From positions 1-55,200 of IMG/VR virus record IMGVR_UViG_3300031355_000002: 55,200 nucleotides of DNA; one strand, 5' to 3'. The first letter of the stretch is position 1. Each line of letters starts with the position of its first letter. Shown one piece after another: positions 1 to 55,200 of this stretch. A model generated the notes under the pieces. It made no database searches. It was not told the DNA's origin and worked only from the letters and a program-made list of their open reading frames with translations. The translations under genes and the position numbers were made by a program. Origin of the DNA: a virus. Taxonomy: Duplodnaviria > Caudoviricetes.

Positions 1-145
1 GTCGGATGCGGACAACCGCTTTCTTGCCCGCAGGCACCGCGCCAGGGAACTTGATGACGAGTTCTGTCTCGCCCGCCGGGATGTTAACCGTCTCGTTCGC
101 CTCGAACGTCTCCTGCTTGACTAGACTGACTTCTACCAATGCCAT
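1..145 (-). CDS. Partial virion-module protein (MALVEVSLVKQETFEANETVNIPAG..., runs off window)
   Basis: ATG at 145 preceded by GAAAGGA RBS; frame open to window edge; follows fibre gene. Confidence 0.7.
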   Translation of the reverse strand, partial: MALVEVSLVKQETFEANETVNIPAGETELVIKFPGAVPAGKKAVVRIR

Positions 146-201
146 TGTTCTGTCCTTTCGTGCCCGTCAAAGAGCAGCACCACCGTGGCGCTGCGAGTTT
201 C

Positions 202-2889
202 TTACGTTCGCCGCCCTATCAATGTGACCTTCAGTCCTGCTCCAGCAATCGTCGACCCGATCTGGTCGATGTCGATAGTGATTTCGGCATCATCAGCAAG
301 AGCCGCGTCGCTGATGACAGCGGGAGTGGTGGCTGTCGTCGACGTCTTTTCCGTGGCATCGATTGAGAGCTTCGTGGACAGGATGGATACGCCACCCTCG
401 TTGATGTCCACGATCAGGTCGGCACCTGTGGGCGCGGTGCCCACGCTTGCTCGCGGCGTCTCCGTCAGTGTGAATGCGTATGGCATTCGGAACGTCAGCT
501 TGGCCGCGCCGGTCGTGAGCGGAGTCGTCTCGTCGCTCACTGCGAAGATGATCGACTCGTTCGGCTTCCCCGCGATTGTGACGTCCGCTATGCCTGTCGC
601 CGCCACGATCACAGTGCCGGTAACCTCTGTTGCAAGCATGCGTAGGATAGTCCCAGCACCGACATTGTAGCCTGTGCACTTGCCAACAACCAAGCGCGCG
701 ATGGAAGTCGCCGTCGCGAGCTTGATAGTTCCCAGGTTTTCGACAAAGCCGTGGATGTTGCCGCCCGCTACCATGTTGATAGCTTCGCCCGAACCAGAAG
801 TGACCCACTGCGCGTCAATGAACAGGTTGCCGCCGGTCATGTTGATGGCGTTGCCGCTTCCGGTCGTGCACTGGATGCGGTTTGCTTTTACGTGAGTGTT
901 CCCCGCTCCGCTGTTCTCGAAGCAGTTAAGAGTCGCGTGCGTGCTGAGAATCTCGTCTGCCTCGATGTAACTAGCTCCGGATCCTGACTTCACTACTGTC
1001 GGGAATGCCCCGTCGTTGATGAAACGCCTCGCCACGACCCGCGAGTCCGTGATAAGCGTCTGCTTGCCCTTCAGCGTTGCGTGCGGCGCGTAGACGTTGA
1101 CCCACTGCGTGTGGATTATGTCCTCGTCGTACTCGGCGTCGTCGAGGACCTTGATGGTGATGGCCGTCGCTTCTGAGGAAGGGGAGAGCGCGGCAGCAGC
1201 AATTCTTGCGGCGTCAATCGTCAGCTTCGGCTTGTCCGGATAGGTGCCAGCATTCGCATCACTGCCGTGCTTGGCGACGTACAGGACCTGTTGGCGAACC
1301 CCGAAGAGACCTTCGGTTACAAACGTCGTGCCCTCACGATCGACTCGGGTTCGCTTGGTACTGCTCGCGTGCATGCTGTAGTCACCCAGCAAGTTGCCCG
1401 AGCACCTGTTGCCGATGTAGTTACAGCCGTCTGTCGCAGCCGATTCCGCGATCCCATAGCCGTTGTTATCGTGACAGGTATTGTTCCGGATGTCGATGTC
1501 GTCGCCTGCGTTCTCGATGCCGTTCTCTAGACACCCAGAAGCAGTGTTGTCGTCGATAGTCGAATCCGTCAGGCCACTTCCGATCTTCAGCCCGTCCTTG
1601 TGCCCGTTGATGAACTTGTTGTTGGTCACTTTGAACCGGGTGCCAGAATCGAGCCTCAAGCAATGCTCGTCGCCGGTGTTGTCGAAGATGTTGCCGATGA
1701 TCGTCACGTCCGATATGCCAGTGCCAGTTATCTCGGGCCCAGAGTTGCCAGATCCGTCGAACGTGATGTTGTTGACATCCATCACGATCTTCTTCGTGGT
1801 TCCAACGCTGTCGTTGATCCAGATCTGCTCTTGGATGTTGATGATCGTGTTGCCACGTATGACAACGTCTTCTATCTCCGCACCCGCCGCGCCGTAGAAT
1901 GCGATGCCCTGACTGCCGCCAGGAGTATCACGGTCAACGTAGTTGTACATGATTCGAACGGCATTGAGTTTGCGGTTGACCGCAATCGGCCACCTGAACA
2001 GTCCCTTGGTGGCCGCGCCGAACAGGTAGTTGCTTTCAACGGTCAGACCGATGACGTCGATGTCCTCCCCGTCCGCACGGACGAATGTGATCCCTCCGGT
2101 CGCGAAGTTCGCGGAGATGTTCCTGACGGTCAATCTGTTGATGACCGCAGCACCGGAACCTATCGGAGCGAAGAGCGGCGTCTGACCGCCAGCGCCTCCG
2201 TTGTACAGAACGCCGAAGCCTTCGAAGTTGATGTCGGACGCGGGAGCGGTGATGGCTATCGGGTTGTCGCCTGCGTAGGTGATGTCCAAGATGGACGCAG
2301 CCGAACCTCTAATGGATATGTTGCTCTTGCCGCTGATGTTGATCTGCGAGGCGACTGTGTGCGTACCGTCTGCGAGCCAGACGAACGAATTGCTGGAGAG
2401 GCCGTTGAGGATCGTGACCAGATCGTCGCCAGGCTCTACGATGTAGTACTTCTTCATCACCAACGAGCCGTCTGCCTTGCTTACGCCTATCTGACCGGCG
2501 ACCGAGGCCGTCAGCAGATTCTCGAGAGTTACTTCGTCGACCCCACCCTTCTCGTGTGTCGTGGCATGAGGTCCAAAAGATTCCTGTACCCACGCACTAC
2601 CATTGTACGTGAAATACTCAGTTTCTGCATTAACATAGGCGGTTAGGCCTACCACAGCGGAGGTGAATTCCCAAGTGGCTCCATTCCACTCCGCGACATT
2701 GTCCTCTTGTCCTGCCCAAGCACCAGTTGCTGTGGCAGCTACGATGTAGCGATCTCCGGGAGTTGGTGATCCGGGAGGAGATGAGGTGGTTCGGTTGATG
2801 ACCGGGTCCACCCATGTGATTCCTGCACCGCTCCCTAGAGCGCCTCCCCGAATGGGAACAGCAGTTCCGGCAATTATTGGACCCGGCAT
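202..2889 (-). CDS. Fibre/spike protein: DUF2793-like N-terminus, right-handed beta-helix (pectate-lyase-like) regions, C-terminal beta domain
   Basis: PPGSPTPGDRYIVAATATGAWAGQED N-terminal motif; repeated IxxNxI/GNxF beta-helix rungs; second helix start LYVAKHGSDANAG..KLTI; AGGAGG RBS. Confidence 0.8.
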   Translation of the reverse strand: MPGPIIAGTAVPIRGGALGSGAGITWVDPVINRTTSSPPGSPTPGDRYIVAATATGAWAGQEDNVAEWNGATWEFTSAVVGLTAYVNAETEYFTYNGSAWVQESFGPHATTHEKGGVDEVTLENLLTASVAGQIGVSKADGSLVMKKYYIVEPGDDLVTILNGLSSNSFVWLADGTHTVASQINISGKSNISIRGSAASILDITYAGDNPIAITAPASDINFEGFGVLYNGGAGGQTPLFAPIGSGAAVINRLTVRNISANFATGGITFVRADGEDIDVIGLTVESNYLFGAATKGLFRWPIAVNRKLNAVRIMYNYVDRDTPGGSQGIAFYGAAGAEIEDVVIRGNTIINIQEQIWINDSVGTTKKIVMDVNNITFDGSGNSGPEITGTGISDVTIIGNIFDNTGDEHCLRLDSGTRFKVTNNKFINGHKDGLKIGSGLTDSTIDDNTASGCLENGIENAGDDIDIRNNTCHDNNGYGIAESAATDGCNYIGNRCSGNLLGDYSMHASSTKRTRVDREGTTFVTEGLFGVRQQVLYVAKHGSDANAGTYPDKPKLTIDAARIAAAALSPSSEATAITIKVLDDAEYDEDIIHTQWVNVYAPHATLKGKQTLITDSRVVARRFINDGAFPTVVKSGSGASYIEADEILSTHATLNCFENSGAGNTHVKANRIQCTTGSGNAINMTGGNLFIDAQWVTSGSGEAINMVAGGNIHGFVENLGTIKLATATSIARLVVGKCTGYNVGAGTILRMLATEVTGTVIVAATGIADVTIAGKPNESIIFAVSDETTPLTTGAAKLTFRMPYAFTLTETPRASVGTAPTGADLIVDINEGGVSILSTKLSIDATEKTSTTATTPAVISDAALADDAEITIDIDQIGSTIAGAGLKVTLIGRRT

Positions 2890-2898
2890 AGCTTCCTC

Positions 2899-3192
2899 CT
2901 ATCCCATCTTCGGAATGTACCAGAGCTTCGTGCTGGAAGCTGCGGCGCATTGATGAATGATTGGACTTGCTTGCGCGGGGACCGGAATAGAGTCGTTGGG
3001 GTCGAGCCAGATTTCCCCGTCGTGTTGCGCATCGTCCTTGGCGAGAGAGTTGATACCCATGCCTAGATAGACACGAGCAATCCCGATATTGGTAAGACTT
3101 CCACCAACACCTTCCACCGTGATTCGGTGGAGAGTGTCGTCGCACTCGATGGTTGCCCACTTCTCATTGACTGTGATATTGGCAGCAGCCAT
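2899..3192 (-). CDS. Small beta-rich virion protein (possible capsid decoration or fibre adaptor)
   Basis: AAGGAGG RBS; lies directly after major capsid gene; function inferred from position only. Confidence 0.6.
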   Translation of the reverse strand: MAAANITVNEKWATIECDDTLHRITVEGVGGSLTNIGIARVYLGMGINSLAKDDAQHDGEIWLDPNDSIPVPAQASPIIHQCAAASSTKLWYIPKMG

Positions 3193-3212
3193 CTCATCCT
3201 CCTTTCGGAAAT

Positions 3213-3266
3213 GCGGCTAGGGGCACCTGTTCGCTCGCGCTACTAAGGTGCCCCCGAGATGGCCGC
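3213..3266 (-). terminator. Stem-loop downstream of major capsid gene
   Basis: ggggcacct 3220-3228 / aggtgcccc 3246-3254 perfect arms; outer gcggcta/tggccgc arms. Confidence 0.5.
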
Positions 3267-4366
3267 TAGTTGTTGACGCCGCTCTGGCGAGCGAGGCCGA
3301 GGCCTGACTCGAGAACGACAGCGGTGTACCACTTCACGCGGTACCTTCGAGCGTCCTTGGTCTCCAGGGCCCCGATGTCCTCCACTTCCACCGTCGGAAG
3401 CGTACGAGACACGAGTCCGTGGAAGCCCTCTTCCTCATCCATTGCGGCGTAGAGGATGGAGGCGTGAGTCGCCGCTCGAGTCGTCCACGTCACGGTGTTA
3501 TCCACCGTGGTGTTGCCGGGTGTGGTATCCCACGACGGCTCTGAGCTGCCGGAGGTTCCACCAGTCGTCGCTTCGAAGAGCAGCCCGGTGTTGCCAGTCA
3601 CCGAGGTGACCTTGGCGCCCGTTGCGTAGACAGTCGAGACTGCCCATACCGACAGCGTTGCTCGGCTGGTGCCCGACGGGTCTTCGTCAATGGGGATCCA
3701 GTCGTTCTTCAGGATCGGACGACCGCGGTACGCCGAGAACACGGTCCCGCCAATCTCGAGCGTCTCGGGCGTGGTGCCACCGAGTGCCCTCTGAAGAGCG
3801 ATATACGACCGGAGCGTCCGAGAGTTCATCACGAATGCCCGCATTCCGCCGACCTTGACTGCGTCGATGAGCCAGTCGAGATCGTCGTAGCCGAGTGCAG
3901 CTCCGGCGGCGCCATTGTCCTGGTTCTGCGTTGCAGCCAGGCCCGAGGCGATCTTGAGCATTCCGTCGAACTCGTTTGCGTCCACGGCAGAGTCGCCGGT
4001 GATCATCTTCTCTGCGAACAGACGGCCGACAACCTTCGACTTCTTGCTGATCTGCACAGCAGTCTGGTTGTTGGTGTCCGACGTCTGCGACTGCAGATAC
4101 TGGTCCACGTCGACCTGGCCGATGATCCGGCGCAGTTCCTGGGACAGCTTGGTGAACGTCGCTGCCGACTCGGACAGCGTGTCATTCACCGCGTAAAACG
4201 CCGCGGAACCCAGGTCGTTCTCGCGGTTGTAGTCATACGACTTGCCATCGAACGGCTTGAACGGCACGACACCGAACAGGTCGTCACTTGTGATGACGTT
4301 GTCGATGACGCCTGCCTGAAGCTCAGGCAGTGACAACTTTTCTGCTTCCGTTTTCAGGAGAGCCAT
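3266..4366 (-). CDS. Major capsid protein (HK97 fold) with an internal insertion of about 60 aa
   Basis: GVIDNVIT..LFGVVPF..FDG.SY.YNRE, DANEFDG, LDWLIDAV, YRGRPILKNDWIP, RYRVKWY motifs; follows scaffold; start set to ATG 4366 with AAGGA RBS. Confidence 0.9.
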   Translation of the reverse strand: MALLKTEAEKLSLPELQAGVIDNVITSDDLFGVVPFKPFDGKSYDYNRENDLGSAAFYAVNDTLSESAATFTKLSQELRRIIGQVDVDQYLQSQTSDTNNQTAVQISKKSKVVGRLFAEKMITGDSAVDANEFDGMLKIASGLAATQNQDNGAAGAALGYDDLDWLIDAVKVGGMRAFVMNSRTLRSYIALQRALGGTTPETLEIGGTVFSAYRGRPILKNDWIPIDEDPSGTSRATLSVWAVSTVYATGAKVTSVTGNTGLLFEATTGGTSGSSEPSWDTTPGNTTVDNTVTWTTRAATHASILYAAMDEEEGFHGLVSRTLPTVEVEDIGALETKDARRYRVKWYTAVVLESGLGLARQSGVNN

Positions 4367-4407
4367 CGTCACAATCCTTCCTTGGCCACACGGAAGCAAT
4401 CTACTCG

Positions 4408-5364
4408 CTAGATAGCGGAGTTGCCTCCGGGAGTGGCCTGATTCTTTGCAAGTCCCGCGGCAATCTTGTCAGTGGGTGACAAATGCGATGTGTCTTTTCC
4501 ACCAACTTGAGTACCACCCTGTCGATGGCCGGTTCCGCCTATACGCTTAACGATGAAGAGGTTGGCAAATTCGTCTTGCCCTTTCATGTGCTCGACGTAC
4601 TGGTCGACGGTCATATTCTTCATGACCATCTTGTCGCCCTCTTTGACTTCCGCGTCGATGGAAGTCTTGAAGATGCTAGTACCATTACCGTCGTCGTCCA
4701 GCACCTCGGTGACTTTGACCTTCGGAGCAATGAGACCTACAAGCTGCTTCGCGTTGTAGGCATCATGCTTCGACGCTGCTCGGAGAATCGCGTTCTCCCT
4801 GCGGTCATCCTCGTACCGCCCCTTCCACGTGTCACGTTCAGCAGAAACACCATCTAGTTCCGTCCTGTGCTTCTCGTCGGCTCGCTTCTTCTCGGCTTCG
4901 GCCTTCTCGCGCTCGGTCAAGAGTTCGGCCTGAAGACTTGCAGCCCGGTCGTCCAACTTCTTTCGCTGGGCTTCCGTCAGATCCTTCGCCTTCTTGAGCT
5001 GGTTGACTTCATCCAACTGCTTCTGGATCTGCTGTTTGTACTTCGCCTCCATCTTGTCCTTCTCGCGCTTGAGGATGGCGTTGACCTGCTTCTGATTGAA
5101 AGTGTTTCCGTCACCGTCTCCGCCACCAGAGCCGGAGCCAGACCCACTCCCGTCACCGCTGCCATCGCCATCACCATCGCCAGAACCACCGGTGCCACCG
5201 TCACCGTCTCCGGATCCACCAGCACCTGAACCAGCCCCCGCTCCATCGCCGTCTCCTTCGTGATGACGGAAACTGCGAGTCGGGTTGAACGACTCCAAAC
5301 GTCTCGGCTGCATCCACGACACGAACCTCTGACCTGCTGCACGATTGAAACGATACCGACCCAT
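4408..5364 (-). CDS. Capsid scaffolding protein
   Basis: Gly/Asp low-complexity N-terminus, TFNQKQVNAILKRE then long coiled coil, C-terminal SPTDKIAAGL; immediately upstream of MCP; AAGGAG RBS. Confidence 0.85.
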   Translation of the reverse strand: MGRYRFNRAAGQRFVSWMQPRRLESFNPTRSFRHHEGDGDGAGAGSGAGGSGDGDGGTGGSGDGDGDGSGDGSGSGSGSGGGDGDGNTFNQKQVNAILKREKDKMEAKYKQQIQKQLDEVNQLKKAKDLTEAQRKKLDDRAASLQAELLTEREKAEAEKKRADEKHRTELDGVSAERDTWKGRYEDDRRENAILRAASKHDAYNAKQLVGLIAPKVKVTEVLDDDGNGTSIFKTSIDAEVKEGDKMVMKNMTVDQYVEHMKGQDEFANLFIVKRIGGTGHRQGGTQVGGKDTSHLSPTDKIAAGLAKNQATPGGNSAI

Positions 5365-5431
5365 CTTGCTGCTCCTTTCGACTCCCGCCTATTTCGCCCG
5401 GCGGTTAGGCTAAAGGTCGGGAACGCCCCGA

Positions 5432-5917
5432 CTATACTCTTGTCAAGTCAATGGCCTCATCGCTTATCCACGGCGCAAGCAAACGCGCAGCGGTTGGGCT
5501 GGGTAGTCCGAAGTTGTCGTCGGCGAGCGCCATGCTACCACGACCCGTGTCGTAGGTCTCAGCAGCGTCACCAACTTTCTTGGACTTAAGACCGGCCTTG
5601 CTTGACAGTTGTTCAAGTGTCTTGCCTTGAAGAAAAGCTATTGCGAGTTCGCAACAGGCGTCTTGCACTTCAGTGGGTACATCACCGGACTCGTCGGCAC
5701 ACCCATCATCAACGCTCCGGGGAAACTCACGAGCCTGGTCGGGGTCACACTTCTCATCGACGAGTGGGAGGAGGTCAATCATGCGAGTGGCTTGCTTCAA
5801 CCCCTTGACCCTGTCCGCTGAGTCTGCATCATCCCATGCAGCAGAGTTGAGCCTCTCAGCAAAGTAGGCGGTGCCATATGTCTCGTCAGCGTACGGTGTG
5901 ATTGATGCGTATGTCAT
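5432..5917 (-). CDS. Head-tail connector/adaptor (DnaT-like phage family)
   Basis: AYFAERL..AWDDAD..DR.K.LKQATRMID...FPR...VP.EVQDACCELA pattern. Confidence 0.7.
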   Translation of the reverse strand: MTYASITPYADETYGTAYFAERLNSAAWDDADSADRVKGLKQATRMIDLLPLVDEKCDPDQAREFPRSVDDGCADESGDVPTEVQDACCELAIAFLQGKTLEQLSSKAGLKSKKVGDAAETYDTGRGSMALADDNFGLPSPTAARLLAPWISDEAIDLTRV

Positions 5918-6255
5918 TACAGGTGCGCCCCTTCCTGCTCGACTAACGTCGGCATCTCCTCAGCGTCAGGGAAGACGAATCGGAGGTCACCCTCAAACTC
6001 TGACGAGAGCAGCGACAGCGCATATTGCGTACCCTCGTAGTACTGGCTGAGATTCTGTGGGAACAGCCCACCTGAGACACTAATCTCGAACCGGTTGTTA
6101 AAGATCACGTCTTCGATCTGCCTCTTAATGAAATCGTCTTCCACCACGACGCTCAACGATTCCATCAACCACTCTTCAGGCCGAGACCAGAAGAATTCGA
6201 GTGAGCCTATGTGCTCATCGAAGTGAAACACTTGTATGGCAACGGTCAGCGCCAT
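5917..6255 (-). CDS. Small acidic protein coupled to MuF gene (candidate immunity protein)
   Basis: ATG overlaps MuF stop (TAATG at 6253-6257); 112 aa. Confidence 0.6.
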   Translation of the reverse strand: MALTVAIQVFHFDEHIGSLEFFWSRPEEWLMESLSVVVEDDFIKRQIEDVIFNNRFEISVSGGLFPQNLSQYYEGTQYALSLLSSEFEGDLRFVFPDAEEMPTLVEQEGAHL

Positions 6256-9083
6256 TAGTAACCTCGCAAGAATGCCCACATCATTCGGAAATGCTCGTAG
6301 TCCTTCGTGAGCATGTTGGTAAAGTCTGTGGAATCCGCGAGTGGACCAACACCCATGCTGGTCACTTCGTGGATCCCATCTGAATACACCCGGCCAACGT
6401 ACTCGTCGTAGAACTTATCCCTCTTGACCTTCTCGCGTCGATACCTTCGTCTCGGAACCGGTCGTTCGCCCACAGTGCGAGCAGAGCTCCAACTCAACGA
6501 CCTCCTTCGTTGGTGACGATTCCTGTACTCCAGGTGATGCCCAAACTCGTGCCAGATGGTATTCTTCGACTCCTTCAACTGGTACTGGACTTGGTTGATA
6601 CTCTTCCAAGCAGCAGCACGTACACGCCGCTCGAATAGATACGTTATACGGTTCAACTGACTGTCTTCAAGGATTGATTCATCACAGGCCCGCAGAATCT
6701 GGTCCATCCACTGTCTGTATTGTTTCGCTTGATCTGGGCTCACCCCTCCTGAGGCCAGCTGATCAGCAAAGTTTCTGTAGATTTTTCGCCTGGTCTCCGT
6801 GAGAGCAATGCCTTCACCCTGTCCATTGAGTTGGGCGAGAGCCTTAAGCACATCATCAGGGTTCAAGACTTTTGCCTGGCTTTCACCAAACATCAGTGAG
6901 TCAAGCTCAGCCTTAGCCCTTTCGAGCGCCTGCTCAAGATTACGCTCCCGCTTGGTTACTTTCTTCATCCTACCAAGCTGTTGCTGGCGGTAAGTCAGTG
7001 ACTTCTCTGAGAAGCTCTCGCGAGTTTTCCTCAGCTTCTGCTGTAGGGTGCTGACTTGGTTACCGAGCTTAAGCTCTCGATCTGCGATTCTCGCTAGCTC
7101 CCCACTCAACTCCTTGGACTTGTCGAAGTCCCTGTTACGAATTGCCCGCTGCTTCTCACGTCGTACCCTGTTGTACTCTTGAGTCGCTGACTTGCGTTTC
7201 TTCTTCGCTTCAGCAGCGGCCTTCTCGAGATCCTCTACCTCTTTGGACAATGCCTTCAAATCGTCCGGGATCGCAATGTCATCCGGGACGTTAGCTGGTT
7301 TTGGTGCCTTGGGCCCAGGCTTCTTCTTTGCCACAGGTTTGCGGCCCTTTGTTTTGGGCACAGGCTTGATGGGTTTCAAGTCGGCCTTTAGGGCATCAGG
7401 CACCTTGCGTTTGAATGAGCGAGCACGTTTTGCCAGACGACTACGCGACTTCTTGAACTCGCCAAGTTGCGCAAGTAGCCCCGCATCGTCAGGCGTCTTC
7501 TCAAGGCCTGCCAACGTGCTGCGTATGTTATTGTCTATGTCGTCGATCTGGTCCACCAGGCCATTGTAGACCTGCGCGTCACGATTGACAAGCTTGGGCT
7601 TCGGAGCAGGAGGTTTTGGAGGCGTAGGTGGTTTTGGAGGTCGTGGCCCACCACCTGGGAGCTTACGCATAATACCGCGCTTCTTCTTCATGAGCTTTGC
7701 GCGTTGCTTCTTCAGTTCCGACTTGGACGCCTCCGATGCAGTTGCAATCTTCCCTTCGACCTCTTCAATCTCTGCCTTAACTTCTTCCAGTTGACGTTCC
7801 GCCCTTGCAATCTTCTTGGGATCGGTAAGCTTGGGAGGCGGGGCCTCAGCAAATGTCTCGAGTGCTTCTTGACCTTCGGTAGGTGGATCGTACCAAAGGT
7901 CCTTCGCAATAGCCCGGTCCTCAGCAAGTATTCGACCTTCAGATGGAACGCGGATTCCCTTGGCACGGGCAAGCGCCTGTACTTCAGCGTTGCGCGGATT
8001 GAGTGCGGCCGCTCTTCGAATAATCTGTCTATCGGTGCGACGTTTAAAGTCTGGACCAATGATGTCATCAAAGCCGATGATGCCCTTTCTAAAGAGCTCG
8101 CTTTTCGTTTTGCTTCCTGTAAGAGCTCGCGTCGTAAGTGATGGCTGCTTTCGAGCCCACTCGTCAGCAGTTGTGCCACCTCGGATGAAACCATCACTCT
8201 CAACTGTATGATCTCCCCTGACCTTGTAATTCCGTACCCGTGTAATATCTTCATCCATGAGCTCCTGAATCTCTGGGTCTCGAAATACTGGGACGAGAAT
8301 GGATCGACAATTCCAGTGAGCGGGAGGCCCGGGCGGTATATCTTCTAAGCCCCACGTCCGACCATGCAGCATCATGCATATCTCGGAGGTACGATCATCC
8401 AGCACAGCCTCCCATCGATACCCGGCGAAGATATCTGAGTTCGCTTGGATGATGGCCTTCTGCGCATCGTTGTATGCTGCGTTGAGATTGGTGCGAGCGA
8501 CTCTCTCGGCCGCTGCTCTGTCAATGTCAAGAGCTTCACCGATCTTGGTGGCTGTGTCACGAACTGACTCACCATTGACGACTGAGTTGGTCAAGATGTT
8601 ACGCACCTGCTGCTGTGCATCGTTGACTGTGTTGGCGAGCGCAGTGCCGGGACCGACACCCATCACTGGATGTTCAGCCGCAGCATACGCTGCTTCTGGG
8701 AAGATCTGCGAGAAGGAGCCAGATATCTGTGTGCGTATGTCACCGGGCAATGACTTCGCTGCAAGCTCAAAGTCACCGACAGCCAAGTCGAAGGAAGCCT
8801 CTTTCATCGAGAGCAGAGAGGTATTGACTTGACCGAACCCGCGCTTAAGCAGGTCATTGACATCTCGTACTGTGCCTTTGGCCTTTGCAATAGCTCCGGG
8901 CGAGTCGATGTACTTCCCAGCCTTGGTGTATTCACGCATATTCTCTCGAATAGTGCGCTGAGCTTTGCGCTTGACCGAGAGAAGCTGCTTCCGTAGGATC
9001 TCCGCTTGCACTTCCTCAACAGGTCGGAAGGCGTCATGTCGATCTATGAGTTGCTGGTAGAACGTCCTCGGTTTCTTCGCCAT
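6255..9083 (-). CDS. Minor head morphogenesis protein (MuF/SPP1 gp7) with long extension and C-terminal HExxH domain
   Basis: AERVARTN..AYN, YRWEAVLDDRTSEIC, PPAHWNCRS MuF motifs; coiled coils and Pro/Lys linkers; IWHEFGHHLE and HEVTSMG near C-terminus. Confidence 0.85.
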   Translation of the reverse strand: MAKKPRTFYQQLIDRHDAFRPVEEVQAEILRKQLLSVKRKAQRTIRENMREYTKAGKYIDSPGAIAKAKGTVRDVNDLLKRGFGQVNTSLLSMKEASFDLAVGDFELAAKSLPGDIRTQISGSFSQIFPEAAYAAAEHPVMGVGPGTALANTVNDAQQQVRNILTNSVVNGESVRDTATKIGEALDIDRAAAERVARTNLNAAYNDAQKAIIQANSDIFAGYRWEAVLDDRTSEICMMLHGRTWGLEDIPPGPPAHWNCRSILVPVFRDPEIQELMDEDITRVRNYKVRGDHTVESDGFIRGGTTADEWARKQPSLTTRALTGSKTKSELFRKGIIGFDDIIGPDFKRRTDRQIIRRAAALNPRNAEVQALARAKGIRVPSEGRILAEDRAIAKDLWYDPPTEGQEALETFAEAPPPKLTDPKKIARAERQLEEVKAEIEEVEGKIATASEASKSELKKQRAKLMKKKRGIMRKLPGGGPRPPKPPTPPKPPAPKPKLVNRDAQVYNGLVDQIDDIDNNIRSTLAGLEKTPDDAGLLAQLGEFKKSRSRLAKRARSFKRKVPDALKADLKPIKPVPKTKGRKPVAKKKPGPKAPKPANVPDDIAIPDDLKALSKEVEDLEKAAAEAKKKRKSATQEYNRVRREKQRAIRNRDFDKSKELSGELARIADRELKLGNQVSTLQQKLRKTRESFSEKSLTYRQQQLGRMKKVTKRERNLEQALERAKAELDSLMFGESQAKVLNPDDVLKALAQLNGQGEGIALTETRRKIYRNFADQLASGGVSPDQAKQYRQWMDQILRACDESILEDSQLNRITYLFERRVRAAAWKSINQVQYQLKESKNTIWHEFGHHLEYRNRHQRRRSLSWSSARTVGERPVPRRRYRREKVKRDKFYDEYVGRVYSDGIHEVTSMGVGPLADSTDFTNMLTKDYEHFRMMWAFLRGY

Positions 9084-9409
9084 TAGTCAACCTCTAGAAG
9101 ATCAACCGTCTTTCCTGCTAGCTCGTGTGTGCAGTCATTAAGGAACTGGATTTTACCATCAGTGATAAACGAGTGACACCTGGGTCGACCATCGCCACCT
9201 TCTGTCAACACTGACGGTTTAAACGTTGGCTTCTCAGTGCTGCCATTCCAAGTCCAGCATGGAGTCCCCGCCCTAGTTGTGTTGCCCATGACAACTGGCA
9301 GGATCCGGTATGGGTAGGGACCAGGAACGTTAAGCTTCACATGAGTTGCCTCAGCAGGCTCACATGGGCGATATGTGTTCCCGTCTTGCTTGAGAGGTTT
9401 CGCTTTCAT
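9083..9409 (-). CDS. DUF6527-like protein
   Basis: WTWNGS.EKPTFKPSVL...RCHSFITDGKIQFLNDCTHELAG motif. Confidence 0.7.
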   Translation of the reverse strand: MKAKPLKQDGNTYRPCEPAEATHVKLNVPGPYPYRILPVVMGNTTRAGTPCWTWNGSTEKPTFKPSVLTEGGDGRPRCHSFITDGKIQFLNDCTHELAGKTVDLLEVD

Positions 9410-9410
9410 C

Positions 9411-9635
9411 CTACTTCCTTCTCTTGCAGGTCACAAGCCTAACCCCACGTCCCCTACTAACAGTGGCGTAGCTTCCTTTCACACACTCATCTGGTGGAAA
9501 CTGTCTGAATCGGTAGCTAGTGCCAGTCTCTCGACTCGTTCTTGGTCTCTTCCCTGTCACCCTTCGAGCTATTGATGCGGCTCTTGAGCGTGATTTAGCT
9601 ACTGACTTACTGACCACCACTGATTGGATTGCCAT
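9411..9635 (-). CDS. Small basic head-module protein (YRFRQ motif)
   Basis: 74 aa, Arg/Lys rich, ETGTSYRFRQFPP; overlaps portal end. Confidence 0.6.
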   Translation of the reverse strand: MAIQSVVVSKSVAKSRSRAASIARRVTGKRPRTSRETGTSYRFRQFPPDECVKGSYATVSRGRGVRLVTCKRRK

Positions 9636-11358
9636 TTTCGTCTAGCTCCTCTTCATCACTCCCATCATCTACTCCGTCACCATCACCAAAGAGATCACCC
9701 TCTCCACCGATGATACGTGCAGTCCTCGCACTCTCCTCAGCAACAACTCGGCTATGCTCCTCATCGCCATATCCACGCATTGCAGCCGCAGTCTCGGCGG
9801 ACAACAGCCCAGTCGTCTTGTCTTTCTGGACGATCTCAGACCGAGTCTTGTCATCATCGAAGTATGGGGCCTCATCGATCTCTTTGTGTATCTTCGCCAG
9901 GTCGTCTTGAGTAATGTCTGGCATCAGCAGAATCTCAGCAACTTGCTTGTCGATCCTGCGTTGATACTCAGGTGATCGCACAGCAGAGCGGAGGCCCTTC
10001 AGTTTGCCCGCTTCTTCGATACGATCATCAGTCGTCTTCAGCGTGTACTTCTCGGGGTATGTGACCGTGACTTCCATGTTCTCTTCCCCAGACATCATAT
10101 GGAAGAGCTCAGCCATGTCACGCTCACCCGACTCGAGCGCACGGCCGAGGTAAGCGAGGCCCGCCTCTTCACCGACGCGATCTGCCATCTTGGACGCACC
10201 CGACTGCTCAACAGCCTTGACTGATAGGCTGACGAGAGCGAGGTCGACGAGCGTCCGGATATCCTTGATGAGTGTATCTTGTTTCTCCATCGAGACCTTG
10301 AGATTGTCGACTCCCGGGTTGATGAAGTCGGGGCGGTCTGTACCCTCTCTATATGTCAGCCCCTTGCCAATTCCGATACGTCGCTGCTTGTCCCCGCTAG
10401 TGGTTCCAGGGTCTCGTTCAGTCAGCGTATCCTCGCCCGATCCTGCGCCGTCCTGCCGTGCCTTCGTCCCTCGAGCGCGAATGCCCTGGACACCCTTCGG
10501 CAACTGCTGTGTATAGATCGGGAAGTTCCCTCGCCAGAGGAAGTCCATGTCTGTGCTGGCCAGGTTCAAGAGGGCTATCTGATGCTCTGCTATCTCACCC
10601 ATCAGCGAGGCAACCAATCGGAATTCAACAATGGGGATTCTGTCGATGGGAAGCACACGGCATTCACCCATCGTCTTACCTGACTTGTCCATCGTCTTAA
10701 CGAACACGCCAGGCCCAGACATCTCACCAGCACATGGATCGTTGATCGGCCCCTCTGGCACCATCTTCATGTACCGATAAATCTGCTCAGCTTTATACGC
10801 TAGGCCCGTGTCTTCGTCGGTGAGCTCTCGAGTGAGTTCGAGAAGGACCGCTGAGAAGTTCCCGTTTTCATCATAGGCCCAACTCAGCATGTTCTCTGCG
10901 TTGAGAGCGTAGAAGTACGGGTTACCACTGTCTTCTGCTCGCGTCACACCTGACGAAGCTTCTGGTGCATCGACTACGACGAATCGCTTCCCTTGTGTGA
11001 GCAGCAGCGGGATGACATCCAGCACCATGAACGAGTTGATGGAGTTGTTGAAGCCATCCACGTTTGTATTCATGATCCTCTGGTACAAGTCAGATCCTGC
11101 GCGCTTTACATCAGGGATCCGTACAGCGAGAGCATTGCGGATGATATTGATGGCGCTCCGCGCATGGGCGGGTATGTACGTGATCTTCTTCCGAAGGATG
11201 AAGTCATCTGTATGCTCTCGCTTCGAATATCGTTCGAGATACCCATCTCGGAATGATATCCCTCCCTGATAACAGAGCCTCCACTTGATCCACTCTGCGT
11301 ACATCTCCATGTACTCAGGGTGCCGAATGCTTGTAAGCGTTAGCGCATCCTTAGCCAT
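9607..11358 (-). CDS. Portal protein
   Basis: HPEY....EW.KWR.CY.GG...YL.R...E....F..R N-terminal pattern; 583 aa; upstream of MuF, scaffold and MCP. Confidence 0.85.
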   Translation of the reverse strand: MAKDALTLTSIRHPEYMEMYAEWIKWRLCYQGGISFRDGYLERYSKREHTDDFILRKKITYIPAHARSAINIIRNALAVRIPDVKRAGSDLYQRIMNTNVDGFNNSINSFMVLDVIPLLLTQGKRFVVVDAPEASSGVTRAEDSGNPYFYALNAENMLSWAYDENGNFSAVLLELTRELTDEDTGLAYKAEQIYRYMKMVPEGPINDPCAGEMSGPGVFVKTMDKSGKTMGECRVLPIDRIPIVEFRLVASLMGEIAEHQIALLNLASTDMDFLWRGNFPIYTQQLPKGVQGIRARGTKARQDGAGSGEDTLTERDPGTTSGDKQRRIGIGKGLTYREGTDRPDFINPGVDNLKVSMEKQDTLIKDIRTLVDLALVSLSVKAVEQSGASKMADRVGEEAGLAYLGRALESGERDMAELFHMMSGEENMEVTVTYPEKYTLKTTDDRIEEAGKLKGLRSAVRSPEYQRRIDKQVAEILLMPDITQDDLAKIHKEIDEAPYFDDDKTRSEIVQKDKTTGLLSAETAAAMRGYGDEEHSRVVAEESARTARIIGGEGDLFGDGDGVDDGSDEEELDENGNPISGGQ

Positions 11359-11704
11359 TGCTGTCCCTCGCTTTCAACGTGGCTGGATCGACGAACCACA
11401 GCCCTCTTTCCCTGACGACCGAAATCTTGAAGTTGACTATGACCAAGCTGAGGCTAGCCTGCTTGACCATGTACTCGATAGTGGTGGGCGTCCTTGAGAT
11501 GACTTCGAGATGTACGTCATTTGGGAGAAGCAGATGATACTTACCTAGTGTCTGCTGTAGGCCACGTGTAATCTGCGATTCTCCCATCCTCTCGTGAGTG
11601 CGCGTGATCATGGCCATCTTTCCCCATGACTGGGTTTCCCATGCCTTCAACCACGTAGCACACACAACCTCTGGAAGTACATCTACGCCGATCTGCTCAC
11701 CCAT
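11351..11704 (-). CDS. Hypothetical protein
   Basis: In-operon ORF overlapping portal start. Confidence 0.6.
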   Translation of the reverse strand: MGEQIGVDVLPEVVCATWLKAWETQSWGKMAMITRTHERMGESQITRGLQQTLGKYHLLLPNDVHLEVISRTPTTIEYMVKQASLSLVIVNFKISVVRERGLWFVDPATLKARDSNG

Positions 11705-11715
11705 CGTCGATCCCC

Positions 11716-12477
11716 TTATCCGAGTACAGCTTTCACTTGACCGAGAAACTCAACGTTTGCTGCTCGACACTCCTCCAATGCTTCTGGATATGTCGTTGCT
11801 TGCTTCACACCGATTCGCCACCCACGTCGTGTGCTCAATGCGGGAGGGTGACGAAATCCATGGAATCTTGTGCTAGAAGGAACAGCAACGACTCGCCTCC
11901 CCAGCAGCGTTGCCCAGTAGGCGCCATGGTATGTTGTGGTGATGACCGTCCGTGCGCTGGCCAAGAAGTCAATCACCTGCTTAAAGTACTTCCCGACTGA
12001 CACATCCCGTGGACGTCGGTTCGTCATCTGTGGGAAGTCGTTAATGTTCAGTGAGCCCAACTGGTAATGCTCGTAACAGACAGCGTCTCTGATTGGCTCG
12101 GGGATATCATCAAACAGCGAGTCCATGCAGCTGGCGCAGGGAACCCACTTCAGTCGATGACCTGTGAAGTCACGCACACCCGCCAACGTAAAGCGCATCA
12201 TCCACGACGGCCACGAGATCTTCTGTTCGTTCATGTTGTGGCCGACACCCCAGGCAATCTTATGATCCGACTTGCCCATAGCGAGAAAGCGGAGATGCAT
12301 GAAGAGAGTCTCATGATACAGACCGCCACCTCCGACGATGAACTTCCCCTCCCTGTCTTGGCGGTCGAGGCTGCGTATATCCTTGGGCGTTGCTCCAAGC
12401 TCCGGGAAGTAGCGGCTCGGATGACACACTAAGTCACCGATGTTCTCAGTGTTGCGGACGTGGATGTTCAAGACCAT
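11716..12477 (-). CDS. Polysaccharide pyruvyl-transferase-like (GT-B fold) protein
   Basis: NIGD, IVGGGGL, IAWGVG, GVRD, VPCASC and VITTTYHGAYWATLLGRRVV motifs. Confidence 0.7.
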   Translation of the reverse strand: MVLNIHVRNTENIGDLVCHPSRYFPELGATPKDIRSLDRQDREGKFIVGGGGLYHETLFMHLRFLAMGKSDHKIAWGVGHNMNEQKISWPSWMMRFTLAGVRDFTGHRLKWVPCASCMDSLFDDIPEPIRDAVCYEHYQLGSLNINDFPQMTNRRPRDVSVGKYFKQVIDFLASARTVITTTYHGAYWATLLGRRVVAVPSSTRFHGFRHPPALSTRRGWRIGVKQATTYPEALEECRAANVEFLGQVKAVLG

Positions 12478-12479
12478 GG

Positions 12480-12890
12480 CTACCCCACCACTTCCTGGAA
12501 GTCACCACGCTGCAAGAATAGCCATTTCCCAACGTTGTAGAGTGTGTCCACGACCGGCGAGATGGCGAGCATGACCGTAGTGAAGATCCACCAATGCTCA
12601 TTCTGGAACGGCACGTTGTTCCGCAGGTAAATCCACACGCCACCGCAGATGAGGTTGACGTAGTACGGAGCAAGATACACATGGGCGCTCGGCTTCCATC
12701 CATCGAACGTCAGCCAGCGTGTGTATCCCCAATACCAGCGAGCGTTGCGCTTGTGTGGGAACACGTTGAACTCGATGACTGTTCCACCTGTCGCGGTTAC
12801 TACGATAGCATGAGCCAACTCATGCCGTATTGTGCTGAGGATCTGGTAGAGCGGATAAGCAAGGATGTGCCACAGATAGATCGACATCAC
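12480..12890 (-). CDS. M50-like membrane metallopeptidase
   Basis: HELAH within hydrophobic helix, GGTV..F, LAPY, several TM segments. Confidence 0.7.
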   Translation of the reverse strand: MMSIYLWHILAYPLYQILSTIRHELAHAIVVTATGGTVIEFNVFPHKRNARWYWGYTRWLTFDGWKPSAHVYLAPYYVNLICGGVWIYLRNNVPFQNEHWWIFTTVMLAISPVVDTLYNVGKWLFLQRGDFQEVVG

Positions 12891-13444
12891 TTGCCTCCCT
12901 TCTTGGCCTTTTCGCTGAATGTGAAGTCTTCATTGCGCAACGATGGCAGCTCACCGTGCAGCGTTCGTATCTTAATGAGCGTGTCCTTGGTTAGCTTCAC
13001 CGTGCGCCTCGCTTCAGCATCAGCTTCTCTGAGCCTCGCCTCTGCCGTCTTGAATGCAGCGTCCGCCATGTTGATCCTCCGACGCACATTGTCAACGTGC
13101 ACTCGCGAGCGTTCGAGCAGCTTGCCTGACGAATCGAACATCTCGTGAGAACCGCGGACGAGCTCATTACAGATGCCGATCAGTTCGTCCATCGATTCAG
13201 CGAGCTTCTTGAAGTCATCCCCGACTGGGCCCTTCTCAATGAGCTTCTCTGCCCTCTTGACTTCGGCCTGGATGACCGCCTTCTCCTGCAATGCGACTTC
13301 CGACTGTCGGGCCTTTCGTATGGTCGGGTTACCGTAGCACGTCCAGCAGATATCCAACCGTACAAGCGTCAGGTTGGTTCCAACTGGACCTTTGCCACAA
13401 ACCTTGCAGGTCTTCCGACCGTCTGCTCTACTCTTTTTTGCCAT
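12887..13444 (-). CDS. Hypothetical protein: CxxC...CxxC Zn finger plus coiled coil
   Basis: CKVC/CWTC; start adjusted to MAKKS. Confidence 0.6.
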   Translation of the reverse strand: MAKKSRADGRKTCKVCGKGPVGTNLTLVRLDICWTCYGNPTIRKARQSEVALQEKAVIQAEVKRAEKLIEKGPVGDDFKKLAESMDELIGICNELVRGSHEMFDSSGKLLERSRVHVDNVRRRINMADAAFKTAEARLREADAEARRTVKLTKDTLIKIRTLHGELPSLRNEDFTFSEKAKKGGK

Positions 13445-13691
13445 CTTCGACCGCCTTCTCAAACGGGCTGCTTACAGACAGGAGGACTGGTGGCTGGGTT
13501 TCGCCCGACAACACCCACAGCCATACCTTCCCCGTCTTGAGAAGCTCGGCCTTCTCCTCCTCGCTCAGTTCCCACTGCGAGATGCAGTATCTCCCATCAC
13601 GAAAGACTGGGAGTGAAAGACACTCCTCATCAGTCATCGATTCGGGTTTGTGCAGTACGCCGTTCGCCTCCTCGAATTCCACCGGTTTCAT
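13428..13691 (-). CDS. Conserved phage hypothetical protein
   Basis: MKPVEF...C.SLPV...ISQWELS.EE....GKVWL....QPPV pattern. Confidence 0.7.
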   Translation of the reverse strand: MKPVEFEEANGVLHKPESMTDEECLSLPVFRDGRYCISQWELSEEEKAELLKTGKVWLWVLSGETQPPVLLSVSSPFEKAVEDGKKE

Positions 13692-13718
13692 GGGATCCCC
13701 TTTTCCGACGGTACAGAG

Positions 13719-14006
13719 TTACTCCTTGCATCCGACGATCAACGCGCAATGCGCTGCGTTCTCACACTTGCTATGGCAGCGTGGACCGTAATTCTTATTG
13801 AGGTCTCCACCACAATCGCAGAACGTGGCGTTGGAAAGTATCACAGTACGGAGAGCAGTCGCTAACGCCTTGCGCCTCTCGTCTCGACGATCCAACTCGG
13901 TGATGATGTCGATCCGAACCCGGACGCGGTGTTCCTCTGGGTTTACTGCATACGTTTTACAGAGTTCGGACGATGACTTTGACAGTAGATCGCTAGAACC
14001 GCTCAT
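13719..14006 (-). CDS. Hypothetical Cys-rich protein
   Basis: AAGGA RBS; in-operon. Confidence 0.55.
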   Translation of the reverse strand: MSGSSDLLSKSSSELCKTYAVNPEEHRVRVRIDIITELDRRDERRKALATALRTVILSNATFCDCGGDLNKNYGPRCHSKCENAAHCALIVGCKE

Positions 14007-14020
14007 TGGTGTCCTTCTTT

Positions 14021-14087
14021 CGGGCAGACAGGTGGTGCCGGGAATGATGCATCACCACTACGTGTCACACCACCTACCCATCACCCG
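14021..14087 (-). promoter_or_regulatory. Intergenic long hairpin
   Basis: aggtggtg 14030-14037 / caccacct 14068-14075; extends with G:U pairs on the minus-strand RNA. Confidence 0.4.
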
Positions 14088-14090
14088 CAC

Positions 14091-14513
14091 TCACTCCCGA
14101 TCCTTCAAGTCGTACTTCTCGGCGCCATTGATAGCACCCCGTAGATATGCGATTATGCGTTTGACGTTGTCCTTCCCGATCCCGGCGGACACGTTGATCT
14201 GCTGCGACTCAACATAGCCTAACGCTGCATCGACCACGAGATAGAATTCCTGAGGCACCTTGGACTTCAGCAGCTTTTCGAGTTCAGCTATGGGTAGCGC
14301 AGCGACCTGCCCTGTCTGTAGGAAGTCGATGAGCTCCGAGGCATACTTCTTGATGTCTGCCTTCTGCTTCTCGACGAACTCAGCCTTCTCGTACTCGAGC
14401 GAGATGGTCGTCGACCAGTCACCACCTGCTCTTAACGAAGAACGCTGGAAGTTGAGACCGAGGGGCATTCCACATCCACTGCATACGAGCAACACGACCA
14501 GTGCGTACTTCAC
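14091..14513 (-). CDS. Putative lipoprotein
   Basis: MKYALVVLLVCSGC signal with lipobox-like Cys; AAGGTGGTG RBS. Confidence 0.65.
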   Translation of the reverse strand: MKYALVVLLVCSGCGMPLGLNFQRSSLRAGGDWSTTISLEYEKAEFVEKQKADIKKYASELIDFLQTGQVAALPIAELEKLLKSKVPQEFYLVVDAALGYVESQQINVSAGIGKDNVKRIIAYLRGAINGAEKYDLKDRE

Positions 14514-14585
14514 ACGACACCACCTTTCCTAGATATGCTTAACGTGAGGCTGGATCATATGGGACGGTCACCACTGAGTCAGCCT

Positions 14586-14957
14586 CTATTCCAACGCTTT
14601 GTAGCAGGTCTGTACGGTATGCTGGTCACCCTCATCTAGCGTACCACTGAGCCTCTCCTGTATGATGCCCAAGGCAATCTGTAGTGAGCTGGTAAGAGCT
14701 TTGATCTTTTGGCTGTCAACGTCACCCACTTCTTTCACCAACTCCAAGGCGGACCTGGCAATCCTTCGGTCATCGTCGTTCATCGCACGATGCCGGAGCT
14801 GCCTAGCAGTCGTATGCAACGACCGTTTGAGCTGACCCACTGTGGCGCGCAGCTTATCGAGCTCCACGTCTACTTCGTCGATGTAGTAGTAGTTCGCGCC
14901 TTCCTCTTGCTCGAACATTACATGTGAATCATCACACGCTATTTTAGTCAGAGGCAT
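14586..14957 (-). CDS. Hypothetical helical protein
   Basis: AAGGAG RBS; in-operon. Confidence 0.6.
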   Translation of the reverse strand: MPLTKIACDDSHVMFEQEEGANYYYIDEVDVELDKLRATVGQLKRSLHTTARQLRHRAMNDDDRRIARSALELVKEVGDVDSQKIKALTSSLQIALGIIQERLSGTLDEGDQHTVQTCYKALE

Positions 14958-15168
14958 TGGTCTTCTCCTTATCGTTTCTGTAAGCTAGGAGTAGAGACCC
15001 CAGCCATTCCTGCTCAGTCTCTGAGATTCCCGCACCATGATCCACCGACCCACACTCTGAGCAACCCCACTCAGTGCCGATTTGAAAGCCATTCACATCG
15101 CGGACTGTCTTGTTCATGAACAGACGACGTGCCTGGCATGAGTGGCAGTATGATTCAATGGTCTTCAT
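14944..15168 (-). CDS. Zn-ribbon protein
   Basis: CHSC...CSEC. Confidence 0.6.
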   Translation of the reverse strand: MKTIESYCHSCQARRLFMNKTVRDVNGFQIGTEWGCSECGSVDHGAGISETEQEWLGSLLLAYRNDKEKTNASD

Positions 15169-15170
15169 GG

Positions 15171-15479
15171 TTATCCTTCTGGTCGCTCGATTGTCATACC
15201 CACATGAATCTTGATACCGCGTCCCATGGACCAGCCGCTCATCGTCAGCTGAAGTTCATTACGGAGACGGCGCAGTACCTCTTCTATGGCACCGTCGTCT
15301 CCCCTCATCTTCCGGCAGTCATCAGTGACCCAAGCATGGAGAGCCGGAATTCCTTCGAGTTGTAGCGACACTATTGTCCTCCCGGCCACTTGAATGCTTC
15401 GGCCTTCCCCCACAACACCGCCCAGGCATCTTTGATACGACACCATAACGAACCGAGGAGTGGACGAGCAGGTATCCAC
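15171..15479 (-). CDS. Hypothetical protein
   Basis: GTG start with AAGGA RBS. Confidence 0.5.
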   Translation of the reverse strand: MDTCSSTPRFVMVSYQRCLGGVVGEGRSIQVAGRTIVSLQLEGIPALHAWVTDDCRKMRGDDGAIEEVLRRLRNELQLTMSGWSMGRGIKIHVGMTIERPEG

Positions 15480-15591
15480 CTGCCATCCTTCTCAGTCTGT
15501 GTAGTTTGTGCGTGGTCGATCAACGTATAGAGTTGCCACATCACTCACCATCCTATTCATGACACTCGACAGTGCATCTTTACGGGCATGT

Positions 15592-15774
15592 TCACTTACC
15601 CTCTGTGTCATTCAACCGATCTGATTCCTCCATTAATTCGTCCTCAATTTCGCGCCGTAATACAGCTAACACACCGAGAACTTCCACATAAGTGATGTCA
15701 TACTCCTTGCGAAAGTAATCAAGGACATGATGAAATCTGTCAAGAAGCTGATCTTGAGCTTTTGCTCCCATCAC
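15592..15774 (-). CDS. Hypothetical protein
   Basis: Coupled to upstream gene; YFRKEYDITYVEVLGVL. Confidence 0.55.
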   Translation of the reverse strand: MMGAKAQDQLLDRFHHVLDYFRKEYDITYVEVLGVLAVLRREIEDELMEESDRLNDTEGK

Positions 15775-16481
15775 TTACCGTCCTTCGTATCATCGGGGAA
15801 TGGAGCATCCTTTGATCTCCATAGATCGACACCATTGTGACAGATACCATTCTTGTCGTCTCGACCGAAACGGAATTCACAGTGGTCATGGTGCTGGCAA
15901 TTGTCGCAGACACGGGCCTCTTCGTCTTCGTCTTCTTCGTCTTCTGCGTATTCAGCATCCTTCTGATGCACTTCCTCAGCCCCTTGCATGATGGCGGCGA
16001 GAGCATCTTCTGGATGCTTATCCTTGAAGTCAGGCGTCGTGCTCAGCATCCCAGCGGCAATGTGAATCGCCGTCTTCTGGAACTTGATGATAGAGATGGC
16101 AATATCGACTGTACGGCCACCCTCTTCGAGCCTATCGCCGTACTCTTCGATGACGAATGCTGTGAGCTTGTCGATCTCTTGTGAGACCTTCTGAAGCTCA
16201 TCACTGACCTTGCCAACCTCGGAGAGCGCGACGACCGCTTCCTGTGCCTTCCGAAGAGGCTCTGGTACTTCCTTCCAAAGCTTTGCTATTGCCCTCGCTG
16301 ATTTGGGGTCCTTGGCGACCAGGGTCTCGAGGCGCGTCAATGCTTCATTCTCTGTCTGTCCTACTGAGTGGAAGCCAGCACACTCGAGGTCCCACCCCTT
16401 GCCGTTCGGCCACTGTGTGAGCTTTGCGGGTTTGCCTGCCAGTGATCGTTGCAGATTCAACAGCCGTTCTGAGACTTCCAT
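15771..16481 (-). CDS. Hypothetical mosaic protein (acidic tract, Cys-rich C-terminus)
   Basis: GGGGAG RBS; 236 aa. Confidence 0.65.
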   Translation of the reverse strand: MEVSERLLNLQRSLAGKPAKLTQWPNGKGWDLECAGFHSVGQTENEALTRLETLVAKDPKSARAIAKLWKEVPEPLRKAQEAVVALSEVGKVSDELQKVSQEIDKLTAFVIEEYGDRLEEGGRTVDIAISIIKFQKTAIHIAAGMLSTTPDFKDKHPEDALAAIMQGAEEVHQKDAEYAEDEEDEDEEARVCDNCQHHDHCEFRFGRDDKNGICHNGVDLWRSKDAPFPDDTKDGK

Positions 16482-16482
16482 G

Positions 16483-16746
16483 CTACACTCCCCTTATCGC
16501 ATGATTGATAGAAACTTCATCGTGTTTGACTACCACGACGAATGGGCCATCTGACCCAATAAACACGATGTACTTATCCTGCCCTGCTCGTCCGCTCTGC
16601 AGCTGCTCAGCCAAAGCATTGACCGCGCCTTGTGATTCCCTGTACCTCTTCTCCGCGTTGTCTCTACGCTCGAGCATCACGGTCATCTCGTTATGTGCCG
16701 CGATATATTGCTTCGCTAGCGTGTGGAGTTGTTCATCAGTCATCAT
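16483..16746 (-). CDS. Small helix + 3-strand protein (paralog set B)
   Basis: GGAG RBS; architecture shared with 17185 and 17454 genes. Confidence 0.6.
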   Translation of the reverse strand: MMTDEQLHTLAKQYIAAHNEMTVMLERRDNAEKRYRESQGAVNALAEQLQSGRAGQDKYIVFIGSDGPFVVVVKHDEVSINHAIRGV

Positions 16747-17201
16747 ACTCCACCTCCATCGGTGAGCTTCTTTGCCTTGAACTCTTCGAAGACCATCGGC
16801 TCTTCCTTGTCGATGATAACACCGTCAGTGTCACGCGCCAGATCGTACAGATAACTGCAGTACTGACGATACTCCGAGACCATGCGACGAAGATTCCCTA
16901 TGGCCTCGGGTACCGCGTCCTTGACGAACGTAGCAGGCGTGATGATGTCGAGATGAGCGATTAGGAACTTCCGAATCTCATCGATGTGCTCAGCAGCTGT
17001 GCGCATCTTTTCGTAATCCTCCGGACCTTTAAACGTCATATCCTCAAGGATCTCAGAAGATACACCGAGCTGTTGCTGCAACTCGAGTATCCAGCGTCGT
17101 GCCTCATGCTCGCGCTCAGTCTTGTACTCTGATGGATCGAGCAGTTGCTTACGGAGCGTTTCCTTAGGTGTTGCTTGTCCTTGCTTAGGATCCATTGTCA
17201 T
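16743..17201 (-). CDS. Hypothetical protein
   Basis: Start adjusted to MTMDPK after GGGAGGGG. Confidence 0.55.
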   Translation of the reverse strand: MTMDPKQGQATPKETLRKQLLDPSEYKTEREHEARRWILELQQQLGVSSEILEDMTFKGPEDYEKMRTAAEHIDEIRKFLIAHLDIITPATFVKDAVPEAIGNLRRMVSEYRQYCSYLYDLARDTDGVIIDKEEPMVFEEFKAKKLTDGGGV

Positions 17202-17457
17202 CCCCTCCCACCACGAACCCATCCACAACGCTGATGTTCCCAGCAGTTCCGATGAGCAGCACAGTGTCCTGGACAATGACTGCACGTGGTTCGGTCGCCA
17301 TCTTCAACTCGGCGAGGACATGAGCATGCTGGTCACGTTTCTTCTTGATCTTGCTGATTGCATCCTTGATTCTCGATTCTTGAGTCTTGAGGTCTTCGAG
17401 GTCACCCGTGTATCGTATATAGTTCCGAGCAGCTATCTCGTGTCTACCCTCCATCAC
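17185..17457 (-). CDS. Small helix + 3-strand protein (paralog set B)
   Basis: GAGGAG RBS; overlap with upstream stop. Confidence 0.6.
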   Translation of the reverse strand: MMEGRHEIAARNYIRYTGDLEDLKTQESRIKDAISKIKKKRDQHAHVLAELKMATEPRAVIVQDTVLLIGTAGNISVVDGFVVGGDDNGS

Positions 17458-17732
17458 TTGGTCTCCTCTTCTGCCAGGTAAACAGTGACGCCTGTCTCGT
17501 GAACCACATGAACGACTACAGCATTGTCAACGATCCAGGTTCGAGTGCGAATGTTGTTGCCAACCTTGTTGAGCAGCTTCTTCGCGATCTCCTCCTTCTT
17601 CTTCTTGAACTCATCAAGCTCACGCTCCAACGAGCTGATGTCCTGCTCGATCTTCGTTGCTTGATTCCTCACGACCACCAACTCTTCGGCCAGTGTCTGA
17701 CCTTCGCCCTTCTTCTTGTCCATCGTACTCAT
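17454..17732 (-). CDS. Small coiled-coil + 3-strand protein (paralog set B)
   Basis: AAAGGA RBS. Confidence 0.6.
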   Translation of the reverse strand: MSTMDKKKGEGQTLAEELVVVRNQATKIEQDISSLERELDEFKKKKEEIAKKLLNKVGNNIRTRTWIVDNAVVVHVVHETGVTVYLAEEETK

Positions 17733-17811
17733 CCTTTCACTGATCCCCGTACTACAGATACTCGTACCGCGGGATAACCGTCGCTTATGACGATCATCCC
17801 GTAGACAAGTA

Positions 17812-17940
17812 TTACTTCTTCTTTACCGGGCAAGACTGACCCGCCTGTTGGCGTCGGCCTTTCCCGCTACCGGTGCGTGATTGGAAACTACCTTTGAACG
17901 GCCCTGTTCCATCACGCTTGCCACGTTGCTTTGCGCCCAT
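17812..17940 (-). CDS. 42-aa basic peptide with RDGTGP motif (DUF5320-like); absent from ORF track
   Basis: MGAKQRGKRDGTGPFKGSFQSRTGSGKGRRQQAGQSCPVKKK; perfect AAGGAGGTGA RBS. Confidence 0.65.
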   Translation of the reverse strand: MGAKQRGKRDGTGPFKGSFQSRTGSGKGRRQQAGQSCPVKKK

Positions 17941-17954
17941 GATTCACCTCCTTC

Positions 17955-19517
17955 CTAATATGGGTTGTCGACCTCTCCTTCCTCGCTTTCGTTGATGAGC
18001 TGGATAGCCCTGCGCAATGCCATCTCTGCACCATCAGGACCATCGTCATAGTCACCGTTTGGAAAGTCCATGAACTGCTGGCGCATGATCACAGCCCCTG
18101 GCGAACGACGCTTGAACTTCACTCGCTTCCTTGTGATGTACGAAGTCCATCGCCGGATACGGACTGGCTTCGGGATCTTCCCCGTACCTATGCCCTCAAT
18201 AGGAACGAGTATTTTCTGGCGTACTGCTTCGTTCTCACACTCAGGTACGATAAGTTCCTGGAACTGCTCGTCCTCTACGACTGCCACATCAGCTTCGAAC
18301 TCTGACGCTAAGTCAACGTATCTCGCCACCATATCTTGCATCGGACGGCGTGACATATCAGCATCAAGATAGATATTCAGTTTCTCATCTATGGCCAGCA
18401 TCACGATAGCCTGGTAGTCACCGACCTTGTCACGTTTGCCCTTAGATGGGTCGAGCGCCATCACTCGGACGATGCAGTCATCCGGCCACTCGTCGAACCA
18501 GACGTCCTCACCTTCGAAGAGATCAGGCATCCACTCACACTTGGACGGATCGATGGGGTTGTTCTGCTTCTCGGACTCAAATGCAGCGTGCCCCTCTGAT
18601 GCTCGCATGAACATTAGAGCGTAAAGGTCTTCGAGCTCTGGCCACAGCACACGCGCTGATTCTACCATCTCCTTTTCATGCTGCTCATAGAATCGCTGAG
18701 CGTTAGCGTCTGCCTCCTCGACCGTCACCGAGTTGTCTCGAAGAATAAGCTCCCACTGCTCCCACAGGTCCATCCGATCTGGCCACTGCTCCATCGCAAC
18801 GTAGAACGACGTTTCCCAACCCGGCAATCGGCTGCAATGTGAGACGAGACAGTCGCGGTGCACTATCGTACCCGAGACAATAATATTCGTACCAGGTGCA
18901 CCCGCCTTGAAGGCACCCTTAGTTGCCCAGTCTCGAGTAGTGGACCGAATCTGCTTTGAGTACGCTGCTTCATCACCTTCTGGATCATCGATAATGAGGA
19001 GCGTTGGTCGATCCGCTCCCTTGCGTCGACCACGTATTTTCTGACCAGTGCCGAGAGGTTCGACTCTGATCCCATTCTTTGTGAGAATGCCCTCACTGCT
19101 CCACTGCTTGCCCTTGCCACAGACGGTAGGGTAATCTCTAGCGAGCGCATCATTGTTCTCCAACTCTTCTTGAATACCTTGGACGTGCTTCACCGACTGA
19201 CTATATGTGTCAGCCACTGGGATGATGTACTTCTCACTCTGCGTACAGATCGACCACATTGGGAGCAGGAAGTTGAAGAAGGTAGACTTCGCATAGCCTC
19301 GCGGGAACACCTCTGCTGCGCGAACACCCCGCTTCTTCGACCAGCGACGTATGCGCTTGTCCATCTCGTGGTGATGTCGACCCCACGGCCGAGTGAAATA
19401 ATGCGGGAAGTACTTCTTGCCCCACGGCAGCAACGATGAACGACCAGACGTTCGGCTCGACAGCGTCTTGGCTATCGTCCTGCGTATGGTGTCGCGGATC
19501 TCTGCTTGTCCTAGCAT
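17955..19517 (-). CDS. terL: Terminase large subunit
   Basis: FPRGYAKST Walker A, LLIIDDPE Walker B, MALDPS nuclease motif, FPNGDYDDGPD. Confidence 0.95.
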   Translation of the reverse strand: MLGQAEIRDTIRRTIAKTLSSRTSGRSSLLPWGKKYFPHYFTRPWGRHHHEMDKRIRRWSKKRGVRAAEVFPRGYAKSTFFNFLLPMWSICTQSEKYIIPVADTYSQSVKHVQGIQEELENNDALARDYPTVCGKGKQWSSEGILTKNGIRVEPLGTGQKIRGRRKGADRPTLLIIDDPEGDEAAYSKQIRSTTRDWATKGAFKAGAPGTNIIVSGTIVHRDCLVSHCSRLPGWETSFYVAMEQWPDRMDLWEQWELILRDNSVTVEEADANAQRFYEQHEKEMVESARVLWPELEDLYALMFMRASEGHAAFESEKQNNPIDPSKCEWMPDLFEGEDVWFDEWPDDCIVRVMALDPSKGKRDKVGDYQAIVMLAIDEKLNIYLDADMSRRPMQDMVARYVDLASEFEADVAVVEDEQFQELIVPECENEAVRQKILVPIEGIGTGKIPKPVRIRRWTSYITRKRVKFKRRSPGAVIMRQQFMDFPNGDYDDGPDGAEMALRRAIQLINESEEGEVDNPY

Positions 19518-19518
19518 C

Positions 19519-19731
19519 CTATCCCCGAGTCATCAACTTCAGACGAGCATCCTCTTCGACTTTGTCCATCAGTTGAATCGAGCGTCCGTCTTCGTGCATC
19601 ATCCATCCATCGAATCCGAAATGCGCTTCCGCCATACTGTGCAACGTGAGGTATGGTTGGCCACGCTCTAATTGGAAGACTTTAGGTTTGAATCCCCGCT
19701 GACTCGGCGTTACCGTCACCTGAATCTTCAT
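19519..19731 (-). CDS. 70-aa protein, possible beta-grasp (ubiquitin/ThiS-like) fold
   Basis: AGGAGG RBS; strand/helix pattern matches ThiS/MoaD; fold call is inference. Confidence 0.55.
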   Translation of the reverse strand: MKIQVTVTPSQRGFKPKVFQLERGQPYLTLHSMAEAHFGFDGWMMHEDGRSIQLMDKVEEDARLKLMTRG

Positions 19732-20293
19732 AGTCGTCTACCTCCTGTGGGGTTCGTTGCTCGAGCGTCTTCATCAGTTCATCCCCTAGCTCGGTAACGA
19801 ACTTTGAACAGTCTTCTTCATCCATGTACTTCGATGCGACATTCTCAGCCAGGTCGGCAACTTGCATTGCGATCTGCACTGCCTCCTGCGCAATCATCTG
19901 TTTGGCATTCTGGAGGATGAGTGCGTCTGGGACCTTGCCCTCGAGTCGATTCCACAACTCCTGGAAGAACTTGAACTCACCGAGCTCGGACTGCATCACT
20001 GCGCGACGAATCATCTTCTCGGCGCGGGTGATCCGGTCGCCTCTGTGCTGTGTGGGTTCAGAGACTACACGCTTGAGTATTGCTGTGAGAGAGGGAGTAC
20101 GGGGACGCCCGGCAGATGCTTGCGGGTCGAGGTTGACCATTCCCGCTCGAGAGCCGGGGTTGTTTCCCGATCCTACACCGGGCATCCTGATTGAGCGTCG
20201 ACCCTTCTTCTTCTTTGCTTTCTTCGCCTTCTTCTTAGGTGACTTCTTCTTAGTTGTCTTCTTCGCCTTCTTGGATGCCTTCTTCTTTGCCAT
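19682..20293 (-). CDS. terS: Terminase small subunit with Lys-rich N-terminal tail
   Basis: GNNP....AGRP motif (DUF5681-like), helical body, upstream of terL; AGGAGGAG RBS. Confidence 0.75.
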   Translation of the reverse strand: MAKKKASKKAKKTTKKKSPKKKAKKAKKKKGRRSIRMPGVGSGNNPGSRAGMVNLDPQASAGRPRTPSLTAILKRVVSEPTQHRGDRITRAEKMIRRAVMQSELGEFKFFQELWNRLEGKVPDALILQNAKQMIAQEAVQIAMQVADLAENVASKYMDEEDCSKFVTELGDELMKTLEQRTPQEVDDYEDSGDGNAESAGIQT

Positions 20294-20338
20294 ACCGTTA
20301 CTCCTCCTACTCTCTCCGGCTACTTTTTGGTCAGCTGT

Positions 20339-20367
20339 ATATTAGGGGCAGTATCTGCAGAAGTCAG
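20339..20367 (-). promoter_or_regulatory. Candidate sigma70-like promoter for the packaging/head operon
   Basis: CTGACT-17 nt-TAATAT on minus strand upstream of terS. Confidence 0.35.
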
Positions 20368-20410
20368 CGGTTTTTGGCAAGAAAATGGTATGTCCACTGA
20401 GGTGACCTCT

Positions 20411-20448
20411 AAAGAAAAGACCCCAGGTGGTTAAACCTGAGGCCTCTT
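20411..20448 (-). terminator. Rho-independent terminator
   Basis: Minus strand aagaggcctcaggt-ttaacc-acctggggtctttt-cttt. Confidence 0.65.
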
Positions 20449-20477
20449 CTTCAGAATGTACAGATGTACGTCGTCAG

Positions 20478-20795
20478 CTACGCATTTGCTCCGGTGAACC
20501 TCCCGCTTCGGACTGTGGGCCTCCAGGCGGTCGCCGGGTTGATAGACTCGCGCACAGTGGCAGCCCCGCACCTCACGCTCTCCGTTTCGTGAATGGTCGG
20601 CGGTGGCGTCCAGGCCGATCTGTGCTCATAGTTATTCACATTGGTGAACGCCGTCTGCACCACACTGGAGCAGGCAGAGCATTCCATGCACATCTCCATC
20701 TGGGTGTAACTCTCCGGCGGTCCGGTGCACACCACTGCCACTGCCACTGCGATCAACAGTAGCAGCAGTGCAACGACTCCGATCAGGCAACGCAT
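20478..20795 (-). CDS. Membrane-anchored/secreted small protein
   Basis: Hydrophobic N-terminal helix; AAGGAGG RBS. Confidence 0.6.
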   Translation of the reverse strand: MRCLIGVVALLLLLIAVAVAVVCTGPPESYTQMEMCMECSACSSVVQTAFTNVNNYEHRSAWTPPPTIHETESVRCGAATVRESINPATAWRPTVRSGRFTGANA

Positions 20796-20839
20796 ACGTG
20801 CCTCCTTTCAAAGGCCCTCAGTGAATACTTCGAAACGTA

Positions 20840-21412
20840 TCATTTCTTCCGGGATCTAGCAGCCCGTTTCTTGGACTTCCTGGCCGCGGAAAGCTTCTCC
20901 ATCCCACCTTTCCTGAGATACCAGTCACCTATCCCCACTGCGTCTGCTTCGTTGTGATCCTCTCCAGCCCAGTCCCAGTACTTCCGAACCCGCTTCTGCG
21001 TGATCTCCTTCGGAACCGTACCCTTCCACATCCTCACTGGAACCAATCGAACTCGAGCGGGATCAAGCTTCTCTCGCAGAGCCATAACGAGGCCGAAGAG
21101 CTTCAGAATCGCACCCGAATTCCGAGCGGCTGCACCCTTCCCCGAATCGTAGTGACTCGGAAGCTCGATCAACACTACACTGCCACAGGGTATCTCAGAG
21201 TAAACCTTGCGGATCATCTTATCGTGTGACTCGGGCCATTCAGCAGCAACCTTCAAAACGCCCGAGTCGACCAGCTCCCATTCATCATTCCTCCACTCTC
21301 CAGTCGAGAAGAACGCCCATCCGAGCGCTTTCACCGACGGGTCCACACACAATACAGTGCCCATATCCGCTCCTTTCGCGATCGATAGCAGCATGGTAAT
21401 TTCATCAGACAC
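20840..21412 (-). CDS. ruvC: RuvC-like Holliday junction resolvase
   Basis: VLCVDPS...GWA, LIELP, WKG...K, HNEADAVGIG. Confidence 0.85.
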   Translation of the reverse strand: MSDEITMLLSIAKGADMGTVLCVDPSVKALGWAFFSTGEWRNDEWELVDSGVLKVAAEWPESHDKMIRKVYSEIPCGSVVLIELPSHYDSGKGAAARNSGAILKLFGLVMALREKLDPARVRLVPVRMWKGTVPKEITQKRVRKYWDWAGEDHNEADAVGIGDWYLRKGGMEKLSAARKSKKRAARSRKK

Positions 21413-21867
21413 AATACGATATACTCCAACAGATCGAATGCAGATTCTCTTCTGGAAGTCTCCAAAACCATACCACGAGAATCTATGCTACTAGAGTATG
21501 GAAGAGAATCGCTTCTCACAATTCGCCCAATAGACCCCGTCAGCACGCTCCAATCGCCGTTTTGGCCAAACGTGCCCGCAGTTGCCTCATACTCAAGGAT
21601 AACCGAAAGACAGACGATACCTGCGTTGGAGACGCTTAGAATCCTCCCTAGCCGGCTCTGGGCACACAAATTCGCGTACCTGCGTCTCTGAAAACTTCAC
21701 GGAAGCCCATTTCGACTGGCGTGCTAGAGTTTGTTCATGAAGTTGAAAACCACCACAAAACACAGATTCTTGTCGGGCTACTCCGGTGCATATATATGTA
21801 TGATGTAAGACCACCACTTTGCTCCCAGCCCATCCTATCTCCCCGCCAGCGCGCTTTTAGACACTTA

Positions 21868-22027
21868 CACTCATATATATATATACATATACATGTTATC
21901 TCTTATATATAATATCATATGTAATAATATATCTCTCTCACACACACGTACTGCTGGACGTCCCCCGCGTGTTTGTGTGTGCGACGACAACGCCCCGTGT
22001 CTGTATCTATATATATATGTATGAGTG
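21868..22027. repeat. AT-rich nested inverted repeat at the strand switch (candidate origin)
   Basis: 21868-21892 vs 22003-22027 complementary at 22/25; inner 21939-21948 vs 21968-21977 at 9/10; (AT)n and (CA)n tracts. Confidence 0.6.
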
Positions 22028-22049
22028 AAAGATTCTCCCAAACGGGCGG

Positions 22050-22077
22050 TTGACTTTCGCTGCGCGTACATTATAAA
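22050..22077 (+). promoter_or_regulatory. sigma70-like promoter for the rightward early operon
   Basis: TTGACT-16 nt-TATAAA; GGAAAGGAG RBS before ATG 22101. Confidence 0.55.
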
Positions 22078-22100
22078 CACGCGACGGAAAGGAGCGCGCC

Positions 22101-22382
22101 ATGAAGAGGTTGGAGTGGACGAGAGACGACAATGATAGGCTGCTGGCCAAGCTTGACGACATCGAGATGCTCATAGGCTGGTGGTGGACTGAAGACGATG
22201 AGATACAACACGCTTACTACAGGATCTTCGAGAAGGGTAAGCAGATCAAGAAGAGCAACGTCCTCCACGGCAAGACTGCAATCAGACGTACAATGACTGC
22301 TGCACGTAAGAAGGCCGTGGACATTCTCAGAGAGCGATACCTAAGACTTCAGTCGCTGCTCGAAAGCTACGGAGAGATCTAG
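22101..22382 (+). CDS. Small early protein (paralog set A)
   Basis: MKRLEW N-terminus; first gene of rightward operon. Confidence 0.7.
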   Translation: MKRLEWTRDDNDRLLAKLDDIEMLIGWWWTEDDEIQHAYYRIFEKGKQIKKSNVLHGKTAIRRTMTAARKKAVDILRERYLRLQSLLESYGEI

Positions 22383-22383
22383 A

Positions 22384-22872
22384 ATGCAAACGTTCCTACC
22401 ATTCCCAGACTTTCAGAAGAGCGCTCGTATACTCGATAACAGGCGACTCGGCAAACAGCGGGTTGAGACACTTCAGATTCTGAGAGCTCTGACATATCCA
22501 AACGCTGCATGGCGCAATCATCCCGCTGTGAAGATGTGGAGAAACCATCGCCATGCGCTCGCACTCTACGGCGTCACTATATGCCGTGAGTGGCGATCCC
22601 GGGGATTCTGTGATCGTACAGAGGCCAAGATTGCACGATTCCTCCCGTGTCCCCTGAACCAAAAGCAGCACAGACATCACTGTCAGATTAGCGAGTCACA
22701 GACACAAGTGAGAGTCGAATACTACGACTACTACTGGGAGTTCCCACTACCGAGCTGGTTCGGCTCTGAGAAGTTCCACCGAGCGCATCGGTCGAACCTG
22801 AAGCGTAAGGATTCAGTTTATTACAAGAAGTTCCGGATCTCCAGCCGCCTGCCGTACGTGTGGCCAGTATAG
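22384..22872 (+). CDS. Pyrimidine-dimer DNA glycosylase family (DenV/MSMEG_6728-like)
   Basis: MQTFLP..DF..SA..LD.RRLGKQRVE.LQIL, NHPAVKMW, HRSNL.RKD, LPYVWP. Confidence 0.9.
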   Translation: MQTFLPFPDFQKSARILDNRRLGKQRVETLQILRALTYPNAAWRNHPAVKMWRNHRHALALYGVTICREWRSRGFCDRTEAKIARFLPCPLNQKQHRHHCQISESQTQVRVEYYDYYWEFPLPSWFGSEKFHRAHRSNLKRKDSVYYKKFRISSRLPYVWPV

Positions 22873-22885
22873 GAAGAAGCCAACA

Positions 22886-23296
22886 ATGGAAGACCTTGTA
22901 ATGAAAGCGTTGGTCGACGCACTCCGGACGATACACAGTCCCGCTCAGATGCTGGACTACTTCTTGAGGAAGTACCCACATGCACAGACCAGCCCAAGAA
23001 GATGGTGGTGTCTACTCTTTGAAGAGATCCGTCGATATTTCCATGGCCAGATGGCTGCAATGATTCCGATGGTCGCCTATATGAACTATCAGCAGATTCT
23101 CAAAAGCGCTGAGACTCTGTTCGTCGCTCAGTCACGCTCAATCATCCACGTATTGGAACGGAGGATCACCACATTCTACCAGAAAGAATATGATCCTTCT
23201 GAGCAACTAGCGTATATCCACACCATACGCAAGTCACTGCTCAATATAGCCAGCGCCATAATGATAGCGAAGGGGATGCAGAATGCCGGAAAATGA
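22886..23296 (+). CDS. Hypothetical protein
   Basis: In-operon ORF. Confidence 0.6.
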   Translation: MEDLVMKALVDALRTIHSPAQMLDYFLRKYPHAQTSPRRWWCLLFEEIRRYFHGQMAAMIPMVAYMNYQQILKSAETLFVAQSRSIIHVLERRITTFYQKEYDPSEQLAYIHTIRKSLLNIASAIMIAKGMQNAGK

Positions 23297-23654
23297 ACAA
23301 ACAGCACACTGGCCGAGACTCTTCACCTGCCCCATCACAAAGGAAGACGTGGAGCGGGACGACCTCGGAGAGATCATGGTCAACCCCACCTTCAGCGACA
23401 AAGACAAGATGATAATGAACCTCTTTGAAGGCTGCTTAGACTGTGACATGAGAGATACGTGCCTGGGGCCAGTGCCATACGTGCCGGCGACACGTCCTCC
23501 GTGCATCATAGTTAAGAGGGAATTCCGTGGAGAGTCTCTGAGCAAAGAGATGCCACACGATATCGAGCAGCTGATCCTCGACAGCGACTCACCCCAGCCA
23601 AACAAAGAGGGCAAGTACGTCCTCACAATCACATGGGAGGCGAGCGATGACTAA
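23283..23654 (+). CDS. Hypothetical protein
   Basis: In-operon; CLDC..RDTC. Confidence 0.6.
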   Translation: MPENEQTAHWPRLFTCPITKEDVERDDLGEIMVNPTFSDKDKMIMNLFEGCLDCDMRDTCLGPVPYVPATRPPCIIVKREFRGESLSKEMPHDIEQLILDSDSPQPNKEGKYVLTITWEASDD

Positions 23655-23919
23655 AACCAAACTCCAATGGATGGAGTGGGCTAGAGGATACGAGTGGCGC
23701 ACGAACCTGCGCGGAGCCCGTCTCGGTCTGCGTGTGTTTAGACCATGGAGGAACGACCCCACCTGGAGCTACCAGGTGCGATACATGGGCACACAGGCCA
23801 AAGAGGACAATGGTTTCACCTCGGCCGAAGAAGCTAAGCTCGCCGCGGAACAAGCTGCGCTTGACCTCCTGCGCTCATACTCGAAGCAAATCGCTGAAGA
23901 TCTGGAGAAACTGCTATGA
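23647..23919 (+). CDS. Small early protein (paralog set A)
   Basis: KLQW ... FTSAEEAKLAAE. Confidence 0.7.
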   Translation: MTKTKLQWMEWARGYEWRTNLRGARLGLRVFRPWRNDPTWSYQVRYMGTQAKEDNGFTSAEEAKLAAEQAALDLLRSYSKQIAEDLEKLL

Positions 23920-24206
23920 GCCTGAAACCCCGATTGAGCTGGACCTGGTGGCCAAAGAAGTTCTGGGGCGTGACGATCAAACACAAAGACGACCCCAATC
24001 TTGAGTTTGACCTCACAGTCTGGGAGGAACACCCGGGTGAGTGGAGTTTCAACATAGACGTCTTCGACTCGGCTAACAGCATGTGCAACACGAAACCGCT
24101 AGCAAGTGCGGAAGAGGCCAAGATCACTGCCGAAGTGACCTTGCTCACATACTTCAAAGTGATCCAGCAGCGACTAGCACAGATGGAAGAGGAGTTCGTC
24201 AAATGA
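23916..24206 (+). CDS. Small early protein (paralog set A)
   Basis: RLSW ... ASAEEAKITAE; ATGA overlap. Confidence 0.7.
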   Translation: MSLKPRLSWTWWPKKFWGVTIKHKDDPNLEFDLTVWEEHPGEWSFNIDVFDSANSMCNTKPLASAEEAKITAEVTLLTYFKVIQQRLAQMEEEFVK

Positions 24207-24478
24207 AACCCAAGCTTGAATGGAATATCGCCGGTGGTGATGACAAGTACACCAGATGGGATGCCTACGTCAACCCCAACTTGGTGATTCAGATCCACAA
24301 GTGGGAAGATGACGATTTCTACCGGTACCAGATCATCTCGCCGTGGCTCAGGGAAGAGTTGAACGGACTCGTGTACGACGCACTAGAAGAAGTCCAAGCT
24401 TTCGTTGAGTTGAGAGCATTGGGCTGTCTCAAGGCGTTGGAGAAGGAGATCCACAGAGTAATGGAGGCCCTAACATGA
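24203..24478 (+). CDS. Small early protein (paralog set A)
   Basis: Start adjusted to MKPKLEW; DALEEVQAFVE. Confidence 0.7.
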   Translation: MKPKLEWNIAGGDDKYTRWDAYVNPNLVIQIHKWEDDDFYRYQIISPWLREELNGLVYDALEEVQAFVELRALGCLKALEKEIHRVMEALT

Positions 24479-24762
24479 TGGATGACACACATCCGACGAA
24501 GCTGACCTGGCGTCGAAACTACAGGCTGTTCGAAGCGTTTCTTAACGACTCTGATGGAGACCCAGCATTCCATCTGATGATAGAGAAGATCCCCGCCGGC
24601 TTCTACTTCCAGATCGTGGGGATCAACGACGCCATCAAGACGATAGCGAAGAAGACCTACCCAGACATCGTGACTGCACAGCAAGCTGCAGAGAAACAGA
24701 CGCTCAGCATCATAGGCAACATGATCGCCGAGTTGGCTTATATGAAGGGCATACTCGAATGA
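24475..24762 (+). CDS. Small early protein (paralog set A)
   Basis: KLTW ... PDIVTAQQAAE. Confidence 0.7.
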   Translation: MMDDTHPTKLTWRRNYRLFEAFLNDSDGDPAFHLMIEKIPAGFYFQIVGINDAIKTIAKKTYPDIVTAQQAAEKQTLSIIGNMIAELAYMKGILE

Positions 24763-24962
24763 AGTATAAGGTCAAAGTCTGGTGCAACGACTGTACCGGC
24801 GTTGACGAGCAGGGATGCAACGATGGCTTCCCATGGTACATCACCGATGACGACAGCAACATCCGCCTCTTCGACACTGAGGCTGAAGCAGATGAAGCGG
24901 GATGGAAAGCGGTAGACGGTGTCGGCCCGTGGAGGTTCGAAGTGGAGGAAGTCGATGAGTAA
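24759..24962 (+). CDS. Small acidic protein
   Basis: CNDC...GC, FDTEAEADEAG; ATGA overlap. Confidence 0.65.
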   Translation: MKYKVKVWCNDCTGVDEQGCNDGFPWYITDDDSNIRLFDTEAEADEAGWKAVDGVGPWRFEVEEVDE

Positions 24963-25230
24963 CGACAAGCCCAAGCAAGTCTGGACGCAGCAGGGAACAC
25001 ATGAGCTATGGGTGGCGAAGGTCCCGCCCATGTTCATTATGCGAGTGTTCCGCGTCGACTCCGGATACACGTACACGGTCGCCATCAAGGGCAACTTGGA
25101 GCAGCTCCTCTCGCGCACCGCATACGGCACACCCGAGATTGCCCAACTGTGGGCTGAAGTGTCCACGCTTGGATACATCAACGATAAGATCGGCGAGTTC
25201 GAAGACCTACGAAAGAAGCTGATGACATGA
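24955..25230 (+). CDS. Small early protein (paralog set A)
   Basis: Start adjusted to MSNDKPKQVW; GTPEIAQLWAE. Confidence 0.65.
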   Translation: MSNDKPKQVWTQQGTHELWVAKVPPMFIMRVFRVDSGYTYTVAIKGNLEQLLSRTAYGTPEIAQLWAEVSTLGYINDKIGEFEDLRKKLMT

Positions 25231-25475
25231 AGCTAGACTGGCGACCCAATGGACATGTGGATCTCTTCGGATGGATATACGCTTTCATATTCAGCTGTGG
25301 AGATCGCTGGCAATACACAGTACACATCACTGGAGCGTCCAACAGACTTCATGGCGTCACCGAGGGGTACGCAGAAATGGATGAAGCGAAAGAGGCGGCT
25401 GAGAAACACATCATCGAGCATATAACATATATCCAGAAACAACTCGGAAGCGTTTTGGAGGTAATGAATGGCTAA
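25227..25475 (+). CDS. Small early protein (paralog set A)
   Basis: MKLDW ... AEMDEAKEAAE. Confidence 0.7.
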   Translation: MKLDWRPNGHVDLFGWIYAFIFSCGDRWQYTVHITGASNRLHGVTEGYAEMDEAKEAAEKHIIEHITYIQKQLGSVLEVMNG

Positions 25476-25899
25476 GCCAGGAATACAGTCAGAGAAGCTG
25501 CAGCAGTTGAGGCAAGCATGGTTCGATTTCCATGATTCTCCACAAGACCCGATTGTTCAGAAGATATTCCGGACGGGGTGGCTGCACCACCTGAACATGG
25601 ACAACACGGTAGGGATCATCATCGAGCTGATGGAGGAAGGTCACTTACGCAATTGTCCGATCTCTCAGAGGCATGAGGGCTGTGAAGAAGCATACCGTGA
25701 GACCTGTGCTCACGTCCACTGGATCTTCAACAACGTACCGATCCGGATTCTCAGGGTTCCGACGATTCTCGGTCTCGCTGGTCACATCTTCCGCGTTGTC
25801 ATTAACATGGAGGACGAAGAGATACCAGAAGTGCCAGAGGGAACAAGCGACGCTGAGCAATTCTTCCAACTCAAGAAGATGGGGCATGAGGGGAACTAA
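25468..25899 (+). CDS. Hypothetical protein
   Basis: GGAGG RBS. Confidence 0.65.
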   Translation: MAKPGIQSEKLQQLRQAWFDFHDSPQDPIVQKIFRTGWLHHLNMDNTVGIIIELMEEGHLRNCPISQRHEGCEEAYRETCAHVHWIFNNVPIRILRVPTILGLAGHIFRVVINMEDEEIPEVPEGTSDAEQFFQLKKMGHEGN

Positions 25900-26090
25900 T
25901 GATGGCAACCAGAATCGAAGAGCTAGAGGCTCGGATCGCGGCACTCGAAGAGGGCAACGTTTGCCGATGCAAGGTCAACGTAGACGGGGATATCTACGAG
26001 ACTGGCTGCGAGAGAGACGTGTATGGTGGGCATGAGTGGGCTAGCTACAACTACTGCCCATTCTGTGGGAAGAAGATCGTTCGTGAGTAA
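25899..26090 (+). CDS. Coiled coil + Zn-ribbon small protein
   Basis: RIEELEARIAALE; YNYCPFCG. Confidence 0.65.
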   Translation: MMATRIEELEARIAALEEGNVCRCKVNVDGDIYETGCERDVYGGHEWASYNYCPFCGKKIVRE

Positions 26091-26325
26091 CTTCACCTAT
26101 ATTGAGATTCCTGGTTGGGAAACCTACGGCGAGTTCAAGCGTCGTCCGTTCCACTGGTGTGACGATGCTCGATTCCTAGTGGGAGACGTGGCTTGCTGCT
26201 TCTCTTGCCACTACGACCAGGACGAGTTTGGCTATGAAATCTGCGGCTTCGAACATGACGGCGTAGAGTTCGAGGTCTGCTGTGCGCTGTCTGGTGCCTT
26301 CGACAAGATGAGGAATCCAAGATGA
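26083..26325 (+). CDS. Hypothetical Cys-rich protein
   Basis: GTG start inferred; CCFSCH, EVCC. Confidence 0.55.
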   Translation: MSNFTYIEIPGWETYGEFKRRPFHWCDDARFLVGDVACCFSCHYDQDEFGYEICGFEHDGVEFEVCCALSGAFDKMRNPR

Positions 26326-26519
26326 GGCGTTTCTTTCAATGGCTCAGCTGGCTGTGGCGCGGCAAGCCGATGAACATACGCAGCGGCTACCACTGTGGCT
26401 GTTGCGGGAAGTGGGTCTGGATGACATTCTCGATCCGTGACTATGAGGATACATGGGGCCCGACAGCGATTGGCTTATGTGAGGAGTGCAAAGGTGAAGA
26501 TTCAACAGTTCAAGCTTGA
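26322..26519 (+). CDS. Zn-ribbon small protein
   Basis: CGCCG...LCEEC. Confidence 0.55.
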   Translation: MRRFFQWLSWLWRGKPMNIRSGYHCGCCGKWVWMTFSIRDYEDTWGPTAIGLCEECKGEDSTVQA

Positions 26520-26817
26520 ACCGTACAGCGAAGCCACTCAGCGGTTGAGGATACACTCCGGCAATCGCTTCATGCACATGGACTGCATGGGACATCACAT
26601 CGTCCTCTGGTTCATGGTCAACGAACAGTCAACCGAGAAGGACGTTGACTTCAGAGTGATCAAGACGAAGGCGCGGGGACATGGGATTGCTGCAATGCCT
26701 CCATTCCACTGCATCTACCTCGGGACAGCGACGAACGCACTGCTCGAAGCATTCCACGTCCTGGCTCTTCAGCCGGGCAAGCCCCACAACGACTTCCCGG
26801 AGAGGATACGGGTATGA
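26494..26817 (+). CDS. Conserved phage beta-rich hypothetical protein
   Basis: KIQQFKL...IVLWFMV...FRVIKT...YLGT...FHV pattern; GAGGAG RBS before GTG. Confidence 0.6.
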   Translation: MKIQQFKLEPYSEATQRLRIHSGNRFMHMDCMGHHIVLWFMVNEQSTEKDVDFRVIKTKARGHGIAAMPPFHCIYLGTATNALLEAFHVLALQPGKPHNDFPERIRV

Positions 26818-27167
26818 GAAAGCTCGGTCGACAGAAGAAGCCGCGGTGCAAAAAGATGATTATGAGGGGCTTCCATCACCACCAGTGTCAGCGAGCAGCC
26901 TGGAAGGATGGGTATTGCAAGCAGCACCACCCGAAGTCAGTTGCTGAGAGGCGCAAGAAGAAGGAAGAGAAGTTCAATCGGATAGCCGAAGTACGCAGGA
27001 AGCGAGACGAGAGATACCAACTCCTCAGCAAACTACCCAAGGCCGTGAGATCTGCGTGGCCTATGGTGAAAGATAAGTGGAAGAAGATCTGCCCGGACTG
27101 TAATGGCATCGGTGAGTGCGAGGAATGCTGGTATCTCACACTCAAGAAAGCAAGGGACATAGACTAA
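26814..27167 (+). CDS. Basic Zn-finger protein
   Basis: CKK...QCQR.....YCKQHHP; CPDC...CEEC. Confidence 0.65.
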   Translation: MRKLGRQKKPRCKKMIMRGFHHHQCQRAAWKDGYCKQHHPKSVAERRKKKEEKFNRIAEVRRKRDERYQLLSKLPKAVRSAWPMVKDKWKKICPDCNGIGECEECWYLTLKKARDID

Positions 27168-27307
27168 TGGGCATTGGAACTGGAATCGCAATCGCGGGCA
27201 TCTGGATTGGTGCGGGGATTGCCTGTCTCAATGATTACTTCGGTGAGTACAAGTGGGCAATCCTCTTCTTCGCGTCCCTCGGCACATTGATAGTGGCGGT
27301 GCTATAA
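27167..27307 (+). CDS. Small two-TM membrane protein
   Basis: MGIGTGIAIAGIWIG...; TAATG overlaps at both ends. Confidence 0.6.
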   Translation: MGIGTGIAIAGIWIGAGIACLNDYFGEYKWAILFFASLGTLIVAVL

Positions 27308-27501
27308 TGCAGGAATTCAAAGACGACTACCCAGAGAACACACCACCCAAGACGGTGTGGACATGCCGAGACTGGTACTTCGATGAACCGACGAAGCTCA
27401 CAAAGCGGGATGTCGAAGAGACCGAGTGTTCAACTTGCTCTGACAGAGCCGAGTGCAAGGGACCGGTTGAGTACCAGTTGAAAGAAGTTGATGATGCCTG
27501 A
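27307..27501 (+). CDS. Hypothetical Cys-rich protein
   Basis: Start adjusted to MQEFK. Confidence 0.55.
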   Translation: MQEFKDDYPENTPPKTVWTCRDWYFDEPTKLTKRDVEETECSTCSDRAECKGPVEYQLKEVDDA

Positions 27502-27733
27502 GAAGCTACCGGTCGGCACACGGATCCGGTTCCTGCGGGAACTATCACAAGGCCCCACCGGCGATACGCCAGCATTCCTGTTCGCTCCGAAGGGTGGGCT
27601 GGGAACAGTGGTCGAGGATCCGCGTGGTTGTTGGGAGGGTCATATGGTCAAGTGGGACGGGTTCCACCGACCATTTGGTGCGCAACTCGGCGTGGAGTTT
27701 GAAGTGCTGTCAGTTGATAAGGATGGTAAGTAA
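27488..27733 (+). CDS. SH3-like small protein
   Basis: LPVGTRIRF...GGLGTVVE...VKWDG. Confidence 0.6.
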   Translation: MMMPEKLPVGTRIRFLRELSQGPTGDTPAFLFAPKGGLGTVVEDPRGCWEGHMVKWDGFHRPFGAQLGVEFEVLSVDKDGK

Positions 27734-27927
27734 TGAAAGTCGAGGTTCTATTCCATTCGAGCTCAACACCGAAGATCATCAAAGATGCGGTATCCGTCTA
27801 CACCAAGGGTCTCTTCGTTTGTGTGCAGAAGAAGTCGGGGCTAATACTAAAATGGCCAGAGTCTAACGTGTTCCAGGTAGCACACATGCATGGAATGCAC
27901 GAAGGATCTTCGATGGGAGGTCGTTAA
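27733..27927 (+). CDS. Hypothetical protein
   Basis: TAATG overlap. Confidence 0.6.
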   Translation: MKVEVLFHSSSTPKIIKDAVSVYTKGLFVCVQKKSGLILKWPESNVFQVAHMHGMHEGSSMGGR

Positions 27928-28241
27928 TGGGCTGGGGCAACTCGAAGTGCCAGGGATGCAGTCAGAAGGAAGAGAAGATCGCAGAACTGCAGAAACAAAC
28001 CAGGATATCCGAGGCCCATTGCATAGAGCTAGGTGAGAAGGTCAAGAAGTTGGAACGCGGCATCCAGAAGCGTGACGGGCACATGCTCAAATGTCCAGAA
28101 AGCAAGAGACGTAGACGACTTGAAGAGATCAACAAGAAACTGATAGAGGCCTTGGAAGAAGCAGTATACGCAGCAACACACAACACATGCACAAATCGCG
28201 TCAAGTGGCAAGCTGTAATTGCCAGGGCCAAAAGAAAGTAG
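27927..28241 (+). CDS. CxxC + coiled-coil protein (KVKELE family)
   Basis: CQGC, KIAELQ, EKVKKLE. Confidence 0.6.
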   Translation: MGWGNSKCQGCSQKEEKIAELQKQTRISEAHCIELGEKVKKLERGIQKRDGHMLKCPESKRRRRLEEINKKLIEALEEAVYAATHNTCTNRVKWQAVIARAKRK

Positions 28242-28264
28242 ACCACTAGTCAACCAGGAGGTAA

Positions 28265-29263
28265 GTGATGGCACTCGGGAATGATGACTATATCGACAGG
28301 TTGGAACGCAAGTGCAAGAAGCTGGAGCAGAAGCTAAACCTCGCAGAAGCAAAGACATCCAAGGTTGAAGTTGAGCTGTCTGACAGGCTCGTGAAGTTCG
28401 ACCAGATGGCCGACGACTTCAAGAAGGATGCCGACAAGGCCGAGTTCAAAGCTATAACACTACAGCAAAGGCTGTACGAAATAGCAGACGAACGCGATAG
28501 TTGGTGCAAGATAGCCAAGAGACTAGAAACAGAAAAGCAGCAGTTAGAGGCCGAACTAGAGAAACAGATGACAGAGGTCGCCAAAGCTGATGCATTAGAG
28601 GCCGAGACAGCATCACGCGAGGTGGACGCTATAGCTCGTGCCGAAGCTGCCGAGGCCACAGTGCGGACCATGTCTGCGAAGATCGAGGAACTAGAGAAAA
28701 CTCAGAAACGCCTTATGAGCGAACGAGTACGGCTAGCAGGACTTGCAGAGAAGGCCGAGGTAAAGATCGAGGAGTTGCATCAGAAGCTCCTGTCACACGC
28801 ACAACAAGAGCATCCTCACGAATACGAGGAGTTGGTCGAGGTACTGCACCGTGAGGAAACGCTTAAGGCCAAGGTCAAGGAGTTGGAGCAGCGGCTATTA
28901 CTCATTCCACCCAAGTTTGCGCCCACCGTATCAACTGTGGCTGGCCTGATTGCGGAAGCGGAGAAGATCGACAAACGCAATGTGGAACTGGATGCCAAGG
29001 TAACGGAGCTGGAGGACGATTTTCGCCGCATCAGCAATGAGTGCGACACGCAACAGGCCCGGGCAGAGGATGCAGAGCAACGCGCCGAGAAGGCCGAGGC
29101 CGAGCTGAAGCAATCCAACGATACCATTGAAGGAATGCAGACCGAGATCGAAGGATACGGGGCCAAGGTCAAGGAGTTGGGGGCACTGCTGGAGCGGTCG
29201 GGTGCATCTGAGCAGGCTTCTACTTCCCCAGACAAGGAGGCAGACAATGCTTCGGATCAGTGA
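28265..29263 (+). CDS. Long coiled-coil protein with repeated (R)AEKAE/AKVKELE units
   Basis: 332 aa heptad pattern; AGGAGG RBS. Confidence 0.7.
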   Translation: MMALGNDDYIDRLERKCKKLEQKLNLAEAKTSKVEVELSDRLVKFDQMADDFKKDADKAEFKAITLQQRLYEIADERDSWCKIAKRLETEKQQLEAELEKQMTEVAKADALEAETASREVDAIARAEAAEATVRTMSAKIEELEKTQKRLMSERVRLAGLAEKAEVKIEELHQKLLSHAQQEHPHEYEELVEVLHREETLKAKVKELEQRLLLIPPKFAPTVSTVAGLIAEAEKIDKRNVELDAKVTELEDDFRRISNECDTQQARAEDAEQRAEKAEAELKQSNDTIEGMQTEIEGYGAKVKELGALLERSGASEQASTSPDKEADNASDQ

Positions 29264-29774
29264 GATCAAGCGGCTTATGAAGATCAAGCAAGCTGTTGGC
29301 GCTCCGTTTGAACATAACAGGGCCGACAGCACCAGATCGAAGGACGACCAGAAATGCCGCAAGTGCGGGAAGACTGGTCATTCACTTGACGAGTTTCTTT
29401 CACCGTACGACGGTCTCTGTGCAGAATGTTCTCCAAACTCTGCCACCAACGTAAGGAAGCGCATCGAAAAGGCTTCTACTTCCCCCTCCGAGGAGGTAGA
29501 CGATGCCACTGAATGACGACCTCGCCGAACTGAGGCTGTATGTCGAAATGCGATTGAGCAAGGCAGAGAGTTACGTCAGCGAAAGCGAACGTGGGCAAAA
29601 CCGCAGGAACGGATGGGAGAAGTGGCACCGTCACAATCTCCCAAAGCGCGAGATGGCGCGGGATAAGTGGCTGCGGATACGAAACGGTATCGACGCCTTG
29701 CTTCGGAGCCAGAGTGCCGAGAAGTCATTCTGCCCGAAATGCACGTCGAAAAGTGCATCTGATAAGGCTTCTAC
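29202..29774 (+). repeat. Gene-end junction repeat (gcatc..aggcttctac[ttcccc]) in three consecutive genes
   Basis: aggcttctacttcccc exact at 29214 and 29470; gtgcatctgaNNaggcttctac at 29202 and 29753. Confidence 0.85.
29247..29516 (+). CDS. Zn-finger small protein
   Basis: Start adjusted to MLRISE after AAGGAGG; CRKC...CAEC. Confidence 0.65.
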   Translation: MLRISEIKRLMKIKQAVGAPFEHNRADSTRSKDDQKCRKCGKTGHSLDEFLSPYDGLCAECSPNSATNVRKRIEKASTSPSEEVDDATE

Positions 29775-29793
29775 CGGTAACAGGGGTGAGTGA
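29503..29793 (+). CDS. Hypothetical protein
   Basis: AGGAGG RBS. Confidence 0.6.
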   Translation: MPLNDDLAELRLYVEMRLSKAESYVSESERGQNRRNGWEKWHRHNLPKREMARDKWLRIRNGIDALLRSQSAEKSFCPKCTSKSASDKASTGNRGE

Positions 29794-30230
29794 TGGATCA
29801 AGAGCTACTGAAAAGGCTTGGCAAAGAGCATTGTGCACTATGCGGCCGAGGCCCCAAGCCGCCCGGCTACTGGCTAGAGCTTCAGCAAGATCCTCTGGTT
29901 CCGGGTCAGTGGATATGTGGTGCATGTGGCAGCAAGACGGAATTGCGTAAGGCCCAGAAGTGCATCGCGGAGTTGGAAGCGAAGTTGGCCGAAGCGGACT
30001 CTGCTAATGGAGCGTTGATGGCAATGCGCGACCGAGCAGAGAACAAGGTCAAGGAGTTGCAGAAGCGCGTCTTGGAGTTGGAGTCCGAGCGTAAACTAGA
30101 GGCCGATGGTAGCGAAGATTTGAATCGCGCCGAGACCGCATTTGCTCTCGTAGCCGGCCTCCGAGCCAAGGTCAAGGAGTTGGAGGCAGCGCTAGACGAG
30201 AAACAGAAGCAGAGGAGGATGAGTGATTAA
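29790..30230 (+). CDS. Zn ribbon + coiled coil (KVKELE family)
   Basis: CALC...CGAC; IAELEA; two KVKEL units. Confidence 0.65.
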   Translation: MMDQELLKRLGKEHCALCGRGPKPPGYWLELQQDPLVPGQWICGACGSKTELRKAQKCIAELEAKLAEADSANGALMAMRDRAENKVKELQKRVLELESERKLEADGSEDLNRAETAFALVAGLRAKVKELEAALDEKQKQRRMSD

Positions 30231-30477
30231 CCTACCGAAGCCAAAGACGTGTTGCGCGATTGGCAGCTATGACCACACGGTGCCAACGGTAGTGGCGGGG
30301 CGGGTGCACGGTGTGGACCTCTGCATTTCGGACATAGTGGCCGCGCTGAATGCGGCGAACATCGAAACGATTGGGTCGTGCTGTGGACACGGTACGCAGC
30401 GCGGATACGTGCAGCTTGCAGACGGCAGGATGCTGCTAGTAGACATACAATCAGATGGCAATGCGGAGGTGGAATAA
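30223..30477 (+). CDS. Conserved phage protein with SCCGHG motif (TYW3-like motif)
   Basis: DLCISDIVAALN.ANIET.GSCCGHG. Confidence 0.65.
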   Translation: MINLPKPKTCCAIGSYDHTVPTVVAGRVHGVDLCISDIVAALNAANIETIGSCCGHGTQRGYVQLADGRMLLVDIQSDGNAEVE

Positions 30478-30788
30478 TGGGCCGCGTAGGTACTATCAGG
30501 GACGTTAAGCGGATGTTGGCGCTGGACGCGGAAATCGCTGCGCTGCAGAAGAAGCAACGGGCGCTGTACGAATCCATAGATGGCTGGAAACCGCCAGCAA
30601 AGTTGCGGCCCATGATGCCAGAGGACGTCAAGGTCGGACAAATCTACTGGGGCCATGTCGATGACCCAGAGGAATGCTACTGGAACGAGATCGCAGAGAT
30701 CATCGGTAGGCCAGATGACGAGTTCAAGGCATGGTGCGCTGCAGACGGCTGCCGGTACGGGATCTGGGAGAAGTGGGTCCAGGTCTAG
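30477..30788 (+). CDS. Hypothetical protein
   Basis: Start adjusted to MGRVG after GGAGG. Confidence 0.6.
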   Translation: MGRVGTIRDVKRMLALDAEIAALQKKQRALYESIDGWKPPAKLRPMMPEDVKVGQIYWGHVDDPEECYWNEIAEIIGRPDDEFKAWCAADGCRYGIWEKWVQV

Positions 30789-30806
30789 CTGAAAGATTAT
30801 CAGGGG

Positions 30807-31005
30807 GCAGCGAGTGACATGGAATGGCGGCGCCGGGCAACCGGCTGACTACAGCGTAGGGGGCACGACGTGGCGACAAGTGGCTATGACACACAGAGGC
30901 CCGAAGCCCAGGACACCCGTTGCAGCTTGATATCTGCACGCAGTCGCCACCATCGCGTGGGCACGCCCTGCCGCCAGGCCGCTGGTCGTTGCGGAAGGAC
31001 AACGA
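30807..31005 (+). ncRNA. Candidate structured RNA / cis-regulatory leader
   Basis: Three nested long-range helices plus a GCAA-tetraloop hairpin in a 220-nt gap. Confidence 0.45.
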
Positions 31006-31009
31006 AGGT

Positions 31010-31252
31010 ATGAGTTACGCGGACGACATCAGCAGGGCCGATGCCATATCGAAGTCTGAGGACTGCTGTGACCGAGCGCTGCAGACGCTTCGTGCCGCGG
31101 CACATCAGCTGAAGCTGGCCTGTGACGCCATGAAGGAATCAGGAATGGCGAGAACAACCGGCCTGCAAAAGGCGTTGAAGGAAGCCGGCAATATGTGCGA
31201 AGGCACACACAACCTGATCATGGACAAGCTGAGCGAGTGGGGACGGCGATGA
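31010..31252 (+). CDS. Small helical protein
   Basis: Start adjusted to MSYADD after GGAAGGA. Confidence 0.55.
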   Translation: MSYADDISRADAISKSEDCCDRALQTLRAAAHQLKLACDAMKESGMARTTGLQKALKEAGNMCEGTHNLIMDKLSEWGRR

Positions 31253-31283
31253 CCTCCGACTCCATGTCGGCAGGGGGTGAGAA

Positions 31284-31622
31284 GTGAAGTGTTCGCTATG
31301 TGGGGCACATATTAGCGGCGTTTTCGGCGCGGACTACCGGGACTCAGTTACTGGATTGCAGATCTGCCGCGGGTGCTTCACATCAACCGGCTGTAGGAAT
31401 TGCGCCGAGAAGGACAAGCGCATCGCGGAGTTGGAGGAGCGAGACCAGAAGCATATCGCGGTCGAGTTCAAGGCACAAGCGGACCTTGAGAAGGCCGAGG
31501 CTGAAGTCAAAGAGCTGAAGTCTCAGCTCAAGCACCTGGAGACGAAGCGACTCGCCCTCGCCAACAAACTGATCGACATTGCGAGGATGGCAATGGAGAT
31601 CGCCGAGAAAGAGAGGGAGTGA
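31284..31622 (+). CDS. Zn finger + coiled coil (KVKELE family)
   Basis: CSLC...CRGC..CRNC; RIAELE; EKAEAEVKEL. Confidence 0.65.
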   Translation: MKCSLCGAHISGVFGADYRDSVTGLQICRGCFTSTGCRNCAEKDKRIAELEERDQKHIAVEFKAQADLEKAEAEVKELKSQLKHLETKRLALANKLIDIARMAMEIAEKERE

Positions 31623-32095
31623 TGATTTGTGCCAACTGTGGCGGCGATGTGAGCTTGTGCGTATGCACAACTAAGCCACATGAGGAGTTTGCCAAGCGGA
31701 ACAAAGACATCCAGGAGCTAAAGGCCAAGGTCAAGGAGTTGGAGGCAGTCGTGGAGCGGAAGGACATAGAATTGATGACTGCCACGAATCCGGTTGTGCC
31801 AAAAGAAGAGTGGAAGCAGTACATTGGCGAGTGGAAGACACGCGCCGAGCGAGCCGAAGCCAAGATCAAGCGTGACGAAAAGCGCACAGTCCAGGAACAC
31901 CGTACATTCGACCACAACGAGAAGCTGCTAAAGGGGCAGCTCGAAACCAAAGACGCTCTGTTGCGTAATGCTCTCGATGACTTGAAGTACATCGTGACGT
32001 GCCTTGAGTGTATTGAGAAAGCCACGATGAAAAGCATACCGCTGGCTGACCGTTTCCGAACCACAATGGCCAATATTAAGGTAGAGATCCAATGA
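31619..32095 (+). CDS. Cys motif + coiled coil (KVKELE family)
   Basis: CANC; KAKVKELE; RAERAEAKIK. Confidence 0.65.
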   Translation: MMICANCGGDVSLCVCTTKPHEEFAKRNKDIQELKAKVKELEAVVERKDIELMTATNPVVPKEEWKQYIGEWKTRAERAEAKIKRDEKRTVQEHRTFDHNEKLLKGQLETKDALLRNALDDLKYIVTCLECIEKATMKSIPLADRFRTTMANIKVEIQ

Positions 32096-32616
32096 CACAC
32101 GAACCTGATCAAGACTTCATCGTAAGTCACGCAGCGTTGATTGCTAGCTGGACGAAGCGGAAACTCCAAGAGATAGGGTTCACTGTCTCGACCCACGACT
32201 TCGAAGACATCCTCCAAGAGGTCAAGCTCAATATATGGCGAAGACAACAGAAAAGCCAGCTCGATCCGAGATGGATTCCTAACATCGTCTGGTACGCCAT
32301 CATCGATCTCTTCCGCAAGGACCCCTGTTTCGACCGCTCGACTGGGCTGCGTAGATGGACAACCACACGACTCGAGCATCATCATCATGGTCTCCTATAC
32401 GACGAGCAAGAAAAAGTAGATGGTGTGGAAGACTTCGAACTAAGGGATCTCCTAAGCGAGGCTTTGGATCCCCGGGATTTCGTTATACTTGAAGAAGTTG
32501 CTGCTGGTCGGACACAAGCCGTAGCCGCAGAGCGGGTGGGTGTCAGCGAAGCTACAGTTTCTAACGTGATACGTAAGTGCAGAGCGTGGGCATACAGCAA
32601 GTTCAGGGTGGCCTAG
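32092..32616 (+). CDS. ECF-like RNA polymerase sigma factor
   Basis: Region 2 EDILQEV.L.IW...W...I...AIIDLFRK; region 4 HTH GRTQAVAAERVGVSEATVS. Confidence 0.8.
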   Translation: MTHEPDQDFIVSHAALIASWTKRKLQEIGFTVSTHDFEDILQEVKLNIWRRQQKSQLDPRWIPNIVWYAIIDLFRKDPCFDRSTGLRRWTTTRLEHHHHGLLYDEQEKVDGVEDFELRDLLSEALDPRDFVILEEVAAGRTQAVAAERVGVSEATVSNVIRKCRAWAYSKFRVA

Positions 32617-32617
32617 C

Positions 32618-32707
32618 ATGAGCGAAGTCGAACTCTACAGGATAATGACCATCGGCCTCATCTTAGTGGCGGCCGTCTTTCTGATTGGAGCGTGGCGGAA
32701 CAGATGA
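32618..32707 (+). CDS. 29-aa single-TM peptide (absent from ORF track)
   Basis: MSEVELYRIMTIGLILVAAVFLIGAWRNR fills the gap exactly; ATGA overlap with next gene. Confidence 0.5.
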   Translation: MSEVELYRIMTIGLILVAAVFLIGAWRNR

Positions 32708-33255
32708 TCAAGATTAAGTCAATCAACATAGAGAAAGGTGAGCTCGAGCAGGTATTCTCGATTCTGCCGAGTAGCGAGCCAGATCCTGACTGGGTATTTG
32801 TTGACTCAGCAGGCAATGAACACCGATGGGAGAAGCTGAGAAGTGGAGCCTGGCGTGTGCCAACGCTTAAGTTCGTAGAGGGCGAACCACCAAGGTGTGA
32901 ATGCTGTGACCAAATAACCGGCGAGCCCGACGCCTGGTGGGAGGCACCGACTGGCGAACGAGTAGAACTGGGAATGCGGCCGTACACAGGACCCGAGAAG
33001 GTGCACACACTTCCAGGCCTACCACCGGAAGTGTATTTCGAAGTCGAGGCAGACGAGTTGTCTGAGTTGGTGGACATAACAACCAACGAGTCGAAGCTCA
33101 TTGACCTATCGTTGTGCATTGTAGAGGGTAGCATAGATCAGAAGCTAACGGGCAGAGCTGCCGCAATCAAGTGGGCCGACTTAGATGGTGTAGTAACCGC
33201 AACGCTACTGGCCAGGGGTGCCGTTGAGAGCGAGGAGAAAACTGATGTCCAATAG
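32704..33255 (+). CDS. Hypothetical protein
   Basis: Start adjusted to MIKIK; CECCD. Confidence 0.6.
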   Translation: MIKIKSINIEKGELEQVFSILPSSEPDPDWVFVDSAGNEHRWEKLRSGAWRVPTLKFVEGEPPRCECCDQITGEPDAWWEAPTGERVELGMRPYTGPEKVHTLPGLPPEVYFEVEADELSELVDITTNESKLIDLSLCIVEGSIDQKLTGRAAAIKWADLDGVVTATLLARGAVESEEKTDVQ

Positions 33256-33679
33256 GGAACTGACTCCTCGGGAAGCCGAACTGTTCGAGCTGCTGATGGT
33301 CAGAAGTGGGCAGATTGAAGCATTGAAGAAAGCCCACAAACAACACTGCCGAGATATGCAGGACTCCATTGACCGGGAGGTTGGGTATACTCAGGTTGCC
33401 CGTAACAGACTCGCAAAGTTCTGCCAGGAGATCGGTGTCAACCACCAGCAAGACAGCGCAATCACCGAACGTTTACGCTTGCTTCTCAACTCAGAGAGAG
33501 CGGCAAAAATTCTCAAGAAGCACCCGCCGAAAGAAGTGGTCGATGTCCTCAAGGATTGTCACACCACGTTGCAAATGCTAACACAAGGGCCAGACCAGGT
33601 CAGCGAGTACGTTGAGAAGTTGGTCAGGCAGGTCGGTGATATCGTGGAGAAAGCAGAGGAAGCTCATGCCAAGACATAG
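33245..33679 (+). CDS. Hypothetical helical protein
   Basis: GAGGAG RBS before MSNRE. Confidence 0.6.
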   Translation: MSNRELTPREAELFELLMVRSGQIEALKKAHKQHCRDMQDSIDREVGYTQVARNRLAKFCQEIGVNHQQDSAITERLRLLLNSERAAKILKKHPPKEVVDVLKDCHTTLQMLTQGPDQVSEYVEKLVRQVGDIVEKAEEAHAKT

Positions 33680-34157
33680 AAACTACCGCAAGGTACTTCA
33701 CAGAGCCCACGACTTCCGCCGGCGAGCACACGGCATTGCGGAGGAGGTGTACGGATCGAAATGGGAGAAGCTGAACGAGCGACAGCCAGGGCTCAACGGT
33801 GGTTTCGGGTATTTGGAATTACTGCTGAACGACTCGCGCTGGGCACACAGTCCATTTCTCGCGTATCGCCTGCGGTGGGAGAAGCCTTTGAAGCCATGGC
33901 GCGGGATTTCAAAGCGGGACGCCATGGTTGCGGCGTCAGTGATACAATGGCTTGGCACAAATTGTGGTAAGGCATTCATGGACGAGTGTGAGAAGGAGAT
34001 AGATCGACAGAAGAAGATCCTGCGCGCTGAAGAGAAGCGTAAGCACACGTTCAAGTATTACGCGAAAGCCATGGTGCCTGGCTGGTGGGCCGCTGTCAAG
34101 AAGAAGGAAGAAGAGTTACGCAATATCAGCAACTCATGGAGCAGGAGAACATCGTGA
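33666..34157 (+). CDS. Conserved phage hypothetical protein
   Basis: WEKLN...L..LL...RDA.VAASVIQWLGTNCG.AF pattern. Confidence 0.65.
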   Translation: MPRHRNYRKVLHRAHDFRRRAHGIAEEVYGSKWEKLNERQPGLNGGFGYLELLLNDSRWAHSPFLAYRLRWEKPLKPWRGISKRDAMVAASVIQWLGTNCGKAFMDECEKEIDRQKKILRAEEKRKHTFKYYAKAMVPGWWAAVKKKEEELRNISNSWSRRTS

Positions 34158-34408
34158 GGCCTATACCAAAGACTTCATTTCCGAAGGAAGTGCGTGGTAG
34201 AGTTGAGGCCGTCAATAAGGCCATCAGAGCTTACTCGCGTCCTGGTCATGGGGTCAATCATGAGTACCAATTAAGGACCCACGGCCGATGGCTTCCCCTG
34301 GCGGTCGACTTGGTCCGTGCTTTCGAAGACTTGTATACTGCATGTGGTTGGAAATTCAAATGGCCAAAGTACTTGGTTAAGGCAGCTAAAGATGCGGGGA
34401 TGATCTAA
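34154..34408 (+). CDS. Hypothetical protein
   Basis: GTG start after AGGAG inferred. Confidence 0.5.
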   Translation: MRPIPKTSFPKEVRGRVEAVNKAIRAYSRPGHGVNHEYQLRTHGRWLPLAVDLVRAFEDLYTACGWKFKWPKYLVKAAKDAGMI

Positions 34409-34710
34409 TGAAACCGATGCCCGAGAAGGATCGCAACTGTGGGAACTGTGCGCACCAAGCCACCATGGTCTGCGTCACGACGTGTGAGGCCAACGGTCCG
34501 GAGGACCTCGGTAGCAAGTGGGAGGAATCGAAAGCATCCCTCGAGCATCGCGCAGACACTCGCATCGAAGAACTGGAGAGCGGCATCAAGAAGTACCTGG
34601 ACATAGGCATGTGCAAGCATCCGGTGTGCGAGAATACTGATGATGATGTGGAGATCATATCATGCACCGAGCGGGGCCTGTGTGAGACGCTATACGGAAA
34701 GAAGGACTGA
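34408..34710 (+). CDS. Cys-rich hypothetical protein
   Basis: CGNC..; RIEELE. Confidence 0.6.
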   Translation: MKPMPEKDRNCGNCAHQATMVCVTTCEANGPEDLGSKWEESKASLEHRADTRIEELESGIKKYLDIGMCKHPVCENTDDDVEIISCTERGLCETLYGKKD

Positions 34711-35180
34711 TGTCAGTCAAGCGGGTCAAGCCAGTCATGTTGAAGTGTTCGACCGCGAGCTTATGCTCTCGTCCGTACGAGAGGCACAGGCATGGCTGTC
34801 CGAACTTCGGCAAGCGCAAAGGTTGCCCGCCCATTCAGCGGTGGAGGAACCACTGGATCGAAGCTCGAACGTTCATGGCCATTTGGAATGTGTTCCCATT
34901 TGGTGAGCACGTTAAGAAGATGCGCAAGGCACATCCGGACTGGAGCAAGCGTCAGGTCGAGTGCTGCTTGTATTGGCAGGGGACAGCGAGGAAGCAGCTC
35001 AGGGCCAAGGTCGACGAGTTCAAGAAGAAGCATGGCTCCAGCTGGAAGATATACTACGTACCAGAAGCATTTGGGTTGAACGTCACCGCCACCATGGCGA
35101 AGATCGGCGTTCACTTGGAGTGGCCTCCGAGGAAGGTCACATATCAAGTTGCAATCGCTGTACAGAAAAGGAGGACGTGA
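34710..35180 (+). CDS. DUF2284-like predicted metal-binding protein
   Basis: GCPNFGK..GCPP ... PEAFGLNVTAT. Confidence 0.65.
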   Translation: MSVKRVKPVMLKCSTASLCSRPYERHRHGCPNFGKRKGCPPIQRWRNHWIEARTFMAIWNVFPFGEHVKKMRKAHPDWSKRQVECCLYWQGTARKQLRAKVDEFKKKHGSSWKIYYVPEAFGLNVTATMAKIGVHLEWPPRKVTYQVAIAVQKRRT

Positions 35181-35479
35181 TGGCGAAGAAGAAGCAGGAG
35201 AAGCTGGTCGGCCCGCGGAACACGGTGAGCTGTGTGTACTGTGGCAAGCAAGTGACAAAGCGCAAGTCAATGGCGCTGGAGGCACAGCCACAGTACCGAA
35301 TCTGCTGCACTCACGTCTGCCTGATCTGTGGCCAACCGCTGCGTCCTGAAGACGCCATAAGTGCGTTGGTAAAGAAGGAAGGTGGTGAGGTAGTCGGAGA
35401 CGTTCATCGCAGTCATATATACAAGCCTTCGAAGCAGCGGAGGAGTCGGAACAAATTCACGAAGAAGAGGAGCGCATGA
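35180..35479 (+). CDS. Basic Zn-finger protein (MAKKK start)
   Basis: AGGAGG RBS; CVYCG, CCTHVCLICG. Confidence 0.6.
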   Translation: MAKKKQEKLVGPRNTVSCVYCGKQVTKRKSMALEAQPQYRICCTHVCLICGQPLRPEDAISALVKKEGGEVVGDVHRSHIYKPSKQRRSRNKFTKKRSA

Positions 35480-35886
35480 TGCCGGGATCAAAAGATTGCC
35501 TCTTGAGTCAAGAGGGTCGATGTGAATGCATTGGCCACGAGTGTCGTGGGTGTAAGAAGTTCGAAGCAACGCCAGCTGCAGAAGAACGGATCATGCGCAG
35601 TGAAGAGAAGAAGGCCTTCTTATTCTTGCTGGCTCACGATGCCGACAGCATCAGCGAGGTGGAGGTTGTTCGAGAGGGTGATGATAGTGGGTGGTATCTT
35701 CTCATACACCCCGCAGATGTTGGCGACACATGCAAGAAACCATTGGAGGATACCTTCGAGATACACGGTTACCACGTAGACGAACTCATCGAGTCTCTGC
35801 GCCACTTCTTCTATGATGAATTGCGTAAGCGGATCAAGAACACGCGGCGTCAACTCAGGGAACTTACGGAGGGGATCGATGACTAA
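35476..35886 (+). CDS. Hypothetical protein
   Basis: ATGA overlap; GAGGAG RBS. Confidence 0.6.
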   Translation: MMPGSKDCLLSQEGRCECIGHECRGCKKFEATPAAEERIMRSEEKKAFLFLLAHDADSISEVEVVREGDDSGWYLLIHPADVGDTCKKPLEDTFEIHGYHVDELIESLRHFFYDELRKRIKNTRRQLRELTEGIDD

Positions 35887-36238
35887 GTTACTACCTATTT
35901 TGCTGCTCGGACTTTTCGTCGGCTGCGCTAAAGCGCCAGAGGATATAATACGCGAAAAGACGAAGGAACACGCGACAGCTGCACTAAAGGCTCCGTCGAC
36001 TGCGGAGTTTGGACCGATTACCGTATATCCAGCGGTTGACCTTTCAAAGCTACCGCTTGAGGTCACCACGATGTGCATAGCGAAAGACCGCCGGCTAATC
36101 ACAGTGTGGATGACCACTGGGTATGTTGATGCTGAGAATTCATTCGGAGCGAAGATACGAACCGACTATGACTTCTACTTCTCAGTTAAAGAGGGTGAGC
36201 CAGTCGTGTTTCTGTACGCGAAGTGGAGGAAGAGATGA
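35879..36238 (+). CDS. Lipoprotein
   Basis: MTKLLPILLLGLFVGC lipobox; LKAPSTAEF ... VDAENSFGA.IR motif. Confidence 0.7.
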   Translation: MTKLLPILLLGLFVGCAKAPEDIIREKTKEHATAALKAPSTAEFGPITVYPAVDLSKLPLEVTTMCIAKDRRLITVWMTTGYVDAENSFGAKIRTDYDFYFSVKEGEPVVFLYAKWRKR

Positions 36239-36654
36239 GAAGTACATGCCCAGACTGTGGCCGTAAGCACATAGCCGAAGCAATCGTCTCGCTGGGCGAG
36301 GCGCGTCTTGGCTATCTGGATCATGTGTGGCTTGCCATAGGTCAGTTGTCTCACGCAGAGCAAGAGCTGATCGAGCGATTCCCCGACATCGCGCTCTATC
36401 TGCGTGAACAACGGATTGAGTTGCAGCGCGGGAGAGACGTACTGCTACTTCCTGTGATCCGCCTGATCTCAAGCTACATCGAAGAGGAGGGTCACGTATC
36501 AGACGAGAACTTCAGTGAGCGTCCGCGTGACCTGGCGTTTTCGTTCACAGACTGGAGTGACCTCGAGTATATTAAGAGGGCCGTGAAAGCGGCATGGATC
36601 AGAGCTGGTGGAGAGTCTGATGAACCGAGGGAGAATCAGAACCATGGCAGCTAA
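36235..36654 (+). CDS. Hypothetical protein
   Basis: CPDC.RKH; GGAGG RBS. Confidence 0.6.
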   Translation: MRSTCPDCGRKHIAEAIVSLGEARLGYLDHVWLAIGQLSHAEQELIERFPDIALYLREQRIELQRGRDVLLLPVIRLISSYIEEEGHVSDENFSERPRDLAFSFTDWSDLEYIKRAVKAAWIRAGGESDEPRENQNHGS

Positions 36655-37045
36655 GAAGAAGCCAAAGGCCAAGAAGGCGCCGCCAGTTAGCAAGGAAGTC
36701 TACGAGCGCGTACTCCAGATGGAGCGCGACAAGCAGGCGTCGACTCGACTCAGCCAGATGGGTAAGTATTCTGGGTGGTCAATCAGCCAGATCGTCGAGA
36801 AGATGCTCGAGATTGACGACACGCTACACTCGTCTATTGAGGGCGCCCAAGAGATGATCAACGAGAGTGAGGAGTCAGTAGCTAAGTCGATTCTTGATGG
36901 CAGCTTCAACGACGCCGCCGAGGACATCATATCGAACGCCAAGAAAGTTGAAGAAGAGCTTACCCTCTTGGCTCACGTTCTTCAGCAGAGATGCGAGAGG
37001 GCTCAGGATACGTTCACTGAGAAGGTCGACGAGTTCAGGGAATAA
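36644..37045 (+). CDS. Helical acidic protein with basic N-terminal tail
   Basis: MAAKKKPKAKK start after GGGAG. Confidence 0.6.
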   Translation: MAAKKKPKAKKAPPVSKEVYERVLQMERDKQASTRLSQMGKYSGWSISQIVEKMLEIDDTLHSSIEGAQEMINESEESVAKSILDGSFNDAAEDIISNAKKVEEELTLLAHVLQQRCERAQDTFTEKVDEFRE

Positions 37046-37048
37046 CAC

Positions 37049-37645
37049 ATGACCAAGGCTGAGTTCAAGAAGATACACAGCAAAGCAAGCAACATGTCTG
37101 AGCTCGCTCGGCTGCTCAAATGTACGCGCCAGACAGCGTATCGCTGGTGCGAACGGTTCGGGTGCAAGCTAAAGGTAGGTGTGCCCGGAAGTGAGCCAAG
37201 ATATACAGATGCTCAGATGAGGAACGCATGGAAACGAGCAGGCGGGAACATCGCTGAAGCTTCAAGAATCCTGGGGTGCACTTACGTCACTGCGCTTACT
37301 CGTATCAAGAAACTTGGGCTCAAGCCTAAAGGTAAAGCTGGAGTGACTATTCAGTCGAAAGTCTACGGTGACTTCAAGTTCCTGGTCACCGTGCAGGACA
37401 TTGCTAGTAAGTACAGTATCGACTCGCGCACAGCCAAGCAGATGTTGATGAGTGAGTACAAGAAGCATCCACTCCCGGGCGGGAATGTGAAAAACGTCCG
37501 TGACATCAAGTTGGCGAAAGCTATCGATGACGACCCATCGATCCTCGAAGAGGCTCAGACAAGATCGGTGAAGAGACTACGTGACTTGACCGGCATACAG
37601 AAGCCGTGGATTGTTCGATATCTGAAGAGAAGGGGAACTGAGTAA
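37049..37645 (+). CDS. Multi-HTH (Fis-like) DNA-binding protein
   Basis: NMSELARLLKCTRQTAYRW; GGNIAEASRILGCTYVT; VQDIASKYSID. Confidence 0.75.
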   Translation: MTKAEFKKIHSKASNMSELARLLKCTRQTAYRWCERFGCKLKVGVPGSEPRYTDAQMRNAWKRAGGNIAEASRILGCTYVTALTRIKKLGLKPKGKAGVTIQSKVYGDFKFLVTVQDIASKYSIDSRTAKQMLMSEYKKHPLPGGNVKNVRDIKLAKAIDDDPSILEEAQTRSVKRLRDLTGIQKPWIVRYLKRRGTE

Positions 37646-38514
37646 TGGCGAAGATTTGGGCACCACAGCAACTGAAGCCGAAGAAGTGGAAGGGTCAACC
37701 ATTCCGCTACGCTCATGAGAAACTTGATGGGTGGAGAGTCACCGGATACAAGCAGAGTAGCGACAGTGTCTTAGTCTTCGGCAAGGATCACCGACCACAT
37801 CTCGAATACATCGAGAGATTCCCGAGGCTCAAGAAGACAGAGTGGTACAGAGCGCTCAAGCGTGAACCGGTCCGCACAGCTTTCGACGCAGAGATAGTGG
37901 TTCCCGGCAAGCCAGCATCATTCGTGTCCACCGCACTGCGTGATCCAAGCATTCCCATCAAGATCGTCACCTTCGCGGTCCCATGGCTGAGGGGTAAAGA
38001 CTTCAACGCACCTCTGGTAAAGGTCCAGGAATATGTCGAAGAAGCAGGGCTGGACTTCGCTCGATGGTGGTACGTCGACCACAAGGCATTCAAAGATGGC
38101 GACAAAGACAAGATGCTCAAGTTCGCTGAGAAACTGGGGATCGAAGGCTTCGTCCTCAAGCAACACCACTACGAGGGCTGGTTTAAGGTCAAGGCAGAGC
38201 AGACAGTCGACTGTATTGTCACCGACTGGGAGGACGGTGAGGGCAAGTACGAAGGTCAGATTGGAGCTCTCGTCGTCTCAGTCCTTGACGAGAACACAGG
38301 ACACTGGATTGAGATTGCGAACTGCTCGGGGATGACCGACGCCGAGCGGAAGCAGATGTCGAAGCTTCGCAAGGGGAACAAGATTCTCGACCGGGTCTGT
38401 GAAGTCAAGTATCAGAACGTCTCATCAAAGGGCCGGCTGAGGCACCCGAGGTTCGTGAGGTGGCGCAGTGATAAGCTCGCCGAGGAATGCACGATTGATC
38501 AACTGGAAGAGTGA
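37645..38514 (+). CDS. lig: ATP-dependent DNA ligase
   Basis: EKLDGWR (KxDG), FDAEI, EGFVLK, WFKVK, RHPRFVRWRSDK. Confidence 0.95.
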   Translation: MAKIWAPQQLKPKKWKGQPFRYAHEKLDGWRVTGYKQSSDSVLVFGKDHRPHLEYIERFPRLKKTEWYRALKREPVRTAFDAEIVVPGKPASFVSTALRDPSIPIKIVTFAVPWLRGKDFNAPLVKVQEYVEEAGLDFARWWYVDHKAFKDGDKDKMLKFAEKLGIEGFVLKQHHYEGWFKVKAEQTVDCIVTDWEDGEGKYEGQIGALVVSVLDENTGHWIEIANCSGMTDAERKQMSKLRKGNKILDRVCEVKYQNVSSKGRLRHPRFVRWRSDKLAEECTIDQLEE

Positions 38515-38553
38515 GAGCTGAAGGATTGCCGACCTCCTGACGGAAGGGAACTG

Positions 38554-38961
38554 ATGATGGGCCTTGATTGTTCACACGACGCTTTCCACGGGGCATACCA
38601 GGCATTCAACGGCCTCCGTCAGAAGGTGGCAGAAGCCTGGGGAGGCACGTACCCACCACACAAAGACAAGACCCTCAAAGAAGACATGTGGTACGCACCA
38701 GACGAATATCCAGATCCACAGAAAACAGCACCGGGCCTGTTCATCTTCTTCACACAGAGCGACTGTGGGGGCGCCATATCGTGGCTGGACTGCGCAATCG
38801 TAGCCAAGGAACTTGAGGAGCTGCTACCAAAAGTAGCCGAACTCGAGGACGGGACGCACAATCATATCCAATCAGTGGGTGGCTATGCCGCTGCGCTCAA
38901 GAAGTTCATAGCAGGGTGTAGGCAAGCTGCACATCTGAAAGAACCGTTGACATTCGGATAG
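38554..38961 (+). CDS. Conserved phage hypothetical protein
   Basis: MGLD.SH..F.G.Y..FN..R ... SDC.G.I...C pattern. Confidence 0.65.
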   Translation: MMGLDCSHDAFHGAYQAFNGLRQKVAEAWGGTYPPHKDKTLKEDMWYAPDEYPDPQKTAPGLFIFFTQSDCGGAISWLDCAIVAKELEELLPKVAELEDGTHNHIQSVGGYAAALKKFIAGCRQAAHLKEPLTFG

Positions 38962-38970
38962 GAGAGATCG

Positions 38971-39330
38971 ATGAAACCACATTGTCCCCACTGTCATCAA
39001 GAGCTGGTGATCAGAAGTGGCAAGCATGGGAACTTCTGGGCATGTCCGGGCTACCCGCAGTGTCGGCACACTAAGGACTTCAACGACTGGATAGTTGAGT
39101 CCGTCGAGAAACTGGCTGTTGCGCTCGATAAGCTAGGAAGGTTGGCAGGAATTGACTGGAGGGATGAGTCAGACGAAGTTTCACGAGAACTTCGACAAAG
39201 TGATGAAGCTGATGATGCAGAAGCTCCGACCGAGGTTCGCAGCACATCAGTTCCATCAAGCAATGAAGGCGACCCACCACCTTTCGACGAGCTTCCGAGT
39301 AGACCTCCGGGAAATGGAGGGATGGTATGA
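38971..39330 (+). CDS. Topoisomerase C4 Zn-ribbon domain protein
   Basis: CPHC..ELVIRSGKHG.FWAC.GYPQC. Confidence 0.8.
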   Translation: MKPHCPHCHQELVIRSGKHGNFWACPGYPQCRHTKDFNDWIVESVEKLAVALDKLGRLAGIDWRDESDEVSRELRQSDEADDAEAPTEVRSTSVPSSNEGDPPPFDELPSRPPGNGGMV

Positions 39331-39467
39331 GCCCATGACTAGCTTGGAGGAAGCTATCCTCCGAGGTGGTCAAGCAGTGGGTGGGTTGCGGTCAGCAGAG
39401 ATGTACTTCTCGTTCCACGGGCACATCACACTCGCCTGTAGTCGATGGGAGTGTATCTGGAGATGGG

Positions 39468-40877
39468 ATGCCGAAAAGCAAGAAATCGAAATCAAGAAGG
39501 CTGATGAAGCATCAGCTGCGCGCCTTGAAATTCATCCGTGGCCACACAGGTCAAGCGGGCTCGTTCATGGCACCTGGTACGGGAAAGACGCTTACGTCAA
39601 TACGCTACGTGAAGGGAGAGCAGCACCAATTGGCTTTGGTGGTATGTAGGCGAGACGACTTTATGACCTGGGAGCAGGAGCTGGAGATGGAGCGTCAGCG
39701 TGAGCCATTCATCATCGACTCTGGCAGGGTAGACCTGGGAGAAGCCACTGAATTCTGCATGGGTGATGGCAAGTGCCGGTGGATCTTGACCACGTATGAT
39801 CTGATGAAGAATCCAGAGATTGGTGAGTGGGTAGAAGGCGAGCTGTTCGATATTGTCATTGCTGACGAGTCTCACATGATCAAGAGATGGAAATCATCTA
39901 GGACTAAGGCGGTGATCCGCCGCACTCGCCACATCCCTGAGCGTATCGCAATGACTGGCTCACCGATCACCAACGAGCCGCTTGACGTGTTCAGTCAGTG
40001 TCTCTTCATCGATGATGGCAAGACGTTCGGCTCTAATGAATGGGCCTTTAAGCGGAAGTACTACCTCAAGTCAGGGCCAGGGTGGTACAAGAGACGTGGA
40101 GCAAAGGACGAGATAGCTGAGAGGCTGAAGAAGATTGCCTTCTACGTTCACGAAGACGACGCAATGAAGCTGCCACCTAAGAAGTCCATCATTAAAGGCG
40201 CTCCGATGTCGAAGAGCCAGGCAAAATCATACCAACAAGTTCTCGATGAGTGGGAGATACTCATCGGAGAAGATGTTCTGGAAATAGATCAGGTCATCGT
40301 CCAGCTAGCTAAGATGAAGCAGATTGCTTCTGGGTTCATCTACGACCAGGAAGGTAAGCCACACTGGATGAAGTCCGAGAAGATGAACCTCCTCTTTGAT
40401 CTGCTAGAAGACAAAGACTACATGGGCTCCAAGCCGAAGGTGGTCATCTGGGCATCATACACAGCAGAGATAGAAAAGATCGCTGAGATAGCTCGGAAGA
40501 ATAAGATCAAGTGCGTAACCTTCAGTGGCTCCAACCGCAAGAAGAAGGAGGCAGCTCGTCGGCAGTTCAGAGACAATAAACGCACTCGACTATTCATTGG
40601 ACAAGTAGACTCGGGTGTTGGAATGAACGAGCTGATAGTCGCTGACACAGCAGTCTACTTCAGCAACTCCTTTAAAGTCGTCTCCAGACAGCAGTCAATG
40701 CGCCGCATCAGAAGGCGAGGGTCTGAGAGACACAAGCGGATCACATATTACGACCTCATCACCGAGAAATCCGTCGATAGACATGTGCTCCAATCCATCA
40801 ATAACAACATGGGATTCGCCTCTATGATCCTGAGTAAGATACGACAGTCGAAAAACGTATCTGGATTTCTTCGCTGA
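39468..40877 (+). CDS. SNF2-family (SF2) helicase
   Basis: PGTGKT, IADESH, MTGSP, GVGMN, QS.RRI.R; start chosen at MPKSKK (GTG 39366 possible). Confidence 0.9.
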   Translation: MPKSKKSKSRRLMKHQLRALKFIRGHTGQAGSFMAPGTGKTLTSIRYVKGEQHQLALVVCRRDDFMTWEQELEMERQREPFIIDSGRVDLGEATEFCMGDGKCRWILTTYDLMKNPEIGEWVEGELFDIVIADESHMIKRWKSSRTKAVIRRTRHIPERIAMTGSPITNEPLDVFSQCLFIDDGKTFGSNEWAFKRKYYLKSGPGWYKRRGAKDEIAERLKKIAFYVHEDDAMKLPPKKSIIKGAPMSKSQAKSYQQVLDEWEILIGEDVLEIDQVIVQLAKMKQIASGFIYDQEGKPHWMKSEKMNLLFDLLEDKDYMGSKPKVVIWASYTAEIEKIAEIARKNKIKCVTFSGSNRKKKEAARRQFRDNKRTRLFIGQVDSGVGMNELIVADTAVYFSNSFKVVSRQQSMRRIRRRGSERHKRITYYDLITEKSVDRHVLQSINNNMGFASMILSKIRQSKNVSGFLR

Positions 40878-40880
40878 GGG

Positions 40881-40908
40881 TTGATCTTTCGCGTCTGTGT
40901 GATAGAAG
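40881..40908 (+). promoter_or_regulatory. Possible internal promoter
   Basis: TTGATC-16 nt-TAGAAG with TG extension; shares ggttga..tttcgc with the 22050 promoter. Confidence 0.3.
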
Positions 40909-40933
40909 TGCGATTTCCGGGAGGGATGCAAAC

Positions 40934-41977
40934 ATGGCCAAGCAGAAGAAGCTGATCCAAGTCGCTCCAGTCAAGCTCGTAAAGTTGCCGTCTCTGATAC
41001 TCGAGAATCCGTTCGAGGACCCACTCCTGCCTGAGAAAGTAACGTGGACTGCCTCTGCGTTGAAGACTTTCCGCAAGTGTCCACGCAAATACTTCTGGAA
41101 GTACATCATGCGGCTCAAGCCGCGCCGGAGAGAAGAGTCGCTGGCAATCGGCATCGTGGTCCACGAAGCGATAGGCAAGTGGTACGCAGGCCGCAAGGCT
41201 TCGATGAAAGCGATTTCCAACAAGACGGTCAAGACTCTCGAAGACGACCTCCTCAAGACCCAGGCCCTCTACGATCAGGGTGACTACGATAAGTTCTCTG
41301 CTGCGGTTGCTACCCTGCGTGGCATGCTGCGTGGATATGCAGCGAACTACAACCGGGACAGGCAGAAATGGAAGCTCGACCGTAAGAAGGTGGAGGCGAA
41401 GTTCAAGGTCGACATGGGTAACTTCTTCTTTGCGGGGAAGATCGACCTTCTGACGCTCGAGCAGAAGACCGACGTTCTGGTCGAACACAAGACCGCATCC
41501 AACATAGGCGACTCATATATCGACCGCCTTCCTCTCGACACTCAGGTCCGCGCATACATTCTCGGTGCAGAACTTGAGTTCGGAATCAAAGTCGGCAAGG
41601 TCGTCTACGACGTGATCCGGAAGTGTAAGCTGCGTCGGAAGAGTGACGAATCACCCGAGGACTTCAACGACCGCATTGCTCTCGACTATGAAAGTCGCCC
41701 GGGCTTCTACTTCTACCGCGAGCCCCTCAAGTTCAACCGCGCCTCCATCAAGAACTTCCGTTTCGAGATGCAGCAGACTAACGAAGTGTATCAGCAAATC
41801 GTCGATGGAGAAGAGCCGGAGAATCCTCGCTCGTGGTTGCCGAACGATGCTCTGTGCAACGAATACTTCAAGCTGTGTCCATTCCACTCTCTGTGTCTCG
41901 ATGGACTTTGCAAGGGTCACAATGCCCTCTACGAGCAGAAGAAAGATGAGCACGAAGAACTTGCTGATGGAGAATAG
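40934..41977 (+). CDS. PD-(D/E)xK exonuclease (Cas4/RecB-like, Fe-S Cys set)
   Basis: CPRKY, GKIDLL, VEHKT, Q...Y, C.....CPF...C. Confidence 0.9.
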   Translation: MAKQKKLIQVAPVKLVKLPSLILENPFEDPLLPEKVTWTASALKTFRKCPRKYFWKYIMRLKPRRREESLAIGIVVHEAIGKWYAGRKASMKAISNKTVKTLEDDLLKTQALYDQGDYDKFSAAVATLRGMLRGYAANYNRDRQKWKLDRKKVEAKFKVDMGNFFFAGKIDLLTLEQKTDVLVEHKTASNIGDSYIDRLPLDTQVRAYILGAELEFGIKVGKVVYDVIRKCKLRRKSDESPEDFNDRIALDYESRPGFYFYREPLKFNRASIKNFRFEMQQTNEVYQQIVDGEEPENPRSWLPNDALCNEYFKLCPFHSLCLDGLCKGHNALYEQKKDEHEELADGE

Positions 41978-42242
41978 CGAGCGGATTCGCTTCAACCAAT
42001 GCCTGGACGGAATGCTCATACTCTTCAGGATTGAGATGGAGCACAATGATGAAGCCGACTCTTACATGAGTGATGGTCGAATAGACATGGAACATCTTGC
42101 TTGGGCATTGAGAGATTACATACTGCAATACTTCGAGAATCACAAGGAATCAGAGAAGTGGCCACCACTTGTTGAGGCAGCCGTTACACGACGTCTAGAA
42201 CTATTCATCGTTGGAAGGGCATTTGACCATGGACATAACTGA
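41967..42242 (+). CDS. Hypothetical protein
   Basis: Start adjusted to MENSE. Confidence 0.55.
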   Translation: MENSERIRFNQCLDGMLILFRIEMEHNDEADSYMSDGRIDMEHLAWALRDYILQYFENHKESEKWPPLVEAAVTRRLELFIVGRAFDHGHN

Positions 42243-42606
42243 CCTCTTTCCAAAACGAGAGCGTGTCCTCACCTCCGCTGAATTCTGGCACTTTGTGGAG
42301 AGCAGAGAAGACGTCAAGGTTCATGGAATGGTAGAGGCTGAAGATCCGAAAGACGACGCAGTCATCTTCGGCCTGACTGGGATCCCAGCAAGGACAAATA
42401 CTGGGTGGATGATTGTTTCGATGCACCCCACGGAAACGCTGTTTCACTCGCTAGAAACGTGGACAGAGATCTTCAACGGCGAACGAGACTTGAAGATTAT
42501 GAAACACTTTACCCGTATCGTTGGGTACTATTCTGAGCTCAATAACTGGAACATGTCGAAGATCGCCGAGTTGGCTGATCGTCGGCGCGGTCACTACGAA
42601 CTGTAA
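42229..42606 (+). CDS. Stand-alone NrdD-type glycyl-radical domain protein
   Basis: C-terminal TRIVGYY....WN.SK.AE..DR as in class III RNR; only 125 aa. Confidence 0.75.
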   Translation: MDITDLFPKRERVLTSAEFWHFVESREDVKVHGMVEAEDPKDDAVIFGLTGIPARTNTGWMIVSMHPTETLFHSLETWTEIFNGERDLKIMKHFTRIVGYYSELNNWNMSKIAELADRRRGHYEL

Positions 42607-42616
42607 GGAGGCAGAG

Positions 42617-43375
42617 GTGGCGAAGAAGAAGGCGAAGAAGAAGGGCAAGAGCCTGAAAAAGGTGAAGCCACTAGTCCTGCCGACCAAGAAGACGAAGCCG
42701 GCATCTGATATCACAGACTACATCTCGATGTTCTACGGACCCCCGGGTGTAGGGAAGACGACGTTTGTTAATGATATGGGGGACGTGCTGTTTCTCTCGA
42801 CTGACCGTGGTACGCGATTCATAGAAGCCATGAGAGAAGAGATTAGCACTGTCAGCAAACTCGAGCGAGTATTTAAGGCACTAGAAACAAAGGGAGCAGC
42901 AGACAACTACGATATGGTCTGCGTTGACCATGTCGATGACTTCTGCACTATGCTCGAAGACCACGTCCTTGACAAGTTGCGCGTCGAGTCGCTCGGAGAT
43001 GCTGGTTGGGGCAAGGGCTGGAAGATGTATCGTAAGATTATTGCCCTTTTCCTGCGCAGACTAAAGGCTCTCAACTTAGGCATCACATTTATTGCCCACG
43101 AGACAATCAAGACAGTGCGTAGCCGTGGTCAAGAACTAGAACGAACGATGCCCGCAATGAGCAAATCAGCCTGGGGGCTTATCATCCCAGTTTGTGACAT
43201 AGTGGGGTACTGCGGCTTTAAGACGATCAAGAAGGGAGGAAAACGAAAGGAGATCCGGACGGTCGAGTGCGAACCGAGGGAAGACCTCTACGCGAAAGAC
43301 CGGACGGACCGAGACCAGCCCGAGAAGGGCTGGGAACGGTTGGATGGTGCCAAGTTCGTTGAAACCTTTGAATAG
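42617..43375 (+). CDS. AAA_24/Sak4-like ATPase
   Basis: FYGPPGVGKTT, VCVD, FIAHE, CDIVGY; GTG start after AAGGAGG. Confidence 0.85.
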   Translation: MAKKKAKKKGKSLKKVKPLVLPTKKTKPASDITDYISMFYGPPGVGKTTFVNDMGDVLFLSTDRGTRFIEAMREEISTVSKLERVFKALETKGAADNYDMVCVDHVDDFCTMLEDHVLDKLRVESLGDAGWGKGWKMYRKIIALFLRRLKALNLGITFIAHETIKTVRSRGQELERTMPAMSKSAWGLIIPVCDIVGYCGFKTIKKGGKRKEIRTVECEPREDLYAKDRTDRDQPEKGWERLDGAKFVETFE

Positions 43376-43386
43376 GAGGAGTACCC

Positions 43387-44637
43387 GTGGCAAAGAAGAA
43401 GTCGAAGAAGAAGTCAAAGAAGGGCAAGAAGGGCAAGAAGGGACGCAAGAGCAATAAGGGAAGTACAAAGCGCAAGAAGAAGCAGGAGACTGAGGACGAC
43501 GATGACGACGGTGAAGTCGAAGAGCACGGCAAGAGCGGAGCCGTCACCTTCGATGACATCGACGACTGGGACGATACCGAAGAGGCTCCGTCGTTCAGCG
43601 AAGTACCTGACGACAAGTACGAAGCAAAGATCGCCAGCGCAACGCTGAACCGCTCGAAGTCCTCGGGTCGTCGCCAGTGTTCGTGGGACCTCATCATCAT
43701 CAGCGGTGAGATGAAGGGTCGCCACGTCTTCAAGCACGATGGTCTCGAGGACGAGCAGCAGCGGTCCTACTTCAGGCAGGCTCTGGCCAAGCTCGGTATC
43801 GCATGGCCGAAGAAGAGCGAGCTGGCCGAGACTCTCTCTGAGCTTGAAGGAACCTTCGCTGCAATCACCGTCCGCACCAAGGGTGAGTTCCAGAACGTTT
43901 ACTTCGACCGCGCTCTCGACTCCGATGATGTCGGAGACATCGACGACCTGGACGATGATGGAGACGGAGACGGTGATGATGCTGCCGAGCTCGAGAAGGG
44001 TGACCGCGTCACCGCCGAGATCGATGGCGAGACGTATGCTGGCAAGATCATGAAGATCAAAGGCAGCAAGGCCACGGTCAAGTTCGATGACGGCGACAAG
44101 CAGACGCTGCCTCTCGACGAACTGTCCGCCGAAGACACCGACGATGACGGGGACGGGGATGACGACGGGGACGATGATGGAGACGGAGACGGGGATGACG
44201 ATGCTCCCGAACTCGAGAAGGGTAGCCGCGTAACTGCAGAGATCGACGGCGAAACCTACGCCGGCGAGATCAAGAAGGTCAAGGGCAAGAAGGCCACCGT
44301 GGAGTTCGATGACGGTGATACCCAGAAGATTGCCCTGGACGACCTCACCGCCGAAGACGATGACGGTGATGGAGACGACGATGATGGCGACGGAGACGAC
44401 GACGGGGACGACGGGGACGGTGAGGGCGTAGAGGTCGAGTTCGATGATGACGACCTCACATCGAAGGACAAGAAGAAGATCAAGAAGCTGGCGAAGAAGT
44501 ACAAGATGGACCCTGAGGACTATGACACCACAAGCGACCTGCTCGTAGAAATCGCGGAATATTGCGATATCTCGGGCACGTACAAGAAGGCGTCAAAGCT
44601 CATCAAGGAGTGCGAAGAGCACGAAGACGACGAGTAG
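43387..44637 (+). CDS. SSB (DUF669-like OB fold) with Lys-rich tail, two Tudor/SH3-like repeats and Asp-Gly tracts
   Basis: F..VPD.KYEA.I.....RSKSSGR......I..GE.KGR.VF; follows Sak4-like gene; duplicated ELEKG.RVTAEIDGETYAG.I....KATV.FDDGD. Confidence 0.8.
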   Translation: MAKKKSKKKSKKGKKGKKGRKSNKGSTKRKKKQETEDDDDDGEVEEHGKSGAVTFDDIDDWDDTEEAPSFSEVPDDKYEAKIASATLNRSKSSGRRQCSWDLIIISGEMKGRHVFKHDGLEDEQQRSYFRQALAKLGIAWPKKSELAETLSELEGTFAAITVRTKGEFQNVYFDRALDSDDVGDIDDLDDDGDGDGDDAAELEKGDRVTAEIDGETYAGKIMKIKGSKATVKFDDGDKQTLPLDELSAEDTDDDGDGDDDGDDDGDGDGDDDAPELEKGSRVTAEIDGETYAGEIKKVKGKKATVEFDDGDTQKIALDDLTAEDDDGDGDDDDGDGDDDGDDGDGEGVEVEFDDDDLTSKDKKKIKKLAKKYKMDPEDYDTTSDLLVEIAEYCDISGTYKKASKLIKECEEHEDDE

Positions 44638-44648
44638 AGCCTAAACAA

Positions 44649-44687
44649 TGGGGACTCTCGGTTCAACCCCGAGAGTCCCCAGTCTTT
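44649..44687 (+). terminator. Terminator-like hairpin after SSB
   Basis: Perfect 13-bp stem tggggactctcgg/ccgagagtcccca followed by gtcttt. Confidence 0.7.
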
Positions 44688-44696
44688 GGAGCGTCG

Positions 44697-47528
44697 ATGA
44701 AAACACTCATCCAATTCATCAGGGAAACGATCGACCCAAAGGAGTACTACAAGAGCATCTTCCCAGAGATAAGTTGGGGAGGTGCAACTGAAGCTAGGGT
44801 CATCTCGCCGTGGACTGCGGAGAAAGATCCGAGCCTATCAGTAAACGGACAGACTGGAGCTTGGTACTCTTTCTCTGCCGATGATGAGTTTGGTGGAAAG
44901 TCGATAGTCTCATTCCATGCGAAATATCACGAATGCTCACAGAGTGATGCAGCAAAGCAGTTGTTCCAGCAATTCATCCATCCGACAGTTGACGAGCGGG
45001 CTATCCGTCGATGGGAACGAAGCCTCAATGGAACGCCCAGCGCGAAGAAATACCTCCGTGGCAGCAGACTAATCAGCCACAAGATACTAAAGCGATACCA
45101 GATTGGTTGGAACGGTAACCGATTCACTGTCCCAGTCAGAAATGAGTGGGGTATATGCGTGAATGTCAAGCTGTACGATCCACTAGCAAAGAAGCGCGGC
45201 CTACCCAAGATGCTCAACTATCACAAGGACGATGAGCCCAGGAAGTTTGGAACACCGCCGATGATCTTCCCGCTTCCTGTGTTGATAGGCTGCGAGGGTT
45301 TCATAGTCGTCTGTGAGGGTGAATGGGACGCGCTCGCATTGCTGTCCATCGGTATTCCGGCTGTAACGAGTACAGCGGGAAGCAAGTCGTGGCCAGATCA
45401 GTACACCCATCTATTCAAAGGGTTGGACGTTGTCATTGCATACGACAACGATAGTGCAGGGGAGAAGCACAGTAAGAAGTACGTGTTGAAGCACCTACTC
45501 AATGTTGCAAAATCAGTGAAGCAAATTAAGATTCCAAAGGTGTATGGCAAAGACGTTACCGACTGGATCCTCAACAAGAAGCTGATGCGCAAAGCTAAAT
45601 TCTGGGAGCGAGAATTCAAGAGGGCCAAACTGCTGGTGGAGAATCCTGAAGAATCACCAGACAACCCTGACGTAATAGATGTTCCATTGAACTACGCTAG
45701 CGAGGCTCAGTACTTTATGAAACGAGTGAGAGTCAATGCACTAGTGAGTGGCAAGGATACTGCACCCTATATGTTGCCCGCTAAGTTCAGAGTGACCTGC
45801 CAGCAGAACTGTGATGAGTGCAGATTAGCGGAAGAGGAATTCGTTGAGCGTACAATTGATCCAAAGACTCCACTAGTGTTGAACCTAACAGACGCGAATC
45901 AGGCATCCACTAGGAAACTAATGCTCGGGCTAGCGGGCATACAACCGAGGCCACACTGTAGTGCGAAGATAGACGTAGTCCAGACATTCAACGTTGAGCA
46001 GGTCTTGCTGATTCCGACGCTCGACAACACCAATGGTCAGTACGTGATGAGATCCGCATATTACGTAGGCCACGGTCTAGCAGCTAACCGATCATACCGA
46101 CTTGAAGGGATGACGCTTCCACATCCGAAAGATCAGCACACGACACACCTCTTTGACACTGCGCACCCACTGCAAGGTGAGATCGAGACGTTTGAGATGA
46201 GCAAAGACATCAAGAAGCAGCTCAACAGATTCAAACCTGGTAAGTTGAAGCCATTAGCGAAGCTCATGTCACTGGCAGAATGGCAATCAAGAAACATCAC
46301 GAAGATTCATGAGCGTCCTGACCTCCACGTTGCCGTGGATCTAGCGTTTCATTCGGTGAGAGCATTCAATTTCAACGGCGAGTTCATCAATCGTGGAATG
46401 CTCGACATACTCGTCCTCGGTGATACTCGGTGTGGGAAGGGCTACGTCACAGAACGACTCACACGATACTATGGCCTTGGTGACGTTGCCTCGGGAGAGA
46501 ACTGCACATTCGCCGGACTTGTTGGAGGTTTACAGCAAGTCGGGAGCAGATGGTTGGTGACTTGGGGTGTCATCCCGCTCAACAACAATCGCTTAGTGGT
46601 GATAGATGAAACGTCGTCACTCAGTGAAGAAGAGATCGGCCATATGAGTCGAGTAAGAAGCGAAGGTGTCGCAGAGATCAGCAAGATCATTAAGGAATCG
46701 ACACAGGCTAATACTCGACTCATATGGTTGAGTAATCCGCGGAGTGGTAGGCCGATCATGAGCTACAACGCAGGAGTAGAAGCCATCAAGGAACTAGTGG
46801 GAGCCAACGAAGATATCAGCCGTTTTGACTTCGCACTGACTGTAGCGACTGATGAGGTTCCAAGTGAGATCATAAACGCGCCGGCAGATAACAGCATCAA
46901 AGATGCCGACCTGTATCCAAAGGATATTTGCAGGTCACTTGTGCTCTGGGCGTGGTCGAGAGACCCTGACCAGATCGAGTTTAGCAGTGGCGCTACAAAG
47001 ATGATCATTAAGGAAGCTATAAATTTCGGCCACTCATACTCTCCAACAATACCTCTAATCCAGTCGGAGAACATTCGTATCAAGCTGGCCAAGATCTCTG
47101 CAGCCATCGCTGCAAGGCTGTTCAGCTGCGACAAAACTGGCGAGAAGCTCATCATCCGATCAACCCACGTCCGGTGCGCGTGTGAGTTTCTGAAGATGAT
47201 ATACTCCAAGGCGAGCATGAGCTATCACACATTCAGCCGATCCGCCCAGGCCATCTCCAAGATTAAGGATCCGTCAAGCATATTCGCCAATCTTGGCGCA
47301 CAGAGACGTGCAGCCATGGGTGGACTGCTTGAGATTCATCAAATCACTCCCGACAGTCTAGCTGACTTTACGGGAGATACAGTGTTGGCGAAATCGCTCA
47401 TTGGTGAGCTCGTTCGTCTGCGCTGTATATCAAGGATCGAGAAGAGCAACTGGTACTTGAAGAACGCAGCATTTAGCTCGTGGCTCCGGGACCAGATGCG
47501 AAAGGGCAGGAGGAGTAAGCATGGCTGA
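44697..47528 (+). CDS. Primase-helicase: DnaG-like TOPRIM fused to MCM-type AAA+ helicase
   Basis: VCEGEWD, AYDND.AG; DILVLGDTRCGKG, TFAGL.GG, VVIDE, SNP, SRFD; start adjusted to MKTLIQ. Confidence 0.85.
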   Translation: MKTLIQFIRETIDPKEYYKSIFPEISWGGATEARVISPWTAEKDPSLSVNGQTGAWYSFSADDEFGGKSIVSFHAKYHECSQSDAAKQLFQQFIHPTVDERAIRRWERSLNGTPSAKKYLRGSRLISHKILKRYQIGWNGNRFTVPVRNEWGICVNVKLYDPLAKKRGLPKMLNYHKDDEPRKFGTPPMIFPLPVLIGCEGFIVVCEGEWDALALLSIGIPAVTSTAGSKSWPDQYTHLFKGLDVVIAYDNDSAGEKHSKKYVLKHLLNVAKSVKQIKIPKVYGKDVTDWILNKKLMRKAKFWEREFKRAKLLVENPEESPDNPDVIDVPLNYASEAQYFMKRVRVNALVSGKDTAPYMLPAKFRVTCQQNCDECRLAEEEFVERTIDPKTPLVLNLTDANQASTRKLMLGLAGIQPRPHCSAKIDVVQTFNVEQVLLIPTLDNTNGQYVMRSAYYVGHGLAANRSYRLEGMTLPHPKDQHTTHLFDTAHPLQGEIETFEMSKDIKKQLNRFKPGKLKPLAKLMSLAEWQSRNITKIHERPDLHVAVDLAFHSVRAFNFNGEFINRGMLDILVLGDTRCGKGYVTERLTRYYGLGDVASGENCTFAGLVGGLQQVGSRWLVTWGVIPLNNNRLVVIDETSSLSEEEIGHMSRVRSEGVAEISKIIKESTQANTRLIWLSNPRSGRPIMSYNAGVEAIKELVGANEDISRFDFALTVATDEVPSEIINAPADNSIKDADLYPKDICRSLVLWAWSRDPDQIEFSSGATKMIIKEAINFGHSYSPTIPLIQSENIRIKLAKISAAIAARLFSCDKTGEKLIIRSTHVRCACEFLKMIYSKASMSYHTFSRSAQAISKIKDPSSIFANLGAQRRAAMGGLLEIHQITPDSLADFTGDTVLAKSLIGELVRLRCISRIEKSNWYLKNAAFSSWLRDQMRKGRRSKHG

Positions 47529-47979
47529 GAAACTCATTCACTTCCCGGAAGATGTTCATCGGGTACTAACACTGATGGAGGCACACAAAGCCCCAAAGAC
47601 TATCCAGGGATTTGACTTGATCTGTCGGGAGGCAGATCAGCTTAGACTGGGATTGCTAAACAATGTCAACCGCTCAAGCGAAGACTGGAAAACACGGTTT
47701 CTGCTGATTGGCCATGCCGCACTTAGCATCGTCATTGAGTGGAACGCCTTCGCCTTTGCTGAGCTGCTGCTTAAGAAGCATACGCTGTACGGAATCAAGC
47801 CGCTCCTGTTATGGCGAGAGCTGGGTGTCTGTGTTCGATTAACCAACAAGATCGAGCGCATGAAGAATATGATGGCAGACCCGAGTGCAGACACTCAGGG
47901 TGAATCTTGGAACGACACACTCTCAGACATAGTGGGGTACTGTGTGCTGGGGTGGTGGTTGAAAGAGAAAGGGTACTAG
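47521..47979 (+). CDS. Nucleotide-modification-associated domain 1 (DUF1599-like, all-alpha NTP-PPase fold)
   Basis: KKH..YG...GV.VRL.NK.ER..N...ES..DTL.DIVGY. Confidence 0.75.
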   Translation: MAEKLIHFPEDVHRVLTLMEAHKAPKTIQGFDLICREADQLRLGLLNNVNRSSEDWKTRFLLIGHAALSIVIEWNAFAFAELLLKKHTLYGIKPLLLWRELGVCVRLTNKIERMKNMMADPSADTQGESWNDTLSDIVGYCVLGWWLKEKGY

Positions 47980-47980
47980 G

Positions 47981-48649
47981 ATGAACATTGACGACGTAGC
48001 AATGGACTCTATTGTAATGCCGGAGGGTAGTGTGATAGCGGCTATCTTCGAGCATCAGCACGACCTGACGATGAAGTACAAGGACATCGAAAAGAAGAAC
48101 GGCGCGAACTTTCCAGTGCCTCCCTGGAACATCGATGACAAGTTTGTCCAGTGGAGACTGAAGGATCTGTTCTGGCGCGTCACCGAAGAACTCGCAGAAG
48201 CACTCGACGGTGGCGGCTTCCGTGGTATGGCCAACTGGGAGAAGCGTTGGAATGATGATGCTGATGTCCGACACTTCTTCGAGGAACTAGCTGATGCGCT
48301 CCACTTCCTGGTTGAAGCATCACTAGTGGGTGGGCTCGAACCCGTAGACATTCAGGAGTACTGGGAGGCTGACATCGATGCTGGTGGGTCGACATCAAGC
48401 TCGGATATTCAGAAGAGCTGTGCCGATATCGTCTGGGCCATCGGCCTCGCAGCCAATTGCCTCAAGAACAAACCATGGAAACTGACTCAGATGCCAACCG
48501 ACAAACCGGCATTCAATCGACACATGATGGATGCATGGTGTGAATTTATCGACCTCTGGGAGGGGTTGGGCTGCTCCCAAGAATTCGTTTACAAACTCTA
48601 CTTCCGCAAGAACGCAGTGAATCAGTTCCGACAGAGGAGCAACTACTAA
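47981..48649 (+). CDS. All-alpha dNTP pyrophosphatase (dimeric dUTPase/dCTPase-like)
   Basis: EELAEA, EELADALHF, KNKPWK, YFRKN.VN.FRQ..NY. Confidence 0.85.
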   Translation: MNIDDVAMDSIVMPEGSVIAAIFEHQHDLTMKYKDIEKKNGANFPVPPWNIDDKFVQWRLKDLFWRVTEELAEALDGGGFRGMANWEKRWNDDADVRHFFEELADALHFLVEASLVGGLEPVDIQEYWEADIDAGGSTSSSDIQKSCADIVWAIGLAANCLKNKPWKLTQMPTDKPAFNRHMMDAWCEFIDLWEGLGCSQEFVYKLYFRKNAVNQFRQRSNY

Positions 48650-49497
48650 TGTCCTTAGAGATCCATGGCAAAGACATAACCCGAGTAGTGAATGCAGCAC
48701 TGCGCCACCACTTGGAGACTCCTCAACCAGACGCAGTGTTGAGCATAGAGACTCATATGTTCAATGTTACACTTGCTGCTGACTCCTGTGAGTATTCGTT
48801 GGACCTCGGTAAGCATGTTTGGTTGAACAAGTCAAGATGGACCAGGTTAATTAGGGAATATGTCTCTGCGGAAGATATCTGGCGGTTCCTTCGGCAGGCC
48901 ACGGAGATCTATAAGGGCACGGCGAGAAAAGGCGCAACTGCAAATATGCTCTTCAAAGACCCAGTGAGGTACGAGAAGAAGCATCGTTGGGGTGGATGCC
49001 TCATGGGCGCCACCTTCCGTGGAGAAGAAGGTAATCACCCCACCATTACCTTCTTCTCCCGGACAACATACATGGGCTACATGGGATTGCTGGATGCAGG
49101 CATAGCTCATATCATGGCGCAATACATAGCCAAAGACTTGGATGATTTGTCGGGGATCGGGTTCCGATGGCACATCACGAGTCAGCAACTTCATTGTTTC
49201 AAGACTATACCGTACATCTTCAGTCAGAAAGACCTAATAAAAGATCTGGAGAAGTACGCCAAGAAGACAGATGCCTGGTGTAAGAAACACCTCACTCCAA
49301 CGTGGAGATATATGACAAAGTGGTACAAGAAGATTCAAGAGGCATACGAAGAGCACGGCGTCAAGATGCTCAACAAAGAGAAATATGGTCCATTCCGCAG
49401 GATCAAGCGAAGGTGGCTCGAGTACAAGAGATACCTAAAGAAGAACATCCCGCCATCTTTGCTCATCTCCAACCTCGACTTTAACAAGGCGCTTTGA
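48649..49497 (+). CDS. Divergent thymidylate-synthase-fold protein
   Basis: GGC-x20-R spacing, FFSRTTYMGYMGLLD, WHITSQQLH align to the TS catalytic core; context. Confidence 0.55.
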   Translation: MSLEIHGKDITRVVNAALRHHLETPQPDAVLSIETHMFNVTLAADSCEYSLDLGKHVWLNKSRWTRLIREYVSAEDIWRFLRQATEIYKGTARKGATANMLFKDPVRYEKKHRWGGCLMGATFRGEEGNHPTITFFSRTTYMGYMGLLDAGIAHIMAQYIAKDLDDLSGIGFRWHITSQQLHCFKTIPYIFSQKDLIKDLEKYAKKTDAWCKKHLTPTWRYMTKWYKKIQEAYEEHGVKMLNKEKYGPFRRIKRRWLEYKRYLKKNIPPSLLISNLDFNKAL

Positions 49498-49498
49498 C

Positions 49499-50035
49499 AT
49501 GAGCAAGAAAAGCAGACTCCGGAAGAAGCGGAACGAGAAGTGCAGGAAGTGCAATCTGTACAAGTCTACAGTGAATCGCTGCGTGATGGGTCGTGGGGAC
49601 ACTAACTCACCCATCATGCTGATCGGAGAGGCCCCAGGTCAAGCTGAGTCAGAGACCGGCAAACCTTTCATGGGTCGAGCGGGTAGACTTCTTAATGAGA
49701 TTCTGGTTTATATCGGAATCGACCCGTACATTACGAACTTCTGCAAGTGTCGACCTCCCGAGAATCGGACACCCGAGTTCAAAGAGCTTCGGAGATGCTT
49801 CACATACTTAGAGTCAGAGATCAAGATCATCAAGCCACGAGTCATTCTGATCATGGGCAAGACGGTAGCTAAGAAAGCGAAGTTTTCCAAGCAGCGGCTG
49901 ACAGGCAAGCCCTTCTCGTGGTATGATTCAATTGCCAGGATTACGGTACATCCTGCATATGTATTGAGGAACCGAACCAAGAAACCAATCTTAGTGGAAG
50001 CCCTAGAGTGGGCCAAGAGGGAGGCGACGAAATGA
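49499..50035 (+). CDS. udg: Uracil-DNA glycosylase, family 4
   Basis: C..C.L, IGEAPG..E...G.PF.GRAG, KCRPP.NRTP, HPAY.LR. Confidence 0.95.
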   Translation: MSKKSRLRKKRNEKCRKCNLYKSTVNRCVMGRGDTNSPIMLIGEAPGQAESETGKPFMGRAGRLLNEILVYIGIDPYITNFCKCRPPENRTPEFKELRRCFTYLESEIKIIKPRVILIMGKTVAKKAKFSKQRLTGKPFSWYDSIARITVHPAYVLRNRTKKPILVEALEWAKREATK

Positions 50036-50802
50036 GGATCTACACGAATGCACTCGAGGCGGTCAAAGAAGTCGAGCGTGACCTGTGGGAGATGGGGATC
50101 AGCGTTCATCCTCAGACGATGCAAGACAAAGACGTAGCCGACGATGAAGACTACGAGACGAAAGAAGTCAGGGGTTATGGCTTCCAGATTGTTGACGCTG
50201 CCTGGGACAAAGTTGTAGAGAACGCAGTCATCGAGCATATCCTTCCCAGAGAACAGTGGGAAGCAGTTAACGAATACATCTCTTTGGAGTACAAAGACCG
50301 CATCGGTACCGTCCAGCTGAACCCAGGTGGGTCATGGAAGGCACGCTCACAGATATGGAACGAGTTCATGCACGATGGGAAGTTTGCATATACCTATTCT
50401 GAGCGCATGGCTCCACAACTCTCTCGCATCATCAAAGAGCTGAAAGAACGGCCAGGTACGCGACAGGCCATCATAAACATCCATTCTAACATTCGTGGAT
50501 GCTGCGAGCCGGAATCGAGCGTGACGATCTGCGCGGATGCAGACCTCAATAATATGGGAGGACATGCACGAATTCCGTGCTCGATGTATTACCAGCTTAT
50601 GATTCGTGAGAATAAGCTAGACCTCATCTACACAATGCGTTCGTGTGATTTCCTGGTCCACTTCCCGGTAGACATCATGCTGGCTATGAGGCTGCAGACC
50701 TATGTGGCGAAGTGGCTCAGTCTTGGGGTGGGGTTATTCACCTATTTCACCGGTTCGCTTCACGCATACGTCAAGGACATGAGGGTGCGTGGCATCTTCT
50801 AA
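50032..50802 (+). CDS. Thymidylate-synthase-family enzyme, predicted dCMP-specific (hydroxymethylase/methylase-like)
   Basis: YTYSER, TRQA, IPC, MRSCD, GSLHAY; Asp at the Asn177-equivalent position. Confidence 0.85.
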   Translation: MRIYTNALEAVKEVERDLWEMGISVHPQTMQDKDVADDEDYETKEVRGYGFQIVDAAWDKVVENAVIEHILPREQWEAVNEYISLEYKDRIGTVQLNPGGSWKARSQIWNEFMHDGKFAYTYSERMAPQLSRIIKELKERPGTRQAIINIHSNIRGCCEPESSVTICADADLNNMGGHARIPCSMYYQLMIRENKLDLIYTMRSCDFLVHFPVDIMLAMRLQTYVAKWLSLGVGLFTYFTGSLHAYVKDMRVRGIF

Positions 50803-50919
50803 CAGATGTGCATGGAAGGGCGATGGCAAAACGGCAGTCCGTAGAGAGTACGGTGACTGATATCGCTGCTACCGAAGGCGACAGCGACCATTGCCCGACT
50901 ATGCTGAAAGGAACAGACG

Positions 50920-51189
50920 ATGACGGAGACAATCACGCCGAAGTCCATCGGAAACCTGGTACGAGAGTACAGGTATAGGATGAGAATTAGCACAACAGAG
51001 CTGGCCAAGCGTGTTGGAATTTCACAGGCTCAGGTATCGCGCCTAGAGAATGGTCAGCAAGGGTTCAGGTCTGGAACACTCATTCGACTTGCAATTGTCC
51101 TCGGAGTGAAGCCATGGGTATTCTTTATGACATCTACTGAACGTCTCGCCGCAGAGAAGGCCAAGGGACTCAAGATAGAGAGCAAATGA
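50920..51189 (+). CDS. XRE-family HTH regulator
   Basis: ISTTELAKRVGISQAQVSRLENG. Confidence 0.9.
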   Translation: MTETITPKSIGNLVREYRYRMRISTTELAKRVGISQAQVSRLENGQQGFRSGTLIRLAIVLGVKPWVFFMTSTERLAAEKAKGLKIESK

Positions 51190-51539
51190 TGAGCAAGAAA
51201 AAATCACCACCAAGGTGCCCATGGGTCGGAGCCAAATTCCACGGGTTCAAACATCCGGAAGAGCTGCATGTCTTTCGGAGACTGATGTCTGCGAACTCAG
51301 CTCTTCCTCAGAAACAGCTAGAGCAGTCAGCTCCTGATAAAGACCTTAATGGTAGAATCTCGCATCCAGAACCAACAACTACTACTTCAGCGAGGTTGCT
51401 ATCGCTAATAGACTGGGGCGTAATAAAAAGAAGAAGAGAAGGGAAGTACTTCGTCTATTGGGTCCCATTTACTACAAAGGCGTACATGAACCATAAGTAT
51501 CGCAACAGGAAGGTCCCATGGAATGAGCCGACCTACTAG
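51186..51539 (+). CDS. Winged-helix (ArsR-like) DNA-binding protein
   Basis: TTSARLLSLIDWGVIKRRREGKYFVY. Confidence 0.65.
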   Translation: MMSKKKSPPRCPWVGAKFHGFKHPEELHVFRRLMSANSALPQKQLEQSAPDKDLNGRISHPEPTTTTSARLLSLIDWGVIKRRREGKYFVYWVPFTTKAYMNHKYRNRKVPWNEPTY

Positions 51540-51945
51540 AGAGCAGATTCACATCACCACAGCCAAGATGTGGGCATTAAGATCTGTATGTAAGCGACTG
51601 AAGGTCGGTGCAGTCATTACTGACCTCTCTATGCGCCGCGTCCTTGCTGTGGGGTACAATGGTCCAGCTAGCGGGCTAGACCATGAGCGGTGCAATACCG
51701 AGGAAGGTAACTGTGGCTGCCTCCACGCAGAGTGCAATGCAATTGCGCGAGTTGACAATACGCTTCCTGGCAAGATAATATTCGTGACCATCTCTCCGTG
51801 TGTGATGTGTGCTCAGATGATCATCCAAGCCGGGATTACCAAGGTCTACTACGTGGATGAGTACAGGGATAGGGAAGGGCTATGGCTACTAGAGCGATGT
51901 CACGTCGAAGTCGAAAGAATACCAGAACGTCTGGTCCTAACCTAA
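51523..51945 (+). CDS. dCMP deaminase family protein
   Basis: S.C.R.KVGAVI, GYNG, HAECNAI, SPC.MC. Confidence 0.92.
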   Translation: MSRPTREQIHITTAKMWALRSVCKRLKVGAVITDLSMRRVLAVGYNGPASGLDHERCNTEEGNCGCLHAECNAIARVDNTLPGKIIFVTISPCVMCAQMIIQAGITKVYYVDEYRDREGLWLLERCHVEVERIPERLVLT

Positions 51946-53912
51946 GTGGCAAATACGTTGCTCTTGACGTTGAGACGACGGGGCTTGACCCATACCATGG
52001 AGCCAGGATATTCTGCTGGGCCTACTACACCGAGAAGGGTGAGTGGGGGTTCATGTTCAAGACCCCGCGGAACCTGGCATGGATTGAGCGTCTACTCAAC
52101 GATCCCGACAAGACAGTCATCTTCCACAACGCCAAGTTTGACCTCAAGATGTTCAGCTTCGAAGGCATCAACATATACTCGCTGAAGTGTCGCGTTGAGT
52201 GTACCCTTATCATGTCCAAGCTATGGGATGAGAATGGCCAGCACAACCTCCGCTATCTGTCGATACGCTATCTTGACAGAGACACCACAGACAAAGACGA
52301 AGTCGAAGGCTGGTGCAAGAGGAACAAGCGCAGGTTCGTCAAAGAGAAGGGCCGAGAGCCCAACTTCAAAGACGCGCCGAAGAAGATGGTGAAGCGCAGG
52401 TGTGTGTGGGATGTGGAGTCAACACTCAAGCTCTACGCCTTCCTGAAGCCTCGAATCAACAAGACCTGTGCATCACTGTATGAAACCGAAAGGCAGCTCA
52501 TTTTCGTCACCATCGACATGGAAAACACCGGTGTGATGGTTGACATTACGAGAGCCAAGAAGCTCAGGCGAAAAGCTCTCGTAGACCTCAGGAAGATCCA
52601 CGATGACCTCAACCGTATGATCTGCCCGCTGACGGTTCAAAAGAAAAAGAAGGGTGAGTACGTCGAAGTAACCATAGACGACTTCAACCCAAACAGCAGT
52701 TCCATACAGCTTCCCGCTGCGTTCAACAAAGTTGGCATTGAGCTCAAGTACAAAACGAAACCCAAGAAGGGTAGGAAGGGTGGATCGAAGACGGGAGGCG
52801 GGAACTGGTCGTTCGATGAGTATGCCATGGTTCGATACGTATCCAAACCACTGGCGTCCATCATACGTGACTCTGGAGAAGAGGGCTGGGAAACTGATCG
52901 ATGGTACAAAGCTCTTAAGACAGCCATCAAGAAACACTCGCTTAAGAAGCGAGAGCTTCTCCCTCCACTCATCCTCAAGTATCGTGAACTGTCCAAGATG
53001 GTCAGCACGTACTACGACCACATCATAGATGACGCAGTAAAAGTGCACAAGACACCGAGTGGCCGCGAGATCGGGGTGCTGCACTGCAACTTCAATCAGA
53101 GCGAGGCGATGACGGGTCGCTTCAGTTGCAGCAAGCCAAACCTCCAGAACATCCCACGTATCCTCGGTCCGCGTGAGTGCTTCATCCCGAGAGTCGGTCG
53201 TAAGAACTGGCACCTCGACTATGCTCAAGTTGAGATGCGTATGTTCTGCCACTTCTCGAAGGACAAGAAGATGGCAGCTGCAATCGATAAGGATATCCAT
53301 CTCGCTGTCGCTTGCGAGATATACGACAAGGCCGAGAAGAAGATATCTAAGGAACAGCGGAAGCGAGCTAAGGGTGTTAACTTCGGCATCATCTATGGGT
53401 CTGGTGCAGCAACGATGTCTGAGACGCTCACCAAGAAGGGCCTTCCGACTTCGAAGATGGAAGCAGCAACGCTGGTTGCGAGCTACCACCGCAAGTTCCC
53501 GTCTGTAAGACAGATAACAAATGAGTTTAAGGTGCAGCTGCATAGAGATGGATATGTACCCAATCCATTCGGTCGTCGATATCACGTCCCGACCAAGGTC
53601 GGATACAAGCTACTCAACTACATGTGCCAGGGGACATCAGCAGATATCATGAAGAAAGCAATGGTAGAGGCTTGGCTCTGGCTTAGGGAAAACGGGTTCA
53701 AGACTAAAATCATAATGACAGTACACGATGAGATAGTGTATGAGGTCCCCCCAGCTGAGGCGAAGAAAGTGATTCCCAAGCTACTTGAGATCATGGAAGA
53801 TCTAAAGGGATTCTTCGTACCAATCACGGTCGAAGCTGAGGTTGCACCGAAGCGTTGGAGTGCGAAGAAAAAACCTGAAGAAGTAGGCTGCAAGTGGGTG
53901 AAGAATGCCTAA
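51882..53912 (+). CDS. polA: Family A DNA polymerase (3'-5' exonuclease + polymerase domains)
   Basis: DVETTG, HNAKFD, TGRFS...PNLQNIP, DYAQVEMR, RKRAKGVNFGIIYG, QGTSAD, VHDE. Confidence 0.97.
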   Translation: MATRAMSRRSRKNTRTSGPNLSGKYVALDVETTGLDPYHGARIFCWAYYTEKGEWGFMFKTPRNLAWIERLLNDPDKTVIFHNAKFDLKMFSFEGINIYSLKCRVECTLIMSKLWDENGQHNLRYLSIRYLDRDTTDKDEVEGWCKRNKRRFVKEKGREPNFKDAPKKMVKRRCVWDVESTLKLYAFLKPRINKTCASLYETERQLIFVTIDMENTGVMVDITRAKKLRRKALVDLRKIHDDLNRMICPLTVQKKKKGEYVEVTIDDFNPNSSSIQLPAAFNKVGIELKYKTKPKKGRKGGSKTGGGNWSFDEYAMVRYVSKPLASIIRDSGEEGWETDRWYKALKTAIKKHSLKKRELLPPLILKYRELSKMVSTYYDHIIDDAVKVHKTPSGREIGVLHCNFNQSEAMTGRFSCSKPNLQNIPRILGPRECFIPRVGRKNWHLDYAQVEMRMFCHFSKDKKMAAAIDKDIHLAVACEIYDKAEKKISKEQRKRAKGVNFGIIYGSGAATMSETLTKKGLPTSKMEAATLVASYHRKFPSVRQITNEFKVQLHRDGYVPNPFGRRYHVPTKVGYKLLNYMCQGTSADIMKKAMVEAWLWLRENGFKTKIIMTVHDEIVYEVPPAEAKKVIPKLLEIMEDLKGFFVPITVEAEVAPKRWSAKKKPEEVGCKWVKNA

Positions 53913-53919
53913 TATGGTA

Positions 53920-53993
53920 ACTCGCGATGGCGGGGAACCTCGGTTCTGGGGTTGCCTTGCTCCGCCGGGGTTTCCTGGCCATCATCTGTGAGT
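53920..53993 (+). promoter_or_regulatory. Long imperfect RNA hairpin between polA and the next gene
   Basis: actcgc/gtgagt, gatgg/ccatc, cggggaacctcgg/ccggggtttcctg, with G:U pairs. Confidence 0.55.
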
Positions 53994-54029
53994 CTTGACG
54001 TTTGGGGATCCATTTCAAGGAGGTGTTCC

Positions 54030-54287
54030 GTGGCGAAGAAGAAGAGCAAGAAGAAAGGCAAGAAGGACAAGAAGGACAAGAAGGTCAGCAAGGGCGAGGA
54101 GTCAGTCAGCTCGTTGCTGAAGCTTCTTGAGGAGACAGACGACCAGGACGAGAAGCGCAACATCCGCGCAAAGCTGAGGGCCCGTGGTCACGAGGGTGGT
54201 CTGGGCGGCAAGAAGGCGAAGAAGAAAGCGAAGAAGAAAGCGAAGAAGAAGGGCAAGAAGAAGAAGTCTGACGAAGACGACGAGTAG
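54030..54287 (+). CDS. Small Lys-rich (histone-H1-like composition) protein
   Basis: GTG after AAGGAGG; Lys-rich ends around a DEKRNIRAKLRARGHEGGLG core; acidic tip. Confidence 0.75.
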   Translation: MAKKKSKKKGKKDKKDKKVSKGEESVSSLLKLLEETDDQDEKRNIRAKLRARGHEGGLGGKKAKKKAKKKAKKKGKKKKSDEDDE

Positions 54288-54309
54288 CAACCACGCTTAC
54301 CCTTCAGGC

Positions 54310-54352
54310 AAACGCCCGGGCGCCAGTTCGCAATGAAGCGCTCGGGCGTTTT
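54310..54352 (+). terminator. Rho-independent terminator
   Basis: aaacgcccgggcgc / gcgctcgggcgtttt. Confidence 0.7.
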
Positions 54353-54500
54353 GCAGTCAGGCGAGGCCCGACCCTCCACACACCCCGGTGGCGACCAGGT
54401 GGCGCCGAGGTCACAGACGAGCGCAGGCGAAAGCGGCTCTTTTAATGAATTGAGAGCCATCAATGCCACCCAAAATACCGATATTTAGCAAGGTATGTTA

Positions 54501-54513
54501 TATCAATAACTTA
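54501..54513 (+). promoter_or_regulatory. IHF-consensus site
   Basis: TATCAATAACTTA fits WATCAANNNNTTR; flanked by caatgccacc direct repeats at 54461 and 54514. Confidence 0.45.
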
Positions 54514-54549
54514 CAATGCCACCTTTTTAAGCTGAGCGTAAAGCTGCTA

Positions 54550-54602
54550 TTGACCTGCCATGCCCGTATGGTAGTATAAGTACGTCATACATAGGGTATG
54601 AC
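54550..54602 (+). promoter_or_regulatory. sigma70-like promoter with downstream palindromic operator
   Basis: TTGACC-16 nt-TAGTAT with TGn extension; gtcatac-N5-gtatgac at 54584-54602. Confidence 0.6.
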
Positions 54603-54628
54603 ATACGACGTTGAAAAGGAGCAAGGCA

Positions 54629-55099
54629 ATGACGAAGAAGCAGACGACGAAGAAGAGCAGCAAGGGCGCGAGCAAGGGCAAGTCGACGAAGTCGACGAAG
54701 AAGACGACGAAGAAGCCAGCCGCAAAGAAGGACGCGAAGATCGCCGCCACCAAGTCGGTCTCGTTCAAGAAGGGTGACCGCGTGAGTGTGTTCACCGACG
54801 GTGGCGCCTGGAAGGGCACGGTCGAGAAGATGCACAAGTCCGGGACGGCGATGGTCGCTGACGACTCAAACACGGTCCAGCGCGTGAAGACGTCGCAACT
54901 GAGTGAGTTGCACCGCGGACGCCAGGCGTTGCTGACCTCGCTGAGCACGAAGGAGCTGCACTCCGAGATCGCGCAGATTGTTAAGGAGCTGAAGGCGACG
55001 ACCGACCGGGACGAAAAGAAGCGGCTTCGCCGCTCGCTTCGCCGCCGCGGTCACAAGGGCGGTCTGGGTATCTGCGCCGAAGTCGTTGAAGCGCGCTAG
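54629..55099 (+). CDS. Lys-rich tail + Tudor/SH3-like domain + RGH.GGLG domain protein
   Basis: AAGGAG RBS; FKKGDRVSV..DG..WKGTVE; DEKKRLRRSLRRRGHKGGLG. Confidence 0.75.
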   Translation: MTKKQTTKKSSKGASKGKSTKSTKKTTKKPAAKKDAKIAATKSVSFKKGDRVSVFTDGGAWKGTVEKMHKSGTAMVADDSNTVQRVKTSQLSELHRGRQALLTSLSTKELHSEIAQIVKELKATTDRDEKKRLRRSLRRRGHKGGLGICAEVVEAR

Positions 55100-55112
55100 A
55101 CGACGTTCGATC

Positions 55113-55151
55113 CACTGGGGCCCCTGCACTTGCAGGGGCTCCTTTGCAGTG
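55113..55151 (+). terminator. Intergenic hairpin
   Basis: ggggcccctgc-actt-gcaggggctcc followed by ttt; outer cactg/cagtg. Confidence 0.55.
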
Positions 55152-55163
55152 AAGAGAGAAACG

Positions 55164-55200
55164 ATGAGCAATCAATCACACGTAGTGGATGTCCGCGTCG
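55164..55200 (+). CDS. Possible start of next gene (truncated by window)
   Basis: ATG after purine-rich GAAGAGAG; only 12 codons visible. Confidence 0.3.
   Translation, partial: MSNQSHVVDVRV

Follow-up and report, generated by a model that had tools for sequence, protein, structure and literature searches.

A predicted cytosine-replacement module with an unannotated thymidylate synthase-fold protein in a tailed phage

Organization of the gene module

The window analyzed in this study is a stretch of 55,200 nucleotides (positions 1 to 55,200 of record IMGVR_UViG_3300031355_000002) from an IMG/VR phage contig estimated to be about 84% complete. At 47.5-53.9 kb, it contains a module of genes, all on the plus strand, that includes two proteins related to thymidylate synthase (TS), designated A and B. 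We consider the chances about even that this module carries out a pre-replicative cytosine replacement of the T4/Xp12 type in a tailed phage, with A acting as a B-dependent, folate-independent accessory enzyme. The module as a whole is already known; a TS carrying the relevant Asp, a deaminase, a pyrophosphohydrolase, and PolA form the neighborhood described for modified metaviromic contigs in excerpts of bioRxiv 10.1101/2024.12.05.627091. The sole new part is protein A. Each gene named in the initial annotation was found on the plus strand where it had been placed (Table 1).

Table 1. Genes of the module and the gene immediately upstream of it
Product	Coordinates	Strand	Evidence
Primase (Toprim) fused to MCM-like P-loop helicase	44562..47528	+	Pfam Toprim_2 4.2e-09, MCM 2.8e-06
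Small alpha-helical protein, weak DUF1599 (Nmad1)-like	47521..47979	+	PF07659 sub-threshold; phrog_1485 6.8e-10
All-alpha NTP pyrophosphohydrolase, dUTPase_2 / MazG-like	47981..48649	+	PF08761 2.1e-11; phrog_12184 'nucleotide pyrophosphohydrolase' 2.3e-29
Protein A, predicted TS-fold paralog	48649..49497	+	phrog_13667 'unknown function' 2.4e-34; AF2 model and Foldseek
Family-4 uracil-DNA glycosylase (UDG)	49499..50035	+	PF03167 9.6e-30; TIGR00758 145.5 bits (cut-off 125.3)
Protein B, TS homolog	50032..50802	+	PF00303 2.1e-12, 47.2 bits (cut-off 24.3)
XRE-type helix-turn-helix protein	50920..51189	+	HTH_31 8.9e-11, HTH_3 1e-10
117-aa ORF	51186..51539	+	no family match
Small zinc deaminase, dCMP deaminase family	51523..51945	+	PF00383 (dCMP_cyt_deam_1) 2.7e-18; phrog_174 1.6e-44
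PolA, family-A DNA polymerase with 3'-5' exonuclease domain	51882..53912	+	DNA_pol_A 4.3e-72, DNA_pol_A_exo1 5.3e-13; phrog_17 3.5e-122

The primase-helicase gene immediately upstream of the module also matched phrog_18685 and DNA primase PHROGs, was syntenic in loci L006-L012, and may have its true start downstream of 44562. The gene that had been called Nmad1-like was present, but the family call was weak (PF07659, E 0.0064; 17.3 bits, cut-off 25 bits). DUF1599/Nmad1 was the best match in six of seven orthologs, the window included, always below threshold (E 0.0003-0.03), and a PDB sequence search with the protein returned no match. The pyrophosphatase-type gene holds the equivalent position in phages Zuko, Triscuit, BillDoor, and CPAS-15, and its product is probably a dCTPase/dUTPase, supplying the pathway with dCMP and dUMP; a PDB sequence search gave only two chance-level matches (E about 1).

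The deaminase, whose best solved relative was a 138-aa deoxycytidylate deaminase (4p9c, 1.1e-24), lies directly after B in most relatives; of the 32 A-seeded loci with a B gene, 27 had a deaminase match 3' of it. Unlike the window, the relatives carry the UDG gene between the deaminase and PolA. The XRE-type helix-turn-helix gene was not conserved in the relatives' module, and the 117-aa ORF matched nothing in Pfam, PHROG, or NCBIfam. Because the listed PolA ORF overlaps the deaminase by 64 nt, PolA may start further downstream.

Protein B is a predicted cytosine-type TS homolog

B (256 aa, with GTG 50008 as an alternative start) was detected in a six-frame search of the contig with PF00303 at 45.6 bits, above the cut-off, and stayed at or below 45.5 bits with the NCBIfam TS models (cut-offs 108-405 bits). 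Cys183 (nt 50578) and Arg203 (50638) are 20 residues apart, as are C146 and R166 of the E. coli enzyme, and Asp214 (50671) aligned with E. coli Asn177 in the sequence alignments; the initial annotation had read both features in the same way and at the same coordinates. In E. coli numbering, B has Arg143, Cys146, Ser147, Arg166, Asp169, His173, Asp177, and Arg126-Gln127, and the protein ends about 10 residues past Tyr209. Cys146, Arg166, Ser167, and Arg126 were invariant columns in the B alignments and were conserved in the 43-sequence B-family alignment. As Asp214 replaces Asn177, B is by signature not a strict dUMP-to-dTMP TS. Asp at position 177 is described as the determinant of dCMP specificity and as enriched in cytosine-modified contigs (excerpts of PMC8670742 and PMC13326640), and by this published residue rule the combination of Asp177 and Asp169 predicts that B belongs to the dCMP-specific, folate-type class of C5-modifying enzymes.

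The change of Asp169 to Asn is the mark of the flavin 5-hydroxy enzymes (PMC13326640, in part). B keeps Asp169 (its Asp206), and a function as a flavin 5-hydroxy-dCMP synthase was therefore ruled out. As expected, Agrobacterium phage Atu_ph04 (Pootjesviridae) had Asn at position 169 in the B/T4 gp42 alignment; the TS homolog of RL38JI, also of the Pootjesviridae, was shown to make 5hodC (PMC13326640, in part). The structures nearest to the AF2 model of B (pLDDT 94.0) were the CMP hydroxymethylase MilA (TMq 0.73) and AfhB, and AfhB was the best PDB sequence match (1.7e-6). In dCMP hydroxymethylases, water gains access to the methylene intermediate through an acidic side chain at position 143 (PMC13326640, in part). 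This position is Arg in B and in all B-type relatives, Asp in T4 gp42, and Asn in the TS of PaMx74, a phage reported to carry 5mC; given the Asn of PaMx74, the position-143 rule is not absolute, and it is ambiguous for B.

B was the only PF00303 match on the contig and no ThyX was found, in agreement with the earlier statement that an Asn-type TS is absent. Family scans and a Walker-A search also agreed with the claim that the window has no visible nucleotide kinase. No thymidylate kinase was found on the contig, the scans of the other large ORFs gave no kinase family, and Walker-A motifs occurred only in an AAA_24 protein and in an open frame of 130 codons (29558-29947) that overlaps a scanned, family-less ORF (29790-30230). 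As the contig is 84% complete, a kinase gene could lie in the missing part.

Protein A is a predicted TS-fold paralog

No Pfam or NCBIfam match was obtained for A, and a PDB sequence search was empty up to E 10. None of 36 A-like proteins matched PF00303 at E<=0.1, the A-family and B-family profiles showed no similarity in hhalign (probability 0.3%), and the A family had no similarity to PaMx74 gp55. The AF2 model of A was confident and compact (pLDDT 94.3). Foldseek against the PDB yielded 24 matches at E<=0.001 (probability 0.98-1.00), and all matches listed belonged to the TS superfamily (TS, DHFR-TS, dCMP hydroxymethylase, MilA, and AfhB), the top one being the AfhB dCMP hydroxylase 9iqu (E 2.7e-5). 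The BFVD structures gave the same picture as the PDB. These matches support a TS fold for A, as had been proposed. They are modest (TM about 0.3-0.48 to PDB structures), so the active-site equivalences of A rest on motif-level alignment.

The TS skeleton assigned to A in the initial annotation consists of Cys117 (nt 48997), Arg138 (49060), and Asp149 (49093), with Tyr141 at the position of the RSxD Asp. The coordinates given there were confirmed, and the Arg-to-Asp spacing of 11 is as in TS, but the Cys-to-Arg spacing is 21 rather than 20. Across 36 A relatives, the distant ones of which are 11-20% identical, Cys117, Asp149, and Tyr71 were invariant and Arg138 nearly so, with Lys in a few distant members. 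The residue at E. coli position 169 is Tyr141 in the window and Glu in distant members, rather than the Asn that marks the flavin enzymes. In the A model, nothing but short helices separates strands 34-44 and 97-101, the place of the Trp80/Trp83/Tyr94 segment in TS. Judged from sequence, A would keep the putative nucleophilic Cys, the phosphate-binding Arg, and the cytosine-reading Asp, and appears to lack the folate-binding Asp169 and the folate-binding segment. The invariance of Cys117 in very distant members argues for a catalytic site of A's own rather than a merely structural partner. Many Arg/Lys residues are also conserved, including those of a C-terminal KYGxxRR motif. A kinase function of A was ruled out, as the protein has no P-loop.

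The A family comprised 236 representative clusters at E<=0.001. A tblastn search of cultured phages with two divergent A-like proteins gave no match, and patterns from the closer A-family alignment produced 16 pattern matches in 185,579 species genomes, none of them a relative, so that no cellular or prophage host can be named for A. The excerpts available of the literature on the cultured pair-carrying phages and on DUF1599/Nmad1 contained nothing on DNA composition or protein A.

Linkage of A and B across phages

Of the 33 IMG/VR loci seeded with A, 32 carried a B-type TS within 2 kb downstream of it; the remaining locus stops at A, so a B-type TS was present in all 32 assessable loci. Of 64 loci seeded with B, 43 held an A-like gene, which was upstream of B in 26, downstream of it in 17, and no more than 300 nt away in 25. 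In 21 of the 64 loci, no A-like gene lay within 5 kb of the B-type TS, which there mostly sat beside DNA methyltransferases. These A-less enzymes showed an identical 15-position active-site signature, and one such contig was 93% complete; as many contigs are fragments (of 10 A-less contigs searched over their full length, only 1 was >90% complete), the absence of A is uncertain. The pair was also detected in Gordonia, Streptomyces, and Microbacterium phages, Clostridium phage CPAS-15, Brevundimonas phage Polewnik, Pseudomonas phage STP12, and a gut phage, its cultured carriers including Gordonia phage BillDoor and Streptomyces phage Zuko. Triscuit carries the pair plus a canonical Asn-type ThyA, and locus L033 carries it plus ThyX, indicating that the pair would be redundant there as a mere dTMP route.

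Among 95 B-type loci, 72 had A without a DNA methyltransferase, 17 had a methyltransferase without A, 4 had neither, and 2 had both; for PF00145 C5-methyltransferases (94 rows), the corresponding numbers were 73, 15, 5, and 1. Loci with A rarely hold a methyltransferase and loci without A usually do, suggesting that A-bearing phages are protected in another way. The B tree implied at least 5-6 switches each of A and of the C5-methyltransferase, and with relatedness considered the anticorrelation between A and methyltransferases was not significant (6-8 independent contrasts, sign-test median p 0.25).

Some CG-rich palindromes were under-represented in the window (ACGCGT, 0 vs 7.9 expected; CGCGCG, 1 vs 11). 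This avoidance is mild and concerns few sites; it would be needless in a fully protected genome.

Proposed pathway and alternative explanations

In the proposed cytosine replacement, the dUTPase_2-family pyrophosphatase would return dCTP, and dUTP with it, to the monophosphate. B, reading the cytosine via Asp177, would add a one-carbon group at C5 of dCMP, probably giving 5-hydroxymethyl- or 5-methyl-dCMP. A host kinase, or a phage kinase encoded in the missing part of the genome, would make the triphosphate, which PolA would incorporate. By analogy with Xp12-type phages, the deaminase may turn part of the (modified) cytosine nucleotide pool into thymine-type nucleotide, a step that would explain the contig's lack of an Asn-type TS or ThyX, and UDG would keep uracil out of DNA. 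Most likely, A would catalyze a second step, with either the product of B or the same pool of cytosine nucleotides as its substrate, and the final protective base would be set by this step. The initial annotation had offered deamination of modified cytosine nucleotides to supply thymine as an alternative, and this is the published model for Xp12-type phages; in the excerpts of bioRxiv 10.1101/2024.12.05.627091, 5mdCMP was the product of five of the seven TS assayed, and one deaminase converted 5mdCTP to dTTP.

A further-reaching reading, which we put forward only tentatively, is that A represents a new folate-independent TS-fold branch acting on a cytosine nucleotide, comparable to AfhB with its flavin, and that together with B it yields a cytosine derivative undescribed in DNA as a widespread methyltransferase substitute against restriction. 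If so, such a pair would span phages of Actinobacteria, Firmicutes, and Proteobacteria and many uncultured phages. If A is catalytic, a new step, and perhaps a new base, would be added to the known pathways. Phage base modifications decide which restriction and CRISPR defenses work, base-modification enzymes serve epigenetic sequencing, and the TS fold has recently given unexpected chemistry in the form of flavin-dependent dCMP 5-hydroxylation. The A family, whose members sit beside a distinct clade of predicted cytosine-specific TS homologs, has been overlooked; it is annotated as 'hypothetical' everywhere and has no Pfam model. Because the pair occurs in cultured, easily grown phages, the function of A is directly testable by published assays.

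The same genes might serve only as an alternative thymidylate supply, in which B makes 5-methyl-dCMP, the deaminase converts this product or its triphosphate to thymine nucleotide, virion DNA stays canonical, and A is accessory, for example in nucleotide binding or channelling. Such a supply would fit a contig with neither an Asn-type TS nor ThyX, a deaminase placed after B in most loci, and the mild palindrome avoidance of the window, and Gordonia phage genome announcements call this gene set thymine synthesis (excerpts of PMC10353413). Deamination of 5mdCTP to dTTP is published, but in the published cases the same enzymes accompany full 5mC replacement of C (excerpts of bioRxiv 10.1101/2024.12.05.627091). 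The redundancy of the pair in Triscuit and L033 also speaks against this explanation, as does the methyltransferase that is usual near A-less loci and almost never found near A, and we regard it as unlikely. In the dimers formed by TS-family enzymes, Arg126'/Arg127' are shared between the two subunits. The Gln at position 127 of B and the adjacency of the two genes, whose stop and start codons often overlap, could accordingly be read as signs of an obligate A:B heterodimer, in which A, as the half that does not bind folate, would complete the active site of B, much as each TS subunit does for the other. This partnership, raised in the initial annotation, is disfavored and in our view improbable: B with the identical 15-position signature lacks A within 5 kb in 21/64 loci, the best 150 of the 236 A-family representatives measure 88-371 aa and none is fused to B, and Cys117 is invariant in very distant A members. 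The prediction of an A+B complex scored 0.00 and was used neither for nor against pairing.

TS-fold enzymes and C5 DNA methyltransferases both attack cytosine C6 with a cysteine, and A-like genes and PF00145 C5-methyltransferases are near-exclusive neighbors of B. A might thus be a post-replicative enzyme whose substrate is cytosine within DNA or some other polynucleotide, a TS-fold functional analogue of the C5 DNA methyltransferases found in its place in A-less phages, and its many conserved Arg/Lys residues with the KYGxxRR motif would suit such a substrate. However, we know of no TS-fold enzyme that acts on polynucleotides, A has no recognizable donor-binding element, and the independent-contrast test was not significant. 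N6/N4 methyltransferases also fill A's slot, which is easier to reconcile with generic protection taking over from a nucleotide pathway that was lost than with one chemistry specifically substituting for another, and we give post-replicative action little credence. A might also play no part in base modification, either as a regulator that binds nucleotides without catalysis or as a decaying TS paralog, which would agree with the lack of a nameable cofactor site and of a sequence-level match to any characterized family. We find this hardly credible for a protein with a confident, compact model, in which Cys117 and Asp149 do not vary and Arg138 hardly does although overall identity is 11-20%, and whose 236 representative clusters show strict linkage to B.

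Comparison with known systems

The proposed cytosine-replacement module resembles the 5mC module of Xp12/PaMx74 in its pyrophosphohydrolase, its Asp177 TS, its deaminase near PolA, and the absence of a separate dUMP-type TS. The PaMx74 TS is a canonical-type protein of 298 aa with Arg126-Arg127, Asn143, Pro147, Gly173, and a full C-terminal region, whereas B, a short protein of 256 aa, has Arg143, Ser147, His173, and Gln127. PaMx74 also has a DHFR gene near its TS, and no A-like gene was found in the 50 kb searched of its 58.6 kb. T4 (gp42, gp56 dCTPase, cd deaminase, and gp1 kinase) is alike in draining dCTP, modifying dCMP at C5, and deaminating dCMP. T4 gp42 and B share Asp177 and Asp169, the fold of B being nearest to the cytosine-specific hydroxymethylase MilA, but gp42 has Asp143, Gly173, and Arg126-Arg127 where B has Arg143, His173, and Gln127. 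In contrast to T4, the window contains no glucosyltransferases, kinase, or second dUMP-type TS, and we know of no T4 counterpart of A. Neither the module nor the neighbors scanned in 12 relatives showed any genes for arabinose or glycosyl transfer.

With ThyA, B shares the fold, Cys146, Arg166, Ser167, Asp169, His207, and Tyr209; it differs in the Asp that replaces Asn177 and in its truncated C terminus, and A differs from ThyA in having no PF00303 match. The flavin-dependent 5-hydroxy-dCMP synthases (AfhB of phage HY126, RB69 gp48, and DLP3 gp80) show that a TS fold can host folate-independent dCMP chemistry (PMC13326640, in part). Their diagnostic Asn169 is replaced by Asp in B and by Tyr, or Glu in distant members, in A. 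AfhB was at once the best PDB sequence match of B and the best structural match of A.

Gene content of the module

The window, at 55,200 bases, is an entire IMG/VR virus record, which CheckV estimates to be 84% complete and which has no terminal repeats. Its minus strand carries genes for the large terminase, portal, major head, and scaffold proteins as well as for a tail-fibre-like protein. The module under study forms the end of a long plus-strand replication block comprising a ligase, SNF2 helicase, PD-(D/E)XK nuclease, AAA_24 ATPase, DUF669 protein, and primase/MCM-like helicase. ORFs were found at the positions reported in the initial annotation, which had proposed a cytosine-modification pathway with two thymidylate synthase (TS)-fold genes, here termed A and B. 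That interpretation was supported in part.

Genes of the module at the end of the replication block
Feature	Position	Strand	Evidence
DUF1599-like protein	47521-47979	+	sub-threshold match, 17.3 bits vs cut-off 25
dUTPase_2-family protein	47981-48649	+	family match
A	48649-49497	+	sole match phrog_13667 'unknown function'
Family-4 UDG	49499-50035	+	family match
B	50032-50802	+	PF00303
HTH protein	between B and deaminase	+	family match
Orphan ORF	between B and deaminase	+	
Deaminase, dCMP_cyt_deam_1	51523-51945	+	family match
PolA with proofreading domain	from 51882	+	family match

The first gene had been called Nmad1-like; this is a weak call, although DUF1599 recurred as the best match, again below threshold, in six of seven orthologs. 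As listed, the PolA ORF begins within the 3' end of the deaminase gene, with which it shares 64 nt (51882-51945), and the true start is probably a later codon. Six-frame searches of the contig (84% complete) recovered a single PF00303 match, the Asp-type B, and neither ThyX nor thymidylate kinase. Family scans of the window's other large ORFs detected no kinase families, and the only Walker-A motif besides that of the AAA_24 protein lay in a 130-codon open frame. The earlier statements that no Asn-type TS and no nucleotide kinase are visible were thus borne out.

Protein A has a predicted thymidylate synthase fold

Searches of Pfam, NCBIfam, and PDB sequences gave no match for protein A. Among 36 diverse members of its family, none reached PF00303 at E<=0.1, and the A-family profile did not match the B family. 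An AlphaFold model, built from an alignment with 48 metagenomic homologs, was of high confidence (pLDDT 94.3, pTM 0.91) and produced 24 Foldseek matches in the PDB at E<=0.001. Those listed were all TS, DHFR-TS, T4 dCMP hydroxymethylase, MilA, or AfhB, with AfhB ranking first (E 2.7e-5) and modest TM scores of 0.3-0.48. In BFVD, uncharacterised phage proteins ranked first (TM up to 0.72), followed by dCMP hydroxymethylases and TS, and the ESM Atlas gave the same picture. The model therefore shows a TS fold for A, as the initial annotation had assumed.

The skeleton of A had been described as the same as that of B. Cys117, Arg138, and Asp149 were located exactly where reported, with Tyr141 in place of Asp169 (E. 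coli ThyA numbering is used for TS positions) and 11 residues from Arg to Asp, whereas the Cys-Arg spacing was 21 residues rather than the 20 of TS. Invariant positions in the close family were Cys117, Arg138, Thr139, Asp149, and His182, along with a series of Arg/Lys residues. When distant members (11-20% identical) were included, Tyr71, Cys117, and Asp149 were still invariant, Arg138 was Lys in a few, and the Asp169 equivalent was Tyr in the clade of this phage and Glu in the distant clade. In the model of A, only short helices occupied the place of the TS folate segment (Trp80/Trp83/Tyr94). The invariance of the nucleophile at such divergence favors a catalytic role for A over decay of a paralog. 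The family comprised 236 representative clusters at E<=0.001, and the best 150 of these were 88-371 aa long without fusions. A is the new part of the module and, on its modeled structure, belongs to a widespread TS-fold family unannotated until now.

Protein B is a putative dCMP-modifying enzyme

Alignments placed Cys183, Arg203, and Asp214 of B, as located previously, at the spacing of E. coli Cys146, Arg166, and Asn177, confirming Asp at the Asn177 position. B scored far under all NCBIfam TS cut-offs, and its sequence identifies it as a member of the TS superfamily but no thymidylate synthase. Its top PDB sequence match was the phage HY126 dCMP hydroxylase AfhB (9iqu, 1.7e-6), and its AlphaFold model (pLDDT 94.0) was nearest to the CMP hydroxymethylase MilA (TMq 0.73) and AfhB, with ordinary TS ranking next. 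According to the residue rules given in PMC8670742 and PMC13326640, Asp177 denotes dCMP, an acidic residue 143 is associated with hydroxymethylation, and Asn169 marks flavin 5-hydroxy-dCMP synthases. Since B carries both Asp177 and Asp169, these rules suggest that it uses dCMP with a folate one-carbon donor.

The B clade shared the signature Arg126-Gln127, Arg143, Ser/Thr147, Asp169, His (sometimes Tyr/Phe) 173, and Asp177. T4 gp42 differs from B in having Asp143, Gly173, and Arg-Arg at 126-127; PaMx74, for which 5mC has been reported, has a TS with Asn143, Pro147, and Gly173 whose C-terminal region is long. Arg143 of B falls outside the published rules, and neither signature agrees with that of B, whose product may be either 5-methyl- or 5-hydroxymethyl-dCMP. 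The C terminus in the B clade stops about 10 residues past Tyr209, which would place B closer to non-reductive enzymes than to methylases. Position 173, which is His210 (nt 50659-50661) in this phage, was His or Tyr in all A-bearing loci; Phe was confined to A-less loci (9 of 21, mostly one clade). In the E. coli structure, this position is described as lying no more than 6 Å from C5 (PMC13326640), and the residue may track product chemistry.

A and B are linked in diverse phages

A B-type TS was located at most 2 kb downstream of A in 32 of 33 IMG/VR loci collected with the A family; the remaining locus ends at A. The cultured phages BillDoor (Gordonia), Zuko (Streptomyces), and Triscuit (Microbacterium) share the order kinase, dUTPase/MazG-like, A-like, TS(Asp), deaminase, and PolA, with the A-like gene annotated 'hypothetical protein'. 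Gordonia phage GTE2 carries the pair as well. An iterated A-family HMM further recovered a 250-aa gene upstream of TS in Clostridium phage CPAS-15, TS-adjoining genes in Brevundimonas phage Polewnik and Pseudomonas phage STP12, and two tandem TS-adjoining copies in a gut phage. In control searches, the A HMM matched neither any B ORF nor E. coli thyA, and it recovered nothing from 50 kb of PaMx74 or from the Atu_ph04 locus. The CPAS-15 gene (CPAS15_0021, L005:5208-5957), misannotated 'colanic acid biosynthesis glycosyltransferase', is a distant A member in which Cys, Arg, and Asp are conserved; the gene lies immediately upstream of the TS homolog. Two tandem A-like paralogs precede a B-type TS in phage DP SC_6_H4_2017 (L107:2919-4767) and in L049:2807-4445.

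Among 64 loci collected with the B family, 43 contained an A-like gene (26 upstream and 17 downstream of B; within 300 nt in 25). The persistence of adjacency while order varies is good evidence for functional coupling. No A-like gene was present within 5 kb of B in the other 21. Searching ten of these 21 contigs in full, mostly fragments and one 93% complete, uncovered an A gene in a single contig, at the end opposite B; the two would adjoin if the genome were circularly permuted. We never saw A without B, whereas B occurred without A and with its active-site signature unchanged; the dependence is therefore one-sided. The same observation disfavors an obligate A:B heterodimer, one of the two roles originally suggested for A. 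It fits A as an accessory enzyme that would require the product or pool of B. The A family thus accompanies one particular clade of TS homologs, the cytosine-specific B type, and cultured phages that carry A make its function testable.

Thymidylate supply and proposed pathway

The cluster as a whole is of a known kind, with matching gene sets published for metaviromic contigs. In bioRxiv 10.1101/2024.12.05.627091, 104 of 149 dCMP-deaminase genes in cytosine-modified contigs have a TS gene no more than 3 kb away, compared with 17 of 277 in unmodified contigs. The neighbouring TS mostly have dCMP-type residues, and five of seven assayed made 5mdCMP. One deaminase is reported there to convert 5mdCTP to dTTP, in line with earlier Xp12 isotope work, and pyrophosphohydrolase and PolA are among the neighbouring domains that a figure legend lists. 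The alternative offered in the initial annotation, that modified dCMP is deaminated to supply T, corresponds to the model presented in that source. PaMx74 represents a simple form of the module (pyrophosphohydrolase, TS(Asp), deaminase, and DHFR).

Some relatives encode a separate thymidylate synthase in addition to the cytosine-type TS: two uncultured phages have ThyX (L033:5617-6522 and L057:3544-4191), in each case a few genes away from the B-type TS. In Triscuit, the A+B pair is adjoined by a canonical ThyA with Asn177 and 64% identity to that of E. coli, and in L033 ThyX and a kinase-like gene lie upstream of it, indicating that the pair is more than a thymidylate route.

The analysis established the gene content, the A-B linkage, the fold of A in the model, and which signature residues B carries. 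In the pathway we propose, the pyrophosphatase would drain dCTP, B would modify dCMP with a folate one-carbon donor as the published residue rules predict, the deaminase would supply a T-type nucleotide, and A might carry out a second, folate-independent step.

A and DNA methyltransferases

In A-less loci, the neighbour of B was usually a DNA methyltransferase (PF00145 C5-type, N6/N4-type, or both fused). Among 95 non-redundant B-type loci (pattern seen in IMG/VR loci L054-L103), 72 had A only, 17 a methyltransferase only, 4 neither, and 2 both (uncorrected Fisher p 3.6e-13). A tree of 94 B proteins required at least 8 changes in A presence and at least 6 in C5-methyltransferase presence. Over 6-8 independent contrasts, the methyltransferase changed opposite to A in about 3.4 and never in the same direction, which was not significant by sign test (median p 0.25). 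These results are no more than a hint that the nucleotide pathway protects phages with A, and that phages that lost A rely on DNA methylation. A few CG-rich palindromes were under-represented in the window, which counts against a fully protective modification.

In one A-less locus, an asparagine-synthase-like amidotransferase (PF00733 + GATase_7; L073:5660-7048) lies directly downstream of the B-type TS and could be a tailoring enzyme.

Other genes in the window

A 416-aa protein (43387-44637, +) has a DUF669-like N-terminal part, extended low-complexity stretches rich in Asp, Gly, and Glu, and a Tudor/SH3-like segment that is present twice. The small ORFs 53952-54287 and 54611-55099 have Lys-rich N termini. 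The ORF at 22384-22872 (+) encodes a member of the T4 endonuclease V family (PF03013, 2.8e-25), a pyrimidine-dimer DNA glycosylase; together with the UDG and an ATP-dependent ligase-like protein (37645-38514), it gives this phage several base-excision repair parts.
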